A DNA stretch of 64,000 bases from Yuukianura sp. NJ FZ-2021 (Eukaryota). Below the pieces are notes generated by a model that was not told the DNA's origin, made no database searches, and worked only from the letters and a program-made list of their open reading frames with translations. Positions 1-64,000 of this stretch are shown piece by piece. The stretch lies in the NCBI GenBank assembly GCA_046563655.1, contig CM102284.1, positions 7,998,001-8,062,000 on the forward strand, given 5' to 3'. Position 1 is the first letter of the stretch, and each line of letters starts with the position of its first letter. The position numbers and the translations under genes are program-made.

Positions 1-323
1 CAAATAGTTAGGTTTTGTAGTTATTGATTTTTGTAACTACGGAAATTAACTATGAACTTAGCACTTGAAAAATTTTTGGTGGATTTAACTGGACTTTATA
101 GAAGTGGATTTGGATCTTGTGGGATCTCGGAACTTGGGAATGAGATTTACTGCTCCCCAACATCTAACTTTGTACCGTCTACTTGGTGGTACTTTTTCTC
201 CAAAATTTGTGAGCGGTCCTTCTTATCGCTTTTTCGAGCTCGACCCTTCCTTTTTATCTGCAAAAATGGCGATTCTGTAAATGCCGTACCGTGAGGCTTC
301 TCCCTATATAAGACCTATGGCTG

Positions 324-910
324 TTATTAAGTAGCGAAGCTACTTGATACATCGACCTTGTCTGTCTGGCCGTCCGTCTCCGGCAATTATCTTGGAAACG
401 GTTAAACATTTCCGGGATCTGTTTTCACCGGTGGACACCTAGTGACCCGGTGATGTTCACTATTGAATATCATCCCGGTGGGTCAACTCCTTCCGGGTCA
501 AAGGTCAAGGTCAACCGGTTTAATCCCCGGTAACACGGAAAATGACCTCTACAAAACTTGTTCGTCTCATCGAGTGCAACAACTTTTGTGTACATTACAT
601 GACCCCAAGTGACCTCCCTCCGGGTCAAAGGTCAACTTTTTTATTTTAGCGTTCTCCTGTTGTCCCATTGGAAGAAGTTGTGGAACCCACCCCCACTTTC
701 CCGGGTGAACCCATCTCTACTCTCCAGGGGGAACCTGTTTCCATTCCCCCCGGGGGAACCCATCTCCACTCCCCCGGGGATCTCCGGGGAACCCATTTCT
801 ACTCACTCGGGAAAGGGCGGCGGAAAAGTGGGGGAAACCCACCCCCACTCCCGGGGGGGGGGGCGCTATCTTCGCTACTTACGTACACCGGTTTACAACC
901 GTTTATTTGT
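324..910 (+). mobile_element. Helentron-associated / DINE-1-like non-autonomous element
   Basis: Subterminal inverted repeat AAGTAGCGAAG (329-339) / CTTCGCTACTT (870-880); 5' hairpin AAGTAGC-GAA-GCTACTT; GTCT/GTCC microsatellite (~359-380); 3' stem-loop CGGTT-TAC-AACCG (889-901) followed by a T-rich end; internal GAACCCATCTCYACT-type repeats at 684-803. Outer boundaries approximate. Confidence 0.65.
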
Positions 911-1492
911 TAAGAAAATGAGCGCGATTAAAAGAAATTCCACTAAAAAAAATACCGTCATTACATAAAAGAAATTAATAATTAAAACAAAACGGCAATA
1001 CTTCCATAAAAATTAAAAATTGATGGCAGTCAAAACGATTCGTCATGTTTTTATTAAAATTTTTACTTAACATGTACGTGTTGTTCAGCGAAAAGTAGAC
1101 ACCAACAAACTCAAAAGTTTGTTTATTTTCAAAATTCTGGGGGGTTATGAGTACCAAATTCAAAAAAAAAATAACCTGCGCAATATAAATTCGTTTAAAC
1201 GTGTCGTTTGTTGGCCTCAATCTCCCCCCAGAAATCGCAAATTTTAGAAAAAATGCCATGGAAACAATTTTGGGGTGTCTACTTTTCGCTGAACAGACAC
1301 AAACTACAAACTTTTTGAATTTTGAAGTAATTTTTTTTTTCAAAAAAAAAACTGTGTAGTACGGACGGGTTACAGAGAGCAGGAAGTATGTACTAAGGTA
1401 TGCGTTGTTAATTACTCAAGCTGTCACTTTCTTAATTTTCAAAATTTTCTTAAAAAGTCAAAATTTTCAATTTTTTTTTGAAATGGAGGTGA

Positions 1493-3174
1493 CTAGCGTG
1501 GCGGTTCGGTTTGATTTTTCCAGGACTGGTGGTAGGCCTTGAGTCTGTCCCAGAAAACGAGCATCAGGAGGGAGTAAGGACCTTGTCTGAAATCAAATTT
1601 CAAAATTTCGAAAATGAAATTCTGAAAAAAAAAGTTTAGTTTTTGCGAAAAAGAAAGTGACCTAAAGTAGCAGGCTGTGAAGCCCTTGAAAAAGGCGAGA
1701 AGCCCTTCAGATCTGTAAACCTTCACTATACATTCCAGAACTGATTTGTACAAGACCCCTGTAACATAAAGTACGAGAAAATAATTTACATAAATAAATC
1801 TATAATTTATATAAATAAATGAATTAAATATTATAATAAAAGTTAAGTACCTTTGCCCTGGGCATTTGTCTTCTGATTGTAGAATCGCGTTGCAATCAAG
1901 TCAAAGGGAGCCATACACACGGCCATGAAAAATCCAGCAGTAAAACACGCCGAAATCAAAGCTGCCCACGGACGGTCCGGAAATTGAAATTTCATGAACT
2001 CTGAAAAAATGAAATTCAAATTGCAAAAAAACTTAAAATTTCATGAATTCTGAAAAATGAAATTCAAAATTGAAAGAAAAAAAGCTCAAAATTGTGATCC
2101 CAAAGTCTCAAAACACTTTCCTAACTGCAGTACAAGCTTTACTAAACTTTAGGTAACAAAGTTTAAAACTTAAGTTTGACTCAAAGATTCGATACCATAC
2201 CAGATTCTTTTTTCAAAAGAATTTTCAAAATTTTCAAAAACGAATCTCACCTTTACTTTTTTCGAAACTGATCAACTGCACAGCACTTGCCGCTGCAATT
2301 CTAGGAACCATGATGCTGGATCCTCTCCAGAGACCCAGCACTCCGCCTTCCCTGTAAATCGTCCTAAATGCTCCCAGCATTCCGCTGTGTTGATGCTGCG
2401 TACCAACGGCAATTGCTTCATTGGCTTTCGACTGCAGATGAGTTTTGACCTGGGTTAAAGCAAAATTCGTTGAAGTTTATTGAAATTGTGAAATTTTTCA
2501 GAATTTCGAATTGTAAAAAAAAATGTGTTACACTGTCCTCTCCCATTTATTCCATGTGCAAAATCCAAAACAAATTCAATTGACAAATACAAAACTCGCA
2601 CCCGTAACATTGGCGGTGAACTGGCAAAATGAAACGTAAAATGCCAAATGGGGGAATTGCCAATGACAATTTGACCTCAGACTCACGTAATCTTCTAACC
2701 CCAGTGTAATACAATTCGAATTTGTTTTGTATTTGGCAAATGGAATAAATGGGAGAGGACAGTGTACCAGGAAGAATGGTGAACAGAATACCCCACCGAT
2801 GCCACCACAAGCCATGGCAACCAAAAACGTTTTAAAAGTGTTGACACCGCCATCTCGATCTGTCGTAAGTCCGCGCTGAGCAGCCACTTCGTAAAAGCCA
2901 AGCCTCGCAGTGTTGCATACAAACTGGTAGCAGACGAAGGGTACCAGTCCCTTCTGCAGGGCAAAGATACCGTCTTTCGTGGCAACTTGGTAAGTCGCGC
3001 GGAAAACGTTTCTAAAACGATAAAGTATATAAATAAAATAATAAATTAATTTAATATTATATTATTTACTGGTAATACCTGTAATGGACACTGTAGTTCC
3101 CTTTGGCTTGGAGTTCTCCTTGTAGCTGAATTCTAATCTTGATAACTTCTAGAGAATTGCAAATCGCTCCTGTC
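1493..3174 (-). CDS. SLC25A35: SLC25A34/35-like mitochondrial carrier (spliced; start codon not located)
   Basis: Exons 3174-3079, 3011-2768, 2449-2251, 2000-1851, 1758-1662, 1586-1493 join in frame with GT-AG. Translation includes NSLEVIKIRIQLQGELQAKGNYSVHYR, SPFFLVKTHLQS..AIAVGTQHQH, PFDLIATRFYNQ and YRSEGLLAFFKG..YFRQGPY, i.e. carrier repeats matching the SLC25A34/35 subfamily. Confidence 0.85.
2531..2764. mobile_element. 234-bp Tc1/mariner-type MITE (TA TSD) in SLC25A35-like intron
   Basis: TIR CACTGTCCTCTCCCATTTATTCCAT / ATGGAATAAATGGGAGAGGACAGTG flanked by TA at 2529-2530 and 2765-2766; internal sequence homologous (inverted) to 13199-13432. Confidence 0.9.
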
Positions 3175-3571
3175 CTGAAATTAATCCGAATTTTTTATAT
3201 TTGAATCCGTATTGCAATCGGTGAACAGTAAAGTCCGCTAAACCGTTGTGGTGGTGATACGACTGCAGCGGAAGAGCGGGAAGGAAAGGTAAAGTAAAGT
3301 TGTGATTTCCCTTGAATTTGATGTTTCTTGTGTGTTCGTGTTGTGCAGTCGATACTCTCGTTGTCCATTGGTTATAAAGAAATGACGGTTGATTAGATTT
3401 AAGGACGACAAATTGACATGGAGCAAGACAATAATCTCGGGGTCAAGGGGTCAGCATCCAAAAGCAGTCAATTTGTGAGTCAAGTCAACACTCGTGCTTA
3501 AGTCTAGGTTTACATGGAGGGATGGACATTTCCTGTTCTGTAATTTCTGTTTTGTTTTAGGCTTAAAACGA

Positions 3572-6500
3572 ATGGATCAGCATCACCCCAAAGACTGTGA
3601 GCAAGGTAAAGGACGAAGTTGGACTAACAGTATTAGGAAGCAGGAAAATTCATCGCTCGTTGGAGGTGTGACAAGGAAGACAAACGATGCTGGGCGGATC
3701 GGTACTTCTGTCAACGTACATAATGCTGCTGCATCCCAGTGGGGTCCTCCGATTGACCCGAATGTGAATCCGAGTCGAGTTACCTTACCATTTTCAATTG
3801 ACGGAGGAAGAGAACGAAGAAGATCAGGAGTTGAGGACTACTGTGGTGATAACAAAGAATGCTCAACTGAGAAGAATTTCCTGGACAAGTTCCGTTTGCA
3901 GACTTCTGGCCACTACTTCTGGCGCCCTAGAGTGAGAAGTCGCAGTTTGATCACCAGTCCAGCGAATACTTCTTACACTCCACCTTACAGTTGTTCTCCA
4001 AGTGCCAACTCTGAAATCCTCTTTGGTAACTTCAATGTCCACTCCAAAAGTCAAGATGGCCAACCGGTTCGTCCGAAATCCAAGAAGTGGTACTCTTTTA
4101 GCAATCTGCTGAGCCGGTCATCCTTCAAGGGCCTCCTCACCTCCCGATCTCGCTTATCCGTGTCCTCAATTTTTACGACCAACAGTGACGTGACTCCCAC
4201 CGAACCGTCGGACTTTGGATTTCCGAGTTGTCCCACTCATCAAGTTGTGCCGGCCTCTCCATCTCCTTCCTGCGCCACCGTATCAGGCGAATATCCATCT
4301 CGAAACGGTTGTGGATCAGTGATCTTTCGACGGCCTCGATACGCTGCCGCAAGGAGTTCCAGCGTCAACGCTGCTGGCGAAACAAATACTGCCAGTACTT
4401 CAGTGACTGATCAAGCACATACTAAGGAATTGCAGCTAGAACGTGAACCGAGCTACAAAACGAGGCAAAGAGCTCACCGTGTCAGTTGTGGTGACTTTTA
4501 CCCTGGATCTCACGTGCCCACTTCTCCAGGATTCCTCGGCCTGGATTTCCAGTATCATTCTTACAATTACAACAAAAACGGATCTGCTAACAGAAGTTTT
4601 GATGGAATTCCTCAACCGAAACGAACTCTGGGACGAAGTTTACCAACTCTACTAGGCAAGTTTTTCCAAATTTTTATTCTAAAGCTAGAATATTGTTATC
4701 GTTATGAGTGTTTTTGTGTCATTTTTTACTCCAGCATAGATTTTTTTTGCTAACATTTACAACACTCCAATCTGTTTTCGCTTCCTTATGCACTTTACTC
4801 CCACACACTTCTGTTTTTCTGCGAAAAAGCAATCTAGATCCACACAAATTGAGTAAATTGACAATATATGTATGCTCAACTGTTATCGCAAAAAGCTCAG
4901 ACTCGCTTGTAAATTTTAGCACCAGTAATAACAGGGAAGTGGAATTAATATGCGCTGTTTACTTTAAGTTTTTATGCGGAAGAGGGTTAACCATTTCCAT
5001 CCAGAACCAGTCGAGGGAGGTGCCTGGAACAATTCCAGACACTTTTTTTGACTTTTAAGTGGTGACCCAGTTTTGAAGCATAAACAAATGTTGGCCTGAT
5101 TTTTAACAATGGATTGTGAAGGTGAAGGGAACTCAAAATGTGAATCAAAGTTTAATTGTGGTGTGATTTTTCCACTTGCAGAAGCCATGGAGTCTAAAAT
5201 GGACGGAATTGGAGCAGTACAGGATGCATCAGATGGAAATCACGCAACTCCGATCACGGTTGAAACAGTTTCTGAACTTTTGTATCAAGAGTTCCTAATT
5301 TTAACTGGATCCAAAACGCTGGACGATCACTACTTACTCATTTTCCCGGATCGTGGAAACTTTCATCAACTGGGGGACGAACAGTACAAAATGCTTGTCA
5401 AGTATTTGGTTTCAATTCCACCGTAAGCACTGATCTCTTAACAAACTAAAACTAATTTAGAAGGTCAAGGATGTGCTAAAACGATTTTTTTTCGTTTGGT
5501 TTTCAAAGTATGCAAGACGCCGAGGCTGGATTTGTGATCATCATTGACCGACGAAACGACAAGTGGAACTCGGTCAAGACAACATTACTCAAAATTTCGG
5601 TAATTTTTGATTTTGAGCAAACTTTTTTTCATTTCAAAATTTTTACTTTTTTGGTTTTTTGAATTACAGGGATACTTTCCAGGACTGATTCACCGTGTAT
5701 TTGTGCTGCGTCCCCTTGGATTCTTGCAGAAAGCTCTTTCCGAAGTGTCGTCAAAACTTTTTCGCAACGAAAATCTTCGTTTTCGTCTCACCGTGTGCAA
5801 CAACGTGACAGATCTCCTGTCATTTGCCGATTCCACCCAACTGACAATGGAACTCGGTGGGACTTTAGAGTACGACAAGATTCAGTGGGTCCGAGAACGA
5901 GTCGAAGTGGAGTCGTTCCATGCTGCACTCCAGAATTTGTCCAGAGATTTGAAGATTTTTACAGAATCATTTCGTGACATGGAGTACCCAAATGACGCCA
6001 GTGCAACAGAAGCAGTCATTCGACACAGAACTTCGGAATTCAGTATTCTACGATCAGATCTCATCAAGGCTGGTGAGCATGGAGAGAAGATTTTGAAACG
6101 AATCAAGAACGGTGACAATAACAGTAGCAACGGAAGCAGTCTTCCAGTACATTCAGTACTTCCAGCACATCCAGTAGTTCCAGTACTTCCAGTATCAAAG
6201 TCGTCTGTACAATTAGTCAATGTTATTTTACTCGAAAGATTTATTCTACAAATTGAAGAAACTACGAGACTATTTCAAGAGTTTTGGGATAAGGAACTAC
6301 TTGGCCTGGAACGATGCCTCTTCCTAAGGAGGTTTGAGCATGACTTCAAAGAGTTACAGGTGAAAATCAAAATTTCCAGGAATTTTGCAAATTTGAAGAT
6401 TTTGAATTGAAATTTTGATTTCTGTTTCGTTTCAGACTTCTTTTGATCTCCACGTCAAATCTTTGACGGCAATACCCGAAATGGGAGAAAACGTTTTTGA

Positions 6501-8885
6501 AACGGAGCAAATTATTTTGGAAACTGTGAATTATCAAGATTTGACTAAAGGAGATTTAACTACAGCCTTGCAATTGGAAACTGTTGGAAGAGAAATCGTT
6601 TCGTCAAATCCAACAGCAGTTGACATTGTGGAGCCAAAGTGTCTGGAATTGTCCAGAATGGCTTCGCACTTCCGGTTTATCCTTCAAGAAAAACTGACGA
6701 GACAAAAGCAGTGGCGGGAAGTTCAAACTACAATGGAGAAAGTAATTTCAAATTCAAAATTCATCAAAAAGTTAAGTATTTCAACTTACTTTAATTTTTT
6801 GATTTTTGGTTTTAGGCAAATGAACTCTGTACAGAGAGTATCGATTTGTTGAATACTCAGCAGATGAACGAATCACTCGACGAATCTCCGGATTTCGTCA
6901 GCATGAAATCCGCCCTGGACGAACTTTCATCCAAATTGCAATCCAGACTAACTGATCTCACAGCGCTAAAAACAGGCCTAACTTTGTCCAGTGCTTCACA
7001 GGCCAAGACTCTTGTGAAACAAATTGTACGACGAGTGGAGGAAGTGCAAGAATTGGTAGCCAAAAGACACTTGGTAGTACTGCAACAACTGGACAAGAAG
7101 CAAAGTGGACCATTTTTGAAGTGTCGCCGTGCTTCTGGAACTTTCTTTGAGTCGAGTAGATCCTCCAAGGCTTTTTCAGAAGACCAATCAGACGGATCTT
7201 CAATGAGCTCAATAACCAAAGCCTCTTTGTCATCTACGACATCGTCAGATGGAAGTCAGAATGGAAAGAGTTTTGAAGACGATGGACAGGAGAAACAAGT
7301 GAAGAGATTCCATGTTCTCCAGGAACTGCTCCACACGGAACAAACCTATGTTGAGGAAATTGGACTCATTTTGACGGTAATCGATCAAAGAACGTTGATT
7401 AATCGAAACTGAAAACCTAATTTAATTAGTTCTGTATGTAGGGATATCGAGATCAGGTGACGAATATGGATGTCCAGGGAATCGTTCCAAGTCAGCTGAT
7501 AGATTCACATGATAAATCCAAGCCCGGCAAAAATGTGTCTGTTTTGTTTTGTAATCTGGAAGAAATCTATGCATTTCACTCGAAGATCTTTTTGCCTGAT
7601 CTGACAGTGTGTGTGGAATCGATTGAATTGGTGGCCCTCTGCTTTATTCAAAGGGTATGGTAACATCGATTCAATTTTTAAAAACGTTTTTTGAACGTTG
7701 TTGTGGAATTTTTGATTTTGTTTTTAGCATTCTGACTTCTTGGCGATGTACAGCGACTACTGTCAACTGAAGGGCGCTTCTGACATTTTGTTGAAAGAAA
7801 TCGGCGAAGGTCATCCTTGGTTGGTTTGGTGTCAAGAGAAGCTGGGTCACCGCCTCTCTCTGAGTTCCTATTTGCTCAAACCAGTTCAACGGATTACAAA
7901 GTATCATCTCCTCCTCGGCGTAAGTTTTGGATTCTAAAGTTGGATATACTCGATAAAATTTTATATCGCGTTCGATAAACCTAGATATCGCCGATATTCT
8001 ACACCTTCACGTTATGATAACTTTGTTTTTTTCTAGAACCTGGTAAAGTATTCTCAAATGTGTGGAGGATACCATGAACTGACGGAGGCGGTTGACTGCA
8101 TGGTTGTAGTTGTCCGAAGTGTCAACGATGCAATGCACCAACTTCAAATTCGCGGATATCCGGTAATTGGATAATCGAATTTGGATAATCAAATGTTAAG
8201 TTAACTAAAATTGTGACTGTGACATTTTTTAACTTTCCAGGGGAAGATGTCCAGTGAGGGACCGTTGATTCTGCAAGGTCAGTTTGCAGTTTGGATTGAA
8301 ACTGCCAAGAATCGCCTGAGTCTGAAGTGTCACCAGCGCTACCTGTTCCTCCACCACAAGTCAATTCTAGTCTGCAAGAAAACAGGGTCCCAGTCCACTC
8401 TGTGCTACGAATTTAAAAACAAAATCAATCTGAGTGAAGTTGGAATCACAGAAGAACCGAAAGGGTCTGGAACTGCCAAGAAGTTTGAGATTTGGTTGCA
8501 GGGGAGACAAGAAGTGTTTCTGTTCCAAGCTCCCACGAGGGAGGTCAAGGTCGCCTGGGTCACCGCCATCAAGAAACTACTTATGGAACAACTCCAGTAT
8601 TTGAGAGAGGCCAAGGGCAGCACAACTCCTACTCAACTCACTCCTAACTTTCAGTCTGTCTCTATGTCCGCTCCACCAAAGTCTACGAGATTCACGAAAG
8701 CCAATACACTCAACGGACATTGGGCACAACCTAGTCATTCGTAAGCCAAAGTTTTAATTGAGATTAACTAATTAATTAAGTTGATTAATTAGTTAAGTTG
8801 GTGTTTTAGGACGCACCGACAGTCGTACCAAGAAAGGCCCAGAAGTTGTTCCGGTGTTGAAGCCGATTTTGACGATGATCTCTAA
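3572..8885 (+). CDS. MCF2L/DBS-like Rho guanine nucleotide exchange factor (Sec14-like, spectrin repeats, DH, PH)
   Basis: Exons 3572-4655, 5182-5422, 5509-5599, 5670-6359, 6436-6741, 6816-7376, 7442-7654, 7728-7919, 8037-8162, 8241-8740, 8810-8885 join in frame. Sec14-like GFVIIIDRRNDKWNSVKTTLLKISGYFPG; DH motifs HVLQELLHTEQTYVEEI and LSSYLLKPVQRITKYHLLL; PH motifs GPLILQGQF and WVTAIKKLL. The link of the first (Ser-rich) exon needs a GC donor and is less certain. Confidence 0.88.
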
Positions 8886-9236
8886 AACTGCCCGCCCGAA
8901 CTGAAATAGTTATTTCCTTCCGTGGATGATAATAATTAACCAGTGTTAATTTTAATTAATTAACTACATTAATTAACGGTGGTTTATTTACGTAATGTTC
9001 CCATTTATTTTCATTTATTACGTCATTTAATTTATTTTAAGCTTTCCAGAGGCTTTTGGACTCCAATGTCCATAGAATTATCCAGAGAAATCCAGAAAAA
9101 TGTGGAATTAAAAATGCATCTATTGCGTTTCCATGGCAACGTTCTATAACTTTGTTCGTGACAGACTTTTCTAAACAACGGTAGAAAGTTTTTTTGGACA
9201 AAAAGGTTTCTCCAAATCCGAAATTGGCCTGAAACA

Positions 9237-11705
9237 ATGTCAAGGTAAGAAAAACTTTACATTTTTTAAAAATACTTTGAACTTGAAGTGCTGTTTTAAA
9301 ATTTTGGTGGTTTTATTTTTGAGGAGTCGTTACGACGGAATGTCTTTTCAGCAGCGTGATTGTCTTTCTTGTCGAAGTTGTCCCTGTCCACCTCCTCCTG
9401 GTGGTCCATCCGAGGGAACAGGGAAGCAGCAGTACCAAAGTGGATGTGTCCCAAGATACTGCGACATTTTAGATGCTGGCAAGTACATTTTAGATACTGG
9501 CAAGTATCTCAAAACAGTATTTTAACATTCATGATTTACTAATTGCAGGAGTGGAAGGGAATCCAGAGATGCTGCAGGACATAATCAAGGACATGCAATG
9601 TGTTTTAGAAAAACTGTTTGGAAATTCCAAGAACATGGAAGGACGAAACAAGGGCCTTCTCGTAAGTAAAACTGTAATTTTTTGAACTTTCGGAATTTTT
9701 TTTATTCTTTTTGAAATTTTTTGAACCTTTTTGGAACATTTTGTTACTTTTTAGAGCAAGATCGCTGCTTTGAAAGAGGAACTAGCAAAATTGGAGGAGT
9801 GTAAAGCCCTACTGCAGAAGGAGCTGTGTCGTATCCAGGGTGAATTGATAACAGCGCAGAAAGCGTATGAAGATGAAGTGGATCAGCGTCTGTGCCTGGA
9901 AGAAGTGAATAGTCAACTGAGGCAGCGATTGAGTCGACTGGAAGCAGCGGCTGAAATTGATGCGAAAGAGAAAGATGAGTTGGCTGCGTGTATTTTGGAG
10001 ATGGAACGACGCTTGAAAGACGCTTACGACATGATCGAGTGCCTCAAAGACGAAAATGCTAAACTTCTGGCCAAACTAAGGGAACTGGAAGACTGGAAGT
10101 CTCGACAGGGAAACAACAACAAGCTAAACAAGGGACTTTGTTCGCAGTTGGAAGAGGCACTGGCCAAGTGCTGTAAGTCTTCCTCTTCACAAAATTTCGA
10201 AAAATTTTTGAAACTTAAAAAAAAATTCCAGAATTGTAACTTTGATTTTTAGGTAAAGCTAACGAAGAACTGCAGCGTGAACTGGCCGCACTGCGCAAGG
10301 AACGCGACGACCTTCAGCAATGCATCGAAAATCTAAAGAAAGAACTCAAGCGTCTTTGTGTAAGTTCCTTGTTCTAAATTTTAAAATATTGAAATTCTAT
10401 TTCTATGGAGGGGCATGGATGACTCCAAAGATAAATTATTTTTAATTAATTTAAAGAAAAATTTTTTCTAAATAAAAATATTTTATTACAAAAAGAAATA
10501 TTTTTCCAAAAAAAAAGAAAGTTTTTTTCTTAAAAAGATATTTTTTTTATTAAAACAAAATTTTGTGCTGTAAAAAGTTTTATTTTTATATTTTTAAAAA
10601 TATTTTAGTGTCTGAACAAGAAAAAACATTTTTTTTTATAAAATAAGAATTTTTTTTCAGTTGAGCACATTTTTTTTTATTTTTGGCCGGAAATATTTTT
10701 TTTGTGTACCAATGTGCTGAAAAAAACTTTTTAAAACTAGCACATCACAACGTCGTGATTTCTGTCTTGGTTGCTGTAAACCAGACGTACGCTTTCTGTG
10801 ATCACACAATCTAAATAATACACAGTTTCCTTCCTTGTTTCATGCTATCATTTTAATTGTACTTATCATTAAGTCATTGTCACGAAACCCAAAGGAGCGA
10901 ATGTAAATAAGTCGTATGCTATGAGCGCGAAAACTTTAGAATGAGCTTAACTTAACTTTTTTTCAGCACATTGGTACACAAAAAAAAATATTTCCGGCCA
11001 AAAATAAAAAAAATGTGCTCAACTAAAAAAAAATTCTTATCTTATAAAAAAAATGTTTTTTCTTGTTCAGACACTAAAATATTTTTAAAAATATAAAAAT
11101 AAAACTTTTTACAGCACAAAATTTTGTTTTAATAAAAAAAATATCTTTTTAAGAAAAAAACTTTCTTTTTTGGAAAAATATTTCTTTTTGTAATAAAATA
11201 TTTTTATTTAGAAAAATTTTTTCTTTAAATTAATTAAAAATTATTCATCTTTGGAGTCATCAATACCCCTCCATATATTTCAAAATTCTGGAATTTCAAA
11301 AGTTCATTTTCTGAAAGTGGAAATTTTTGTTTTTAGGATGAATTTGAGCGAGAACGAAAGGAATGGGCCCAGAGACGAGCAGCCTACGAGAAGACAATTG
11401 CTGAACTGAAGAAAGCACTGGACGCTCAGACGCTGAAAAATCAACAAATGTGTGAAAAGTTGCACCGCGCTCTGACGGAACATCACACGGAAATGGAAAA
11501 AATGAAGAGTTCGGCTCAAAGTTTCTGTAATTCGTACAATCAAGAGAAAGCAGCACGGGAGGAACTGGAGAAGAAACTGAGGGAATGCGAAGAGCGGAAC
11601 CTCAATTCCGGAAGTTTCCGAGGAGCCGAACCGAGTTCGTACTCGTGCGGAAACTTCCGTCCAGGTTGTCGCCCTTGTGAAACGAACAACTTCACTTGTT
11701 CCTAA
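9237..11705 (+). CDS. Uncharacterised Cys-rich coiled-coil protein
   Basis: Exons 9237-9244, 9324-9478 (or -9499), 9549-9661, 9755-10172, 10253-10359, 11337-11705 join in frame; long E/K/L/R-rich heptad region with Cys/Pro-rich head (CLSCRSCPCPPPP) and tail (CGNFRPGCRPC). Confidence 0.75.
10406..11273. mobile_element. Foldback element with ~320-bp near-perfect AT-rich arms (TA flanks) in coiled-coil gene intron
   Basis: Left arm ~10406-10726 (TGGAGGGG..GATGACTCCAAAGAT..TGTACCAATGTGCTGAAAAAAA) is the reverse complement of ~10957-11273; ~230-bp spacer; TA at 10404-10405 and 11274-11275. Confidence 0.9.
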
Positions 11706-11856
11706 AATTCAATTGGAAACTGAAAGTTCATCACTGGGTAAAGCTTCTTATTTAAAATCATTAACACCTTTTAGCTAAACTACTAAATTGTGAGGAGGTT
11801 AAAGCCAGTATCAACAAAAGAGAAAGCAAAAGAGAGATTAAACTTAATTAATTAAC

Positions 11857-12681
11857 TTATAACAGTTTCAGTCTTCCTGTCACTTCGTCCACTTTGGATG
11901 TCGTTCCGAAAATGGCTAGAACTGTTTGTGAGCCGGAAGGGACTTCGGTCAGCCCGGCATCAGCGATTGTTGTGTTCGGGAGTCCAAGCAAATCGGCTTT
12001 CATTGCCAATTCATTCAGTTGCTCTGCATTTTCTCCACGCAGGGCAACTTTCTTGGACCTAAAAAGTAATTAGTTGTGTAATAATTTCCATGATTAATTG
12101 GAGACCTAATTAGTTAAAGTTTTTATACCCATTTTCGTTCCATTGCAAAACGGCTCCGCCGAACCTCTCTTGGCTAGAGATTAGGTGACGATAAAGGTCT
12201 ACTGCGGCATGTCCGACCTGGAAGGTTTTAAAAAGTGAAACCGATTACTAATTGATTATGATTAATTTGCTGGACTCACCTGAGCTGCAATTTTGCCAAC
12301 ACCCATTGGTAAAGAAGTGTTGACTACGAAAACCATTTTATACTCTTCGTAGAGCCCTTCTTCCATTTGCGCATCGCTAACTCCAGCACCACCGTTCTCA
12401 AACACCCAAGCAATTGCAGCCTCCACTGAATTACCACCCGTTTCTTGAACAGCCTGCAAAGTTTAAGTAATTTTTAGCTAATTAAGAATTACTTGAACTT
12501 AATGAATGTTAGTTACCAACTGCGCTGCTTCTCGACTGAATCCCATCTGAGTTATTGCTGCAATCATTGCATCCGTGTCCATGATGTTGCTCAAGGGCGG
12601 AACTCCATGTAAAGGAATAGCAGCTCCTCCACCGATGTTTCCAGCCGCACCGTCCCCTTCTCCTCGCGGTGGCAGACTCAT
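11857..12681 (-). CDS. Peptidyl-tRNA hydrolase 2 family protein with N-terminal UBA domain
   Basis: Exons 12681-12517, 12453-12280, 12217-12129, 12058-11857. UBA: ITQMGFSREAAQLAVQETGGNSVEAAIAW; PTH2: [64 protein letters not shown]. Confidence 0.9.
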
Positions 12682-12926
12682 TACGAAATTAATTGCTCAA
12701 AAAGGAAGTAACAAGAACTAGCAAATTTAAAAAATTCATTGTTAAACCTCTAATGAACGTAAATGTACTGAAGTTTCAGTAAGTGGCTCACCTTCTCTAG
12801 TCTGTCCGCCTCACCTCGCAATGTCGCAATTAATCAACCAATAAGTTAATTAACCCAATTCTAGAATCAGAAAAGCAGTTTTGCTTTTGGTCTTAGTTTT
12901 TTCGAAAACCAAAAAACTGAAATTCG

Positions 12927-13171
12927 GGTTGAGGTAAGCTTTAACGACCGTCATTGTAGCCGCACAGTGTAGCCACTCCGCCATTTTTTGTGGCTACAAT
13001 AGGTGACTACACTGTGTGGCAACTTATGTTGCCACTTTAGGTTAGGTTAGGTTAGGTTAAAGTGGCTACTTAAGTTGCCGCTCAGGTGTAGCCACCCATT
13101 GTAGCCACAAAAAATGGCGGAGCGGCTACACTGTGCGGCTACAATGACGGTCGTTAATCCTTACCTTGACC
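12927..13171. mobile_element. Foldback MITE with central (TTAGG)4 and 8-bp TSD
   Basis: TSD GAAATTCG at 12919-12926 and 13172-13179; ends GGTTGAGGTAAG / CTTACCTTGACC; ~110-bp inverted arms built from TGTAGCC/GGCTACA units; (TTAGG)4 at 13037-13056. Confidence 0.9.
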
Positions 13172-13198
13172 GAAATTCGAATGAATGAATTGCATTTA

Positions 13199-13432
13199 CA
13201 GTCGAGTTTCCCTTTTATTCCATTTGCCAAATACAAAACAAATTGCAGTTGGACTACACTGGGGTTAGAAAATCACATGAGTCTGAAGTCAAATTGTCAT
13301 TGGCAATTCCCCAATTTGCCATTTGGCGTTTCATTTTGCCAGTTCACCGCCAATGTACGGGTGCGAGTTTTGTACTTCTCAATTGTATTTTGTTTTGTAT
13401 TTGGCAAATGGAACAAAAGGGAAACTCGACTG
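13199..13432. mobile_element. 234-bp Tc1/mariner-type MITE (TA TSD), same family as 2531-2764
   Basis: TIR CAGTCGAGTTTCCCTTTT..CCATTTGCCAAATACAAAACAAA and its reverse complement; TA at 13197-13198 and 13433-13434. Confidence 0.9.
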
Positions 13433-13956
13433 TAATTTTCAATTTCAACTTTTATTTTCAAAATCTTTGGTTTCGCGCCATTTCAATATTTTGACCTTGA
13501 GATTTTCTGAATCCCGCCTCCCGGGAAAATGTTCTAACTTTCATTTTTTTAAAAATTCATAAAATTTGTCGAATTTCTTTCGAATTTCGTAAATCCAGTG
13601 ACTGCACTTTCCTTACAAGTAGGAGATAAGTCTGAAAAAATATAAAAATATTTAAATTCTACTAGAAGTTTAACAAATATTTCGCAATACATCTACAGAT
13701 CATCGTATTATCTCAGAACCCGATTTTTTATGTGAGGTATTTGAAGAATTTGAAAAGTTTTTCTAAACTGCACGCGGTTCAAAACGTATTTGAATTGAAA
13801 CACTGGTGGTACTTTTGCATGCACTTTGCATCCAGCTCACCTGACATGCGCATGTGAATGGAGTGCAGTTTGGAGAGTAGGAAGGAACAAAAGTAAGTTT
13901 GAGTTGTTGTTGGCAGTTTGGAAAGGGAAAAACAAGAATTGAGTATCAGTTGAAGA

Positions 13957-15484
13957 CATAGTTCGGCACTTCTGGCGCGCTCCCAAACACCCGATCCCCG
14001 ATCTTTTGCCTTTACCCCGCGATCTTACTGGCTGCGATCCCCGCTCTTTGGGCCTACCTCGCGATCTTACTGGCGGCGATCCCCGCTCTTTGGGCCTACC
14101 TCGCGATCTTACTGGACGCGATCCCCGCTCTTTGGACCTACCTCGCGATCTTACTGGACGCGATCCCGATCCTTGGGGGGTTTACAGCGCTCCCAAGCGA
14201 TCTTTTTCCGTTCCCCGATCCCAAAAAAATTGACGAGTTAACTTTTATGTAATTGAGCATTAATTAAAGACGCAAGTAATGAAAAGAATTTTGGGTTAAT
14301 TAATTTATTGTTATTAAGTATTTATAAATACTTAATAATAATTAATACTTAATAAATACTTAATAATAATAAAAAAAATTAAGTTTAGAAAACTGAAGGA
14401 CTCCCGTAACAAACTATGTAAAAAAAAATTTCACCGTGTTGCTCATTTCCGGTGAATTTGTATTCATAATAATTATAAATTATCATATAGAAGGACTCGA
14501 CTTTTGGAAAAAGTCAGGATTAGGCTAACAAATTCACTACAGTACATTTTCCTTTTTTATGGAAATTTAAAAAATCCCAAATTATTGATTTTTAAAAACA
14601 GCATCACACCTTCTAACTTTCTACAGAAGGACTTTTGGAAAAAGTCAGGATTAGGCTAACAAATTCACTGGTGCATTTTCCTTTTTTATGGAAATATTAA
14701 ACGTTTGAAACGGACCGACCGACAGTTCTTTTTACAAATTAGCACTTTCAACTCGAAGTTATTTTCTAGGCAACGACATTGGCCCTTCTTCGTCTAAACC
14801 CCATAATTCTTGTTCAGCATACTTTATTTAGTGTAATAAACAAAATGTCGGCCACATCCCAGCCGTTCCATAAATAACCAAGGTTTACCAAGCACGAAAT
14901 TTGTGTTAGACAATTATGATTGTCTCCGTCCAACAATTTAAATTTGAAACGTACTACTCGCCACTAGGCCTAGATAGCTCACTATGCTGAATTCTGATTT
15001 TACACAGTCGAAGTGACAGTACAGAATACGCACATCGGGTAAAGGAGAGGAACATGGCTTTACTAACTTTATCAAATTTCCCCATCCCGCTGCTTTCTCG
15101 TTTTGGTCAAGAAGAAAAAAACGTCAGAGGAATAGTCAGACCCAATTTTAAAGTTAGCAAAGGAGGAAGTCTTCGCCCAAGCCCTGATTCTCCTCCCTTA
15201 TCTCACCTCGCCTCGGCACTTATGTTGCGCTCCCAAACACCCGATCCCCGATCTTTTGCCCTTACCCCGCGATCTTACTGGCCGCGATCCCCGATCTTTG
15301 CGTCTACCTAGCGATCTTACTGGCTGCGATCCCCGCTCTTTCGGCCTACCTCGCGATCTTACTGGAGGCGATCCCCGATCTTTGGGCCTTCCCCGCGATC
15401 TTACTGGAAGCGATCCCCGATCTGGGATCGGAGATCGGGGAGCGCAGGATCGCTGGCTTGGGATCGCGAAAGTGCCGAACTATG
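13957..15484. mobile_element. 1.5-kb non-autonomous hAT- or P-type element with 42-bp tandem arrays
   Basis: Perfect 15-bp TIR CATAGTTCGGCACTT / AAGTGCCGAACTATG; 8-bp TSD GTTGAAGA at 13949-13956 and 15485-15492; 42-bp unit (CGCGATCTTACTGG..CGATCCCCG.TCTTTGGGCCTACCT) arrays at ~14018-14170 and ~15268-15420; no transposase ORF. Confidence 0.9.
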
Positions 15485-16980
15485 GTTGAAGACTGGAATT
15501 CATTCAGTTACATCGGAGGAAACTACTAATTAAACTTAATTATAAAGTTAAAGTGTCCATTAATCATCAACTAAAGTTAGGTAAAACATCTGTTGAGAGG
15601 AGAGACTGCTCTAAGTGTGATTTAGTGCACTCCGTTAGTACCACAAGCAACCAGTACCAGATCAGTGACCCAAGGAGAGATAAAGTGAACGAACCACTTC
15701 ACAAAATTGACATCATCTTCTGACTCTCCTGATTTCTGATTCTCATCTCATCTCGTCGCAAGCAAAAACAACCACAAACTGAGAAGGTATGGATTTAAGT
15801 TACACTAGTTTTAAGTTCTGTGTAGATTTGAGTATTTAGTAAAACCTGAACTTAGTTTTAAGAACAACGGGTAATCGTACGTCGCTAAAAACGTGAACTT
15901 CAATTGAATTTGAGATTGTCGATAGCTAAATGGTAAATAACGAGTTCTAGTAGGGTGAAGCAGGAGAGGAAGCGAGGAAGTATGGAAAATGGTGATTTTG
16001 AAGATTATAATTTCATAACACCTTGAGATGACTTGAGTGTGAATTCAATTAAGTGTGAAGTGTTAGCCAAAAGAGATAAGTTTTAATCAGGCAGAACCAT
16101 AGTGTGGGAAACTGAGAATTATTCCACACATCACTCACAATTTTTATGGTAAAACTCCCTAGGTGAGAGGTGACCAAAGACCAGCAACGGACTCGGACAG
16201 CCTCACTTTATCAACTTCGGGATTTTTTTAGTACTTTATCCATAAATGGACTCGGTTGATGACTAATTCTCTTTTTAACTGATATCTGTTCATGTTCATT
16301 CCAGGCACTCCAGGGATTACGCTTTTTAGCAAGGCCGAGATAGAAGTTGTGATAAATATTGGGATTGGGGATCAGGTTACACTTCAAATTTTCCTTGTGG
16401 TTTCAAAAATACATTTTTCTACTTGATTTTTTGATAACTTCCGGTGTTTCTTGGTAGCGGAAATGAAGTACGTGTGGAGATTTACAATTGGGAGGAAAGA
16501 CGTTTAGTTTGTCGTGTTTTAGAAACCGTTCCAAAGTTAGCTTACACTCCTGCGGTATGTACCTCATAAAGTGACATTTGATATTTTGTGTTTATTTTTA
16601 GACACGCGGAAGCCGACGACGATGATGATGTTGGTGGTGTAAAGTCAACTCCCATTTGCAGTATTCTGTAAACTACGGTGACACGGTGACAGATGGAGAA
16701 CATGAGATTGGACTAAAATAGCAAAGCAGAAGACGGAAACAGTTTGCTTTTGGAAAAGTTTTCAATTTCGACAACTCAAATCATCTGTAACTGTTGGATT
16801 TCAAAATTAATCAATGGGACAACTTGACGGAAGATGAAAACAGAACCTGTCTACTAAAAAGTCGACGTTTGTCCTTCAGTTTCTGTGAAAGCAGTGAAGT
16901 GTAACCAGGAAAAGGTGACGACAAGGACACCAGCGACAGCAGTCTAAAATTGTCATCGTCAACTCTGGAATTTTGCGAAG

Positions 16981-24223
<7,243 letters not shown>

Positions 24224-25378
24224 ACTTCCTAAAGTTCTAAAACTTCTAAAATCGAAAAACTACAAAGAGAAAGAGGATGAAAATGGCCGTGATTCGACGG
24301 GTTTTTTGTAGAAAAGTGAAAATTGATGGAAATATTGTGTAAAATGTTGTCCGAAAGAAGTTGAAAATCGTGAGTTGTTTAGTGACGTTTGGTAGAGAAA
24401 TATTTTGTGGAAATGGGCGAAAAAACGAAATTAATGGCGAAGAGGTTGAGTATTTTTGGTTTTTCGGACAATCGTACTGCGTTGATTCTTGAAAATGTTA
24501 TCGTTTTTGAGCATTCTCCCATTGCCCTTGAAGTAATAACTTATTTTCAGAAAAGTTAGGGTAACCTAACTAGCGTAACTTGAAAACAAAGTATTGTTAA
24601 CTACTATAAACACCGCAAGTACTACTTGCCAGTACTAGATACTTGCCAGTAGTACTGCCCAGTATGTACTGTGCCCTCCTAAGTGTTGAGATACCTTGAT
24701 ATCAGTTGTTAATTGTGCCTCGAGATTATTGGTGACTTGAGAAACGGTTATTCGTTCAAAATGGGTAAAAATGAATTCATTATTTTAAAATTTAAAAAGT
24801 ATTCAAAATACTAATGTTGGAATTGAGCTGAATTTAAAGTTTAAAAATCGTATTTTAAGGAGGAACTGAGAAAGGGGAGAGATGAAGAAAAAGCTTTAGA
24901 AAAACTGAATTAGTGAGTTGAGAAGCATTCCATTAATTTAAAGTTAATTAGCAAAGTTTTCCTGAGGTCAATTAACAGTTTGTGCAGTTAAGTTTGGTCA
25001 ATTATCGTGAGAGTGAACTTCTCACACACAGGAGTGACATGTTTTTTTTTAAGTAAATGGAGTAAAGATGAGTTTAGCAACTAACTTGTTTCTGTTTAGC
25101 TATTTAGCATGATTTGAAATGTGTTGATTTTGTTGTTTACGATTAATTAATTAATTTAATTTAATTAATCAATTAAGTCCTACACGCTCCTGTAAGTGAA
25201 TTTGTAGGGAAAGTTAGGAGTAAGTTGACCTTAAAAAGAGAAAGGAAATAAGAGTAATAAAAGTAAATGACGCCCTGTGCCATTTCCAATGGGTTAGAGG
25301 TTAGATATGCTGGAAATACTGTCAGATGTGCTGGAAATGCTGGAAGTACTGGCAGATGTGCTGGAAAAATATAGATAT

Positions 25379-26605
25379 TTATTTGATAATCTTGTAAATA
25401 TTGATAGCTCTGTCTTCACCGACTGAGCATAGTTTGGAATTGGATCCCCAAGCTACTCCCCAAACTTGGTCAGTATGTGCTTCTGCGAAGACGTTCAAAC
25501 AGGCTCGAGTGGCCAAATCCCAGAGACGAACGGATTTGTCTGAACTGGACGAAGCGAAGGTTTTGCCGTCTGGAGAAAATGCTACGCTGAGCACCCACGA
25601 ACTATGACCTGAGATCGTTCCGACAACTTGGAAGTCGGATCTGAAATTTAGTACGTTAATTAGTATGAGGTAATTTATTAGTTAAATCGTAGTTCAATTG
25701 TATTCAAGTGTAGGATCGCATTCAGACTTACAAAGCGTAGATTTTGATGTGTTTGTCATCTGACCCTGTCAGAAGTAGTTTGGAGTCTGGAGAAAATGCA
25801 AGAGCTCGGACAGGCATCGCGTGACCTTCTAATGTTTTCGAATGGTTTCCTTCTCCGTCCAACAAACTGACAAGTCCATTCGAACTGCCACAAGCAATCC
25901 ACCTGTAAATCAATAATTGAAGTTGAGTTAGTTTAACATAAGTTTGTTTACGTTAGTTTTAACTTTGTAATTCTGGAACTCACTTTCCATCTGGACTAGT
26001 GGCTATGCTCAAAGCCATCTTTTGCTTGGTGTCCAGTGACTTCTCTTTCTTGCCCGAGTCCACACTGAACATTTCTACTTTCCCTTCAGAATTTCCGGTA
26101 AGAACGAACTGAGAATCGCGTGTGAATTGGACTGTCCAGGACTCCAGTGGCCCACATTCAATCTTCCTGATTTGCTCACAAGTGGCAAAGTCCCAGAGAC
26201 TAATATTGTTGTCCAGTGAAGCCGTAGCGAATGTCTTTCCAGATGGAGCAATACATACTGACATCACGCCAAGATTGTGACCGAGGAGAGTGCGCTCCAG
26301 AATCAACTCACCATTGTCGTATTTCCAGACCTATGAACAAGTAAACCAATTTCATAAATGCTGCGGATATTATTGGCAAAGCTAAGTTGAATTCTGGTTA
26401 ACCTTAACAGTATCGTCAAGTGATCCGGTAACTATTCTGTCCAGGATGTCTCCAGCCTCATTCACAGCATTTCCTTGACCCCAGTCAACTGCCCAGATCG
26501 CCTCTTCATGTGCTGCTTCGTGACGTTTCTCAATCGAATACTGAAAACCACCACTAATTAAAATAACATTCATTCACTCAATTCTTAGCATAAATGACTT
26601 ACCAT
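25379..26605 (-). CDS. WDR61: WD repeat protein 61 (Ski8; SKI/PAF complex subunit)
   Basis: ATG-only first coding exon 26605-26603, then 26540-26403, 26330-25984, 25902-25732, 25640-25379. [63 protein letters not shown] are WDR61-type repeats. Confidence 0.93.
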
Positions 26606-26815
26606 AGTTTAAGGATTGATTAAAGCTTAGTCCTCGCTGATCTCGGACGACTCTCCACAAATAAGCCTAAATAAAAACGATTAAATCAACTAATCACGAC
26701 TTAGTATTTAGTGAGCCAATTCAATTTGCAACAACTGTTGTGCTTGTCAAATCCAAATGTCCAAATTTCCGGCAGTCAATGAGTCAATTGACAGATTTTC
26801 GCGCTAGCTACACTA

Positions 26816-27025
26816 GGGGCGAGGTAAGGCAGAGGTGGCGTGTGTTAATCCTCCATATCCCCTCCGGAACTCCCTCCAGTGGTTTAGACTTCGCTGTTGC
26901 CAATCATGTAACCTAACCTAACCTAACCTTAAAATGAATAGACAACAGCGAACTATAAACCACTGGAGGGAGTTCCGGAGGGGATATGGAGTATTAACAC
27001 ACGCCACCTCTGCCTTACTCCTGCC
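26816..27025. mobile_element. Foldback MITE with central (TAACC)4 and 8-bp TSD
   Basis: Direct repeat CTACACTA at 26808-26815 and 27025-27032 (boundary ambiguous by 1 nt); ends GGGCGAGGTAAG / CTTACTCCTGCC; ~80-bp inverted arms; (TAACC)4 at 26909-26928. Confidence 0.88.
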
Positions 27026-27407
27026 TACACTACTAGTACAACGACGGATGTTTCAACTTATTGCAATTCAATAGAGAAATGTATGAACAGTAAACGGAGG
27101 AGTAGCGTTTTTAGCAAACACAGGAGAAAATAAAAAAATTTTGCAACAATTTTTGCATTAAAATTACGTAGAATGTTGTTTTATGCCTTGACCCCAGCGA
27201 TAGAGTTACAGAAATCGCCGCAAAGATGTATTTTTTAGAAATGTTCTAAAATAGGAAAAAACATTCGGAGAGTTTTTGAAGTGTATTTTTGCATTGGGAG
27301 ATAGGCGAGAGAGCAGAAAAGTAGATCGGAGATTATACTAAGCGAAGAGGCGAGATAGGGCTTTTGGCCTTGTGTGCTTTTGTATGAGGAAGATAGGCGC
27401 CGTTGAG

Positions 27408-28141
27408 AAGGATAGGGAAGGGAGTGTAGCCTTCCTGCTTCGCATAATCTCCTGTCAACTTTTCCTCTCTTCTGCCTATCCCCCAATGTTAAACTTCAGT
27501 TCAAAATCAGAGTGGGTGACAAGGGTGGTGTGCAGTAACTCCTACTCCAACCACACAAATTCAGAGGGTAAGGATAGGGAAGGGAGTGTAGCCTTCCTGC
27601 TTCGCATAATCTCCTCTCAACTTTTCCTCTCTTCTGCCTATCCCCCAATGTTAAACTTCAGTTCAAAATCAGAGTGGGTGACAAGGGTGGTGTGCAGTAA
27701 CTCCTACTCCAACCACACAAATTCAGAGGGTAAGGATAGGGAAGGGAGTGTAGCCTTCCTGCTTCGCATAATCTCCTGTCAACTTTTCCTCTCTTCTGCC
27801 TATCCCCCAATGTTAAACTTCAGTTCAAAATCAGAGTGGGTGACAAGGGTGGTGTGCAGTAACTCCTACTCCAACCACACAGATTCAGAGGAAGGGAGTG
27901 TAGCCTTCCTGCTTCGCATAATCTCCTGTCAACTTTTCCTGTCTTCTGCCTATCCCCCAATGTTAAACTTCAGTTCAAAATCAGAGTGGGTGACAAGGGT
28001 GGTGTGCAGTAACTCCTACTCCAACCACACAAATTCAGAGGGTAAGGATAGGGAAGGGAGTGTAGCCTTCCTGCTTCGCAGAATCTCCTGTCAACTTTTC
28101 CTCTCTTCTGCCTATCCCCCAATGTTAAACTTCAGTTCAAA
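27408..28141. repeat. 162-bp tandem array (~4.6 near-identical copies)
   Basis: Units start at 27408, 27570, 27732, ~27891 (12-bp deletion) and 28044; very few substitutions between copies. Confidence 0.95.
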
Positions 28142-28601
28142 GCTTTCAAAAATGTCGTGTTTCAAGTTAGTTTAGTATGATTGTAATTCGAAGACAATAA
28201 CGAACCGAATCTAATTAATTGATGAATACTTAATTATAACACACCAGCTTGGTTGGCCTTAAGAATTGCAATTAAATGGTGGAATTAACAAATAAAATTG
28301 TAGTTTAGTCAAGAAAATTGCATTTACACAAAGATTTATTAGTAAATAAACTTCAGCAATTTAAATAATACTTCTCGATACTGAAAATAAGTTAACGAAC
28401 ACGGTTTCTTTAAGCACTCGGTTTCATTGAAAAATACGAACATTTAAAACGAAAGATGTCGTTCAGCGTTAATCATCAATCGTTAAATTGCGAGCAGGAA
28501 TGTTACTGGTGGTGTACATAGTAAAAGCTACAGGTCCAGAAGTATTGTAAGCAAATCCACTACAAGAAAAAAGACGCCGATGTGATCGTGCCACTGATTG
28601 T

Positions 28602-31443
28602 TCAAACATCATCGAAAAGATCTCTCGGAGGTTGTCTGTGTTCTGGCGTACCGTACGACGCTTGTTCTCGATCCGTACTGCGTATCGGTACGGAGGATGC
28701 CCTGGACCAAGTGCTCGGCTCCTCCGTGACTGTTTAGACACAAATTATAACTCTCGTTAATCCTAAACTCCCGAAATGTCATAGTTCAAAACTGAAATTA
28801 ACCTTACCCTCAGTTCTGGCTACAGGCTGCTGCATTCTAGTATATTTCTGTCGTCGATCAACGGAATCTTCTAGTCGCTGACGACGTCGTTTCTCTAATA
28901 GTCAAAGAATGAATTTTTACAATTTACACTAATCATAACCAGTAAATAATTGTGAGCGACACTGACCTCTTTGGATTAAAACTTGGCCTTCAGTGACCAA
29001 TTCTCCCGTCACATCATCTTCGACTAGAAACTGATGAAATCCGATGATGTTGAGGACGCGTGTTCCAACTTTAAAGTACGTCAGAACACCGATGAAGAGT
29101 ATTCCCATCGGGAAGTAAATGTTAAAACCATCGGAAATCAGCGACAGAACGTCCAAGTGACCCATCACTAAAAGTTAAACATAAACGCTGTTCAAAAAGA
29201 ATCCAACACGGGAAGGCTCAAATATCTCATTAATCGTAGTTTTGTCTTTCGACCTTGTGTGTAAGCTGTCTCCGACGTCTCATCTTTTATGACATGACTG
29301 TCCATATGAATCAATCCCAGAAAGTTCAGACAAATCGGCGGAGTCAGGCGACAAAGGAACCTGAAAATCCATTGAATGCAATTAACTTTTAAGATTAGTT
29401 AGACAATTAGATTAATCAGGAAAAGAGAACTCAGTTTTGCTAACATTCCAGCAAAGATGAGGGAATATTCGTCTGTTTGATGTCGTCTGGCCAAGTAGTA
29501 GTAGTTTAGAATCCGAATTTTGAATACAGTGTAGTACGCACAGACGCACAAGTACGCAATAGTGAAGGTAGAGATGACTTCAATGGCAAAGTAATTGTAG
29601 TTGACACTCGCCTTGTTGATGAATACCGCAAATAAACTAATTGCTGGACTCTTGATGAAGAAAGTAGCCTCACTCCAAATGACAAAGATTGACATGATGG
29701 CGGTAAACGTCGCTAGCAATTTCAGCACCCAATTGGACACGCAGCACTGCCAGTACCACTCTGAAATCAAAAATCCAAAAACGAGAATGGTTTATTATAA
29801 CTAATGTATAAGTTTTCTAAAATTCGGGCTTCTCAAAGAACTTCCATTTACCGATTCTGTCACCCCAGAAAGGCCGAACTTTGTCTCCATGCGTGCGTTT
29901 GAATACGCGTTGATTGGATTTGACGTTTCTCTCGATGTCTTCCAGTTCCAATGTGCGAGTGATTTGTTCAGTCCACTGTGTCTCTGTACGGTGATAAGTC
30001 TGGAGACAACGCTTGATTTGTCGATGAAGTTTGACGAGATACTTGTGATCAATTGGAGCAACAGGTGACTCCACGCGACGACGGTTCATCCGTTCACGAA
30101 ATTCTAGCGGAACTTGAGTCAAAATGGTGTCCAAGTTTGCTGACAGCGGAGTCCCCGGTGGCAACGACTTCAAACTCGAACTCAGGTTCTAAGATTAGGC
30201 AATCACACGGATGTACTTCAAGTAACCACTGAACTGACCCAAAGTCTAACAATTTAGCTAAATCAATTACCTCCAGAGCATCGTCCAAATGTTCTTCGGC
30301 CGAGTTGCGTTCAGCTGCCAGTTTAGACATTTTGAAGTAAGCTCTGTTTATCGAGTATCCTCTGCAAGAAATGTTCCAAATATTCCTCGGAACGGCCACT
30401 AGTCCGTATCCTGTGAAAATGAACAGTTGATTAATTGATCAATTCTCAACACTTTCAGATAAATCTTTTGTTTACCAAGCATAAAAACTAGGAGGAAAAG
30501 TCCCCATGTGTTTGACGCTGAAGCTTTAAAAAAAAAACAACAAACTGTTAAAATGAGAGTGAAGTACTGAATCTCAGTACTGAATTGGAGAATTTTACGG
30601 ATAGGCGGCGGTAATCTTTCGCTAGTAACGTCAACCATTCATGACGTAGCGCTTTGTACAATTGCTGACTTACCTGCTATCACCTTTAAGCGAGAGCTGT
30701 GTAAAAGAGTGAAGTTGAATTGAGCAACTAATTACACTATAGACTACGATTAATAATCAAAGCTTTACAAGTCCAGCTGCAAGTCGGGTTTGATGGCGAT
30801 GTAAGCCAGTAGTATTCCGCAAATGAAGAGGTAAGATCCATAGTAAATGAGGTTGTCAAGAATAGCAGCCTTCAGTTTCCCCTGAACAGTGAACTCTCCA
30901 GCTCTCGTGTACGACTGCATCATGGGCAAGATGATCCTGAAAGTTAAATCACGACGTGTTCAACTAAATGCTTGACGTTGCAACAGCGATTCTTCAATTA
31001 CCATGTGAGACACTGACTGGACCAGTACACCACTCTCCACAAATTGGATAAAACGCCTGGCTCCAAGTAGGAGTAAGGGCGTTGGCACTCTGTAGAGTTA
31101 CCAGCCGAAGGGATACTGGCAGCAGTAGTGCTGGAACTGCTGTCAGTACTTTCATTTGCTTGAACTTCCGTGTTCTTCTGTATGCAATTTCCATAGATTG
31201 TCTGCAAATCAAATGAAAACATCAAACAGCTGTTAATTAATCACGACGATTACTTAGATGATTACTTACATTTGATACATCCAATGGAATGACAGTGACG
31301 ATGATAAAGGAAAAGTACCAAGCAATTAGTACAGCGATGGTGACGACGACATGATGTCGATACCAGTTACCGTAGTGGAATAAGAGGAACACTGCCAGGA
31401 GGAATGTAATGACCAGGTCAAATCCAAGTTCCACACTTGACAT
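28602..31443 (-). CDS. LMBRD2: LMBR1 domain-containing protein 2
   Basis: Multi-exon membrane protein starting [13 protein letters not shown]; motifs [81 protein letters not shown], ending PPRDLFDDV* at 28602. Includes a 23-nt micro-exon at 30674-30696. Confidence 0.93.
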
Positions 31444-31630
31444 GGCTGTGACCCCTTCCTTCTAAAGACACCAATTACGTTTTACAATCGTTAAACACAT
31501 TAAAACAATACAATTAACACGTTTTAGTTAAGTTAAAATGAAACTTAACATAACAAATTCAGCTCAAAAACTGAAAATCTAAATGCTACGTCATCCTCCA
31601 AAAAATATTTTTTATCTGTCAGCCTTCCAC

Positions 31631-31640
31631 GCCACGTGAC
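31631..31640. promoter_or_regulatory. E-box (GTCACGTG, MiT/USF-type) upstream of LMBRD2
   Basis: GCCACGTGAC about 190 bp upstream of the LMBRD2 ATG; motif match only. Confidence 0.25.
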
Positions 31641-32447
31641 GTTATTTTTTTGCGGAGCAGCGGAATTGGGCATGCCAGAAAAAAAACTTTTTTAACTGGC
31701 GTTAAACTTTTGCAACAAAAATGCACTTTACATTTTAATTACAATTAAAAGTTAATCGGTGAATTCTTTAATTAGTTACTAATTCAGTTTAAAGTTTTGT
31801 AAATCAGTCAAAGAAAGCCTAGATTTGCACAACTTACCATTTCGAGTATCCTGAAACTCCTTTTCTAATGAAATCGTAAAGTGAAAGGTCAAAGGTCAAT
31901 TTCTTCTTACTTTGGAAAATTACAACTTTAGAATAAAATCTTGAATTTAGTTTACTTTTGCAATAAAAAAGTTAAAGTCTATTCTCCATTGTTAACCAGG
32001 AAGTTAATTGCGGTGTGACATCAATAACTAAAGTCAATGAAAAATCGTGTGGAAATGGATGCTCCCTGGAACGCAGCATCAGAAGAAGATTCCACATTTA
32101 TTTCAATTCAAAATGCTTAACACTTAACTTCTATACTAACATTTAGTTAATTCAATTAATTCGTAACTCCTGATCAACTTGTATTCACATTCAATAGAAA
32201 AATACAAATGACAAGCACAGTACTTAGAGTATGATCTTGAAGAATGGAAAATTTGAGCCCGTTTGATCTCCGCCGAGACCAAACCAATAAAAGTTTGGAG
32301 TTATGGAAGTTTTTAGATAACTTTAGAACAAGGTCAATAAAGTTTAAGTGATAATGCAAGGACGGAAGTTACAAACTGTAAACACCAAAGGTCAAAGAGG
32401 TCAACGACTTCATCGCTGCTAGGAAAGTACACAAAAGGTCAACGAGG

Positions 32448-35400
32448 TCAAACATTCAGCTCCTCAAACGGCATGAGCTTCTGACTGCTGGAGCTGCCTG
32501 GAATGTGACAGGCGTGACCTCCACTGCCTTTGTGCTGTAACGTTGAAAAGTTGGAGACGCTTCTGGGTGGAGGCGGTGGCTTTGGTAACGTTGACATGGA
32601 CACTCCAATGCCTCCGTTATTCGTTCTAAGAGTGCCGATTCCAAGCAACTGAGATGCTGAGGGGTAGTGTGACCCTTGACCTTGACATTGGTGGTGGTTC
32701 ATCTGCGCCTGCGTGGGACTCAGGAGGATGCCACGATGGTGCTGCGTCGACGCAGAAGTGGTCGTAACTGGAGTTCCACTTGGACATTGGTGGATTCCGT
32801 AGTCAGTCCCAGTCTGGGAACAAGTGGAAATGGAGTTGGGCCCCACGTTGTGCCCCACCTGACCCACGTTGGACTTCAGCAGTTCCGGTGGCTCCGAATA
32901 CTTCCCGCGCTCCTCAGAGTCTCCGCCTTGCGAATTCTTGAGTTGCTGAGCTCGTCGTTTGTCGCGTTGGTAGTAAACCAGGGCAAAGATAAACACGTTC
33001 AGAATCAGCAATGCACAGCCTATACAAAAGAGGAAAGGATTATTTTTTTATATAATAATAATATAATAATTTGTATTCATTTATAATAAAACTAGTGTTA
33101 AGCGTTTTATTTCACACATCGCTCAATTTGAAGTCGACGCTGCTGGAGAAAGTGCTTTGGATCTCGTAATTTTTTCTTCCTTTCTCTTCTCTCTTTCGTT
33201 TTTTCTTGTTTGAATTCTTTTTCAAATTTTCTTTGAACCTTTTTTTTGAGAGTGAAAGGAAGTGAGAACTTTTTAATTTAAAGTGTCCACGTCTAACACA
33301 TGTTGTGAGCCTCTGCTTTTGACATGGACGCCGCCCTACTTTCTCCCGCTTCTTTTACTCAAAAACTTAATTTAGTCTAACATTTTCAAAAGAAAAAGTT
33401 TAAGACCCCCCTCTCCTTGGTTGAAGATCTTAGACCCCCTCCCCCCTTCCTTGGCTGAGAAGGGGGGGGGGGGTTCGTGATACCAAACTTACCAATTGCA
33501 ATCGTGACGGAAAGCGCCGTGGAGTAAGGAGCGAAGATATTGGACACTTCGAAGACCGTGGCATTTGAGCCGTACTTGTCCCTTGACCCACCTTGACCCC
33601 CGGTTGAATTCTTAGCTGAATACACTGGAGAGAAGCACGTGGTGGGTGGGGAGGGGGGCCCACCATCCATATCCTCAAGGTCACCCGCTCCAGGCCCACC
33701 CACCCCCGTTCCAGCGTCAAATCCAAGGTCAAACAGTTGGGGGTTTAGAATTTCGTCGTCTCCAACCACCGAATTCCGAATACTGCAAATTCAAAAATTA
33801 AAAGTCTTTAGTTCTAAATTCAAAAATTCCCAAAATTAAAAGTCTTTAATTCTAAATTCAAAAATTCCCAAAATTAAAAGTCTTTAATTCTAAATTCAAA
33901 AATTCCCAAAATTAAAAGTCTTTAGTTCTAAATTCAAAAATTCCCAAAATTAACAGTTTTAGTTCTGAAATCCTTCTGAATTTGGCATCAAACGCCTCAA
34001 TTAAAAAATTCATTTCCAAATTTCGAAAAGTTTTCTTATTCGAAAAACGTGAAAACGGGCAGTTACGGGCGTAGCAACCCATAATCGCCGAACCAAAAAC
34101 CGCCGCTCCAATAACCGCCGCTCAATAATCGCCGAAAAAATAACCGCCGCCATGCAACAACCGCCGCTAGGCAAAAACCGCCGCCCGGAAAAATCGCCGC
34201 TACAATAACCGCCGCCACCCAAAAACCGCCGCCATTCAGAAACCGCCGCCACACAGAAAATGTTCAATTCCAGTTGGTTCAAAGGACCAGTTGGTCCAAT
34301 GCCGATTAGTTCGACACAGAATTTGTTTATTTTCCCGCGCCGAAGGCGCGGTGTTAGGTTTGGTAAAACCGGCAATACTGATTACGTCTGTAGGTTCTAC
34401 CGTATGATTAAAATAGTTAGCGTATTGCTTTTGATGTTGGTGGGTACAAATGTACCGGTCCGATTGGTTGGTAGGTTCAATTCCATCATCGGCACAAAAA
34501 TTTGGACTGGTAGGTACTGTCTGGTCGCCCAAGTTTACTTCGACCGATTTTTCAATGTGTCAGGTGTTCCTGGCGGCGGTTTTTCATGGCGGCGGTTTTT
34601 GCCTAGCGGCGATTATTGTTGCGGCGGTTCTGCCTAGCGGCGGTTTTCCCCTAGCGGCGGTTTTTGCATGGCGGCGGTTATTTTTTCGGCGATTATTGAG
34701 CGGCGGTTATTGGAGCGGCGGTTTTTGGTTCGGCGGTTATGACATGGAACCGTTACGGGGACATTACTTTTAATTAATTTTCTCTCTCTCACTTTCGCCC
34801 CCTCCAAAATGACATGATCAAAGAAAAGACGGGAAAAGTTAAGCAAAATCGGTTTCGATGGGCCATCACCTTTTAGTGAAGGGGAGACTTAGACTCAGTA
34901 AGGGGGGGGACTTAAGTGTTAGTCGTTTGGCTTAATGACCAACAACAAATTAGGAGGCAAGGGTCCCTGACACTTGAAGAAAGTGAAATTGAGCCCCCCT
35001 CCTGCCATAACACTTGACGCCTAAAGAAAGTTAGGGGAAATTAGGAAGAGAAAGGGCCCCCTCTGGTGACTCTCAATTTCCGCCTGTCTCGGCTCATCCC
35101 TTAAACCTAGTCTAACAAAACCTAATCCCCAACCATCTTCTTTCTTCAAAATTTTCAAAAAGTGAGGAAAAAAGTCATAACTTTTGAAGTTCAACTCTTT
35201 TTCACAAAATCATGGCTGCTTTCACCTCGTTTTCCTCATTGTAAACCCTCAACGCCTCAAAAAACAAAATTAAAAACGTCTCTATCTCTTTCCTTTTTGC
35301 AAAAATAAGGTTGACCTTCACCACACGATGTTTTTTGAAGTTTTGAAATTTGGCAGGTTCAAAGGTTGTGTTTTTTTTTGAAAATTATGTTTTCCAAAAG

Positions 35401-38400
35401 TTATGTTTTTGAAAAGTTATGTTTTTCACCTTCCAACGTAGAGCGATGGGTCGTTGCCTCCTTTCATGCGATTGTGCAAACTGGAAGCGTAGTGAGCTCC
35501 ACTTCGTTGTAGTTCAGGGACCAACCTACAGTAAAAGTAAAAGTTAAAGTTCAACCAGCAGGAAAAGTTAGAACAAAGTGACACTTTTGTGTTCATTTTG
35601 AAAAGGAAAGTGCTAATTCAAGTAGCCGAGAAAGTTGAAGCGGCGAGAGTAACTAACAATGCAGAAAATGTCACTGTAAGACGAGACCCAGTTAAAGTGA
35701 AAATGAGAACCTTAAGTCATCAACTTTACTTTTGCGAAATTTAAATTAAAACACGAAAAACCTCATTTTTCATTTCAAATTTTCACTCTAGTTTCAAAAT
35801 TTAAGAACCTAAACCACGAGCTCTAAAACTTTCAAAGAAAATTTTTCAACAAAAAGGACATTTTTTTACTTTTTTTAAAAAGCTTAGCTCATTTCTCTTC
35901 AACTTTCTCCGTTTTCTTCCGATTTCAACATCTTGTGACCAAAACCTAAAACTTTTTCTACATTTTGAAATTGTTAAGGTATATTATGAAATTGTTAGGG
36001 TATGTTTTTTACTTTATGTTGTGTTACCTCAGCCAAATGGCCATTTGATGTGATCTGTAATGACTCTTCATTTTGACTTTGGATGCTGATACTTCCAAGT
36101 ACTTTTGCTGGAGGCGGTCATAAGTTTCCCATGGACTGTTTCTGAATCGATTCCTTTCTTTTGACAGAGGCCATGTTTGATCTGGTTTGAGCGGCTCATT
36201 TGGATCACTGCAAAAGTCAAATGCAAAGTTCAAAAGACCAAAATGAGGAGAAAAGGAATTGGATGACAAAAGTTACCTGGAAGAGGCAAAGTTGGAGATG
36301 AAAGTGATCATGAGTTCAGCCAAGGCCATTTCGGATTTGGTGAAGTTGGCAGGAAGTGGATTGGGGACGAAGGGGAGAACTTGACCTGTCATCAGTTCAA
36401 TCAGAGGAGACCCCAACATGTAACTCAGCTCCTCACCTCCCGCTGCACCCGATCGCTAACACACAACCACACAAACACATTTAATTACATTCCCACTCAC
36501 ATCACACAAAGTATAGGCTAACCGTAACCAAAAAGTTAGGGTAAAAGTGGACCTCAAACGGTTACGTGTCGTTTTTAGTCTTCTGGAGACGCATGTCTAC
36601 GACATGCTGAAGAAGACTATTGATACGACTTTGTCCGTCTGTCTGTCTGTCTGTCACGTTTTTTAGGACTCATTGCACTGAAACATTAGCCCCATCGCAG
36701 TCGGGGGGTTATGTATGGCTCGAGAGTTTTCAGTAGGTCTACATTGCACTCAAAGTGTTAAATTAACAACGTAAAAGTTGGCGGCTACTTTACGTACCCG
36801 CAGTATCGTGGCTCTGCAAAACAGTTTTGGTTTCGATTGCACTCAAGGTATTTATAAACAACGGAGTTTTGATCTGGTCATTTTCTGGCAGTATGTTTAG
36901 TTACGTTGTTAAATTAAGACTGATTAGACGGTAGAAAATCCGGCTTAAATTGGTAACATGTAAACACTTCCAATTAGCCTTTGCAAGAAATTTTTACAAT
37001 TTTGATTTTAACAAGCTATATTCGATTCTATTACTTATGCACTTGATTTGGACCGATTTTGATTTTAAAAAAGCTATATTCGGCGCCTGCCACTCAACGT
37101 TTAATTTTGTGCACACTTAAGTAAGATGCACAAATGTCGCACTGGGCAGTTATTTTGACGTTGTGTTGTGGACGTTAATATTAGCAATTTGTGCATATTT
37201 GAGCACAATTGCACATTTATCATAAACAATGTGCATTATAAGCAAACCATTTTACGTAGCAAGTTGCGGAACAGTTGTGCAACTTGTTTAACACCATAAT
37301 TTTAGTGCAGCTATGTTAACACTGTGTTTGCTATATTGTCATGACAACATTGACATTTGTGCATTTTACTCAACAAAAAATATGAACATCATTTCAGTGC
37401 AGATGTTTTGGAATTTACAACTGGAAAATGATTTTAGTGCAATTAAACAGTAAAATTATCAACGCAGTTTTGATGCAGGCAACTCATGCACAAAATAGAC
37501 CTTCATATCCGCGCTGAAAATTATTAGCGCTGTTTAGAAGAATGTCATTAAAACGGTTTCTTATGGTAATTGTTGAACGGTTTTGAGCCGACCGGGTTGA
37601 GTCATATCAATTGTCTACTCCTCCAGAAGACCTATGCTCAACCCTTGAGCATTGCCCTACCTTGTTGTTAGTTTGAATTTAAAATCAGCGAAAAAGAAAA
37701 AAAATCGAAATCTAAAATAAATTCTGGAATGAATTCTAAAATAAAGGAATTTGAGAAAAAAAGAGAAAGTTTTGGTTTTTGGTAGAATTTAGTAATCAGT
37801 GGGCCTTTTGCTTTGAGCTTTGTAGCATTCGTAGCATTAGGCATTTTGTGCAATCCCGAAGCTTCAAAATATGAAATTTTTCAAAATTTTGAAAGTTGAT
37901 CTGAAAAGGTTAAGTTGTCGGTTATGTTAGTTTGAATTTAAAAAACAAGAAGAAGAAAGATAAAAAAAAAAGCGAAAATAAAACTGAAAACAGAAGAAAA
38001 TGAAAAGGAGAATTTTTTTTTCGTAGAAATTCGTAATCAGCGGGTAAAAAAAATGGCGGGCTTTGGATTTAGAATTTTCGGAAAATCCGAAGTTTTTAGG
38101 ATCTGAAATTTTTCAAAATTTTGAAGTTGACCTCTGACCTGATAGTTGTAAAGTCCATCGCGTGTGGCGTGGTCAAAGACGTAGAAGAAGGCTTTGTTGA
38201 TTTGGGAAGACTCGGAGGCTCCAATGACTGGAGCGAGAGACAGACAATCAGTCACGGCATTCAGGGTCAGGTCACGCGTAGCAATTGGATGCTGAACAGA
38301 TCTGAAAAATTTTGAAAATTGAAATTTTTAAATTTTTAAAATTAGGTTTCAAAATTTCAATGAAGGGCCGACTTAGTATTTACCTTTCCCAGTCTGTGTA

Positions 38401-41400
38401 CTCGTTAATCACTGTGGCTAAAATTTCGTTCAAGTGGAATCTATAGGAATTACGAATCACTGTTCTCAGAATAGCGTCTCTCCGCTGACCTTCAAAGCCA
38501 AAGGTCAAGTCAGCCTGAAATAAAATTTTGAAATTTCGATTTCGAAAAAATTTGGAAAAAAAAGTGTGATTTTTGAGGAATTTGAAAAATTACCTCACTA
38601 AATTCTATCATTTTCTCCAAGGAAGACAGTCCGAATAGCAAGTCATACTTTTTGACCAAGTCTCTCTTTCCCATTGAGTCTTTGCTTGTCTATCAAAATC
38701 AAGAAAAAGTTCTTCCAAAAAGTGAAAATTTTGAACTTTTTAGTTTTTTTTATACTTGTTCGTTTTTTTGAAGTTACCTTAAAGTAAGGTTTGATCACAA
38801 TTCCGTCCATCGTTGGGCCAAACTCTACGGAAAACTTGTTTGGAGCAAAATTGGAAAAATTTGAAAAGTGTTTCGTTTTGAGGCACTCAAAAATTGGATG
38901 TTGATGACTAGATTTCCCTTGTGGGTGAAAGGACGTTCCGGTGGCTGTGGGTCCTGGCAGTGGGGCAGTCACGTTCCCACCACTCACGGCCCCACCGGAA
39001 CTGTTCGTGGGGCTTGGTGGGGCCGAACAGTTGAGACTCTGGGCCAAGGCAGTAGCTGCTGCAAGTGGGTCGGCTACTACTGCCCACGGGGCAAACGCAG
39101 AACCACCGATCAGGATGGACCGATGAAACAAGCCTACAACATGTCAGTCAAAGTAATTGGATTGCTTACATTTCAACATAAACATAACCTTAGCCTAACG
39201 TAAAGTTAGCCTAACATAACCTAAAAGTTAGCCTAACATAACTTAATCGATGATTAGGTTAACCTTAAGGGCCCTTCACTCTCGTACTAAATTCACAAAA
39301 CTTTCTCTCTTCGTTAAATTCCCAAAACTCTCCGTTTTCTCTCGATTTTCATTTTTTTTCAAATTCGGGGAAAATGTAAGTCCGCCCTCGAACCAAATTT
39401 CTAAAATTATTTGGCAATCTTGTTCTAAATTTTTTTTTCTAAAAATCTCCATCTTGAAGAGATGATGTTCTAAAAAGAAAAAAGAAGGAGAATATTTTAT
39501 AGCCAAAAGCTAAACCTCATCACATCCTTACGTCAGCTCCACAAAATTTTCGCTGAGAAAGCTACACTTTCTCTCCTTCAAAATCAAACGCACGAGGAAA
39601 CTCTCAAGTTTCAACCTCATTTTTATTCCCCAGAAACCAAACTTTTTAGAAAAACATGGAAAGTTAAACCTCCTTCTAAAGCCAAAAATTTGTTTTTGAA
39701 TACTCTCCCGTAATCCAGGAAAGGAAAAATCGGTTCAAAAGATTTTCAAAATGTAAAAAAGCGGGTTTTTAATAGGGTGTAGTGTGCATGTCCCCATTTC
39801 CTCATTAGAGCTTTACGAATTCTATCTTTTCCAATTTTCTTTGATGATCACTTTCACTTTGAGTAACGACGTACCAACCTCCTTTCTTTTCTCATAACGA
39901 TCAACAAAATTTCGAAATTGCCTCTAACCATAATTTTACAAAAAAAAAAAAATCGAAAAGTTAGGCTACTCCACTTTTCATCAAAAAATCTACAAAGAAA
40001 CAGGAATATCGCAGCCGACTTTGCACAATCACTAATCATAATTCCAGTGGTCTCAAAATCCCAATAAATTAAACTAACGAGAGTAACTAAAAAATAACTT
40101 TTGTTCAAAATGTTTCCAAAAACAACTTTCTAAAAAAAAGTCACAAACCTTTACACTAGCATTCTGATTGAGGTCAAAGGTCAAGACTAAGTTTTTACCT
40201 GGCATCACAGCGGGCGAGGACATGAGAAAGTGAACACTGGCAGCACCGGCTTCGTATCCTGAAAAAAATTGAACAAAGTCAGTTTTTTCGTGGTTCTATG
40301 CAATACGGTCAAAAACAATTTGATCAAAAAGTGAAAACGATCAAACATAAAATCTAGCAATGACATTTTTTACTTTTTGATCAAATTATTTTGACGGTTT
40401 CGCCTGCTACAGTTTTTGGTTGGATTAAGAGTTTCGAAATTTGAAACTAGCCAATCAGGAAGGCGGATTAGGATGATAGGTGAACTTTTTAGCCTGGGGC
40501 GTTTGAAAAGTAAGTGTTTCGTGGCTTACCCATAAGCGTAATGTTCTCAGGGTCTCCGCCGAAGAACATGATGTTCTCTTTGATCCAATGAACTGCTGCA
40601 ATTTGATCCAGCAGTCCGTAATTCGACACTTCCGCCTTCCTGCCCGGAGTTGTGTTCAAGTTAAGGAATCCTACAACATTCAAAGTATCAAGTGAAGCAT
40701 TCCAAACTTTTGAAAAAGTCCGGGCTTTTTTGAAAATGCCCTGGAGAGAACGTCAGAGGTCAAAGTTACCAAGGACACCAAGGCGGTAATTGAAAGTGAC
40801 AAAAACGATGTCTCCATAGGCAGCCAACACAGTTCCGTCTACTAAATTCCCACTGCCCCATGCAAACTTCCCTCCGTGAATGTAAACTATGACTGGCTTC
40901 AGTTTCGGATCTGGACCTGCAATTTGGAAAATTACGCTATTTCAAAAACACGTAGCCAAAAACGTAACTTTTGCTTATGTTAGGCTAGTTTACGTCTCGG
41001 TTGAGAGAGAAAGTCAAGGGAAAAGGCATGATTCGATTGGACATGTTAATGGTCCAATCAAACTGTCCAATCACTGAGGCTTTCCCTTGTGCCTATTTAG
41101 TTTTCACGAGAGAAAGTACTTGCACAAACAGTGGAGGTAAACTGGTCAACAGCAATTTAGTCGACACTTGTTTGGTCAAACATATTCGTGGTACAGGGTG
41201 GCCCCTAGAAGTTTGAACCCTCTTTCTTTTCCTCTCACTATTGTCATAAGAAACTCATGTGAGAGTTTCTCTTTCTTTCACTTGGGTACAGAGATTAAGG
41301 GGCCACCCTGTATAAAGGTTTAACAACAACCAAGAAAGAAAACTTTATTTGGCTAAATTGCTGTTGACCAAGTTGTTGTTGGTTGTGTTGCGACTGTTGT

Positions 41401-44400
41401 TGTAACTATGTTTTCCATTTAATCAGAGTTGGTACAGTCCCCAGTCACATAATTTTTGGGTTGGAGGGAGTAACTATGGCTTGGACGGCGGGAGTAACTA
41501 TAAGTTAGGCCTGTGTGCAGGGAGTAACTATCCCTTTGGACCGAAAGTAATGAATCAGAGTCCACTAAATATAAAATTTCGTGCCTTCCACATAACTCAG
41601 GCGCTTCTAGACAAAGAAAAAACAAACAAACACTGTCTGTTTGTTTTTTCTTTTCTTCCAACCTTTAAACAAGGCCGGTTTCTTTTGAACTGGAGAAAGT
41701 CCAAGGTTTTAGTCGGAGATAAAAGTCTCTAAGTGCCTCTTCACTCTCCTTTTCTCCAGAATCCTATAATGTCCAGACACTAAAAATGGACCAAGGGGGA
41801 TTATAACTAATTCCAATCTCATTTCCAAGTCCAAGCGCCACAATCAGCCAAACAATGTCATTAACCCCCCCCCCCTAAAACCTGACCCCCCCCCCTCTTG
41901 ATTCTTTGAAAAAACTAACTTTGGGCGAAGTTTCTTCGAATTAGATTTTCTAAGTTCCAATTTATGATAATTGGAGTCCAGTCGAAAGGGATTTCTGGGC
42001 AGTAGGAGGACAATGATCTGTTGGTCAACTTGGCTTTTTAGAAAAAACGAAAGAAAACCGAAACGGAACGGAAATTCGGGTAATATTTTACCCCCCCCCC
42101 CCTCCCCTTCGTTGCTAGCCATACCCTGGACCCCCCCCCCTTGGGTGGGGAGCGGTAGAGAGCCCTGGGAGAAAATGAAAGTGTACAGAGGCCATTAAAG
42201 GAGCCCATTTAGATCTCCAATCTCACAGGATCTGAGAGAAAGTAAAAAGAGAGAAAGTCTCATCCTCTCGTACCCCCCCCCCTTTCTCCGCAACCCCCCC
42301 CCATGACCAGACTATGTTTTGCGGAGGGGGGGTGTAATTAGCGTAAATAAACAAGGATCTTTTTGGTACCCAGAAGGACACGCAGGAGTCGCATTAATTT
42401 CACTCTTCTCCGTAACATTGGTTGTAATGACTGTAAATGGCGGGAGAAAGAAAGTTCTGGTGTAAAACAACTAGAAAACGCACCAAGTGAAACTCTAACA
42501 CGCAATTTGGAATACTAAAATCCGCTCTTAAAGACTAAAAAAATTTTTTTGAAAAAGAAGATTTCAAAATTTCCAAGAGCAGCAGAGCTTAGTTTTTAAA
42601 ATTCACTGGACTATGGACTACTTAGCAATTAAAAACTACGTAAAATATAAAAATCGGAACTCCTTTTCCCAAATATTTGAAATTAAACAAACCTTAATGA
42701 AAAGTAAACTAAAAGTTCCAAATTCGTTAGTTTTCTCTGCGTTTAAGCAGTTAAGGGCCCCTGGCCAGAAGATCAATAGCCAAAGGGGGCCCTTAATTAC
42801 ATTCTGCCCTTGTTATTTTTTTAGTCGTGTGAACCTTAAGTCCCCTCGCAGTTTGAAGTTGTTTTTCACTTTCTGTGTGGTTGGTTTGTGAATTTGGTTT
42901 TTGTGGAAGTAGGGAGTGAACTAATGCAATTCCTGAGGGCAACTTAAATCCCACGGCTTTCCCCTTCTCGTTTCATCTTCTCAGTCGTTAGTTTGAACTC
43001 TGGCGGCTCAACTCCAACTTCCCACTTTCTTTTATTTCATCTCGAGGTTGATTTTCACTTGTGACTGATTAGGCCTAGCACTGTAGTTACTCCCTCCACC
43101 AGTAGTTACTCCCTCCAAGTCCAACTTTTGATTAAACTTTCACTCCTGCCCTCCACCTTCTCTCTATGGAGCCAAGGAGGTCATGGCTTGTGTCACAAAT
43201 TGAATTAACTCACACACGACCAACAAGATAGCCAACTACACCCACACATCTCACATGAATCAATTTTTAAAAATTTAGACTTTGAACGTTTTCTGAAGAA
43301 AAGAAGAAGATGTTTGTTGACATTTAACACAAATTTTTCAATTTTTCCAAAAAAGGAAAAGTGGAGAAAGTTGTGATGTGATTTTTCCTTTGAATAAAAA
43401 ATGTTGAAGAAAGGCAGGGAAAAATTGAATTTCCTTCTTTTTTAAATATGCAACGCACATTGTACAGAAATGTGCTGAAGCACAGGAGAATTTTTTTTCC
43501 TAAAAATTTTCTCTCTTGGATTTGGAGAAAGGATGGGCTTGAATTTTCAGTTTCGAGCGGGAGAGAGAAAACTCAATTCAAATTTTCCGTTTCCTTTTCC
43601 CAAACTTTTAGTATTTTTTTGAAAAAGCGTAGAGAGTGGTTTCTGTTTCGAGAGAAAGGCGACATGTGTGTTTAGTTTCGTGGCTCCAGCAGATGCTTTC
43701 CCTCACTTCCTCTCTCCCACAATAAATACAAAGGCGCAAATCTATAAAGTATTGGAGGGAGGAGGAGGAGGAGGAGGAGGGAGGAGGAGGGAGGAGGAGG
43801 AGGGGGACAGTAAGCATCAGTCACCATTTCAACAGAAAGACCCTAACAATCCAATTCAAAATTCACCAGGAAATGTAACCCGACTCTTCTTCTCCTTAGT
43901 GAAAGCAGATTCTAGAAATATTGTAGAAAATGCTCTAACAAGAAACCAGAAGAGTTTAGAACGAGAGCAGAAAATCCTGGGAATTCTAGACTGGAACTCT
44001 TGAATTTGAGCTACTATTGAAGTAAGACGAAAGATCTTGAGTGAAAGTAACTCCTACACTCTAACATTTGAGAAGATTCAATAATAGTCAAAGCTCCTTT
44101 CAATTTATTTTATGCTAATGCCAATTTTACTTTCTCTTTCCATTTAGTCAGTTCCATTTCAATCTTCCGCGAATTCCAAAAAATAACTTTACTCTAGAAA
44201 CCTAACCTTTACGTTACAGAACGTAAGGTTCAAGTTAGTTTTTTGGCCTAAACCTTTATGTTAGTTTTTGGCAAGTTTCACACTTCGTGAGTCCTTAGTC
44301 ATGATACAGAGTTATAAGAAGTGTTGGCAGTTAGTGTCAGAGGAAACGAGGAAATGGGGAAACGAGGAAACTGTTTTTGCCTATGCTAGGTTTCTTTTTA

Positions 44401-47400
44401 GCTCACTTTGGAAAATGGCGGGAGAAAGTTGGAATGAAGCCGTTGAAGTGGAACTTAATTTGAAATCATAATTTAGCGTCAGATTGAAAACATCTCCTCT
44501 CTTTTGTTTATGAAATTCAAAATGGATGGATTCACAGATGGCGGGTTTCCCAGAATGGGAAAACAATAGAACAACTTTACCCCCCCCCCCCTTTCGTCTA
44601 ACCCCTCCCCCCTTCCGTTGGAGCTAGGGGGGGGTCACGAATTACTTTGAATGCTAATTCTACTAAAACTCCCAATTTTGGTAGCTGTTGCTCTGAATTC
44701 GTTACAGAACCTTCAAAATTCAATTAAAGGCGTTCCAAATTAAGTTAATTTGTAATTAAACATGCAACACTTGTAACTTCTTTAACCTCTTGAGTACCAA
44801 ATACAACAAAAGTTGCAATTTTTTAAATCCCTTGGAGACCAAATACAACTTTTGTGTAAAATTTTTGCACTCCCACGTGGACCAAATACAACTTTTGTGA
44901 AAAATTTTTGCACTCCCGCGGGGACCAAATACAACTTTTGTTGCAAAAGCAAAAAAAAAGGCACGGAGACCAAGTACAACTTTTGTCGCTGTTACGTTTT
45001 CTTCAATAATTGTTACGAGCCAAAAGATGATTTCCGTTCAGCATATCATCTAGGGATTTGGATGAAATTTTAACCAGTTGTTAGCGTCAATAGTGAGATG
45101 AGTTTGGCCAATTTTCATGACACTAGAAACGATAGGTCACGGAGCGTAAGGGGTCAAAAGTCACCGTGTCATCCTATTCCGACCTTATGCAAGTAGCATA
45201 TCGTTGCAACGGGCTTGACCTCCGGATTCAGAAAATATGTACTATATGTTCCTATCTACGACGTATGACAATAGAAGTATTACGCCGTGGAGCCAAAACA
45301 GAGGCGATAGGGACACACGAGTGAGTAAGTCTTTCTGAAACCGGTAAATCCGGGAAAATAATTGACCATCGATATTTTTGAAACTTGACATGATAAAAGA
45401 TACTACCAAAATGGAATTTTCGGCTACTGATTTCGACCTTTGACCTTCAAGATGGCGGCCAGGTGAGGGCAAATTTGGTAAAACTAGCTTCTTTGGGCCA
45501 AGATAACTCATGAACGAAGCCACATATCGACATGGGGTCAACCGCAAATTGAATCCCTTAGAATTCTCCATTTTTCTTGTGGTGTCTCTAGGTGCCCTTG
45601 ACCTTAGAGGTCAAGGGTCAGCCCCTATGACAACGCTTGGCAAGTAATACTTCATTGGAAAGCTCTCGTCACGCCGATTTATAATATATATAGGTGTAGC
45701 GACTGTCGAGTCGCCCGCTGACCTACAGAGGTCGAAGTATCCGTTGGAGGGCCGTAAGGTCGCTCTGTGACCTCTGTCGTTCAGGAGGCGACTCGAAAGT
45801 CGCTACACTTATATATATTCCGAATATTTTCGTTATCTGGCGTCATAGATAGCAACTTATATGTTTTCTGAATCTTGAGTTCGAGCCCGTATCAACGATA
45901 TGCTGGTTGCATAGGGTCGTCATAGGGTGACACGGTGACCTTTGAACCCCCATGCCCTGTCACCTTTCGCTTCTAGGGGCTCAAAATAGACCAAAATAAT
46001 CGCACTATCGACCCTAACGGTTAAAATTTCATCAAAATTCGACCAACTATGATTTTATTAGGATTTTGGGCCATACCCTTTCGTTGAAATATGAAAAATA
46101 TGAAACGATGAAAAATACGGGTCAGACTAAAAGGTCAAAAATCGGAGCGTATGTTAACAGTATGGGAAAAGGGCAGAATTTTATGTTACGTTAGAATGGC
46201 TTAAAGGCCAGAATTCCTCCGCTCGTGTGAATGCGAGAGCTTCCTACACTCCATCCGCTCATGAAGCTCTCAATTGAGCTAAAAACCAGAAATTATGCGC
46301 TCCGACCGCTCATATGGACTAAAAAATTTGTCGAAAATCTGTTATTCTTGCACATTTTAGATTTCATCGGAGTACCCTAAGCGACGCTGCGGCGCTAAGA
46401 ATTTTAATTCTTGTATGGGGAGCAGTGGGGAGAGGAAGAAATACAAATTCCCACCAACTCCCAATTTCCATGCCCTGGTGTAAAGATCTCAAGCTGTACA
46501 CACTCCATTACGCTTCAAGCTTCATATGGCCTACCATTATCCGCCTCTCATAAAACGGAAGAGTACGCGTAGACAGTAATTGTTTATATAATGGCCGAAA
46601 CGCATAAAATCCCACAGCTATATCACTAATTGTTGACTTCTAGGAGTGACCTATTGCATGTCAACTTTAGTATTTATGACGTGTGGGCGCCAGCAGGCTT
46701 TACCTGACAAATTTGTTGAGATTTGTCCGGCTTAAATTAATTTTTTCCGGACAAAACTCAATTTCGTCCGTCCAAACTGGATATTATACGGACAAAAGTG
46801 GCATTCAGATGGCCAAAAAATGCTCAAAAGAGACAAGTTCGGCTAAAAACAAGTTTTATATAAATTTATAACGTCAGTAAGCATTTCCCGGTGTGAAAGC
46901 CGATTACAAACGAATACTAGGTTTTGACCAAATTATTTGCTAATCCGTACCTATGTGATATGGGCTAAAAGGCCGGAAATTGTAGCGTCAGAACTCCGTT
47001 CCAGCCGTTCATTGGGCGAAGAAGCAGTAAATTTGTTCGGAAAACCGGTTCGTTGCTAAATATTCCGGAGCAAAACGGAAGCGATGCAAATGTTATGGTT
47101 TTATTTGACTTATAATAAACATGATGCCTAATCATCGTGACATAATCTTTGGTTGTTAGAACCGTACCGTTTCGTCGAAATGGAACGGTATTTTGATACA
47201 CTAACTAGTTAGCTAATGTAATTGCGAATAACACCACTTTATAAATAAGCTTTAGTTATGCACAAAAGCCATACCGTTTTGTCGAAACCAAACGGTATCT
47301 TGATACACCGATAAGTAAATTACATCACTATAATTACAGCCTGTACTTAAAGTTTAACTTATTTCCAAAAACCCTGCCGTTTCGTCGAACTGAAACGGTT

Positions 47401-50400
47401 TCATGATACACAAACGAGTTAAGCAGTTAAGTATAATTAAAGTTAAAATTCACACCTTAACTTACTTCTGAAACTACCGAAAACCATTTCTAAGATTTAT
47501 TTTGAAATTTTTTCTTCATTGATCTCGACCAATGATTAACAGAAGTTAAAGAATTCTTTGCTCGCTTGTCTATGAGGGTATCGTTTCGGTACGGTTTTTG
47601 TGCATAACTAAAGCTTATTCCTAAAGTTGTAACTGTTATTCGTAATTACGTTAACTAACTTGTTAATGTATCAAAATACCGTTCCATTTCGACGAAACGG
47701 TACGGTTCTGATGACTAACTAGTATGTCACGATGATTAGTTATTATGTTTATTATAATTCAACAAAACGTTTTGCTTATGTCTTGTTATGATACCAGAAC
47801 ATTCGCATCTGTTCCGTTTTGTTCCGGAATCGAAGGGCGACAAACCTGACAAAAAGCTTAAATACATTTTTAAAAATATTAACTCGGTCCCAGCAGGATT
47901 TCAACAAAAAAATACGAAGTCCCTGGGAAATTTTCGAATTTTTCATTTGAGTCCCCCCTGGCGACCATCAAAAAACAATCAATTCCCCCCCAAAAAAACA
48001 ACAAAAATTAAATTGGTACTCAAGAGGTTAATTAAAGTGCAACCAAAATTAGTCCGAAGATCTACGTAATCATTGCCAAAATTTGGAAACCATTTCGGTA
48101 GCACTGTAAACACTATCCGGCTTTTCCAATTTTCAAAATTTGTTCCGCATTTCATAATTTTTTATGAAAAATTGGAAAACTTTTTTTTTTGTAAAAAGTT
48201 TAGGAAGCCGTAACGACCTATTTGTTAGGAAGTGTGTGTATGGTTAGGTTTTGTAAAAAAGAGTTTGAGTTTTTGATGTTGTGGTCCCAGCAGGGGAAAG
48301 CCATCGTCTTGCTCCTGCGGATGATAAAAGATCGGCTCTGATGATCTTCTGAGTGCTAAATTTTGGCCATTTGTAACCTCAACTTCAGCCGCTCTCAAAG
48401 TAGTAAAAACGGAAGTTAGACTATGGTTTTAGGTTGTAACCTAATAGGCTAAGAGACGTGTGTTCACTCTCCACTTTCTCACTTTCTAGGCTCGACGCTC
48501 GAGGTGGTGAAAAGTTTGTTAGAGAGGAGTTGCATGATGCATGAGGTGCCAAGAGACGCAGGGCAGGCACTAATCATCCCATCACACACTCACACTCTAA
48601 TACTTCCTCCACATCACTCTTTTTCAAAAATGTCAAAGTTCAAGTTTCAAAAAAATTAGGATTTTGGGAATGGACATGATGAGGTTAGAAGGCAGGGTTT
48701 CAGAGCAGGGAGATAACAGCTCCCTGGTGAGAGCGATTCCTCCGAAATGGTTAGATGTGGGTTCGAATCCAACTCAAGCCAGATATTTTTATTCTCTTTC
48801 TTTCAAAATATAGGCGGTACAACTGTGCAGTGTGCATCGATTTGACACGACTCACATCCTTCATCATTACGAGAAATGCAAGTTACCCGCTTTGTCTCTG
48901 CTAAGATTTCTTTTCCAAGCCGGTTTTTGTTGGAAGTAGGAACAATTTTCGGTTTTCATAACTCTTAAAATTAAGTCTTAAAATGTTGAAACGAAGTGCT
49001 AAAATTGTGTTGTGGTTGTTTTTTGTCCTTGTAATGTCCACAATTGCTATGATTGTTCTCATGAATGAACAGTGTTTTGTTGGAGGTTGGACAGTGGACA
49101 GAGGAGGTTTAACCACCACTCCATTGTGTTTGACAGGAACACCGAACTTCCCCAAAAACGGACTTGTTTACCCGGATTCCGCTCCTGTCCGTCCCTCCGG
49201 AATTTATTTCATTTTCTCTCTCCCCGGCAAAAACTTTTCCCTCCAAGCCTCCAAAACACAAAAACCCGCTCTTTTTTTCTCTTACTTCAAGTGAACTTAT
49301 AAGCAAGGAGAAAGTTTTATTTGGGTCAGGCGGTTAATGTTTTTCAAAAAACCATTTACTCAAAACAACTGCGTAAATCAGAGTCTGGGCAAAAAGAGGC
49401 CAAGGAGAAAGTGTGTGCGTAAATTCAGAGGAATAGTTTAATTCCCATTAACTTTAAACCCTCTCCTGTCTTTTTCAAATCGTTTGGAACCTAAAGGACA
49501 GAAGAACGGAACATTCTGAAGTGTGGCGTTTGAAGTTAACCGATTTATACCTTAGAGTAGTTGGATTTATGAGGGAGAGATGCTTTCCCCCTGCCACCAT
49601 CTGTCTCACTCTCCTTCTCATGTGTAAAATATAATGTGAAAAGGAATGTCTCTCGAGAACCAAGTCTTCATTCCACCAAACAACAAGATCTATTACCCCC
49701 GCCCCCCCCCTCTTTTGCCCCCCACCCCTCAAAAAAAAGTAATGCAAGTTTTGTGAATTTTCAAAAATTCAAAAAGTGTGGGCTTTTCATCAGATTTGAT
49801 TTTGTCACTAACGAAAAGTAAACTCATTCCAAAGAAAGAAAAATCACAAATTAGTTAAAAAAATCCAATTTTTTTTGGTGTTTTATGTAATTTGATGTAA
49901 ATTTTATGTAAGCTAGATGTCGTTTATGTAATTGGTGTCTGAGTGAAAGCGGAATGTCTTGTTGGCCGTACATGACAAAATTGTTTGCTGTTTACTTTCG
50001 GAAATCAATTTGGAAGCATTGGAGCGTTCAATTGAGTAAACCGAGCACCATTAGCGGAGAAAGCAATTTCATGTTTTGACAGAAGTGAAGGTGAAGGTAC
50101 CATTTGAGGTACCAAGCAACTGACAATCAAGGTACCCTTGGTACGCCAGGGGTAATGAAAGGAAGTACTCAAGTTTAAACAAAGTGCCTGGGACCCTTCA
50201 AGTCATCACCTTAACAAGGTACCGTCAAGTACCCACTTTTTTCACTGACTATAATGACAGGAAATCAACCCGCGAAAAGTTTCAAATTTGAGCCCACCAC
50301 TTAGCATGATTAGCCCAAAACGCTAAGTGAAAAGCGTGAGTTGGGCCACTTTCACTTCCAAACCCCTTTTGTTCTTTTCTGATCATGTTCAAATGGAAAC

Positions 50401-53400
50401 ACGAGTTCGTGTTCAAACAAAACCCAGTTTTAAACTTGTTTTGAACAAAGAAGGAAGCGGGAAAGTTGAAAATGGGATTTGAGACACGAAGAATAAACAC
50501 GGGAGGAAAAGAGGCAATCAGGAGATGACCGTTTCCCGCCAAAATCCAAAATTCCCTGGAGACCGTAGGATCTTCATTACACTTTCTCCTGCTTCCTAAA
50601 AATATACGGCCGCCGGAGGTTCTTATTGGATTTGATGTCATCGGCTTCGCCCTCAAGCGGGCTCCACATGCCTCCCGGTCTTACCCGCCTAAAAACCCGG
50701 GTTTTTTTCAGTCCTCTCCGAAAAAACAAGCCTCTGAGACCAATTCAAATTCAGACAATGTTCCATTGAAATAACCGCCGGAGACAGTAAGAAGAAATTT
50801 AAGAAAACGATCTTCCGCTTTCCCCAAAGTGTCATCTGCTCCCTTCTTTCTTCTACTGAACTAAAGGAAGCTCAAAAAGGCGCCCTTTTTAGTATAAAAA
50901 AGGCTCCTCACTTTTAGTACAAAAAGGCTCCTCGTTTTAGTACAAAAAAGTTCTTTATGAATCTAAACTTTTAAGTTCTTTCTCACATTTTCTCAAAAAT
51001 TTGAAACGAGTAGCCTTTCTGTCTGCAGGACATGGCATGTCTTCTGAATAGTGGATGAACCACAGGCTGTTGGTTTTTGGTTACAAAACGAAACTAGACT
51101 TTTTCCAAAAATACTTTTCTAAAAAAAATTGGTTTTGAAAAAAAAAGTTATCCATACTGCATCAAATCTATCTACGTTTTTGGAAACGCATATCCTAGCA
51201 ACAGCACAAACCAACTTTTGAGAGGGAAAGAGTGAAAGTGGAAGCGGCTGGTCATTACGTGTTGTTCAATTTCGGCGCAAAACGTGCTTTCCCTTTGATT
51301 TCACCAAAAACTAAAAAGAAAGGCAAGATTTATGAAAAAGAGAAAGCAAATATGAAAATACTGTCCCGAAGTAACTCTAGTTTTTCAAATTTCGATACTA
51401 TTCCAATCGATTCAAGTTTTTAAAAAAAAAAAAACTTCATCCAGACAACAAAGTTCGATTTTTCATTTCCAGTGGTTGGGCATCTCTGGTATGGGGGAGG
51501 GGGGGGGTCTGCTGAAAGAGGGGGGGGGGTCTGCTGAAGGGGGGGGGGGTTGGAATGCGGTTTGCTCCGCCAAGAAAGTTGGTGACATTCCTGTGGACCA
51601 AAGACCAAATTGGAGTGGTTTCGTCCGAACCCAATTACCTGTGAAGGGAAAGTCATTTAGACTTTGCACAAAGTCACTGGTCAGGAGAAAGTCAGAACAA
51701 AAAAAGTTACTCCCTCCGTCTTTGTATCTGTTCTCATTGGAGAACCCATATTATTACACAGGACAGTTTAAAAGTTCCCTCCGCTAAAAACAACTTTTCT
51801 CAAAGTCTAAAAAGAGAAAGTGGATTGACCAAGAGACTTTGAAAAGTGAAAGTAATCCTGATGGAAAAGTGCCATTGACCAACTGAAGTGAAATTGAGCC
51901 GAAGCAGCTGCTCACTTACAAATCGTTTTTCAGCACAAACAGGATTAGAAACTCTGGATTTTCCAAAGGCGATTTTCTAGATTTTCCAAAGGCGATTTTC
52001 TAGATTTTCCAAAGGCGATTTTCTAGATTTTTTGAAACTAAGTTGTATTTTGGAGAAAGTGGACAGAGAAAGTAGAGGTTTAATTTGGAGGAGATTAATC
52101 ATAGGAGAGCTCCATTTTCAAGGCCCATTAAAACTGAAAGAGCCCAAAGTAATTGCAGAGACTATAGACTGTCTATGAGATTGTAGACATAGACTATGGG
52201 ATTATAGACATAGACTATGGCAAACTATAGACAGACTATTATATTTTATAGTACAGGCATCATGACCATCTTCCCTCTTTCATACTTCATTTACTTCTTA
52301 ATCTCTTCCTCATTTAAGTGAAAATGGAGAAGATTTAGAGGGAAATTAGAAACAGATGCCATAATTACGGAACGAGGCGGAATTTTCAAAAAAATAAATT
52401 ACTCTGCAAACATTTTCAGAAATGTGGAAATGTAGCAAAAACCTTCCTGTTTCCTAAAATTCTCTGCGTAATTATTCTGACATGTCAAAACCAAGCTTCT
52501 GGAATTAAGAAGTCTCTCGTGGAGCGTTCCGGATGTGTTCATTTTTTAAAAATGTTTTCATTTTGTAGGAATTTAACGTCACTGAATTATAATTCTTCAA
52601 CTGAGCATGTAAATTCAAAGAAAGCAAATGCTAAAGTTGTGCTTCGATGCGCTTAGAATAGAAAGTTTGTGTTATAAAAAATTTATAGAATTTATAGAAA
52701 TTAGATTTTTATAGTTCATCTATTTTAAGAAGGCGGGTTTCAAATTTATTTTTGCGCTGTTCCTAGTAGCAACGCAAGTAAAATTTGACGGGTTGAGTTA
52801 CGGCGCGACCAATTTTTCGTACTCAGAAAAGGTAAATTTGAAATTGACGCTAAATTCCTCTGAAGGTTACCCATGGACAAAAGTTTAATTACGACAACCC
52901 ATATCCTAATTAAGTGAAATTTTTTTAAAAACTTAATCGCTCTCTTCTTCGCTGGATTCTGAGCTGGACTCAGTGTCGGATGACGATCCATTTCCCAAAT
53001 CGATAATTATACGATCTTGATTTGTTCTCATAAAGGTATTTGCTAAGTTTTTAGTTTCCATGATTAGGTTTTCTAATTGAATGACATGCAAGCCAGCCAG
53101 TGTTGGTTGACCTCAGGAGATTGAATAACAAGCAATTATGTCAGGAAAAAGATTTCCCTTTACCCATTATTGATGGAAGTAACAATTAATTAACGAAAGA
53201 GAAACAACGTTAAACATAACATAAAATGAAAATAAGGAATTGACCTGTTTTGAACAAAGAAGACACTCGCGCGCAGTTGCTGTTGCACATGTTCCACATG
53301 CGCAACAGCTATCTTAAGTCAACCGGGGTAACAGTACACAGTGGACGGATTGTAAGAAAAAAGTTCGGTTGCTTTTTGTAACAAACTTTAACGACAACGT

Positions 53401-55104
53401 TGCCGTTGACAACTGAGTCGGTTGAAAGAATGAAACAGTGTACAATGTACCCATATACTTGATTGAGGACCGACCCGACAGACCCAAACGACAAAGAATA
53501 AGTTAAAAATTTCAGACTTTGGTTTTTGAAAGTATAGATTTGGCGAGTACAAAGTTGTGACGCCAAGCCTCAATATAACATCAGGTTATGAATACGAAAT
53601 CACAAAATCGCAAATTAAGATTATTGCAACCGAGAAAATAAACAAGAATTTGGAATTACTTTGGATAAGGATTGCTCATTAATTAAGCATTATTCACCGA
53701 TTTGCACCTCAAAATGTTGAAGTTCAAGTCTTTCAGAACGCTAATCACTCTTCGGTTTGTCATTAGAGGGTCAGGCATTTCCAGGCAAAAAATCATTCGG
53801 AACTTCAACTTTCGGGTCAAAATGACACTGATAAATCAGTTTGTTTATGAAATTTATTTGGTTCCCTTAGAGCCAAAAAATAAAAAAAACAACCACTGTG
53901 CAGTAAACAAAAATAAAGCTTTTGCGCGAATTTCAAACCCGCCTTCTTAAAATAGATGAACTATAGTAAGCCCCACCCTTTTCTACCCGCTTTGTTACGG
54001 CTCCCGTGATTGGTTGATTTCAAATACGTGACGCCACTTTCCAAATTTTTCTCATTTATGGAACGTATAAGTTTAAAAAGTGACGTCATAAACTCTATAC
54101 TTTCTATAAATTCTATAAATTCCATAACGGAAACTCCCTAAAATTTGTAAATCCTTAAATTTGGAAGAGTGACGTCATAAATTCTATACTTTCTATAAAT
54201 GCTTATAACGGAAACTCCCTAAAATTTGTAAATCCTTAAATTTGGAAAAGTGACGTCATAAATTTTATACTTTCTATAAATTATTTATAACGCAAACTCC
54301 CTATTATGTAATGTTTATGTTAGGTTATGTTTTGCATGGTTTGTTACCAATGGGAGAGAAGATGTTGAGGTAGAGACAGTCTTCTGCTTGGTTCCTGAGA
54401 AAAGGCTCCACTCGCCTCAAGTAGTCCAAGTACCCCCGTGGCATTTCCTTAAGGGCCTCTGCATCTGAACGCACTTGAGGAAACATCTGAAAACGAATCA
54501 GAGTTAAGCTGGTGATTAACTAAATGGAAAGTTAATTAACAAATCCAGTTAATTAAGTGGAATTAGAGTGCGAACAGTAATTAAAACTCACCTGAGGACA
54601 GACTGGGCCTGGCTTATCTGCTGCCCGCACGCCTTCCCACGGAATCGGGGTTTGCGTAGGCGTAAACCGAATTGGAACGGAAGCATAAGGAATGCCTAGA
54701 AAAACCTGGAACCAAAATTTTAATTTTTAATTTCAAAATTTTGAAATTTTTTTGAAAAGTTACGTTCTTACCTCTACGATTTTATTTTTGATTGGGCCAG
54801 CCGTATGTTGACTAGATTTGGTTCCTAAAAACGGGAAAAGGGACAGGGAAATTCCTTGAAGTTTTCCATATTTTGTGTCAACTATGCGGGATTTGGTGGG
54901 GCCAGTTTCAGCTTGTGATGGTGGGGCTTGGTGGGGCTCCGAGCCACCAACAGTCCCACTTTCATTAGTCATGAACAACGGACTATTAAATGTTAGTTGC
55001 AGTGTAGGATCAGTTTCAATTGATCCGCTTCTGCAACTTAGAAGCGAAGTCACTAAAATCAACAGCACTCCAATCACTTTCTTTTCCGCTGTACTACTCA
55101 TCAT
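32448..55104 (-). CDS. Nlg: Neuroligin (non-catalytic cholinesterase-like synaptic adhesion protein)
   Basis: Exons 55104-54772, 54705-54592, 54486-54348, 40916-40770, 40670-40530, 40258-40199, 39133-38778, 38689-38594, 38514-38384, 38301-38139, 36455-36277, 36207-36028, 35525-35430, 33782-33493, 33019-32448. Signal peptide, [49 protein letters not shown] (no catalytic Ser), TM segment [25 protein letters not shown]-terminal EELNV. Confidence 0.95.
33787..33966. repeat. 38-bp tandem repeat (~4.5 copies) abutting a neuroligin splice acceptor
   Basis: Unit AAATTCAAAAATTCCCAAAATTAAAAGTCTTTARTTCT starting at 33816, 33854, 33892, 33930, plus a partial copy from 33787. Confidence 0.9.
34070..34751. 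mobile_element. Foldback element with AACCGCCG-repeat arms and 8-bp TSD
   Basis: TSD GTTACGGG at 34062-34069 and 34752-34759; arms ~34080-34250 and ~34571-34741 are inverted arrays of AAYCGCCG; central hairpin CCGCGCC-GAA-GGCGCGG at 34335-34351. Confidence 0.85.
36572..37666 (+). mobile_element. Helentron-associated / DINE-1-like element in neuroligin intron
   Basis: SubTIR GTCTTCTGGAG (36578-36588) / CTCCAGAAGAC (37621-37631); 5' internal IR AGTCTTC..GAAGACT; (GTCT)n at ~36633-36655; 3' hairpin ATGCTCAA-CCC-TTGAGCAT (37634-37652); T-rich flanks. Confidence 0.85.
41194..41310. mobile_element. 117-bp Tc1/mariner-type MITE (TA TSD)
   Basis: TIR CAGGGTGGCCCCT / AGGGGCCACCCTG with TA at 41192-41193 and 41311-41312; nested between an older inverted pair TGGTCAACAGCAATTTAG (~41143-41160) / CTAAATTGCTGTTGACCA (~41353-41370). 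Confidence 0.85.
44786..48027. mobile_element. 3.2-kb piggyBac-like non-autonomous element
   Basis: TTAA at 44782-44785 and 48028-48031; perfect 15-bp TIR CCTCTTGAGTACCAA / TTGGTACTCAAGAGG; subterminal GACCAAATACAACTTTTG repeats at ~44837-44985; no transposase ORF. Confidence 0.88.
48708..48790 (+). pseudogene. tRNA-derived SINE head or degenerate tRNA
   Basis: B box GGTTCGAATCC at 48760-48770, A-box-like CAGCTCCCTGGTGAGAGC upstream and TTTTT downstream; acceptor and anticodon stems do not pair properly. Confidence 0.45.
51958..52030. repeat. 23-bp tandem repeat, 3 copies
   Basis: Unit GATTTTCCAAAGGCGATTTTCTA. Confidence 0.9.
52712..53963. mobile_element. 1.25-kb non-autonomous TIR element (TA flanks)
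   Basis: TIR TAGTTCATCTATTTTAAGAAGGCGGGTTT(C/G)AAATT at both ends; TA at 52710-52711 and 53964-53965; internal hairpin GCTGTTGCACATG..CATGCGCAACAGC at ~53279-53309. Confidence 0.88.
54076..54303. repeat. ~81-90-bp tandem repeat (~2.6 copies), each with TGACGTCA
   Basis: Unit AAGTGACGTCATAAA.TCTATACTTTCTATAAAT..ATAACGGAAACTCCCTAAAATTTGTAAATCCTTAAATTTGGAA; an inverted relative lies at ~52655-52711. Confidence 0.85.
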
Positions 55105-56980
55105 TTTTACTAATTTTCAAAAATTGCACATTTCAAAATTTTGAAATTCAAGTTTTTAGAAAGTTGATGAGTTTTTGGTGGGGTCAGAGGTCACTAAAAC
55201 CATTTTGTGGAGAGATGATGATGATGATGACTGGAATTCATTTTTATGTTATGACAGTCCCACTTGCCAGAGTGACGCTAGTTGCGCCTTAATTTGGACT
55301 CAGGTCATTACCATTACGTTGTCAGCACTTGTCTCCTTGCGGTTTTCCAAATTTTGAATTTTCAAATTTGAAATTTTCAAAAATAATGTTCCTTTTAGAT
55401 GTCCAAATGTCGCCAGACACACTTCAATTTCATTTCATCGTGATGTCGCAGCATTTTAGTCGTTGAAGTTCATTTTCAAGATTTTATCTTCACATTTTCA
55501 AATTTGGAACTTGAGTTTCTTTGTGCAGTTTAAAATGGACTTTGTGTTTCCAGAAAACTGAAATTTTGAAGTTTCACTTTCGAAATTTTGAGTTTTGTTT
55601 AAAAGTCGACGTTTTAATTAAGTTTCTGTTTCCGGTGAAATGTTGAGTGTGGTTTGAATGAAGAAAGTCGAAGGTTGGAAAATGTCTGCAACAGGAAAAT
55701 TTCTGAAAAAACGACCAAAAAAGAAGGTTTTTTGAAAAAATCCATTAAATTTTGAAAGTTATAAATAGCCTTGTTCGTAAATCAGGAATCACAATAAGAC
55801 AAAATTTAGGAAAAAATTGGAATCCTTTTGTTCATTTTTCTCCTTCATCGTGTTCCGCCCTAAAGCTTTCTCCTTTGTTCAAAAAAATGTTTCTCAAATT
55901 TCAATTTCAACCTTTTCGTTTTTTGAAAAATTTGAAAGTATAACAATGAGCGGGGAAAATTCAAAATTGAAATGAGCCTCATCCTACAAAAGAAGAAAGG
56001 AGAGTCATTGTTAGATTTGTTCTTTATTGAGCTTCACCTTAACCTGCTCTCTCGTGAATCTTATGAATTTGATCTTCAAAAAACGAAATGAAAAACTAAA
56101 TCTTCTACATCCAAATTTCTTTCGTCTTTTAAGTAGGTTGTAACATTTTTCAGAAATCTCAAAAATTTCAAAAAAAAGTTCCATAAAAGGAATTGAATCA
56201 ATAATGCTCATCTTGTAACGAAAGAAGGAGAAAATGCGGTGAAAGTTTTTTGAAATTTTGAAAAAACGGGCCTTCATCTTCTCTTATTCTTTCGAGATTA
56301 AAGTTGTTCATAATTTGACGACAGTTTTATGGTTCTAGAGTCCTCTTCACAAAATGTATACTTTCTCATAACGACTTTTTTGTGCAAAAAATTGCACATA
56401 CAAAAATTTTATCACTATTTTTTCGCCCCTAAACTTTCACTTTTTACACTTAACGTTCCCAATTAACAACTGAATTTACTACGTTATTAATTTTTTTGTC
56501 ATTTTCATTACCCTTTGTGCCCTGCTGAATTTAGTTTTTTGAAACTTCAAATTTTAAAATTTGAATTGAGGATTCCTCAACCTTTTTCAAAATTTTAAGA
56601 AATCCACTAGCTTCAAAAACAAAAAAACCTTGAGTGGCGTATGAATTATTCCAACTTTTCTGTTTTTTTTTTTAACAAAGTCTTATCTAGTTTTCATATT
56701 TCTAACTTTTTATATTTCAAAGAGGAAAAGTATGAAAAACTAAGCCATTAGGAAGATCAAGTTTGTGTTCAAACTTTCCTCGCTCGTCTTTCACAAATTT
56801 TTCTCGTCTTGTAACAAAAATTCGAAAAGAAAGTTGAAGTGCTTGTCTCCCTTCATTTGAACTTCGGAAACTCTAATTCGGCCAGAAACCTCTTCGTCCT
56901 AGCCAACTTTCGCTCAAAACCTAACCTAAAACACATGTCAACCTAACATATCACTTCAATCAACTAATAACTATGTCAAA

Positions 56981-57000
56981 AGGTCATTGACCTTTGACCT
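56981..57000. promoter_or_regulatory. Candidate nuclear-receptor element (IR1 fused to DR1)
   Basis: AGGTCA-T-TGACCT (perfect IR1, EcR/USP-type) overlapping TGACCT-T-TGACCT (DR1), ~1.9 kb 5' of the neuroligin ATG. Confidence 0.4.
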
Positions 57001-59515
57001 TGTTAGGAATGCATGGCAATGTTCAAAAGTAAGTGGAAAGTAGAAAACTAGTTTCAGAGTGAAGTTGGATCGTCAATGGCAAAATGATGGATGTAATGAT
57101 TGTGCCAATTTGAGGGCTGTTTTTGCTTTCACCGCCGCCACTGCGGCGGTGTGTGACAAGTGAAAGTGAAATTGTGAACTTTTTTTTTCGTTCGTGGCGG
57201 AAGAATCGAATGGAGATTAGGACCTACGTGTCACTTACACAACTCTGCATCATTACGTTTCATTCCCGTTTTCACCATGCAAATGCTACACAACATAGTT
57301 TAACATTGGTCGCAGAGCGGCAAAGTTTGAATTCCTTTTGTACTGATTACGAAGGTGACGAAAAGTGTCGACGCTCCGTTAAGTGTCGAGAGACTTCGTT
57401 TCCACTTGAATTTGAATTTAGATGCACCACTTCTACACGGCGATGCTCTCAAAACTACGAAAGTGCTTTTTTTATTTTTGAACTTTGGCTCTCTTTTTAG
57501 CCTAACGTTAGCCTAACATTAGGTTAGGGCATAACCTAACTTCTGAGTTAGGATAAGGAAGATTTTTGGTAAAGAAAGCTCAGAAAAGCTCCCTCGTGCC
57601 CACCATCAATCATTCAGCGATTTCTCCCTCCTGACTCCAACTCTCTGACTTTAATCAGATGAGGAAATCTGAGCTCCTACATAGTTACTCCCTCCGCTTC
57701 TTTTTCCAACATAAAAGTACTTTCTAGTCAACTGGCAACTGGAATCGAAGAAAAGGTGCTTTCCCTAGTATGATGACTTTCACAACAACTTCCACCAGTC
57801 ACACAAAATACAGTTTCAATTTCCGCTTCTTTACAAGTTCTAAAAAAAGCCCGCCGAAACTTTTTTTCTGCAGGAGAGTGAAAGAAACCGTTCGACTTTC
57901 TCTTTTTTTCTGCCGTGAATTTTTGAGCCAAAGGAAATCCGTTGTCGTTTTTTAAAAAAACGTGGATTCTGGTTGTCGTTTTTTGAAAAAAGTGGATTCT
58001 TCATGAATCTCATCTCTTGTGCTGTGAGTTGACAAATCCGATGGGATCATTCCATCAAAAGAGAAAGCTCAGCTCTTCCATCCGACTCATCCTTGGCATA
58101 TCTCTTTTAGTCGTCTTAAAGGTACCTTCTTCGTTCCAAAGGACACAAAGGGCCCCCTCCCCTTAGACTCTGCTGTTCTTCCGCCACCACTTCATCAATT
58201 GAATCTACATCCTCTTAGGTACAGTGATCGAGTCTACCTTGGATCCATTTTTACAAAAAAAAAAAAAAGTCACGTGAAAGTTGGAACTCTGGAGCATAGA
58301 AAGTTTGGAGTGAAAATTTGGATGGAATTTTAGTTTGTGAAACACTTTGGCCTTGTTGATGCGTATGATTTAATTTTTTGAAAATTTTTTCGTCCAGAAA
58401 AAAAAATCAAGTGATGGAAGCTTGAATTGATGAGAAGAGAGAAAGTGAAAGTTGTTTGAAACTGACGCTACTCGCGATGTTCTGGTTCACTGTACCAACA
58501 CGCGAAAAAGTTAGGGTTAGCAAACTCCGCTATCAGGTCAAAAACAATTAGGTAAAAAAAAATTAGTTCAACAATGCATATCAAATTTATCTTTTCAGAG
58601 GGAATTTTTCAGAAAATTTAAATAAACCAAATTCTAGTTGACCCATTTCAGTTGACCCAATTACTGTTGATCTAATTGCATCAAAAATCAAGTTTCATGA
58701 AACCAAACCCTGCAGAAAGGCGTCAGTGGCTGGGAAGCTGTGGGTTTGAAGGCCGAAGTGACAGAGATCAATGATGGTGCAAAGGCTTGCCAAAAACCTC
58801 TTCTTCCGGCCTGCTTTCTCCTCACTTTTATTATTCCTGATAAACTACTATTATGTGCACTTGTCTTGCGTTTTTTGGAGGGAGTAACTATGTCCTCTGC
58901 TGGAGGGAGTAACTACGTCTCTGAATTATTCCCCATAACATATCCAATAACTCTGAAACTAAAAAATAAAGGAAAACAATAGGGGAGAGGCCCAATTGAG
59001 AAGAAAAAGAGAGGAGCCAAGTGCTTTTTAGAACATAAACTTCAAGGAGGATGAGACAACACACAAAGGAAATTCCAACAGACTTTCTTTCAAAATCCGT
59101 TTTTTTCTGTGCTTTGTTCAAATGACTCTTGAAGAAAGTAGAACAATGGAAACTGGGCTTCTTTTGTTTTTAAACTTCCTTTTCTTCTTTTCTCTTCAAA
59201 ATAAAATATCACCGGTATTTCCTCTCACCACTTCCGCCCACTTTCTCTTACGTGCTTTCCCTTTTTTTTTCTTGCCAAAGTGGAAACAATGAAACTGAGC
59301 CGCTCTAGAGTTTTTTTTAGAAAAGGGCCAAAAAATAACATTGTTTTTAAAAAACTTTTACTTTTTTCTTTGAAAACGATAATGGTTTATCCTCTGAGTT
59401 GGATGAAAGAAAAAGTAATGTCCAATACTGGAACAACTTTTTCTGGAAGGTTCCCACGCGTAAGAGATAGGTTGAGCCTGGAGGATGATCGTATAAAAAC
59501 GACACTTTCACTTTT

Positions 59516-59592
59516 ATTGTACGAAACCAAAAGGTTCCGCGTGAGAAAAGTGATATTGTACGAAACCAAAAGGTTCCGCGTGAGAAAAGTGA
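59516..59592. repeat. 39-bp perfect tandem duplication
   Basis: ATTGTACGAAACCAAAAGGTTCCGCGTGAGAAAAGTGA present twice. Confidence 0.9.
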
Positions 59593-60253
59593 GGGTCTAA
59601 TCAAACAGTAAAACATATGCTTTGGTCGGCACTATTTAACAAAAGTAGGTTACTGCAAACGACCTTATCTGATGCGGGAGAACGAAAAAAAAGGCGGGAA
59701 TATAAAATCATAAAACGAATGTTTTTATTTTTTGAAAAAAAGTGATGAAAAAGACAGATTTGGGCAGAATAGAAGAGTGGCAGGAGAAAAAAGAATTTGG
59801 GTTGAGAAGAGAAAGTTTTTCCGGTTCAAAATTTATTTTGTTATGCCGAGTTTTATTCATGAGACTAAAAAAAGAGGAACAAAGTGCTATAAAATATTTC
59901 ATGCATTTTGATCATTTTCTCCTCGCTTCCTTTCTCTTTCCGCCTAATTTTCTCCCGTTCCGTCCACCTTTTGAACTCAAATTACACTCAATTCTGTCTC
60001 TTTTAAAAAATAAACATTCAAAAACTGTGTTTTGTTTGAAAAAGTGTAATTTTAGAACAAAAATTTCAAAAATAAACTTTTGAAATTGGTGCGTCACGCA
60101 ACTTTCTTTTAGGTGAAAGGAAGGAAACACATAAATAATAATTTAGTTTAAATATTTAAGCATTTTGAGTTCCAATTTTATCTCGACTTGTCTTTTTTCT
60201 CTCGTTTACGCTTTTCCGTTTATTCACGTTTACGCTTTTACTTTTACGTTTTT

Positions 60254-60496
60254 ACCAAGGTGCGTAGACAAAAAAAAACTTATCCTACATCAGGTTGTCC
60301 AATAACTCCATGTTTTAAAATTTGTTTGAAAGTAGGAAATCTGTCTTTCTCAGGTAATTTTTTGAGTGTAATGTAAATGAGATTGATTGGTGCTAAATTG
60401 GTGTCAAAAGTTGTTTGAAGCAAGATTTTTGAAAAACCCTGAGTTGTTGGACAACCTGTTGTAGGAAATACAATTCGGCTGTCAAATAACCTTGGT
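60254..60496. mobile_element. ~240-bp MITE, copy 1
   Basis: Ends ACCAAGG / CCTTGGT; internal IR TCCTACATCAGGTTGTCCAATAACTC / GAGTTGTTGGACAACCTGTTGTAGGA; homologous to 61540-61772. No clear TSD. Confidence 0.75.
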
Positions 60497-61460
60497 TTTA
60501 CCCCAGGTTTTACGTTCTAAACTTTACATATTTACGTCTGCGTTTACGTTTTCCATCTCGTGGTTCCTAATTTGGGAAGTTAATGAATTCCGTCCATTAA
60601 ATTTCCTCACCTCTGGCTTCCTAAGTTCTCATCATAATCATCTTTGTTTGACCAAATAAAGTCCCGCTGTGGGCAAAACTACCAACTTTCACCTCATCTC
60701 TTAACAGTTGATTCCTTGTGCATTACATAACTTAATCTGTGCTTTCACTTTATAAACCTATGCTTTCTCTACTTTCTTCAGTTCATGCTAATTAACAAAC
60801 TCACCAGCACCAAAACTTTTAGACGATTCCTTCCACAAAGAAAAGAGAAAGTAACCATGGTTACGCTTAACTTTGGATAAGCTTCGGCTACTTTTGCATT
60901 TGACTTTACGAGCTCACCAGAGGCCCTTAAGTCCTCCAGGCCCTTAAAACCCTGCAGTTGGACTTAGAAAATGGAAAAGTTAGTTTCTGGAATGCTTATA
61001 AAATTAAACCGAGTTTTCTTTTCAACTGTTACAAACAGACGAGAGAAAGTCTCCAGCAAACTTTCACTTCCAAGTTCAAAATTCTGTTGGTTGTGCTTAA
61101 TTCCTTTTGACTTATGATAATAATTTACACATCTACGAAGTTCCCGCCTCGTAAAAACAGTCTCCTGCTTTTTCATAAACTTCCACTTCAAAATCCCTTA
61201 CTTTCTAATGACTATCTCTTCCTTTCTGTGCAGAAAGGAAGAGGGAACGTGAAATTCTGGGCCAACACAAACCGAAGTCAAACAATAAATCAAGTTTTGG
61301 TGTCAGTTTGAATCAGAGAAAAGCGTAGCTCAAATAGTTACTCCCGCCGACTTTCCTTGCGGAACCGCTCTGATATTTTCCATACTGTTCCGAAACCAAC
61401 AGCACCGCACGAAAGATGCTTCTTCGTTCGTGTATTGTCTGCTCTACCTAAGTGAAATTA

Positions 61461-61832
61461 CCGTAAAACTTCTCATAAATTCCCAGGCGTTTATTTAAAA
61501 TCTCAACTCTTACCCTCCGGCGTTTAATAGAGAGTCCGTACCAAGGTTGGTAGACAAAAATTTTTTTCCTACACCAGGTTGCCCAGTAACTCGAAGTTTT
61601 AAAATTTCTTTGAAAAAAAATCTGCCTTTCTATGGTAATTTTTTGCATGTAAATTTAAGTGGGATTGGTTCAGAAATTTGTTTGAAGTAAGATTTTTGGA
61701 AACCCTTAGGTATTGGACAACCTGTTGTAGGAAATACAATTTGTTGTATTTCGGTTGTCAAGAAACCTTGGTTCCTACTTTATTAGAGACCCGGCGCTTA
61801 TTATAGACAAGCCTTTATTAGAACTTTTACGG
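61461..61832. mobile_element. TA-flanked CCGTA-ended MITE carrying a nested ~233-bp MITE (61540-61772)
   Basis: TA-CCGTAAAACTTCTCATAAA ... TTTATTAGAACTTTTACGG-TA; the inner element is copy 2 of 60254-60496. Confidence 0.75.
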
Positions 61833-64000
61833 TACGCACTTTCTCCCGCTTTTTTTGAACTGTAGAATATGTGAGTAAGTTTGACTCGCGAGTGCTGAGT
61901 GATATCAGCCTTCGTTTTTCGTGTCTAAAAGGCTCTTTTTTCCACAAAAGAATGGAAGTTCAAAATGTAAAGTGGGAAATTCTTTTGCTGCGTCTTGTAG
62001 CATATAAATCATTGGGGAATAAAATAGGAAAGGAAGAAATTCTCCTCTAAATTCCTCTTCTCGGTTGAACCAAAAGTGAAAAGGAAATGCGTTTTAGAGC
62101 ACCATGCTAAACATTCCCAAACTTTCTACTTTTTCCCTTTTCCACACTTATTTCTTCAATCCAAAACAAGAAAAACGGGGTGACTTGACTTGCAACCTTT
62201 TTTTAAGCAAGAGAAAAATGGCGGGAAAGAAGTGGTGAAAGGCATTTTCCTTGGTTACGAAAAAGTTTCATGACTATTTTGGAAGGGCACGACTTTTAAA
62301 TAAAAAAGGAAGAAAAAATTTCACTTTTTAGCTGTTTTTTCGAAATGTATTGAGTTAGGTAGAAAAAAAATGTGTGGCCCGTGCTTTAAAAAATGTTAGG
62401 TCATATGTTGGGATGTTGGGGTTGAAATTTTTCAATTTTTCTTTTCAACTTTCTGTTTTGCTCTCCTGAAATTTGAGTAGCGTTGAAAGTCAATTCTGCG
62501 AGACGAAGGGAGTAACTACAGTGTGTTTGAAAGGAGAAATGAAAGTGGTCCATCTTGCAGAAGAGGCATGACATTCCTAGCGGATGTCTCAGACTTTATT
62601 AGACTTCTGCCTAACCTAATGGTTAGGGTAACCTAACGGTTAGGCTAACCTAATGGTTAGGCTAAAAGTTAGCCTAACGCTTGTGAGCCTCCAATGATGA
62701 ATGTCTTCTTTCGTCAAATGTGAGTGAAAGTGGCAGGGAAGCTCCAGTCATGAATTTCCGTCAGCAGTCCACTTTTTGTGAATGAATAAACCCAGCTTCC
62801 CAAATGTACAGTACGGCCCGCATAAGTAACAAAAAGAACAAGGTTTGTTGACTTTTGATTTTCTTTAACAGGTTGAGTAATATTACATGTTTTTGGATTT
62901 TCCAAAAAAAGTATCTTTTGATTTAGGGGCATCGTAGTCGTAACAGCACAGCCATTTCTTTCAATTTTGCATTCGAATTCATACCAATTTTTTGGATTAG
63001 TAAGTACTATAAATTAGTACTAAATTTGTTTGTGTTTTTTTTGTTAACAAGAGAGCTAGTACCCAACCTGTAAAGAAAATTAAGTTTTCGTTGTCAAGGA
63101 ACCTTGGAAAAAGAACAAAGAGAAGGTGCTTTGAACAATTTTTTTCTCCGTTAGTTATTTCGGACCGCACTGTACATCCCTTTTTCTATTTGAAAATTCA
63201 GTGCACACTGCCTTATATTCCTAAAGACCTGGAAATTTTTAGAGAAGCCGTGGGATTCGAACCCACAACTACCACAGGAAGGATGGAGCGGGAAAGTGAA
63301 AGCGTGCATGACTCCTGCCGTCTCGTTACATTCCTCTGCAAAGTTGGGCGAAGCGCGAAAATTCAAAAAAGTGAGGTTTTTCCTTCCTAGAAAAAAGTAG
63401 GGTAGTAAGTTTGGACTTTGAGAATCTCACTTTTTACGTCTCGCGGGAGAAAGGAGATGATTGAATTCCAGAGCCACACAAAGGTTTTTAGATCGTCGGT
63501 TCGTTAACTTTTTCCATTTTGGAAAAAAAGAAAATTGGCATACGGTTTTTGGCGCTCTTTTCACCAAACTCGGTCGTAGTGAGTGTGAAATTTGATTTAA
63601 TTCACTCCTCCTGCCGTCCGCTACACACAAGGAATGGAATGCATATCATTTGCATCATTTCACTTTCACCCAAAATCCGCCAAAAGTGGAACTTATGTTG
63701 TTGTTATGTTGAAAGTTTGGAAGAAAAACTGAAACTCCGGCCATTCGCTTTTCAAATCGAACAAGACCACCCTTCTGTCGCTTCCCAAGGTTCCTTGACA
63801 ACGAAACGTTAATTTTATTTAACAGGCAGCGTACTACCTCGCTTATGGATAAAAAAGGAAAAAAAAACAGCAGAAATTGGTATCAATTTGTATGCAAAAT
63901 TTAAAAAAAAAATTGCTGTATTGTTATGACTACGATGCACTGAAATGAAAAGTTGCAAAATCGAAATAGGATGAGGTATTACCCAACCTACAGAAAATCA

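Follow-up and report, generated by a model that had tools for sequence, protein, structure and literature searches.

Two foldback elements with unrelated arms and an identical telomere-type repeat at the centre

DNA transposons that are physically joined to telomere repeats are known from ciliates, where TBE1 and Tel-1 have these repeats at their outer ends, and MITEs with internal microsatellites are known as well. Long inverted repeats are typical of Mutator-like and Foldback elements, with target-site duplications usually of 9–11 bp, and an 8-bp duplication is typical of hAT elements, together with short inverted repeats starting YARNG. Merlin transposons have as their hallmarks GG termini, 8–9-bp duplications and inverted repeats of 24–462 bp, according to the available part of PMC8101967, from which the words ‘MITE’ and ‘palindrom’ are absent. 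Merlin is also mentioned in a survey of the DNA transposon families of an aquatic crustacean (PMC2884549, text available in part). In mammals, telomeric repeats have been inserted at sites of double-strand break repair, with telomerase implicated, as described in the available parts of PMC2246262, PMC7215372 and PMC8537989. No description of telomere repeats inside MITEs or foldbacks was found in the literature searched.

The window, which is the whole stretch of 64,000 nucleotides that we analysed, holds two elements, hereafter labelled E1 and E2. E1 is a near-perfect palindrome of 245 bp at 12927–13171 and E2 a near-perfect palindrome of 209 bp at 26816–27024. The first-pass annotation had both borders of E1 in place and set the end of E2 one base too far, at 27025. 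The 8-bp target-site duplications that it claimed for the two elements are indeed perfect direct repeats at both. The parts of the elements are as follows.

12919–12926, unstranded: left copy of the E1 target-site duplication, GAAATTCG
12927–13036, plus strand: E1 left arm, which starts GGTTGAGGTAAG and in which GTAGCCAC/GTGGCTAC sub-repeats are abundant
13037–13059, plus strand: E1 core, 4.6 units of TTAGG with (GGTTA)4 at 13040–13059; predicted hairpin loop
13060–13171, minus strand: E1 right arm, whose reverse complement starts GGTCAAGGTAAG
13172–13179, unstranded: right copy of the E1 target-site duplication, GAAATTCG
26808–26815, unstranded: left copy of the E2 target-site duplication, CTACACTA
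26816–26908, plus strand: E2 left arm, which starts GGGGCGAGGTAAG
26909–26929, minus strand: E2 core, 4.2 units of TAACC on the plus strand, equal to (GGTTA)4 on the minus strand at 26909–26928; within the predicted hairpin loop
26930–27024, minus strand: E2 right arm, whose reverse complement starts GCAGGAGTAAG
27025–27032, unstranded: right copy of the E2 target-site duplication, CTACACTA

The arms of E1 are complementary at 90% over 92 nt when aligned without gaps and at 88% over 110/112 nt when gaps are allowed; the corresponding values for E2 are 94% over 81 nt and 86% over 93/95 nt. The predicted single-strand structure of each element is one long hairpin whose end loop is the repeat (E1, −113.2 kcal/mol, z −26; E2, −89.3 kcal/mol, z −21). 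The ends had been described as GG-initiated with GTAAG close by. GTAAG does lie within the first 12 nt at all four ends, and three of the four start with GG; the right end of E2 starts with GC, and would start with GG if the border were shifted by 1 base, at the cost of one mismatch in the duplication. What the two elements have in common is limited to about 13 terminal bases (GG..GAGGTAAG), a 13-nt stretch with 2 mismatches between E1 and E2, and the core. Beyond the termini, local alignment of the arms of E1 with those of E2 finds no similarity (p 0.30–0.95 against 500 shuffles), in agreement with the earlier description of the arms as unrelated. Common descent of the arms was rejected for want of any detectable similarity. 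E1 and E2 are the only elements in the window with ends of this kind and an 8-bp duplication; blastn with a word size of 7 returned no further copies of either arm within the window, and Rfam gave 0 matches across it. E1 is clustered with two other transposons, and a different element in its neighbourhood has a 9-bp duplication and other ends.

The core is an identical (GGTTA)4 20-mer at the exact centre of each element, flanked by 110 and 112 nt in E1 and by 93 and 95 nt in E2, and it falls in the predicted loop of both hairpins, which bears out the four telomere-type units first described for each loop. Five occurrences of a 15-mer of three TTAGG units (at most 1 mismatch) were found in the window, against 0.01 expected, and four of the five belong to the E1 and E2 cores. 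The centre of E1 reads CCACTTTA + GGTTAGGTTAGGTTAGGT + TAAAGTGG: the palindrome abuts the pure repeat directly, the repeat is in phase after TTA, and there is a TA overlap at its end. On its G strand, the centre of E2 reads TCAT TTTAA (GGTTA)4 C ATGA, where six other bases (TTTAA and C) are also unpaired between the arms. The core is, in both elements, a pure telomere-type repeat with little or no other filler. TTAGG is probably the telomere repeat of this organism, judging by its affinity to arthropods; the best named matches of a kinase exon are insects, at 81% identity or less, and a WD40 exon matched no close relative with a name.

Contigs from the public runs X1–X4, which cover the same organism and a second one, show that E1 is one copy of a mobile, high-copy family. 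Exactly at 12927, 45, 33 and 23 contigs (X1, X2 and X3, respectively) diverge into AT-rich flanks with poor mutual agreement (0.41–0.43), and there are more loose ends behind 13164 and 13171. The summed depth of the E1 bin is 23,444, compared with approximately 245 in the single-copy bins of X1, a ratio of about 100. Telomere contigs could contribute to the summed depth at the core, where we therefore rely on individual contigs only. At least three other E1-family contigs have TTAGG at the corresponding place, and the core is thus present in other copies of the family. One of the contigs, found in X1, X2 and X4, crosses the centre with one TTAGG unit fewer and three other indels, and two more enter the core from the left arm, reach 13043 and 13047, and jump from there to the outer right arm. 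From these joints and the loose ends inside E1, arm length differs between copies. A foldback artefact of long reads was rejected, as it fits neither the target duplications nor the many independent flanks in short contigs. A 20-nt stretch of the E1 arm had 0 matches in metagenome_contigs, genome_contigs and viral_contigs.

E2 is low-copy, with a bin at about 2–3 times single-copy depth. Alleles without the element, of the kind that the first-pass annotation had in mind, exist for E2 in both organisms: a 2,590-nt contig of X4 joins 26803 to 27033, and contigs of X1–X3 join 26811 to 27032 at depths of 152, 181 and 42. Its absence from these contigs marks E2 as a recent and polymorphic insertion. 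At the joints, 220 and 229 bases are skipped, compared with 217 for a clean empty site, and the 220-base joint is recorded as ‘between: not known’; given these lengths, the E2-less alleles could be excision footprints or small deletions instead of the original site.

Both elements are very probably MITEs. They have inverted repeats and target-site duplications, they are small and non-coding (245 and 209 bp, almost wholly inverted repeat), presence and absence alternate between alleles in the case of E2, and many copies with different flanks occur in the case of E1, whereas the E2 bin reaches only the 2–3-fold depth given above. A single MITE lineage had been proposed; mobility, the duplications and the common 13-nt ends fit two MITE families served by one kind of transposase. 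Whether the transposon is of the Merlin type is a balanced call from the structure of the elements, the superfamily being assigned on structure alone because no transposase was found in the window. The likeness to Merlin, as characterized in the available part of PMC8101967, consists in the 8-bp duplications of both elements (8 or 9 bp in Merlin), a GG start at three of the four termini and arms inside the 24–462-bp range. The elements differ from Merlin in being nearly all inverted repeat (foldback), in their central telomere-type repeat, which goes without mention in that part of PMC8101967, and in that no IS1595-type DDE transposase (DDE_Tnp_IS1595) is seen in their window, where 0 of 114 open frames of at least 85 aa has a transposase domain. 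Compared with Mutator-like and Foldback elements, the arms of E1 and E2 are long (approximately 95–110 nt) but the duplication is 8 bp. hAT was rejected: the duplication length fits, but the terminal pentamers of the four ends (GGTTG, GGTCA, GGGGC and GCAGG) do not.

We also looked at TTAGG-cored palindromes in other organisms. A bounded-core pattern scan of metagenomes gave at least 112 loci, and the same pattern had 6 matches in prokaryote genomes. Among the matches listed from the metagenomes, an inverted-repeat score of at least 25 was reached in 1 of 115 tracts with 120-nt flanks (6 were too short to score), and a score of at least 20 in 6 of 97 usable loci with full flanks (15 were too short) and in 3 of 30 isolated tracts. 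The window background for a score of at least 20 is 19 of 634 random positions, or 16 of 631 with E1 and E2 excluded. Inverted repeats thus flank bounded TTAGG tracts only slightly more often than they flank random window positions (6/97 among the matches listed against 16/631), with an enrichment of at most about twofold, and we accordingly claim no general link between TTAGG and inverted repeats. One metagenome contig (L023) carries a similar element, a foldback of 342 bp whose arms measure 98 nt and whose ends read GGGGAGC/GGGTAGC; its 8-bp flanks match at 6 of 8 positions, and about 146 bp of TTAGG-like sequence occupy its centre.

Our preferred explanation is that E1 and E2 are non-autonomous, Merlin-like foldback MITEs with a telomerase-made core, which as a whole we judge equally likely to hold or to fail; the telomerase origin of (GGTTA)4, taken by itself, is tentative and falls somewhat short of an even chance. 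The two MITE families would be cut and pasted in trans by the same or closely related transposases, which would recognize the common GG..GAGGTAAG ends and make the 8-bp target duplications. The initial break would lie either at the tip of a perfect or nearly perfect palindrome or at a broken end of an element, which subsequently folded back to copy itself. It would expose a 3′ end with TTA or TAA as its last bases; this end would be extended by telomerase with about four repeats and then rejoined. The patch would be passed down in the family because its unpaired spacer would make the long palindrome tolerable during replication. The anatomy of both centres fits telomerase-type addition at a break in the middle of a palindrome. 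Against it, no core-less palindromic relative, representing the ‘before’ state, was seen. The same length and phase of the two cores would not be predicted by random telomerase addition, and would be predicted by a selected or inherited module. As such a module, the core would be a functional component conserved within a single transposon lineage, either ancestral or swapped between families, and selection would maintain it as the arms diverge. Selection could act on a G-quadruplex formed by four GG runs at the tip of the hairpin, or on a binding site for a protein that recognizes telomere repeats or is encoded by the transposon. This would account for a 20-mer, a phase and a unit number that are identical in both families despite unrelated arms, for the functional terminus being the sole other common part, and for a core in 2 of the 2 window elements with these ends as against 0 of 6 other inverted-repeat elements. 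The E1 core also contains TAGG(TTAGG)3, which as an oligonucleotide is reported to form a chair-type G-quadruplex (PMC2647293, text available in part). We nevertheless regard a conserved working part as somewhat unlikely: one E1-family copy has a unit fewer and two have truncated cores, so core length is not strictly kept; the centre of L023 is long, degenerate and TTAGG-like instead of four units; not even faint homology is seen beside the core; and the sample is two elements. If instead the cores had arisen independently, by replication slippage of a short TTAGG-like seed, their telomere likeness would be coincidental. The unit number does differ among E1-family copies in a microsatellite-like manner, but two unrelated elements have arrived at one motif, of equal length and phase, in their exact centres, the 15-mer of three units is expected only 0.01 times per window, and pentanucleotide arrays rarely arise from nothing, which makes slippage highly improbable.

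The first-pass annotation went further and suggested that the elements deliver a site for a telomere-repeat factor, plus inward-facing splice donors, to promoters, and would be kept near gene 5′ ends for that reason. It was right about the location, as each element is found upstream of a minus-strand gene: E1 is about 246 bp away from the likely ATG of one that has matches to UBA and PTH2, and E2 is 211 bp away from the ATG of another, a WD40 gene. Together with GTAAG at all four ends, this spacing counts in favour of a role in gene control. We find such a role very unlikely. Promoter enrichment is not borne out by two elements when genes are so dense in the window that most of its intergenic DNA is close to the end of one, and the clustering of E1 with other transposons suggests a landing zone. 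Relative to the two genes, the cores are in opposite orientations. GTAAG is part of the conserved terminus, in which one would expect a transposase site. A delivered factor-binding site and working splice donors are likewise unsupported. E2 is moreover polymorphic and therefore dispensable at its WD40 gene. A gene-regulatory role would matter more than the other readings if true; it is without support here.

If the cores are telomerase products, E1 and E2 would preserve a natural record of how telomerase acts at internal breaks in an invertebrate, an activity argued so far mainly from mammalian genome comparisons, and would illustrate how a perfect palindrome can turn into a transposon that is stable and spreads. 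If the core has instead been selected as a module, DNA transposons would gain a new functional part besides their ends. On either reading, the presence or absence of E2 makes the system testable in living strains. The telomerase reading might extend, although we think this unlikely, to an arthropod class of Merlin-like foldbacks with a hairpin tip written by telomerase, in which central breaks would be routinely healed with a few TTAGG units and the four-GG-run patch, able to form a G-quadruplex, would be kept for replicability and transposability. If that class exists, internal telomerase activity would leave a heritable, countable record in its elements.

Among known systems, the foldback elements (Drosophila FB, sea-urchin TU and the plant foldback MITEs) resemble E1 in having long arms made partly of short sub-repeats (GTAGCCAC in E1), arm length that varies between copies and little or no middle segment. 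E1 and E2 differ from them in being far smaller and in having a telomere-type centre, and Merlin is no worse a match for their ends and the length of their duplications. With the ciliate TBE1 and Tel-1 they have in common the joining of a transposon to telomere repeats; unlike those elements, E1 and E2 have the repeats at the centre, and ordinary inverted repeats flanked by target duplications form their outer ends. The short interstitial telomeric sequences of mammals, as described in the available parts of PMC2246262, PMC7215372 and PMC8537989, are similar in their short, pure internal repeat run and in a phased junction with a few matching bases (TTA in E1), whereas in E1 and E2 the run occupies the symmetry centre of a mobile palindrome and has been spread by transposition.

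Our analysis confirmed E1 and E2, two short foldback palindromes with a TTAGG-type centre, as genuine foldback MITEs that moved recently. They represent two families, share Merlin-like ends and have the same telomere-type core.

The two elements and the target-site duplications that flank them
E1: 12927-13171, 245 bp; duplication GAAATTCG at 12919-12926 and 13172-13179
E2: 26816-27024, 209 bp; duplication CTACACTA at 26808-26815 and 27025-27032

The architecture is as described in the first-pass annotation, except that E2 had been drawn one base too far, to 27025. Ungapped, arm-to-arm pairing covers 92 nt at 90% in E1 and 81 nt at 94% in E2; gapped pairing of the full-length arms gives 88% and 86%. 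GTAGCCAC and GTGGCTAC units, running in either direction, make up the arms of E1. As had been noted, E1 and E2 have mutually unrelated arms (p 0.30-0.95 against 500 shuffles) apart from their termini, where CCTTACCTTGACC aligns with CCTTACCTCGCCC. The GTAAG reported within 12 nt of the end is present at all four termini, whereas the reported GG start holds at three of them, the right end of E2 being GC. A scan of the window for paired ends found such termini with an 8- or 9-bp duplication at E1 and E2 only.

The same 20-mer, (GGTTA)4, occupies both centres, on the plus strand at 13040-13059 in E1 and on the minus strand at 26909-26928 in E2 (TTAGG x4.6 and TAACC x4.2, respectively, in Tandem Repeats Finder). 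Its offset from the symmetry centre is at most one base, with flanks of 110/112 nt in E1 and 93/95 nt in E2, and each element, as a single strand, is predicted to form one hairpin whose end loop is the repeat (z -26 and -21). For a 15-mer of three TTAGG units, at most one mismatch allowed, the expectation per window is 0.01; five were found, four of them in the two cores. In E1, the centre reads CCACTTTA + GGTTAGGTTAGGTTAGGT + TAAAGTGG, with the palindrome reaching directly to pure repeat, which starts in phase after TTA and finishes with a TA overlap. On its G strand, the centre of E2 reads TCAT TTTAA (GGTTA)4 C ATGA, leaving six non-repeat bases (TTTAA and C) unpaired between the arms. Inter-arm DNA is telomere-type repeat and almost nothing else, telomere-type in that TTAGG is described as the usual repeat of insect telomeres (PMC10712496). 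Near-palindromic GTTAGSCTAAC clusters, in which TTAGG and CCTAA units stand face to face, occur at 39190-39246, 57497-57560 and 62610-62680, and also at 14516-14540 and 14646-14670; one is a 17-bp tandem array x3.2, and none of the first three is surrounded by an inverted repeat. One run contig joins a TTAGG run head-to-head with a CCTAA run (13059 to 26908, one G between).

The region 12700-27250 was compared with contigs of four public runs: X1-X3, which share a single organism A sample, and X4, from organism B. Summed depth of the bin holding E1 is 23,444 in X1 versus ~245 in single-copy bins. Exactly at 12927, 45 (X1), 33 (X2) and 23 (X3) contigs leave E1 for unrelated AT-rich DNA (agreement 0.41-0.43), and more loose contig ends lie behind 13164 and 13171; divergence exactly at the edge defines the borders of E1 and means that its insertion sites are many. 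In X2, fourteen contigs part from E1 after 12977, and several joints fall inside the arms, so the family is internally variable, much like classical foldback elements. One contig, in X1, X2 and X4, crosses the centre with one unit fewer (five bases absent at 13055, plus three other indels), and two others reach into the core, to 13043 and 13047, before jumping to the outer right arm. The core is therefore a trait of the E1 family, common to organisms A and B, a claim that uses these individual contigs only, as telomere contigs may contribute to the total depth over the core (17,797).

The E2 bin, by comparison, is only ~2-3 times single-copy depth. A 2,590-nt X4 contig joins 26803 to 27033, and contigs of X1, X2 and X3 join 26811 to 27032 (depth 152, 181 and 42; 244, 174 and 88 in the left-adjacent single-copy bins, 26308-26793), all without E2. 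Its absence from these alleles makes E2 a recent, polymorphic insertion. The joints omit 229 and 220 bases, versus 217 for a clean empty site, and sit on CTAG and ACTAG overlaps, the 220-base joint being flagged 'between: not known'; what they record could be an excision footprint or a small deletion instead of the original site. Depth of the X4 contig is 326, versus ~5 for most X4 contigs on the same stretch.

Both elements have a minus-strand gene downstream: for E1 a UBA-PTH2 gene, whose likely ATG is ~246 bp away, and for E2 a WD40 gene, whose ATG is 211 bp away. Relative to the downstream gene, the two cores have opposite orientations. The idea that such elements bring splice donors and a factor site to promoters found no support in these two cases, one of them polymorphic; GTAAG is part of the conserved end, which is where one expects a transposase to have its site. 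E1 has two transposon neighbours, a Tc1-like MITE and an element of 1.5 kb, which gives the spacer the look of a landing zone. The Tc1/mariner-like MITE (~240 bp, inverted ends of 52-56 nt) has copies at 2526-2769 and 13196-13435, the latter with TA flanks, 24 bp from E1, with a bin depth of 12,398 in X1. The larger element (13949-15484, 1,536 bp) has a 9-bp duplication, GTTGAAGAC, inverted ends (C)ATAGTTCGGCACTT and a pair of 42-bp tandem arrays, at 13992-14167 and 15242-15423; every one of the four runs has contigs that skip it (13948 to 15485, nine shared letters), and an inner bin, 14158-14643, has the top summed depth of the region compared (397,819 in X1). Three larger foldback-type elements of 660-735 bp, at 10474-11208, 34080-34741 (arms of 17-nt CCGCCG-rich repeats) and 47100-47767, have arms of 134-184 nt, loops of 350-400 nt and no TTAGG run in any of the three. 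A 162-bp tandem repeat (x4.6, 94% matches; 27408-28141) begins ~380 bp right of E2. Depth spikes in the run contigs at 19990-20961 (up to 16,460 in X1) and 21448-21933 (up to 3,903 in X1), and joints omitting 21667-21810 with differing letters between, suggest additional insertions, repeated or polymorphic, within or close to the kinase gene.

A long palindrome breaks at its centre, and a spacer lends it stability. A 3′ end with TTA or TAA at the hairpin tip could be extended by telomerase and rejoined; equally, a broken end so extended could fold back and copy the arm, with the same product. Nearly pure repeat between the arms is the outcome expected of telomerase extension and rejoining, and in mammals, break repair is described as inserting telomere repeats (PMC2246262, PMC7215372, PMC8537989). 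We infer such a patch tentatively, as an origin that is possible but short of probable: the two cores are equal in length and phase, and no core-less relative was seen, both of which count against it. The main rival is a functional module kept by selection. A chair-type G-quadruplex of such repeats needs at least four GG runs; the E1 core includes TAGG(TTAGG)3, an oligonucleotide described as forming one (PMC2647293). Within the window, moreover, the core is present in both elements with these ends versus none of six other inverted-repeat elements, whose loops span 128-454 nt.

The literature searched gave no description of telomere-repeat-cored MITEs or foldbacks. In metagenomes, a bounded-core pattern matched at least 112 loci, mostly degenerate telomere-like arrays. 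Among the matches listed, an inverted repeat (score at least 20; highest in the shuffle control, 15.5) surrounds the tract in 6 of 97 loci with enough flank and in 3 of 30 isolated tracts, a weak enrichment over the window background, which is 16 of 631 positions once E1 and E2 are set aside. One locus, L023, is strikingly like E1 and E2: this foldback of 342 bp has arms of 98 nt at 83%, ends GGGGAGC / GGGTAGC, 8-bp flanks matching at 6 of 8 positions and a ~146-bp centre of degenerate TTAGG-like repeat. Together with L069, whose ends are GG and whose flanks form a direct repeat, these one or two cases indicate that the TTAGG-cored foldback may extend beyond this genome. At L002, L021, L028, L058 and L062 (L027 and L035 are similar), a bounded TTAGG tract leads into one shared conserved sequence, starting ATAGCTGTAT, which suggests a putative repeated element abutting telomere-type repeats in some other organism.

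The source organism is arthropod-like, judged by its kinase exon, whose best named matches are insects and an amphipod (at most 81% identity), and by introns of ~60-110 bp. The ends of E1 and E2 are unlike the hAT motif; Mutator-like or foldback membership is possible. None of 114 open frames of at least 85 aa in the window has a transposase domain, so the Merlin-type assignment is one of structure only. Merlin elements are described as having inverted repeats of 24-462 bp, a conserved terminal GG, with which every family starts, and 8- or 9-bp duplications (PMC8101967). With the right end of E2 as the doubtful case, E1 and E2 match these hallmarks.

What the first reader, a model, noticed from the sequence alone, without database searches (positions are those of the whole stretch)
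41463..62518. Eleven copies of a 14-bp motif GGAGGGAGTAACTA confined to the neuroligin introns and upstream DNA
Seen: copies at 41463, 41487, 41517 (+ triplet), 43084, 43103 (- pair), 51704 (-), 57682 (-), 58877, 58902 (+ pair), 61335 (-) and 62505 (+). The core GGGAGTAACT is invariant, flanks are unrelated, both orientations occur, and clusters are spaced 19-30 bp. I saw none in the gene-dense first 32 kb and none inside the identifiable transposons. Inference: homotypic clustering of a long motif around a neuronal gene resembles the site of a multi-zinc-finger regulator (neuronal silencer or insulator/tethering factor). I do not recognise it as a known motif.
Basis: partly seen in the sequence, partly recalled or inferred. 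Interest (0 to 1): 0.75.

Follow-up and report, generated by a model that had tools for sequence, protein, structure and literature searches.

The report
rDNA terminator-like motif used genome-wide
The 14-letter DNA word around this neuroligin gene is real but not specific to nerve genes: it occurs well over a thousand times in this springtail-like genome and is stacked where ribosomal RNA transcription should stop and start, which suggests one unidentified protein both ends rRNA transcription and acts at many ordinary genes, as Reb1 does in yeast.

Summary
All 11 copies are at the stated coordinates (chance 0.1). The motif is genome-wide: 854 exact 14-mers and 1,812 core 10-mers, against 0 and 138 for reversed controls. 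Sites are non-coding (57 of 58), have unrelated flanks, form same-strand clusters and lie beside many non-neuronal genes. New here: each of 6 main-type rDNA spacers read carries 11-15 copies on the minus strand, starting 41-46 bp after 28S behind a hairpin and a T-run, and 4-7 plus-strand copies on the promoter side. This is the anatomy of TTF1/Reb1 terminators. A frequent variant is identical to 28S helix 69, where R2 retrotransposons dock. Best reading (0.5): the site of a Reb1/Sap1-like factor that stops Pol I and acts as a roadblock or boundary elsewhere. No TTF1 orthologue or R2-derived reader was identified; binding and termination are inferred, not shown. Transposon-end and neuronal-silencer readings are poorly supported. 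The scan's notes and my literature searches did not show this motif described as a binding site.

The parts
41463..41476 (+). motif copy, exact; first of a same-strand triplet in the large neuroligin intron
41487..41500 (+). motif copy, GGC form; with its flanks identical to 28S helix 69 over 17 nt (41485-41501)
41517..41530 (+). motif copy, GCA form (also the last promoter-side box of the rDNA spacer)
43084..43097 (-). motif copy, exact
43103..43116 (-). motif copy, exact
51704..51717 (-). motif copy, last base T
57682..57695 (-). motif copy, exact, 5' of the first coding exon
58877..58890 (+). motif copy, exact
58902..58915 (+). motif copy, exact
61335..61348 (-). motif copy, GGC (28S) form
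62505..62518 (+). motif copy, GAA form (the commonest form in the rDNA spacer)
32448..55116 (-). neuroligin-like gene, approximate coding span; context only
40920..54330 (-). 13.4-kb intron (approximate ends) holding six copies in both orientations

Best explanation
The motif, consensus Y-GG(A>C)GGGAGTAACTA-T, is the binding site of one abundant sequence-specific nuclear protein that works like yeast Reb1/Sap1 or mammalian TTF1. In rDNA, Pol I runs through 28S into a 3' hairpin, then a T-run, then a tandem array of protein-bound boxes; it pauses there and releases the pre-rRNA, and the array probably also stalls oncoming replication forks. The inverted array on the promoter side shields the spacer or promoter from traffic in the other direction. 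At about 1,500 dispersed non-coding sites, such as the 11 around neuroligin, the same protein binds without a release T-run and most likely acts as a roadblock, boundary or nucleosome-positioning factor. Shown: the motif, its counts and its placement. Inferred: a protein reader (about 0.8), Pol I termination, fork arrest and the role at dispersed sites.
For: 854 exact copies against 0 reversed and about 0.5 expected; core 1,812 against 138. Among 48 non-exact dispersed sites, positions 7-12 vary 0-1 times each and positions 2-3 vary 11 and 25 times. Flanks of 126 sites in 47 loci gave one cross-locus match, a duplicated gene. 43 of 44 neighbours within 300 bp share a strand. 1 of 58 sites falls in predicted coding sequence. 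First box 41-46 bp after the 28S end in 6 of 6 units, including a diverged one on C4, behind a 13-bp hairpin (z -2.7, 4 of 200 shuffles as stable). A T-run of 6 or more ends 11-17 nt before 10 of 11 and 12 of 12 28S-side boxes in two units, against 6 of 126 dispersed sites (background 7.8%). Yeast termination uses hairpin cleavage, a T-rich element and the Reb1 site in that order (PMC3045592, passages); mammals have 10-11 TTF1 sites after 28S plus one before the promoter (PMC12326227, section 1.1); S. pombe Reb1 and Sap1 also bind sites outside rDNA (PMC5368702, passages). Box clusters persist beside two diverged promoter-region copies, 87% and 89% identical in the ETS.
Against: No TTF1/DMTF1/Reb1 orthologue was recognised among 10 and 16 Myb-family matches (assigned by eye); the DMTF1_N search was uninformative, its controls being silent too. 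The promoter-side boxes are inverted relative to the 28S-side boxes, whereas mouse T0 and T1-T10 face the same way (recalled). A box in the putative terminating orientation lies in the 5' region of an intact R2 element that should need Pol I read-through. Drosophila rDNA was reported to have no fixed termination point (reference title only, seen). The model does not explain the identity with 28S helix 69. No binding, RNA-end or cross-species data were obtained. Conservation of boxes among spacer subrepeats is partly circular, as the subrepeats were picked by the motif.
Confidence: 0.5

Rival explanations
1. The reader is an architectural factor (insulator, nucleolar tether or chromosome-pairing protein, probably multi-zinc-finger). 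The spacer arrays are boundaries or enhancers, not terminators, and dispersed clusters loop to each other or to the nucleolus.
For: A 14-16 bp asymmetric site in tandem same-strand clusters; clusters group at under 20 kb more than expected (18 v 8.3 on C1, 35 v 13.3 on C2); CTCF divides the mammalian spacer (PMC12326227); both orientations occur in one intron.
Against: A CTCF-like orientation rule failed: the bias seen on C1 was reversed on C2. The hairpin, T-run, box order after 28S is not needed by an insulator. The lean to gene-poor DNA was not significant (p 0.13).
Confidence: 0.22
2. One reading: a DNA-binding module taken from an rDNA-targeting mobile element, or a host guard that covers the R2 docking site, later redeployed to the spacer and the genome.
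For: The 28S sequence matches the consensus over 16 nt, using the second commonest base at position 3; rough chance 1e-5 for that pattern, chosen after the fact. It overlaps the R2 upstream motif at -34 to -22 and the zinc-finger contact at -23 to -18 (PMC10499050, passages). The genome holds an intact 1,110-aa R2 with two motif variants in its 5' region.
Against: R2Bm needs the central GC, which falls on the two most variable motif positions and is mostly GA here (854 v 112 copies). A search with the R2 zinc-finger/Myb region found only the element and one finger of an ordinary zinc-finger gene (2 matches of 8 candidates); a profile search of this genome was not available.
Confidence: 0.13
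3. Neuronal silencer or neuron-specific regulator site (REST-like).
For: High density around neuroligin; Ig, PTP/PDZ, sushi and ion-channel genes lie near some sites.
Against: Many neighbours are metabolic or housekeeping genes and the densest arrays seen are in rDNA spacers. No enrichment test on an annotated gene set could be run; 19 of 36 loci gave no Pfam hit, so their host genes are unknown.
Confidence: 0.06
4. The boxes mark replication origins or fork-control sites, and transcription is incidental.
For: rDNA spacers hold an origin and fork barriers (PMC5368702); about 1,800 cores in 98.7 Mb is of the order of animal origin spacing (own knowledge).
Against: Sites are patchy: 210 of 302 64-kb bins on C1 and C2 have no exact copy.
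Confidence: 0.05
5. Ends of Stowaway-like mariner MITEs: GGAGGGAG is the terminus, TA the duplicated target, and ACTA a palindromic target preference.
For: The only 2 metagenome hits to a tandem pattern look like grass Stowaway ends (the terminus is recalled, and five papers hold the word, search listing only). Some pairs face outward as element ends would.
Against: In 5 of 5 outward pairs the inverted repeat stops within 0-4 nt of the motif; no shared internal sequence between loci; the supposed target half is better conserved than the supposed terminus; tandem same-strand clusters are not explained.
Confidence: 0.04

Closest known systems
Mammalian Sal boxes / TTF1 (T1-T10/11, T0, Tsp)
   Same: About 11 boxes in tandem just after 28S and further boxes before the promoter (PMC12326227 section 1.1; here).
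   Different: Unrelated sequence; promoter-side boxes inverted; about 1,500 sites outside rDNA; no TTF1 orthologue recognised.
Yeast Reb1/Nsi1 terminator, and S. pombe Reb1 and Sap1
   Same: Hairpin, T-rich element, then protein site after the large rRNA (PMC3045592); the same factor binds rDNA barriers and many other sites, and Sap1 also binds retrotransposon LTRs (PMC5368702).
   Different: An animal; longer motif in 11-15 copies instead of 1-3; dispersed sites are mostly intronic or intergenic clusters, with no promoter or poly(A) signal enriched nearby; reader unknown.
R2 retrotransposon upstream motif (RUM) in 28S
   Same: The GGC variant equals 28S positions -29 to -14 and overlaps RUM (PMC10499050; target sequence printed in PMC11601368).
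   Different: The information lies in AGTAACT, 3' of RUM's central GC, which is degenerate here.
CTCF-type and Drosophila insulator sites; REST/RE1
   Same: Long asymmetric motif, about a thousand or more sites, tandem same-strand copies.
   Different: No likeness to the consensus motifs as recalled (no motif library was available); no orientation rule; not tied to neuronal genes.
Stowaway / plant mariner terminal repeat
   Same: GGAGGGAG followed by TA.
   Different: No longer inverted repeat, no element body, conserved ACTA(T) beyond the TA.

Membership tests
TTF1/Reb1-type Pol I terminator | protein-site boxes just downstream of the large rRNA 3' end | tested here: met
   first box 41-46 bp after 28S in 6 of 6 units; 11-15 boxes per main-type spacer
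TTF1/Reb1-type Pol I terminator | T-rich release element shortly before the box, and a 3' ETS hairpin | tested here: met
   22 of 23 28S-side boxes in two units; hairpin
TTF1/Reb1-type Pol I terminator | further site(s) upstream of the Pol I promoter | tested here: inconclusive
   4-7 boxes ending about 1.28 kb before 18S, but inverted, and the start site is not mapped
TTF1/Reb1-type Pol I terminator | bound by a Myb-repeat protein of the TTF1/DMTF1/Reb1 family | tested here: inconclusive
   none recognised; three divergent multi-Myb genes stay unassigned
TTF1/Reb1-type Pol I terminator | polar arrest of Pol I and of replication forks | not testable with these tools
   needs RNA 3'-end mapping and 2D gels
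R2 upstream motif (RUM) | central GC and A at -31, fixed distance to a cleavage motif | tested here: not met
   GA dominates at these positions (854 v 112); no conservation 5' of position -1
Stowaway/mariner MITE ends | terminal inverted repeats longer than the tip and shared element bodies | tested here: not met
CTCF-like loop anchors | orientation rule between neighbouring sites | tested here: not met
   C1 bias (p 0.017) reversed on C2 (p 0.013)
REST/RE1-like neuronal silencer | enrichment at neuronal genes | tested here: inconclusive
   mixed neighbours in 17 of 36 loci, no hit in 19, no annotated background

The most novel reading that the evidence does not exclude
A springtail-like lineage has a DNA-binding factor whose specificity was cast on the universally conserved 28S helix-69 sequence, the docking site of R2 and other rDNA parasites. 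The factor, a captured targeting module or a host guard, then replaced TTF1 as Pol I terminator and recruited more than a thousand sites into a genome-wide regulatory network, while the resident R2 acquired copies of the site in its own 5' region.
Probability: 0.15. Interest if true: 0.88.

Novelty: new variant of a known kind. Interest (0 to 1): 0.62.

Why it matters
My searches found no description of a Pol I terminator box or factor in an insect or springtail. A sharply defined 14-16 bp box with yeast-like terminator anatomy makes arthropod Pol I termination directly testable: one oligo pull-down would name the protein. If the same protein serves about 1,500 other sites, an animal has a Reb1/Sap1-type general regulatory factor. 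The identity of the box with the R2 docking site offers a route to how hosts and rDNA parasites compete for one sequence.

Tried and rejected
Orientation rule between neighbouring clusters: seen on C1, reversed on C2; rejected. Gene-poor preference: predicted coding fraction, median 0.11 in 34 motif loci v 0.18 in 20 control loci, p 0.13; not established. Co-motifs within 150 bp of 70 clusters: none passed Bonferroni, best AACCTA 21 v 10.6; TATA, Inr, DRE and poly(A) signals not enriched. Dispersed copies as 28S fragments: 4 non-rDNA sites share the 17-nt word and end there. R2-derived reader: not found; homologue searches gave R2-type proteins without genomic context or nothing. Three divergent multi-Myb genes: no relatives found, only generic Myb likeness at 0.84. 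A guessed Pol I start site was not conserved in two diverged copies. Conservation in other species or strains could not be tested: 4 DNA runs from 2 studies hold the region, no RNA holder listed, and no reads were laid. The metagenome scan gave 2 plant-like hits; 26 single matches in viral contigs were not followed. A Shine-Dalgarno-plus-ATG reading was dropped: G follows the T in 22 of 126 sites and the host is a eukaryote. Earlier notes of the scan showed nothing on this motif.
Full report
Observation. The core GGGAGTAACT occurs 11 times against 0.10 expected, and none lies before 41463. Flanks do not align. The host gene is neuroligin-like on the minus strand. Six copies lie in one 13.4-kb intron, in both orientations, and five lie 5' of the first coding exon.

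Genome-wide. The window is C2:7,998,001-8,062,000 of a 98.7-Mb animal assembly. It is probably a springtail: my reading of the 18S start is recalled, and two earlier scan notes say the same (unchecked). The exact 14-mer occurs 854 times, the reversed control 0 times, about 0.5 expected. The core occurs 1,812 times against 138. Of the 854, 537 are followed by T and 430 have T on both sides. In 126 sites from 47 non-rDNA loci the base before is T or C in 115, and nothing further out is strongly conserved. Among the 48 non-exact sites, positions 7-12 vary 0-1 times each and positions 2 and 3 vary 11 and 25 times. These loci were mostly picked on exact copies, so allele ratios are biased. BLAST of masked flanks gave one cross-locus match, a duplicated phosphatase gene. 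On C1 and C2 (89 and 104 exact sites, rDNA left out), 43 of 44 neighbours within 300 bp share a strand, and the window's bin is among the densest 4 of 302. One of 58 sites falls in predicted coding sequence. I scanned the 300 most protein-like of 1,732 frames from 36 loci: 17 loci gave Pfam hits, mostly not neuronal, and 19 gave none.

The rDNA spacer. The first genome hits lie in an rDNA array. Six main-type spacers read carry 11, 12, 11, 11, 11 and 15 boxes on the minus strand in about 63-bp subrepeats after 28S, then 6, 6, 7, 6, 4 and 6 boxes on the plus strand, ending about 1.28 kb before 18S where measured. The first box starts 41-46 bp after 28S in 6 of 6 units checked, including a diverged unit on C4. 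On the transcribed strand the order is a 13-bp hairpin, a T-run, about 13 nt, then the box. The T-run precedes 22 of 23 28S-side boxes in two units, 6 of 12 promoter-side boxes on the opposite strand, and 6 of 126 dispersed sites, which is background. An inverted ETS fragment at the array end (87% identical) and the C4 unit (89%) keep box clusters at the same place.

The 28S match. The GGC variant with its flanks is 28S helix 69, positions -29 to -14 from the R2 site, seen in the intact C4 unit and in the target printed in PMC11601368 (passages). It faces the same way as the promoter-side boxes, so a polar terminator would let Pol I pass it. This form has 112 copies, 2 of the 100 listed in rDNA. 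A rough chance of such a match is 1e-5, for a pattern chosen after the fact. An intact single-finger R2 (1,110 aa) sits at the canonical site on C5 and has two variants of the motif in its 5' region. R2Bm reads -34 to -22 and needs the central GC (PMC10499050, passages). That GC falls on the motif's most variable positions, so R2 protein itself is an unlikely reader. No stand-alone R2-type zinc-finger/Myb gene was found, by a single-sequence search of limited reach.

Mechanism. A long, asymmetric, non-coding word with a hard core, soft edges and no shared flanks is best read as a protein site (about 0.8). Its placement after 28S copies the yeast terminator, hairpin then T-rich element then Reb1 site (PMC3045592, passages), and the number and double position recall TTF1 boxes (PMC12326227, passages and section 1.1). 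S. pombe Reb1 and Sap1 show that such a factor can also act across the genome (PMC5368702, passages). I therefore propose a Reb1/Sap1-like factor: Pol I terminator and probable fork barrier in rDNA, roadblock or boundary at dispersed sites (0.5). All function is inferred. Against it: no TTF1-family gene was recognised among 10 and 16 Myb matches (names given by eye), the promoter-side boxes are inverted, one box in the terminating orientation lies in the R2 5' region, and the 28S identity is unexplained. Three divergent multi-Myb genes (C2:3.37 Mb, C2:4.07 Mb, C4:5.65 Mb) could not be placed and remain candidates.

Rivals. Architectural or nucleolar-tethering factor (0.22): fits the clusters, but an orientation bias on C1 reversed on C2. 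Reader born on the 28S target (0.13). Neuronal silencer (0.06). Origin marks (0.05). Stowaway-like ends (0.04): the likeness is real, but inverted repeats stop at the motif in 5 of 5 pairs.

Novelty. A full-text search for four motif strings gave 60 papers; I saw the listing and abstract openings of 40, which concern R2/28S oligos or unrelated subjects, and none presents it as a binding site (20 not shown). Searches on springtail or insect spacers, terminators, insulators and TTF1 distribution gave nothing on it (listings only). PMC3849761 (passages) shows another 28S element, Pokey, carrying spacer-derived repeats, a partial precedent for the R2 copies. The library lacks most subscription journals, no supplements were read, and no motif database was available. 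I rate it a new variant of a known kind: known logic, new sequence, new taxon, reader unknown. Conservation across species was not tested, which is the main gap.

Noticed in passing
L001/L013, L004/L014, L007, L010, L015 (C1) and L044 (C5), 28S gene: 6 of 7 uninserted 28S copies examined lack the same 156 nt (80 before to 76 after the R2 site, the helix 68-71 region); the C4 copy is intact; the R2-bearing copy lacks only the 76 nt after the element, with the same right break. Probably trimming during assembly clean-up, but the right break lies near the R1 region (60 bp plus a 14-bp duplication in Drosophila, PMC3414825 passages), so a real deletion is not excluded.
   Followed up: partly
L042:2490-7058: Full-length R2 element with one zinc finger and a 1,110-aa open frame; about 45 nt at its 5' end recur, slightly changed, near its 3' end.
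   Followed up: partly
L043:640-1650 and L015:6800-7800: The same inverted, diverged ETS/promoter fragment with its own box cluster closes the rDNA array on both C1 and C5.
   Followed up: partly
L039, L040, L041: Three divergent multi-Myb genes, SNAP190-like by eye, with no relatives found.
   Followed up: partly
L050:5123-5136: One motif copy supplies the TAA stop of a 379-codon open frame.
   Followed up: no
L077:2-2050: Aromatic amino acid lyase frames with long uninterrupted exons beside ETS and P450 genes; possibly a horizontally acquired gene.
   Followed up: no
L074 and L075 (C1:4.33 and 4.88 Mb): Inverted duplicate of a tyrosine phosphatase locus, 98% identical around the motif.
   Followed up: no
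window 13837-15529, 27342-28175, 34010-34773: Short tandem-repeat or MITE-like arrays giving repetitive open frames; none holds the motif.
   Followed up: no
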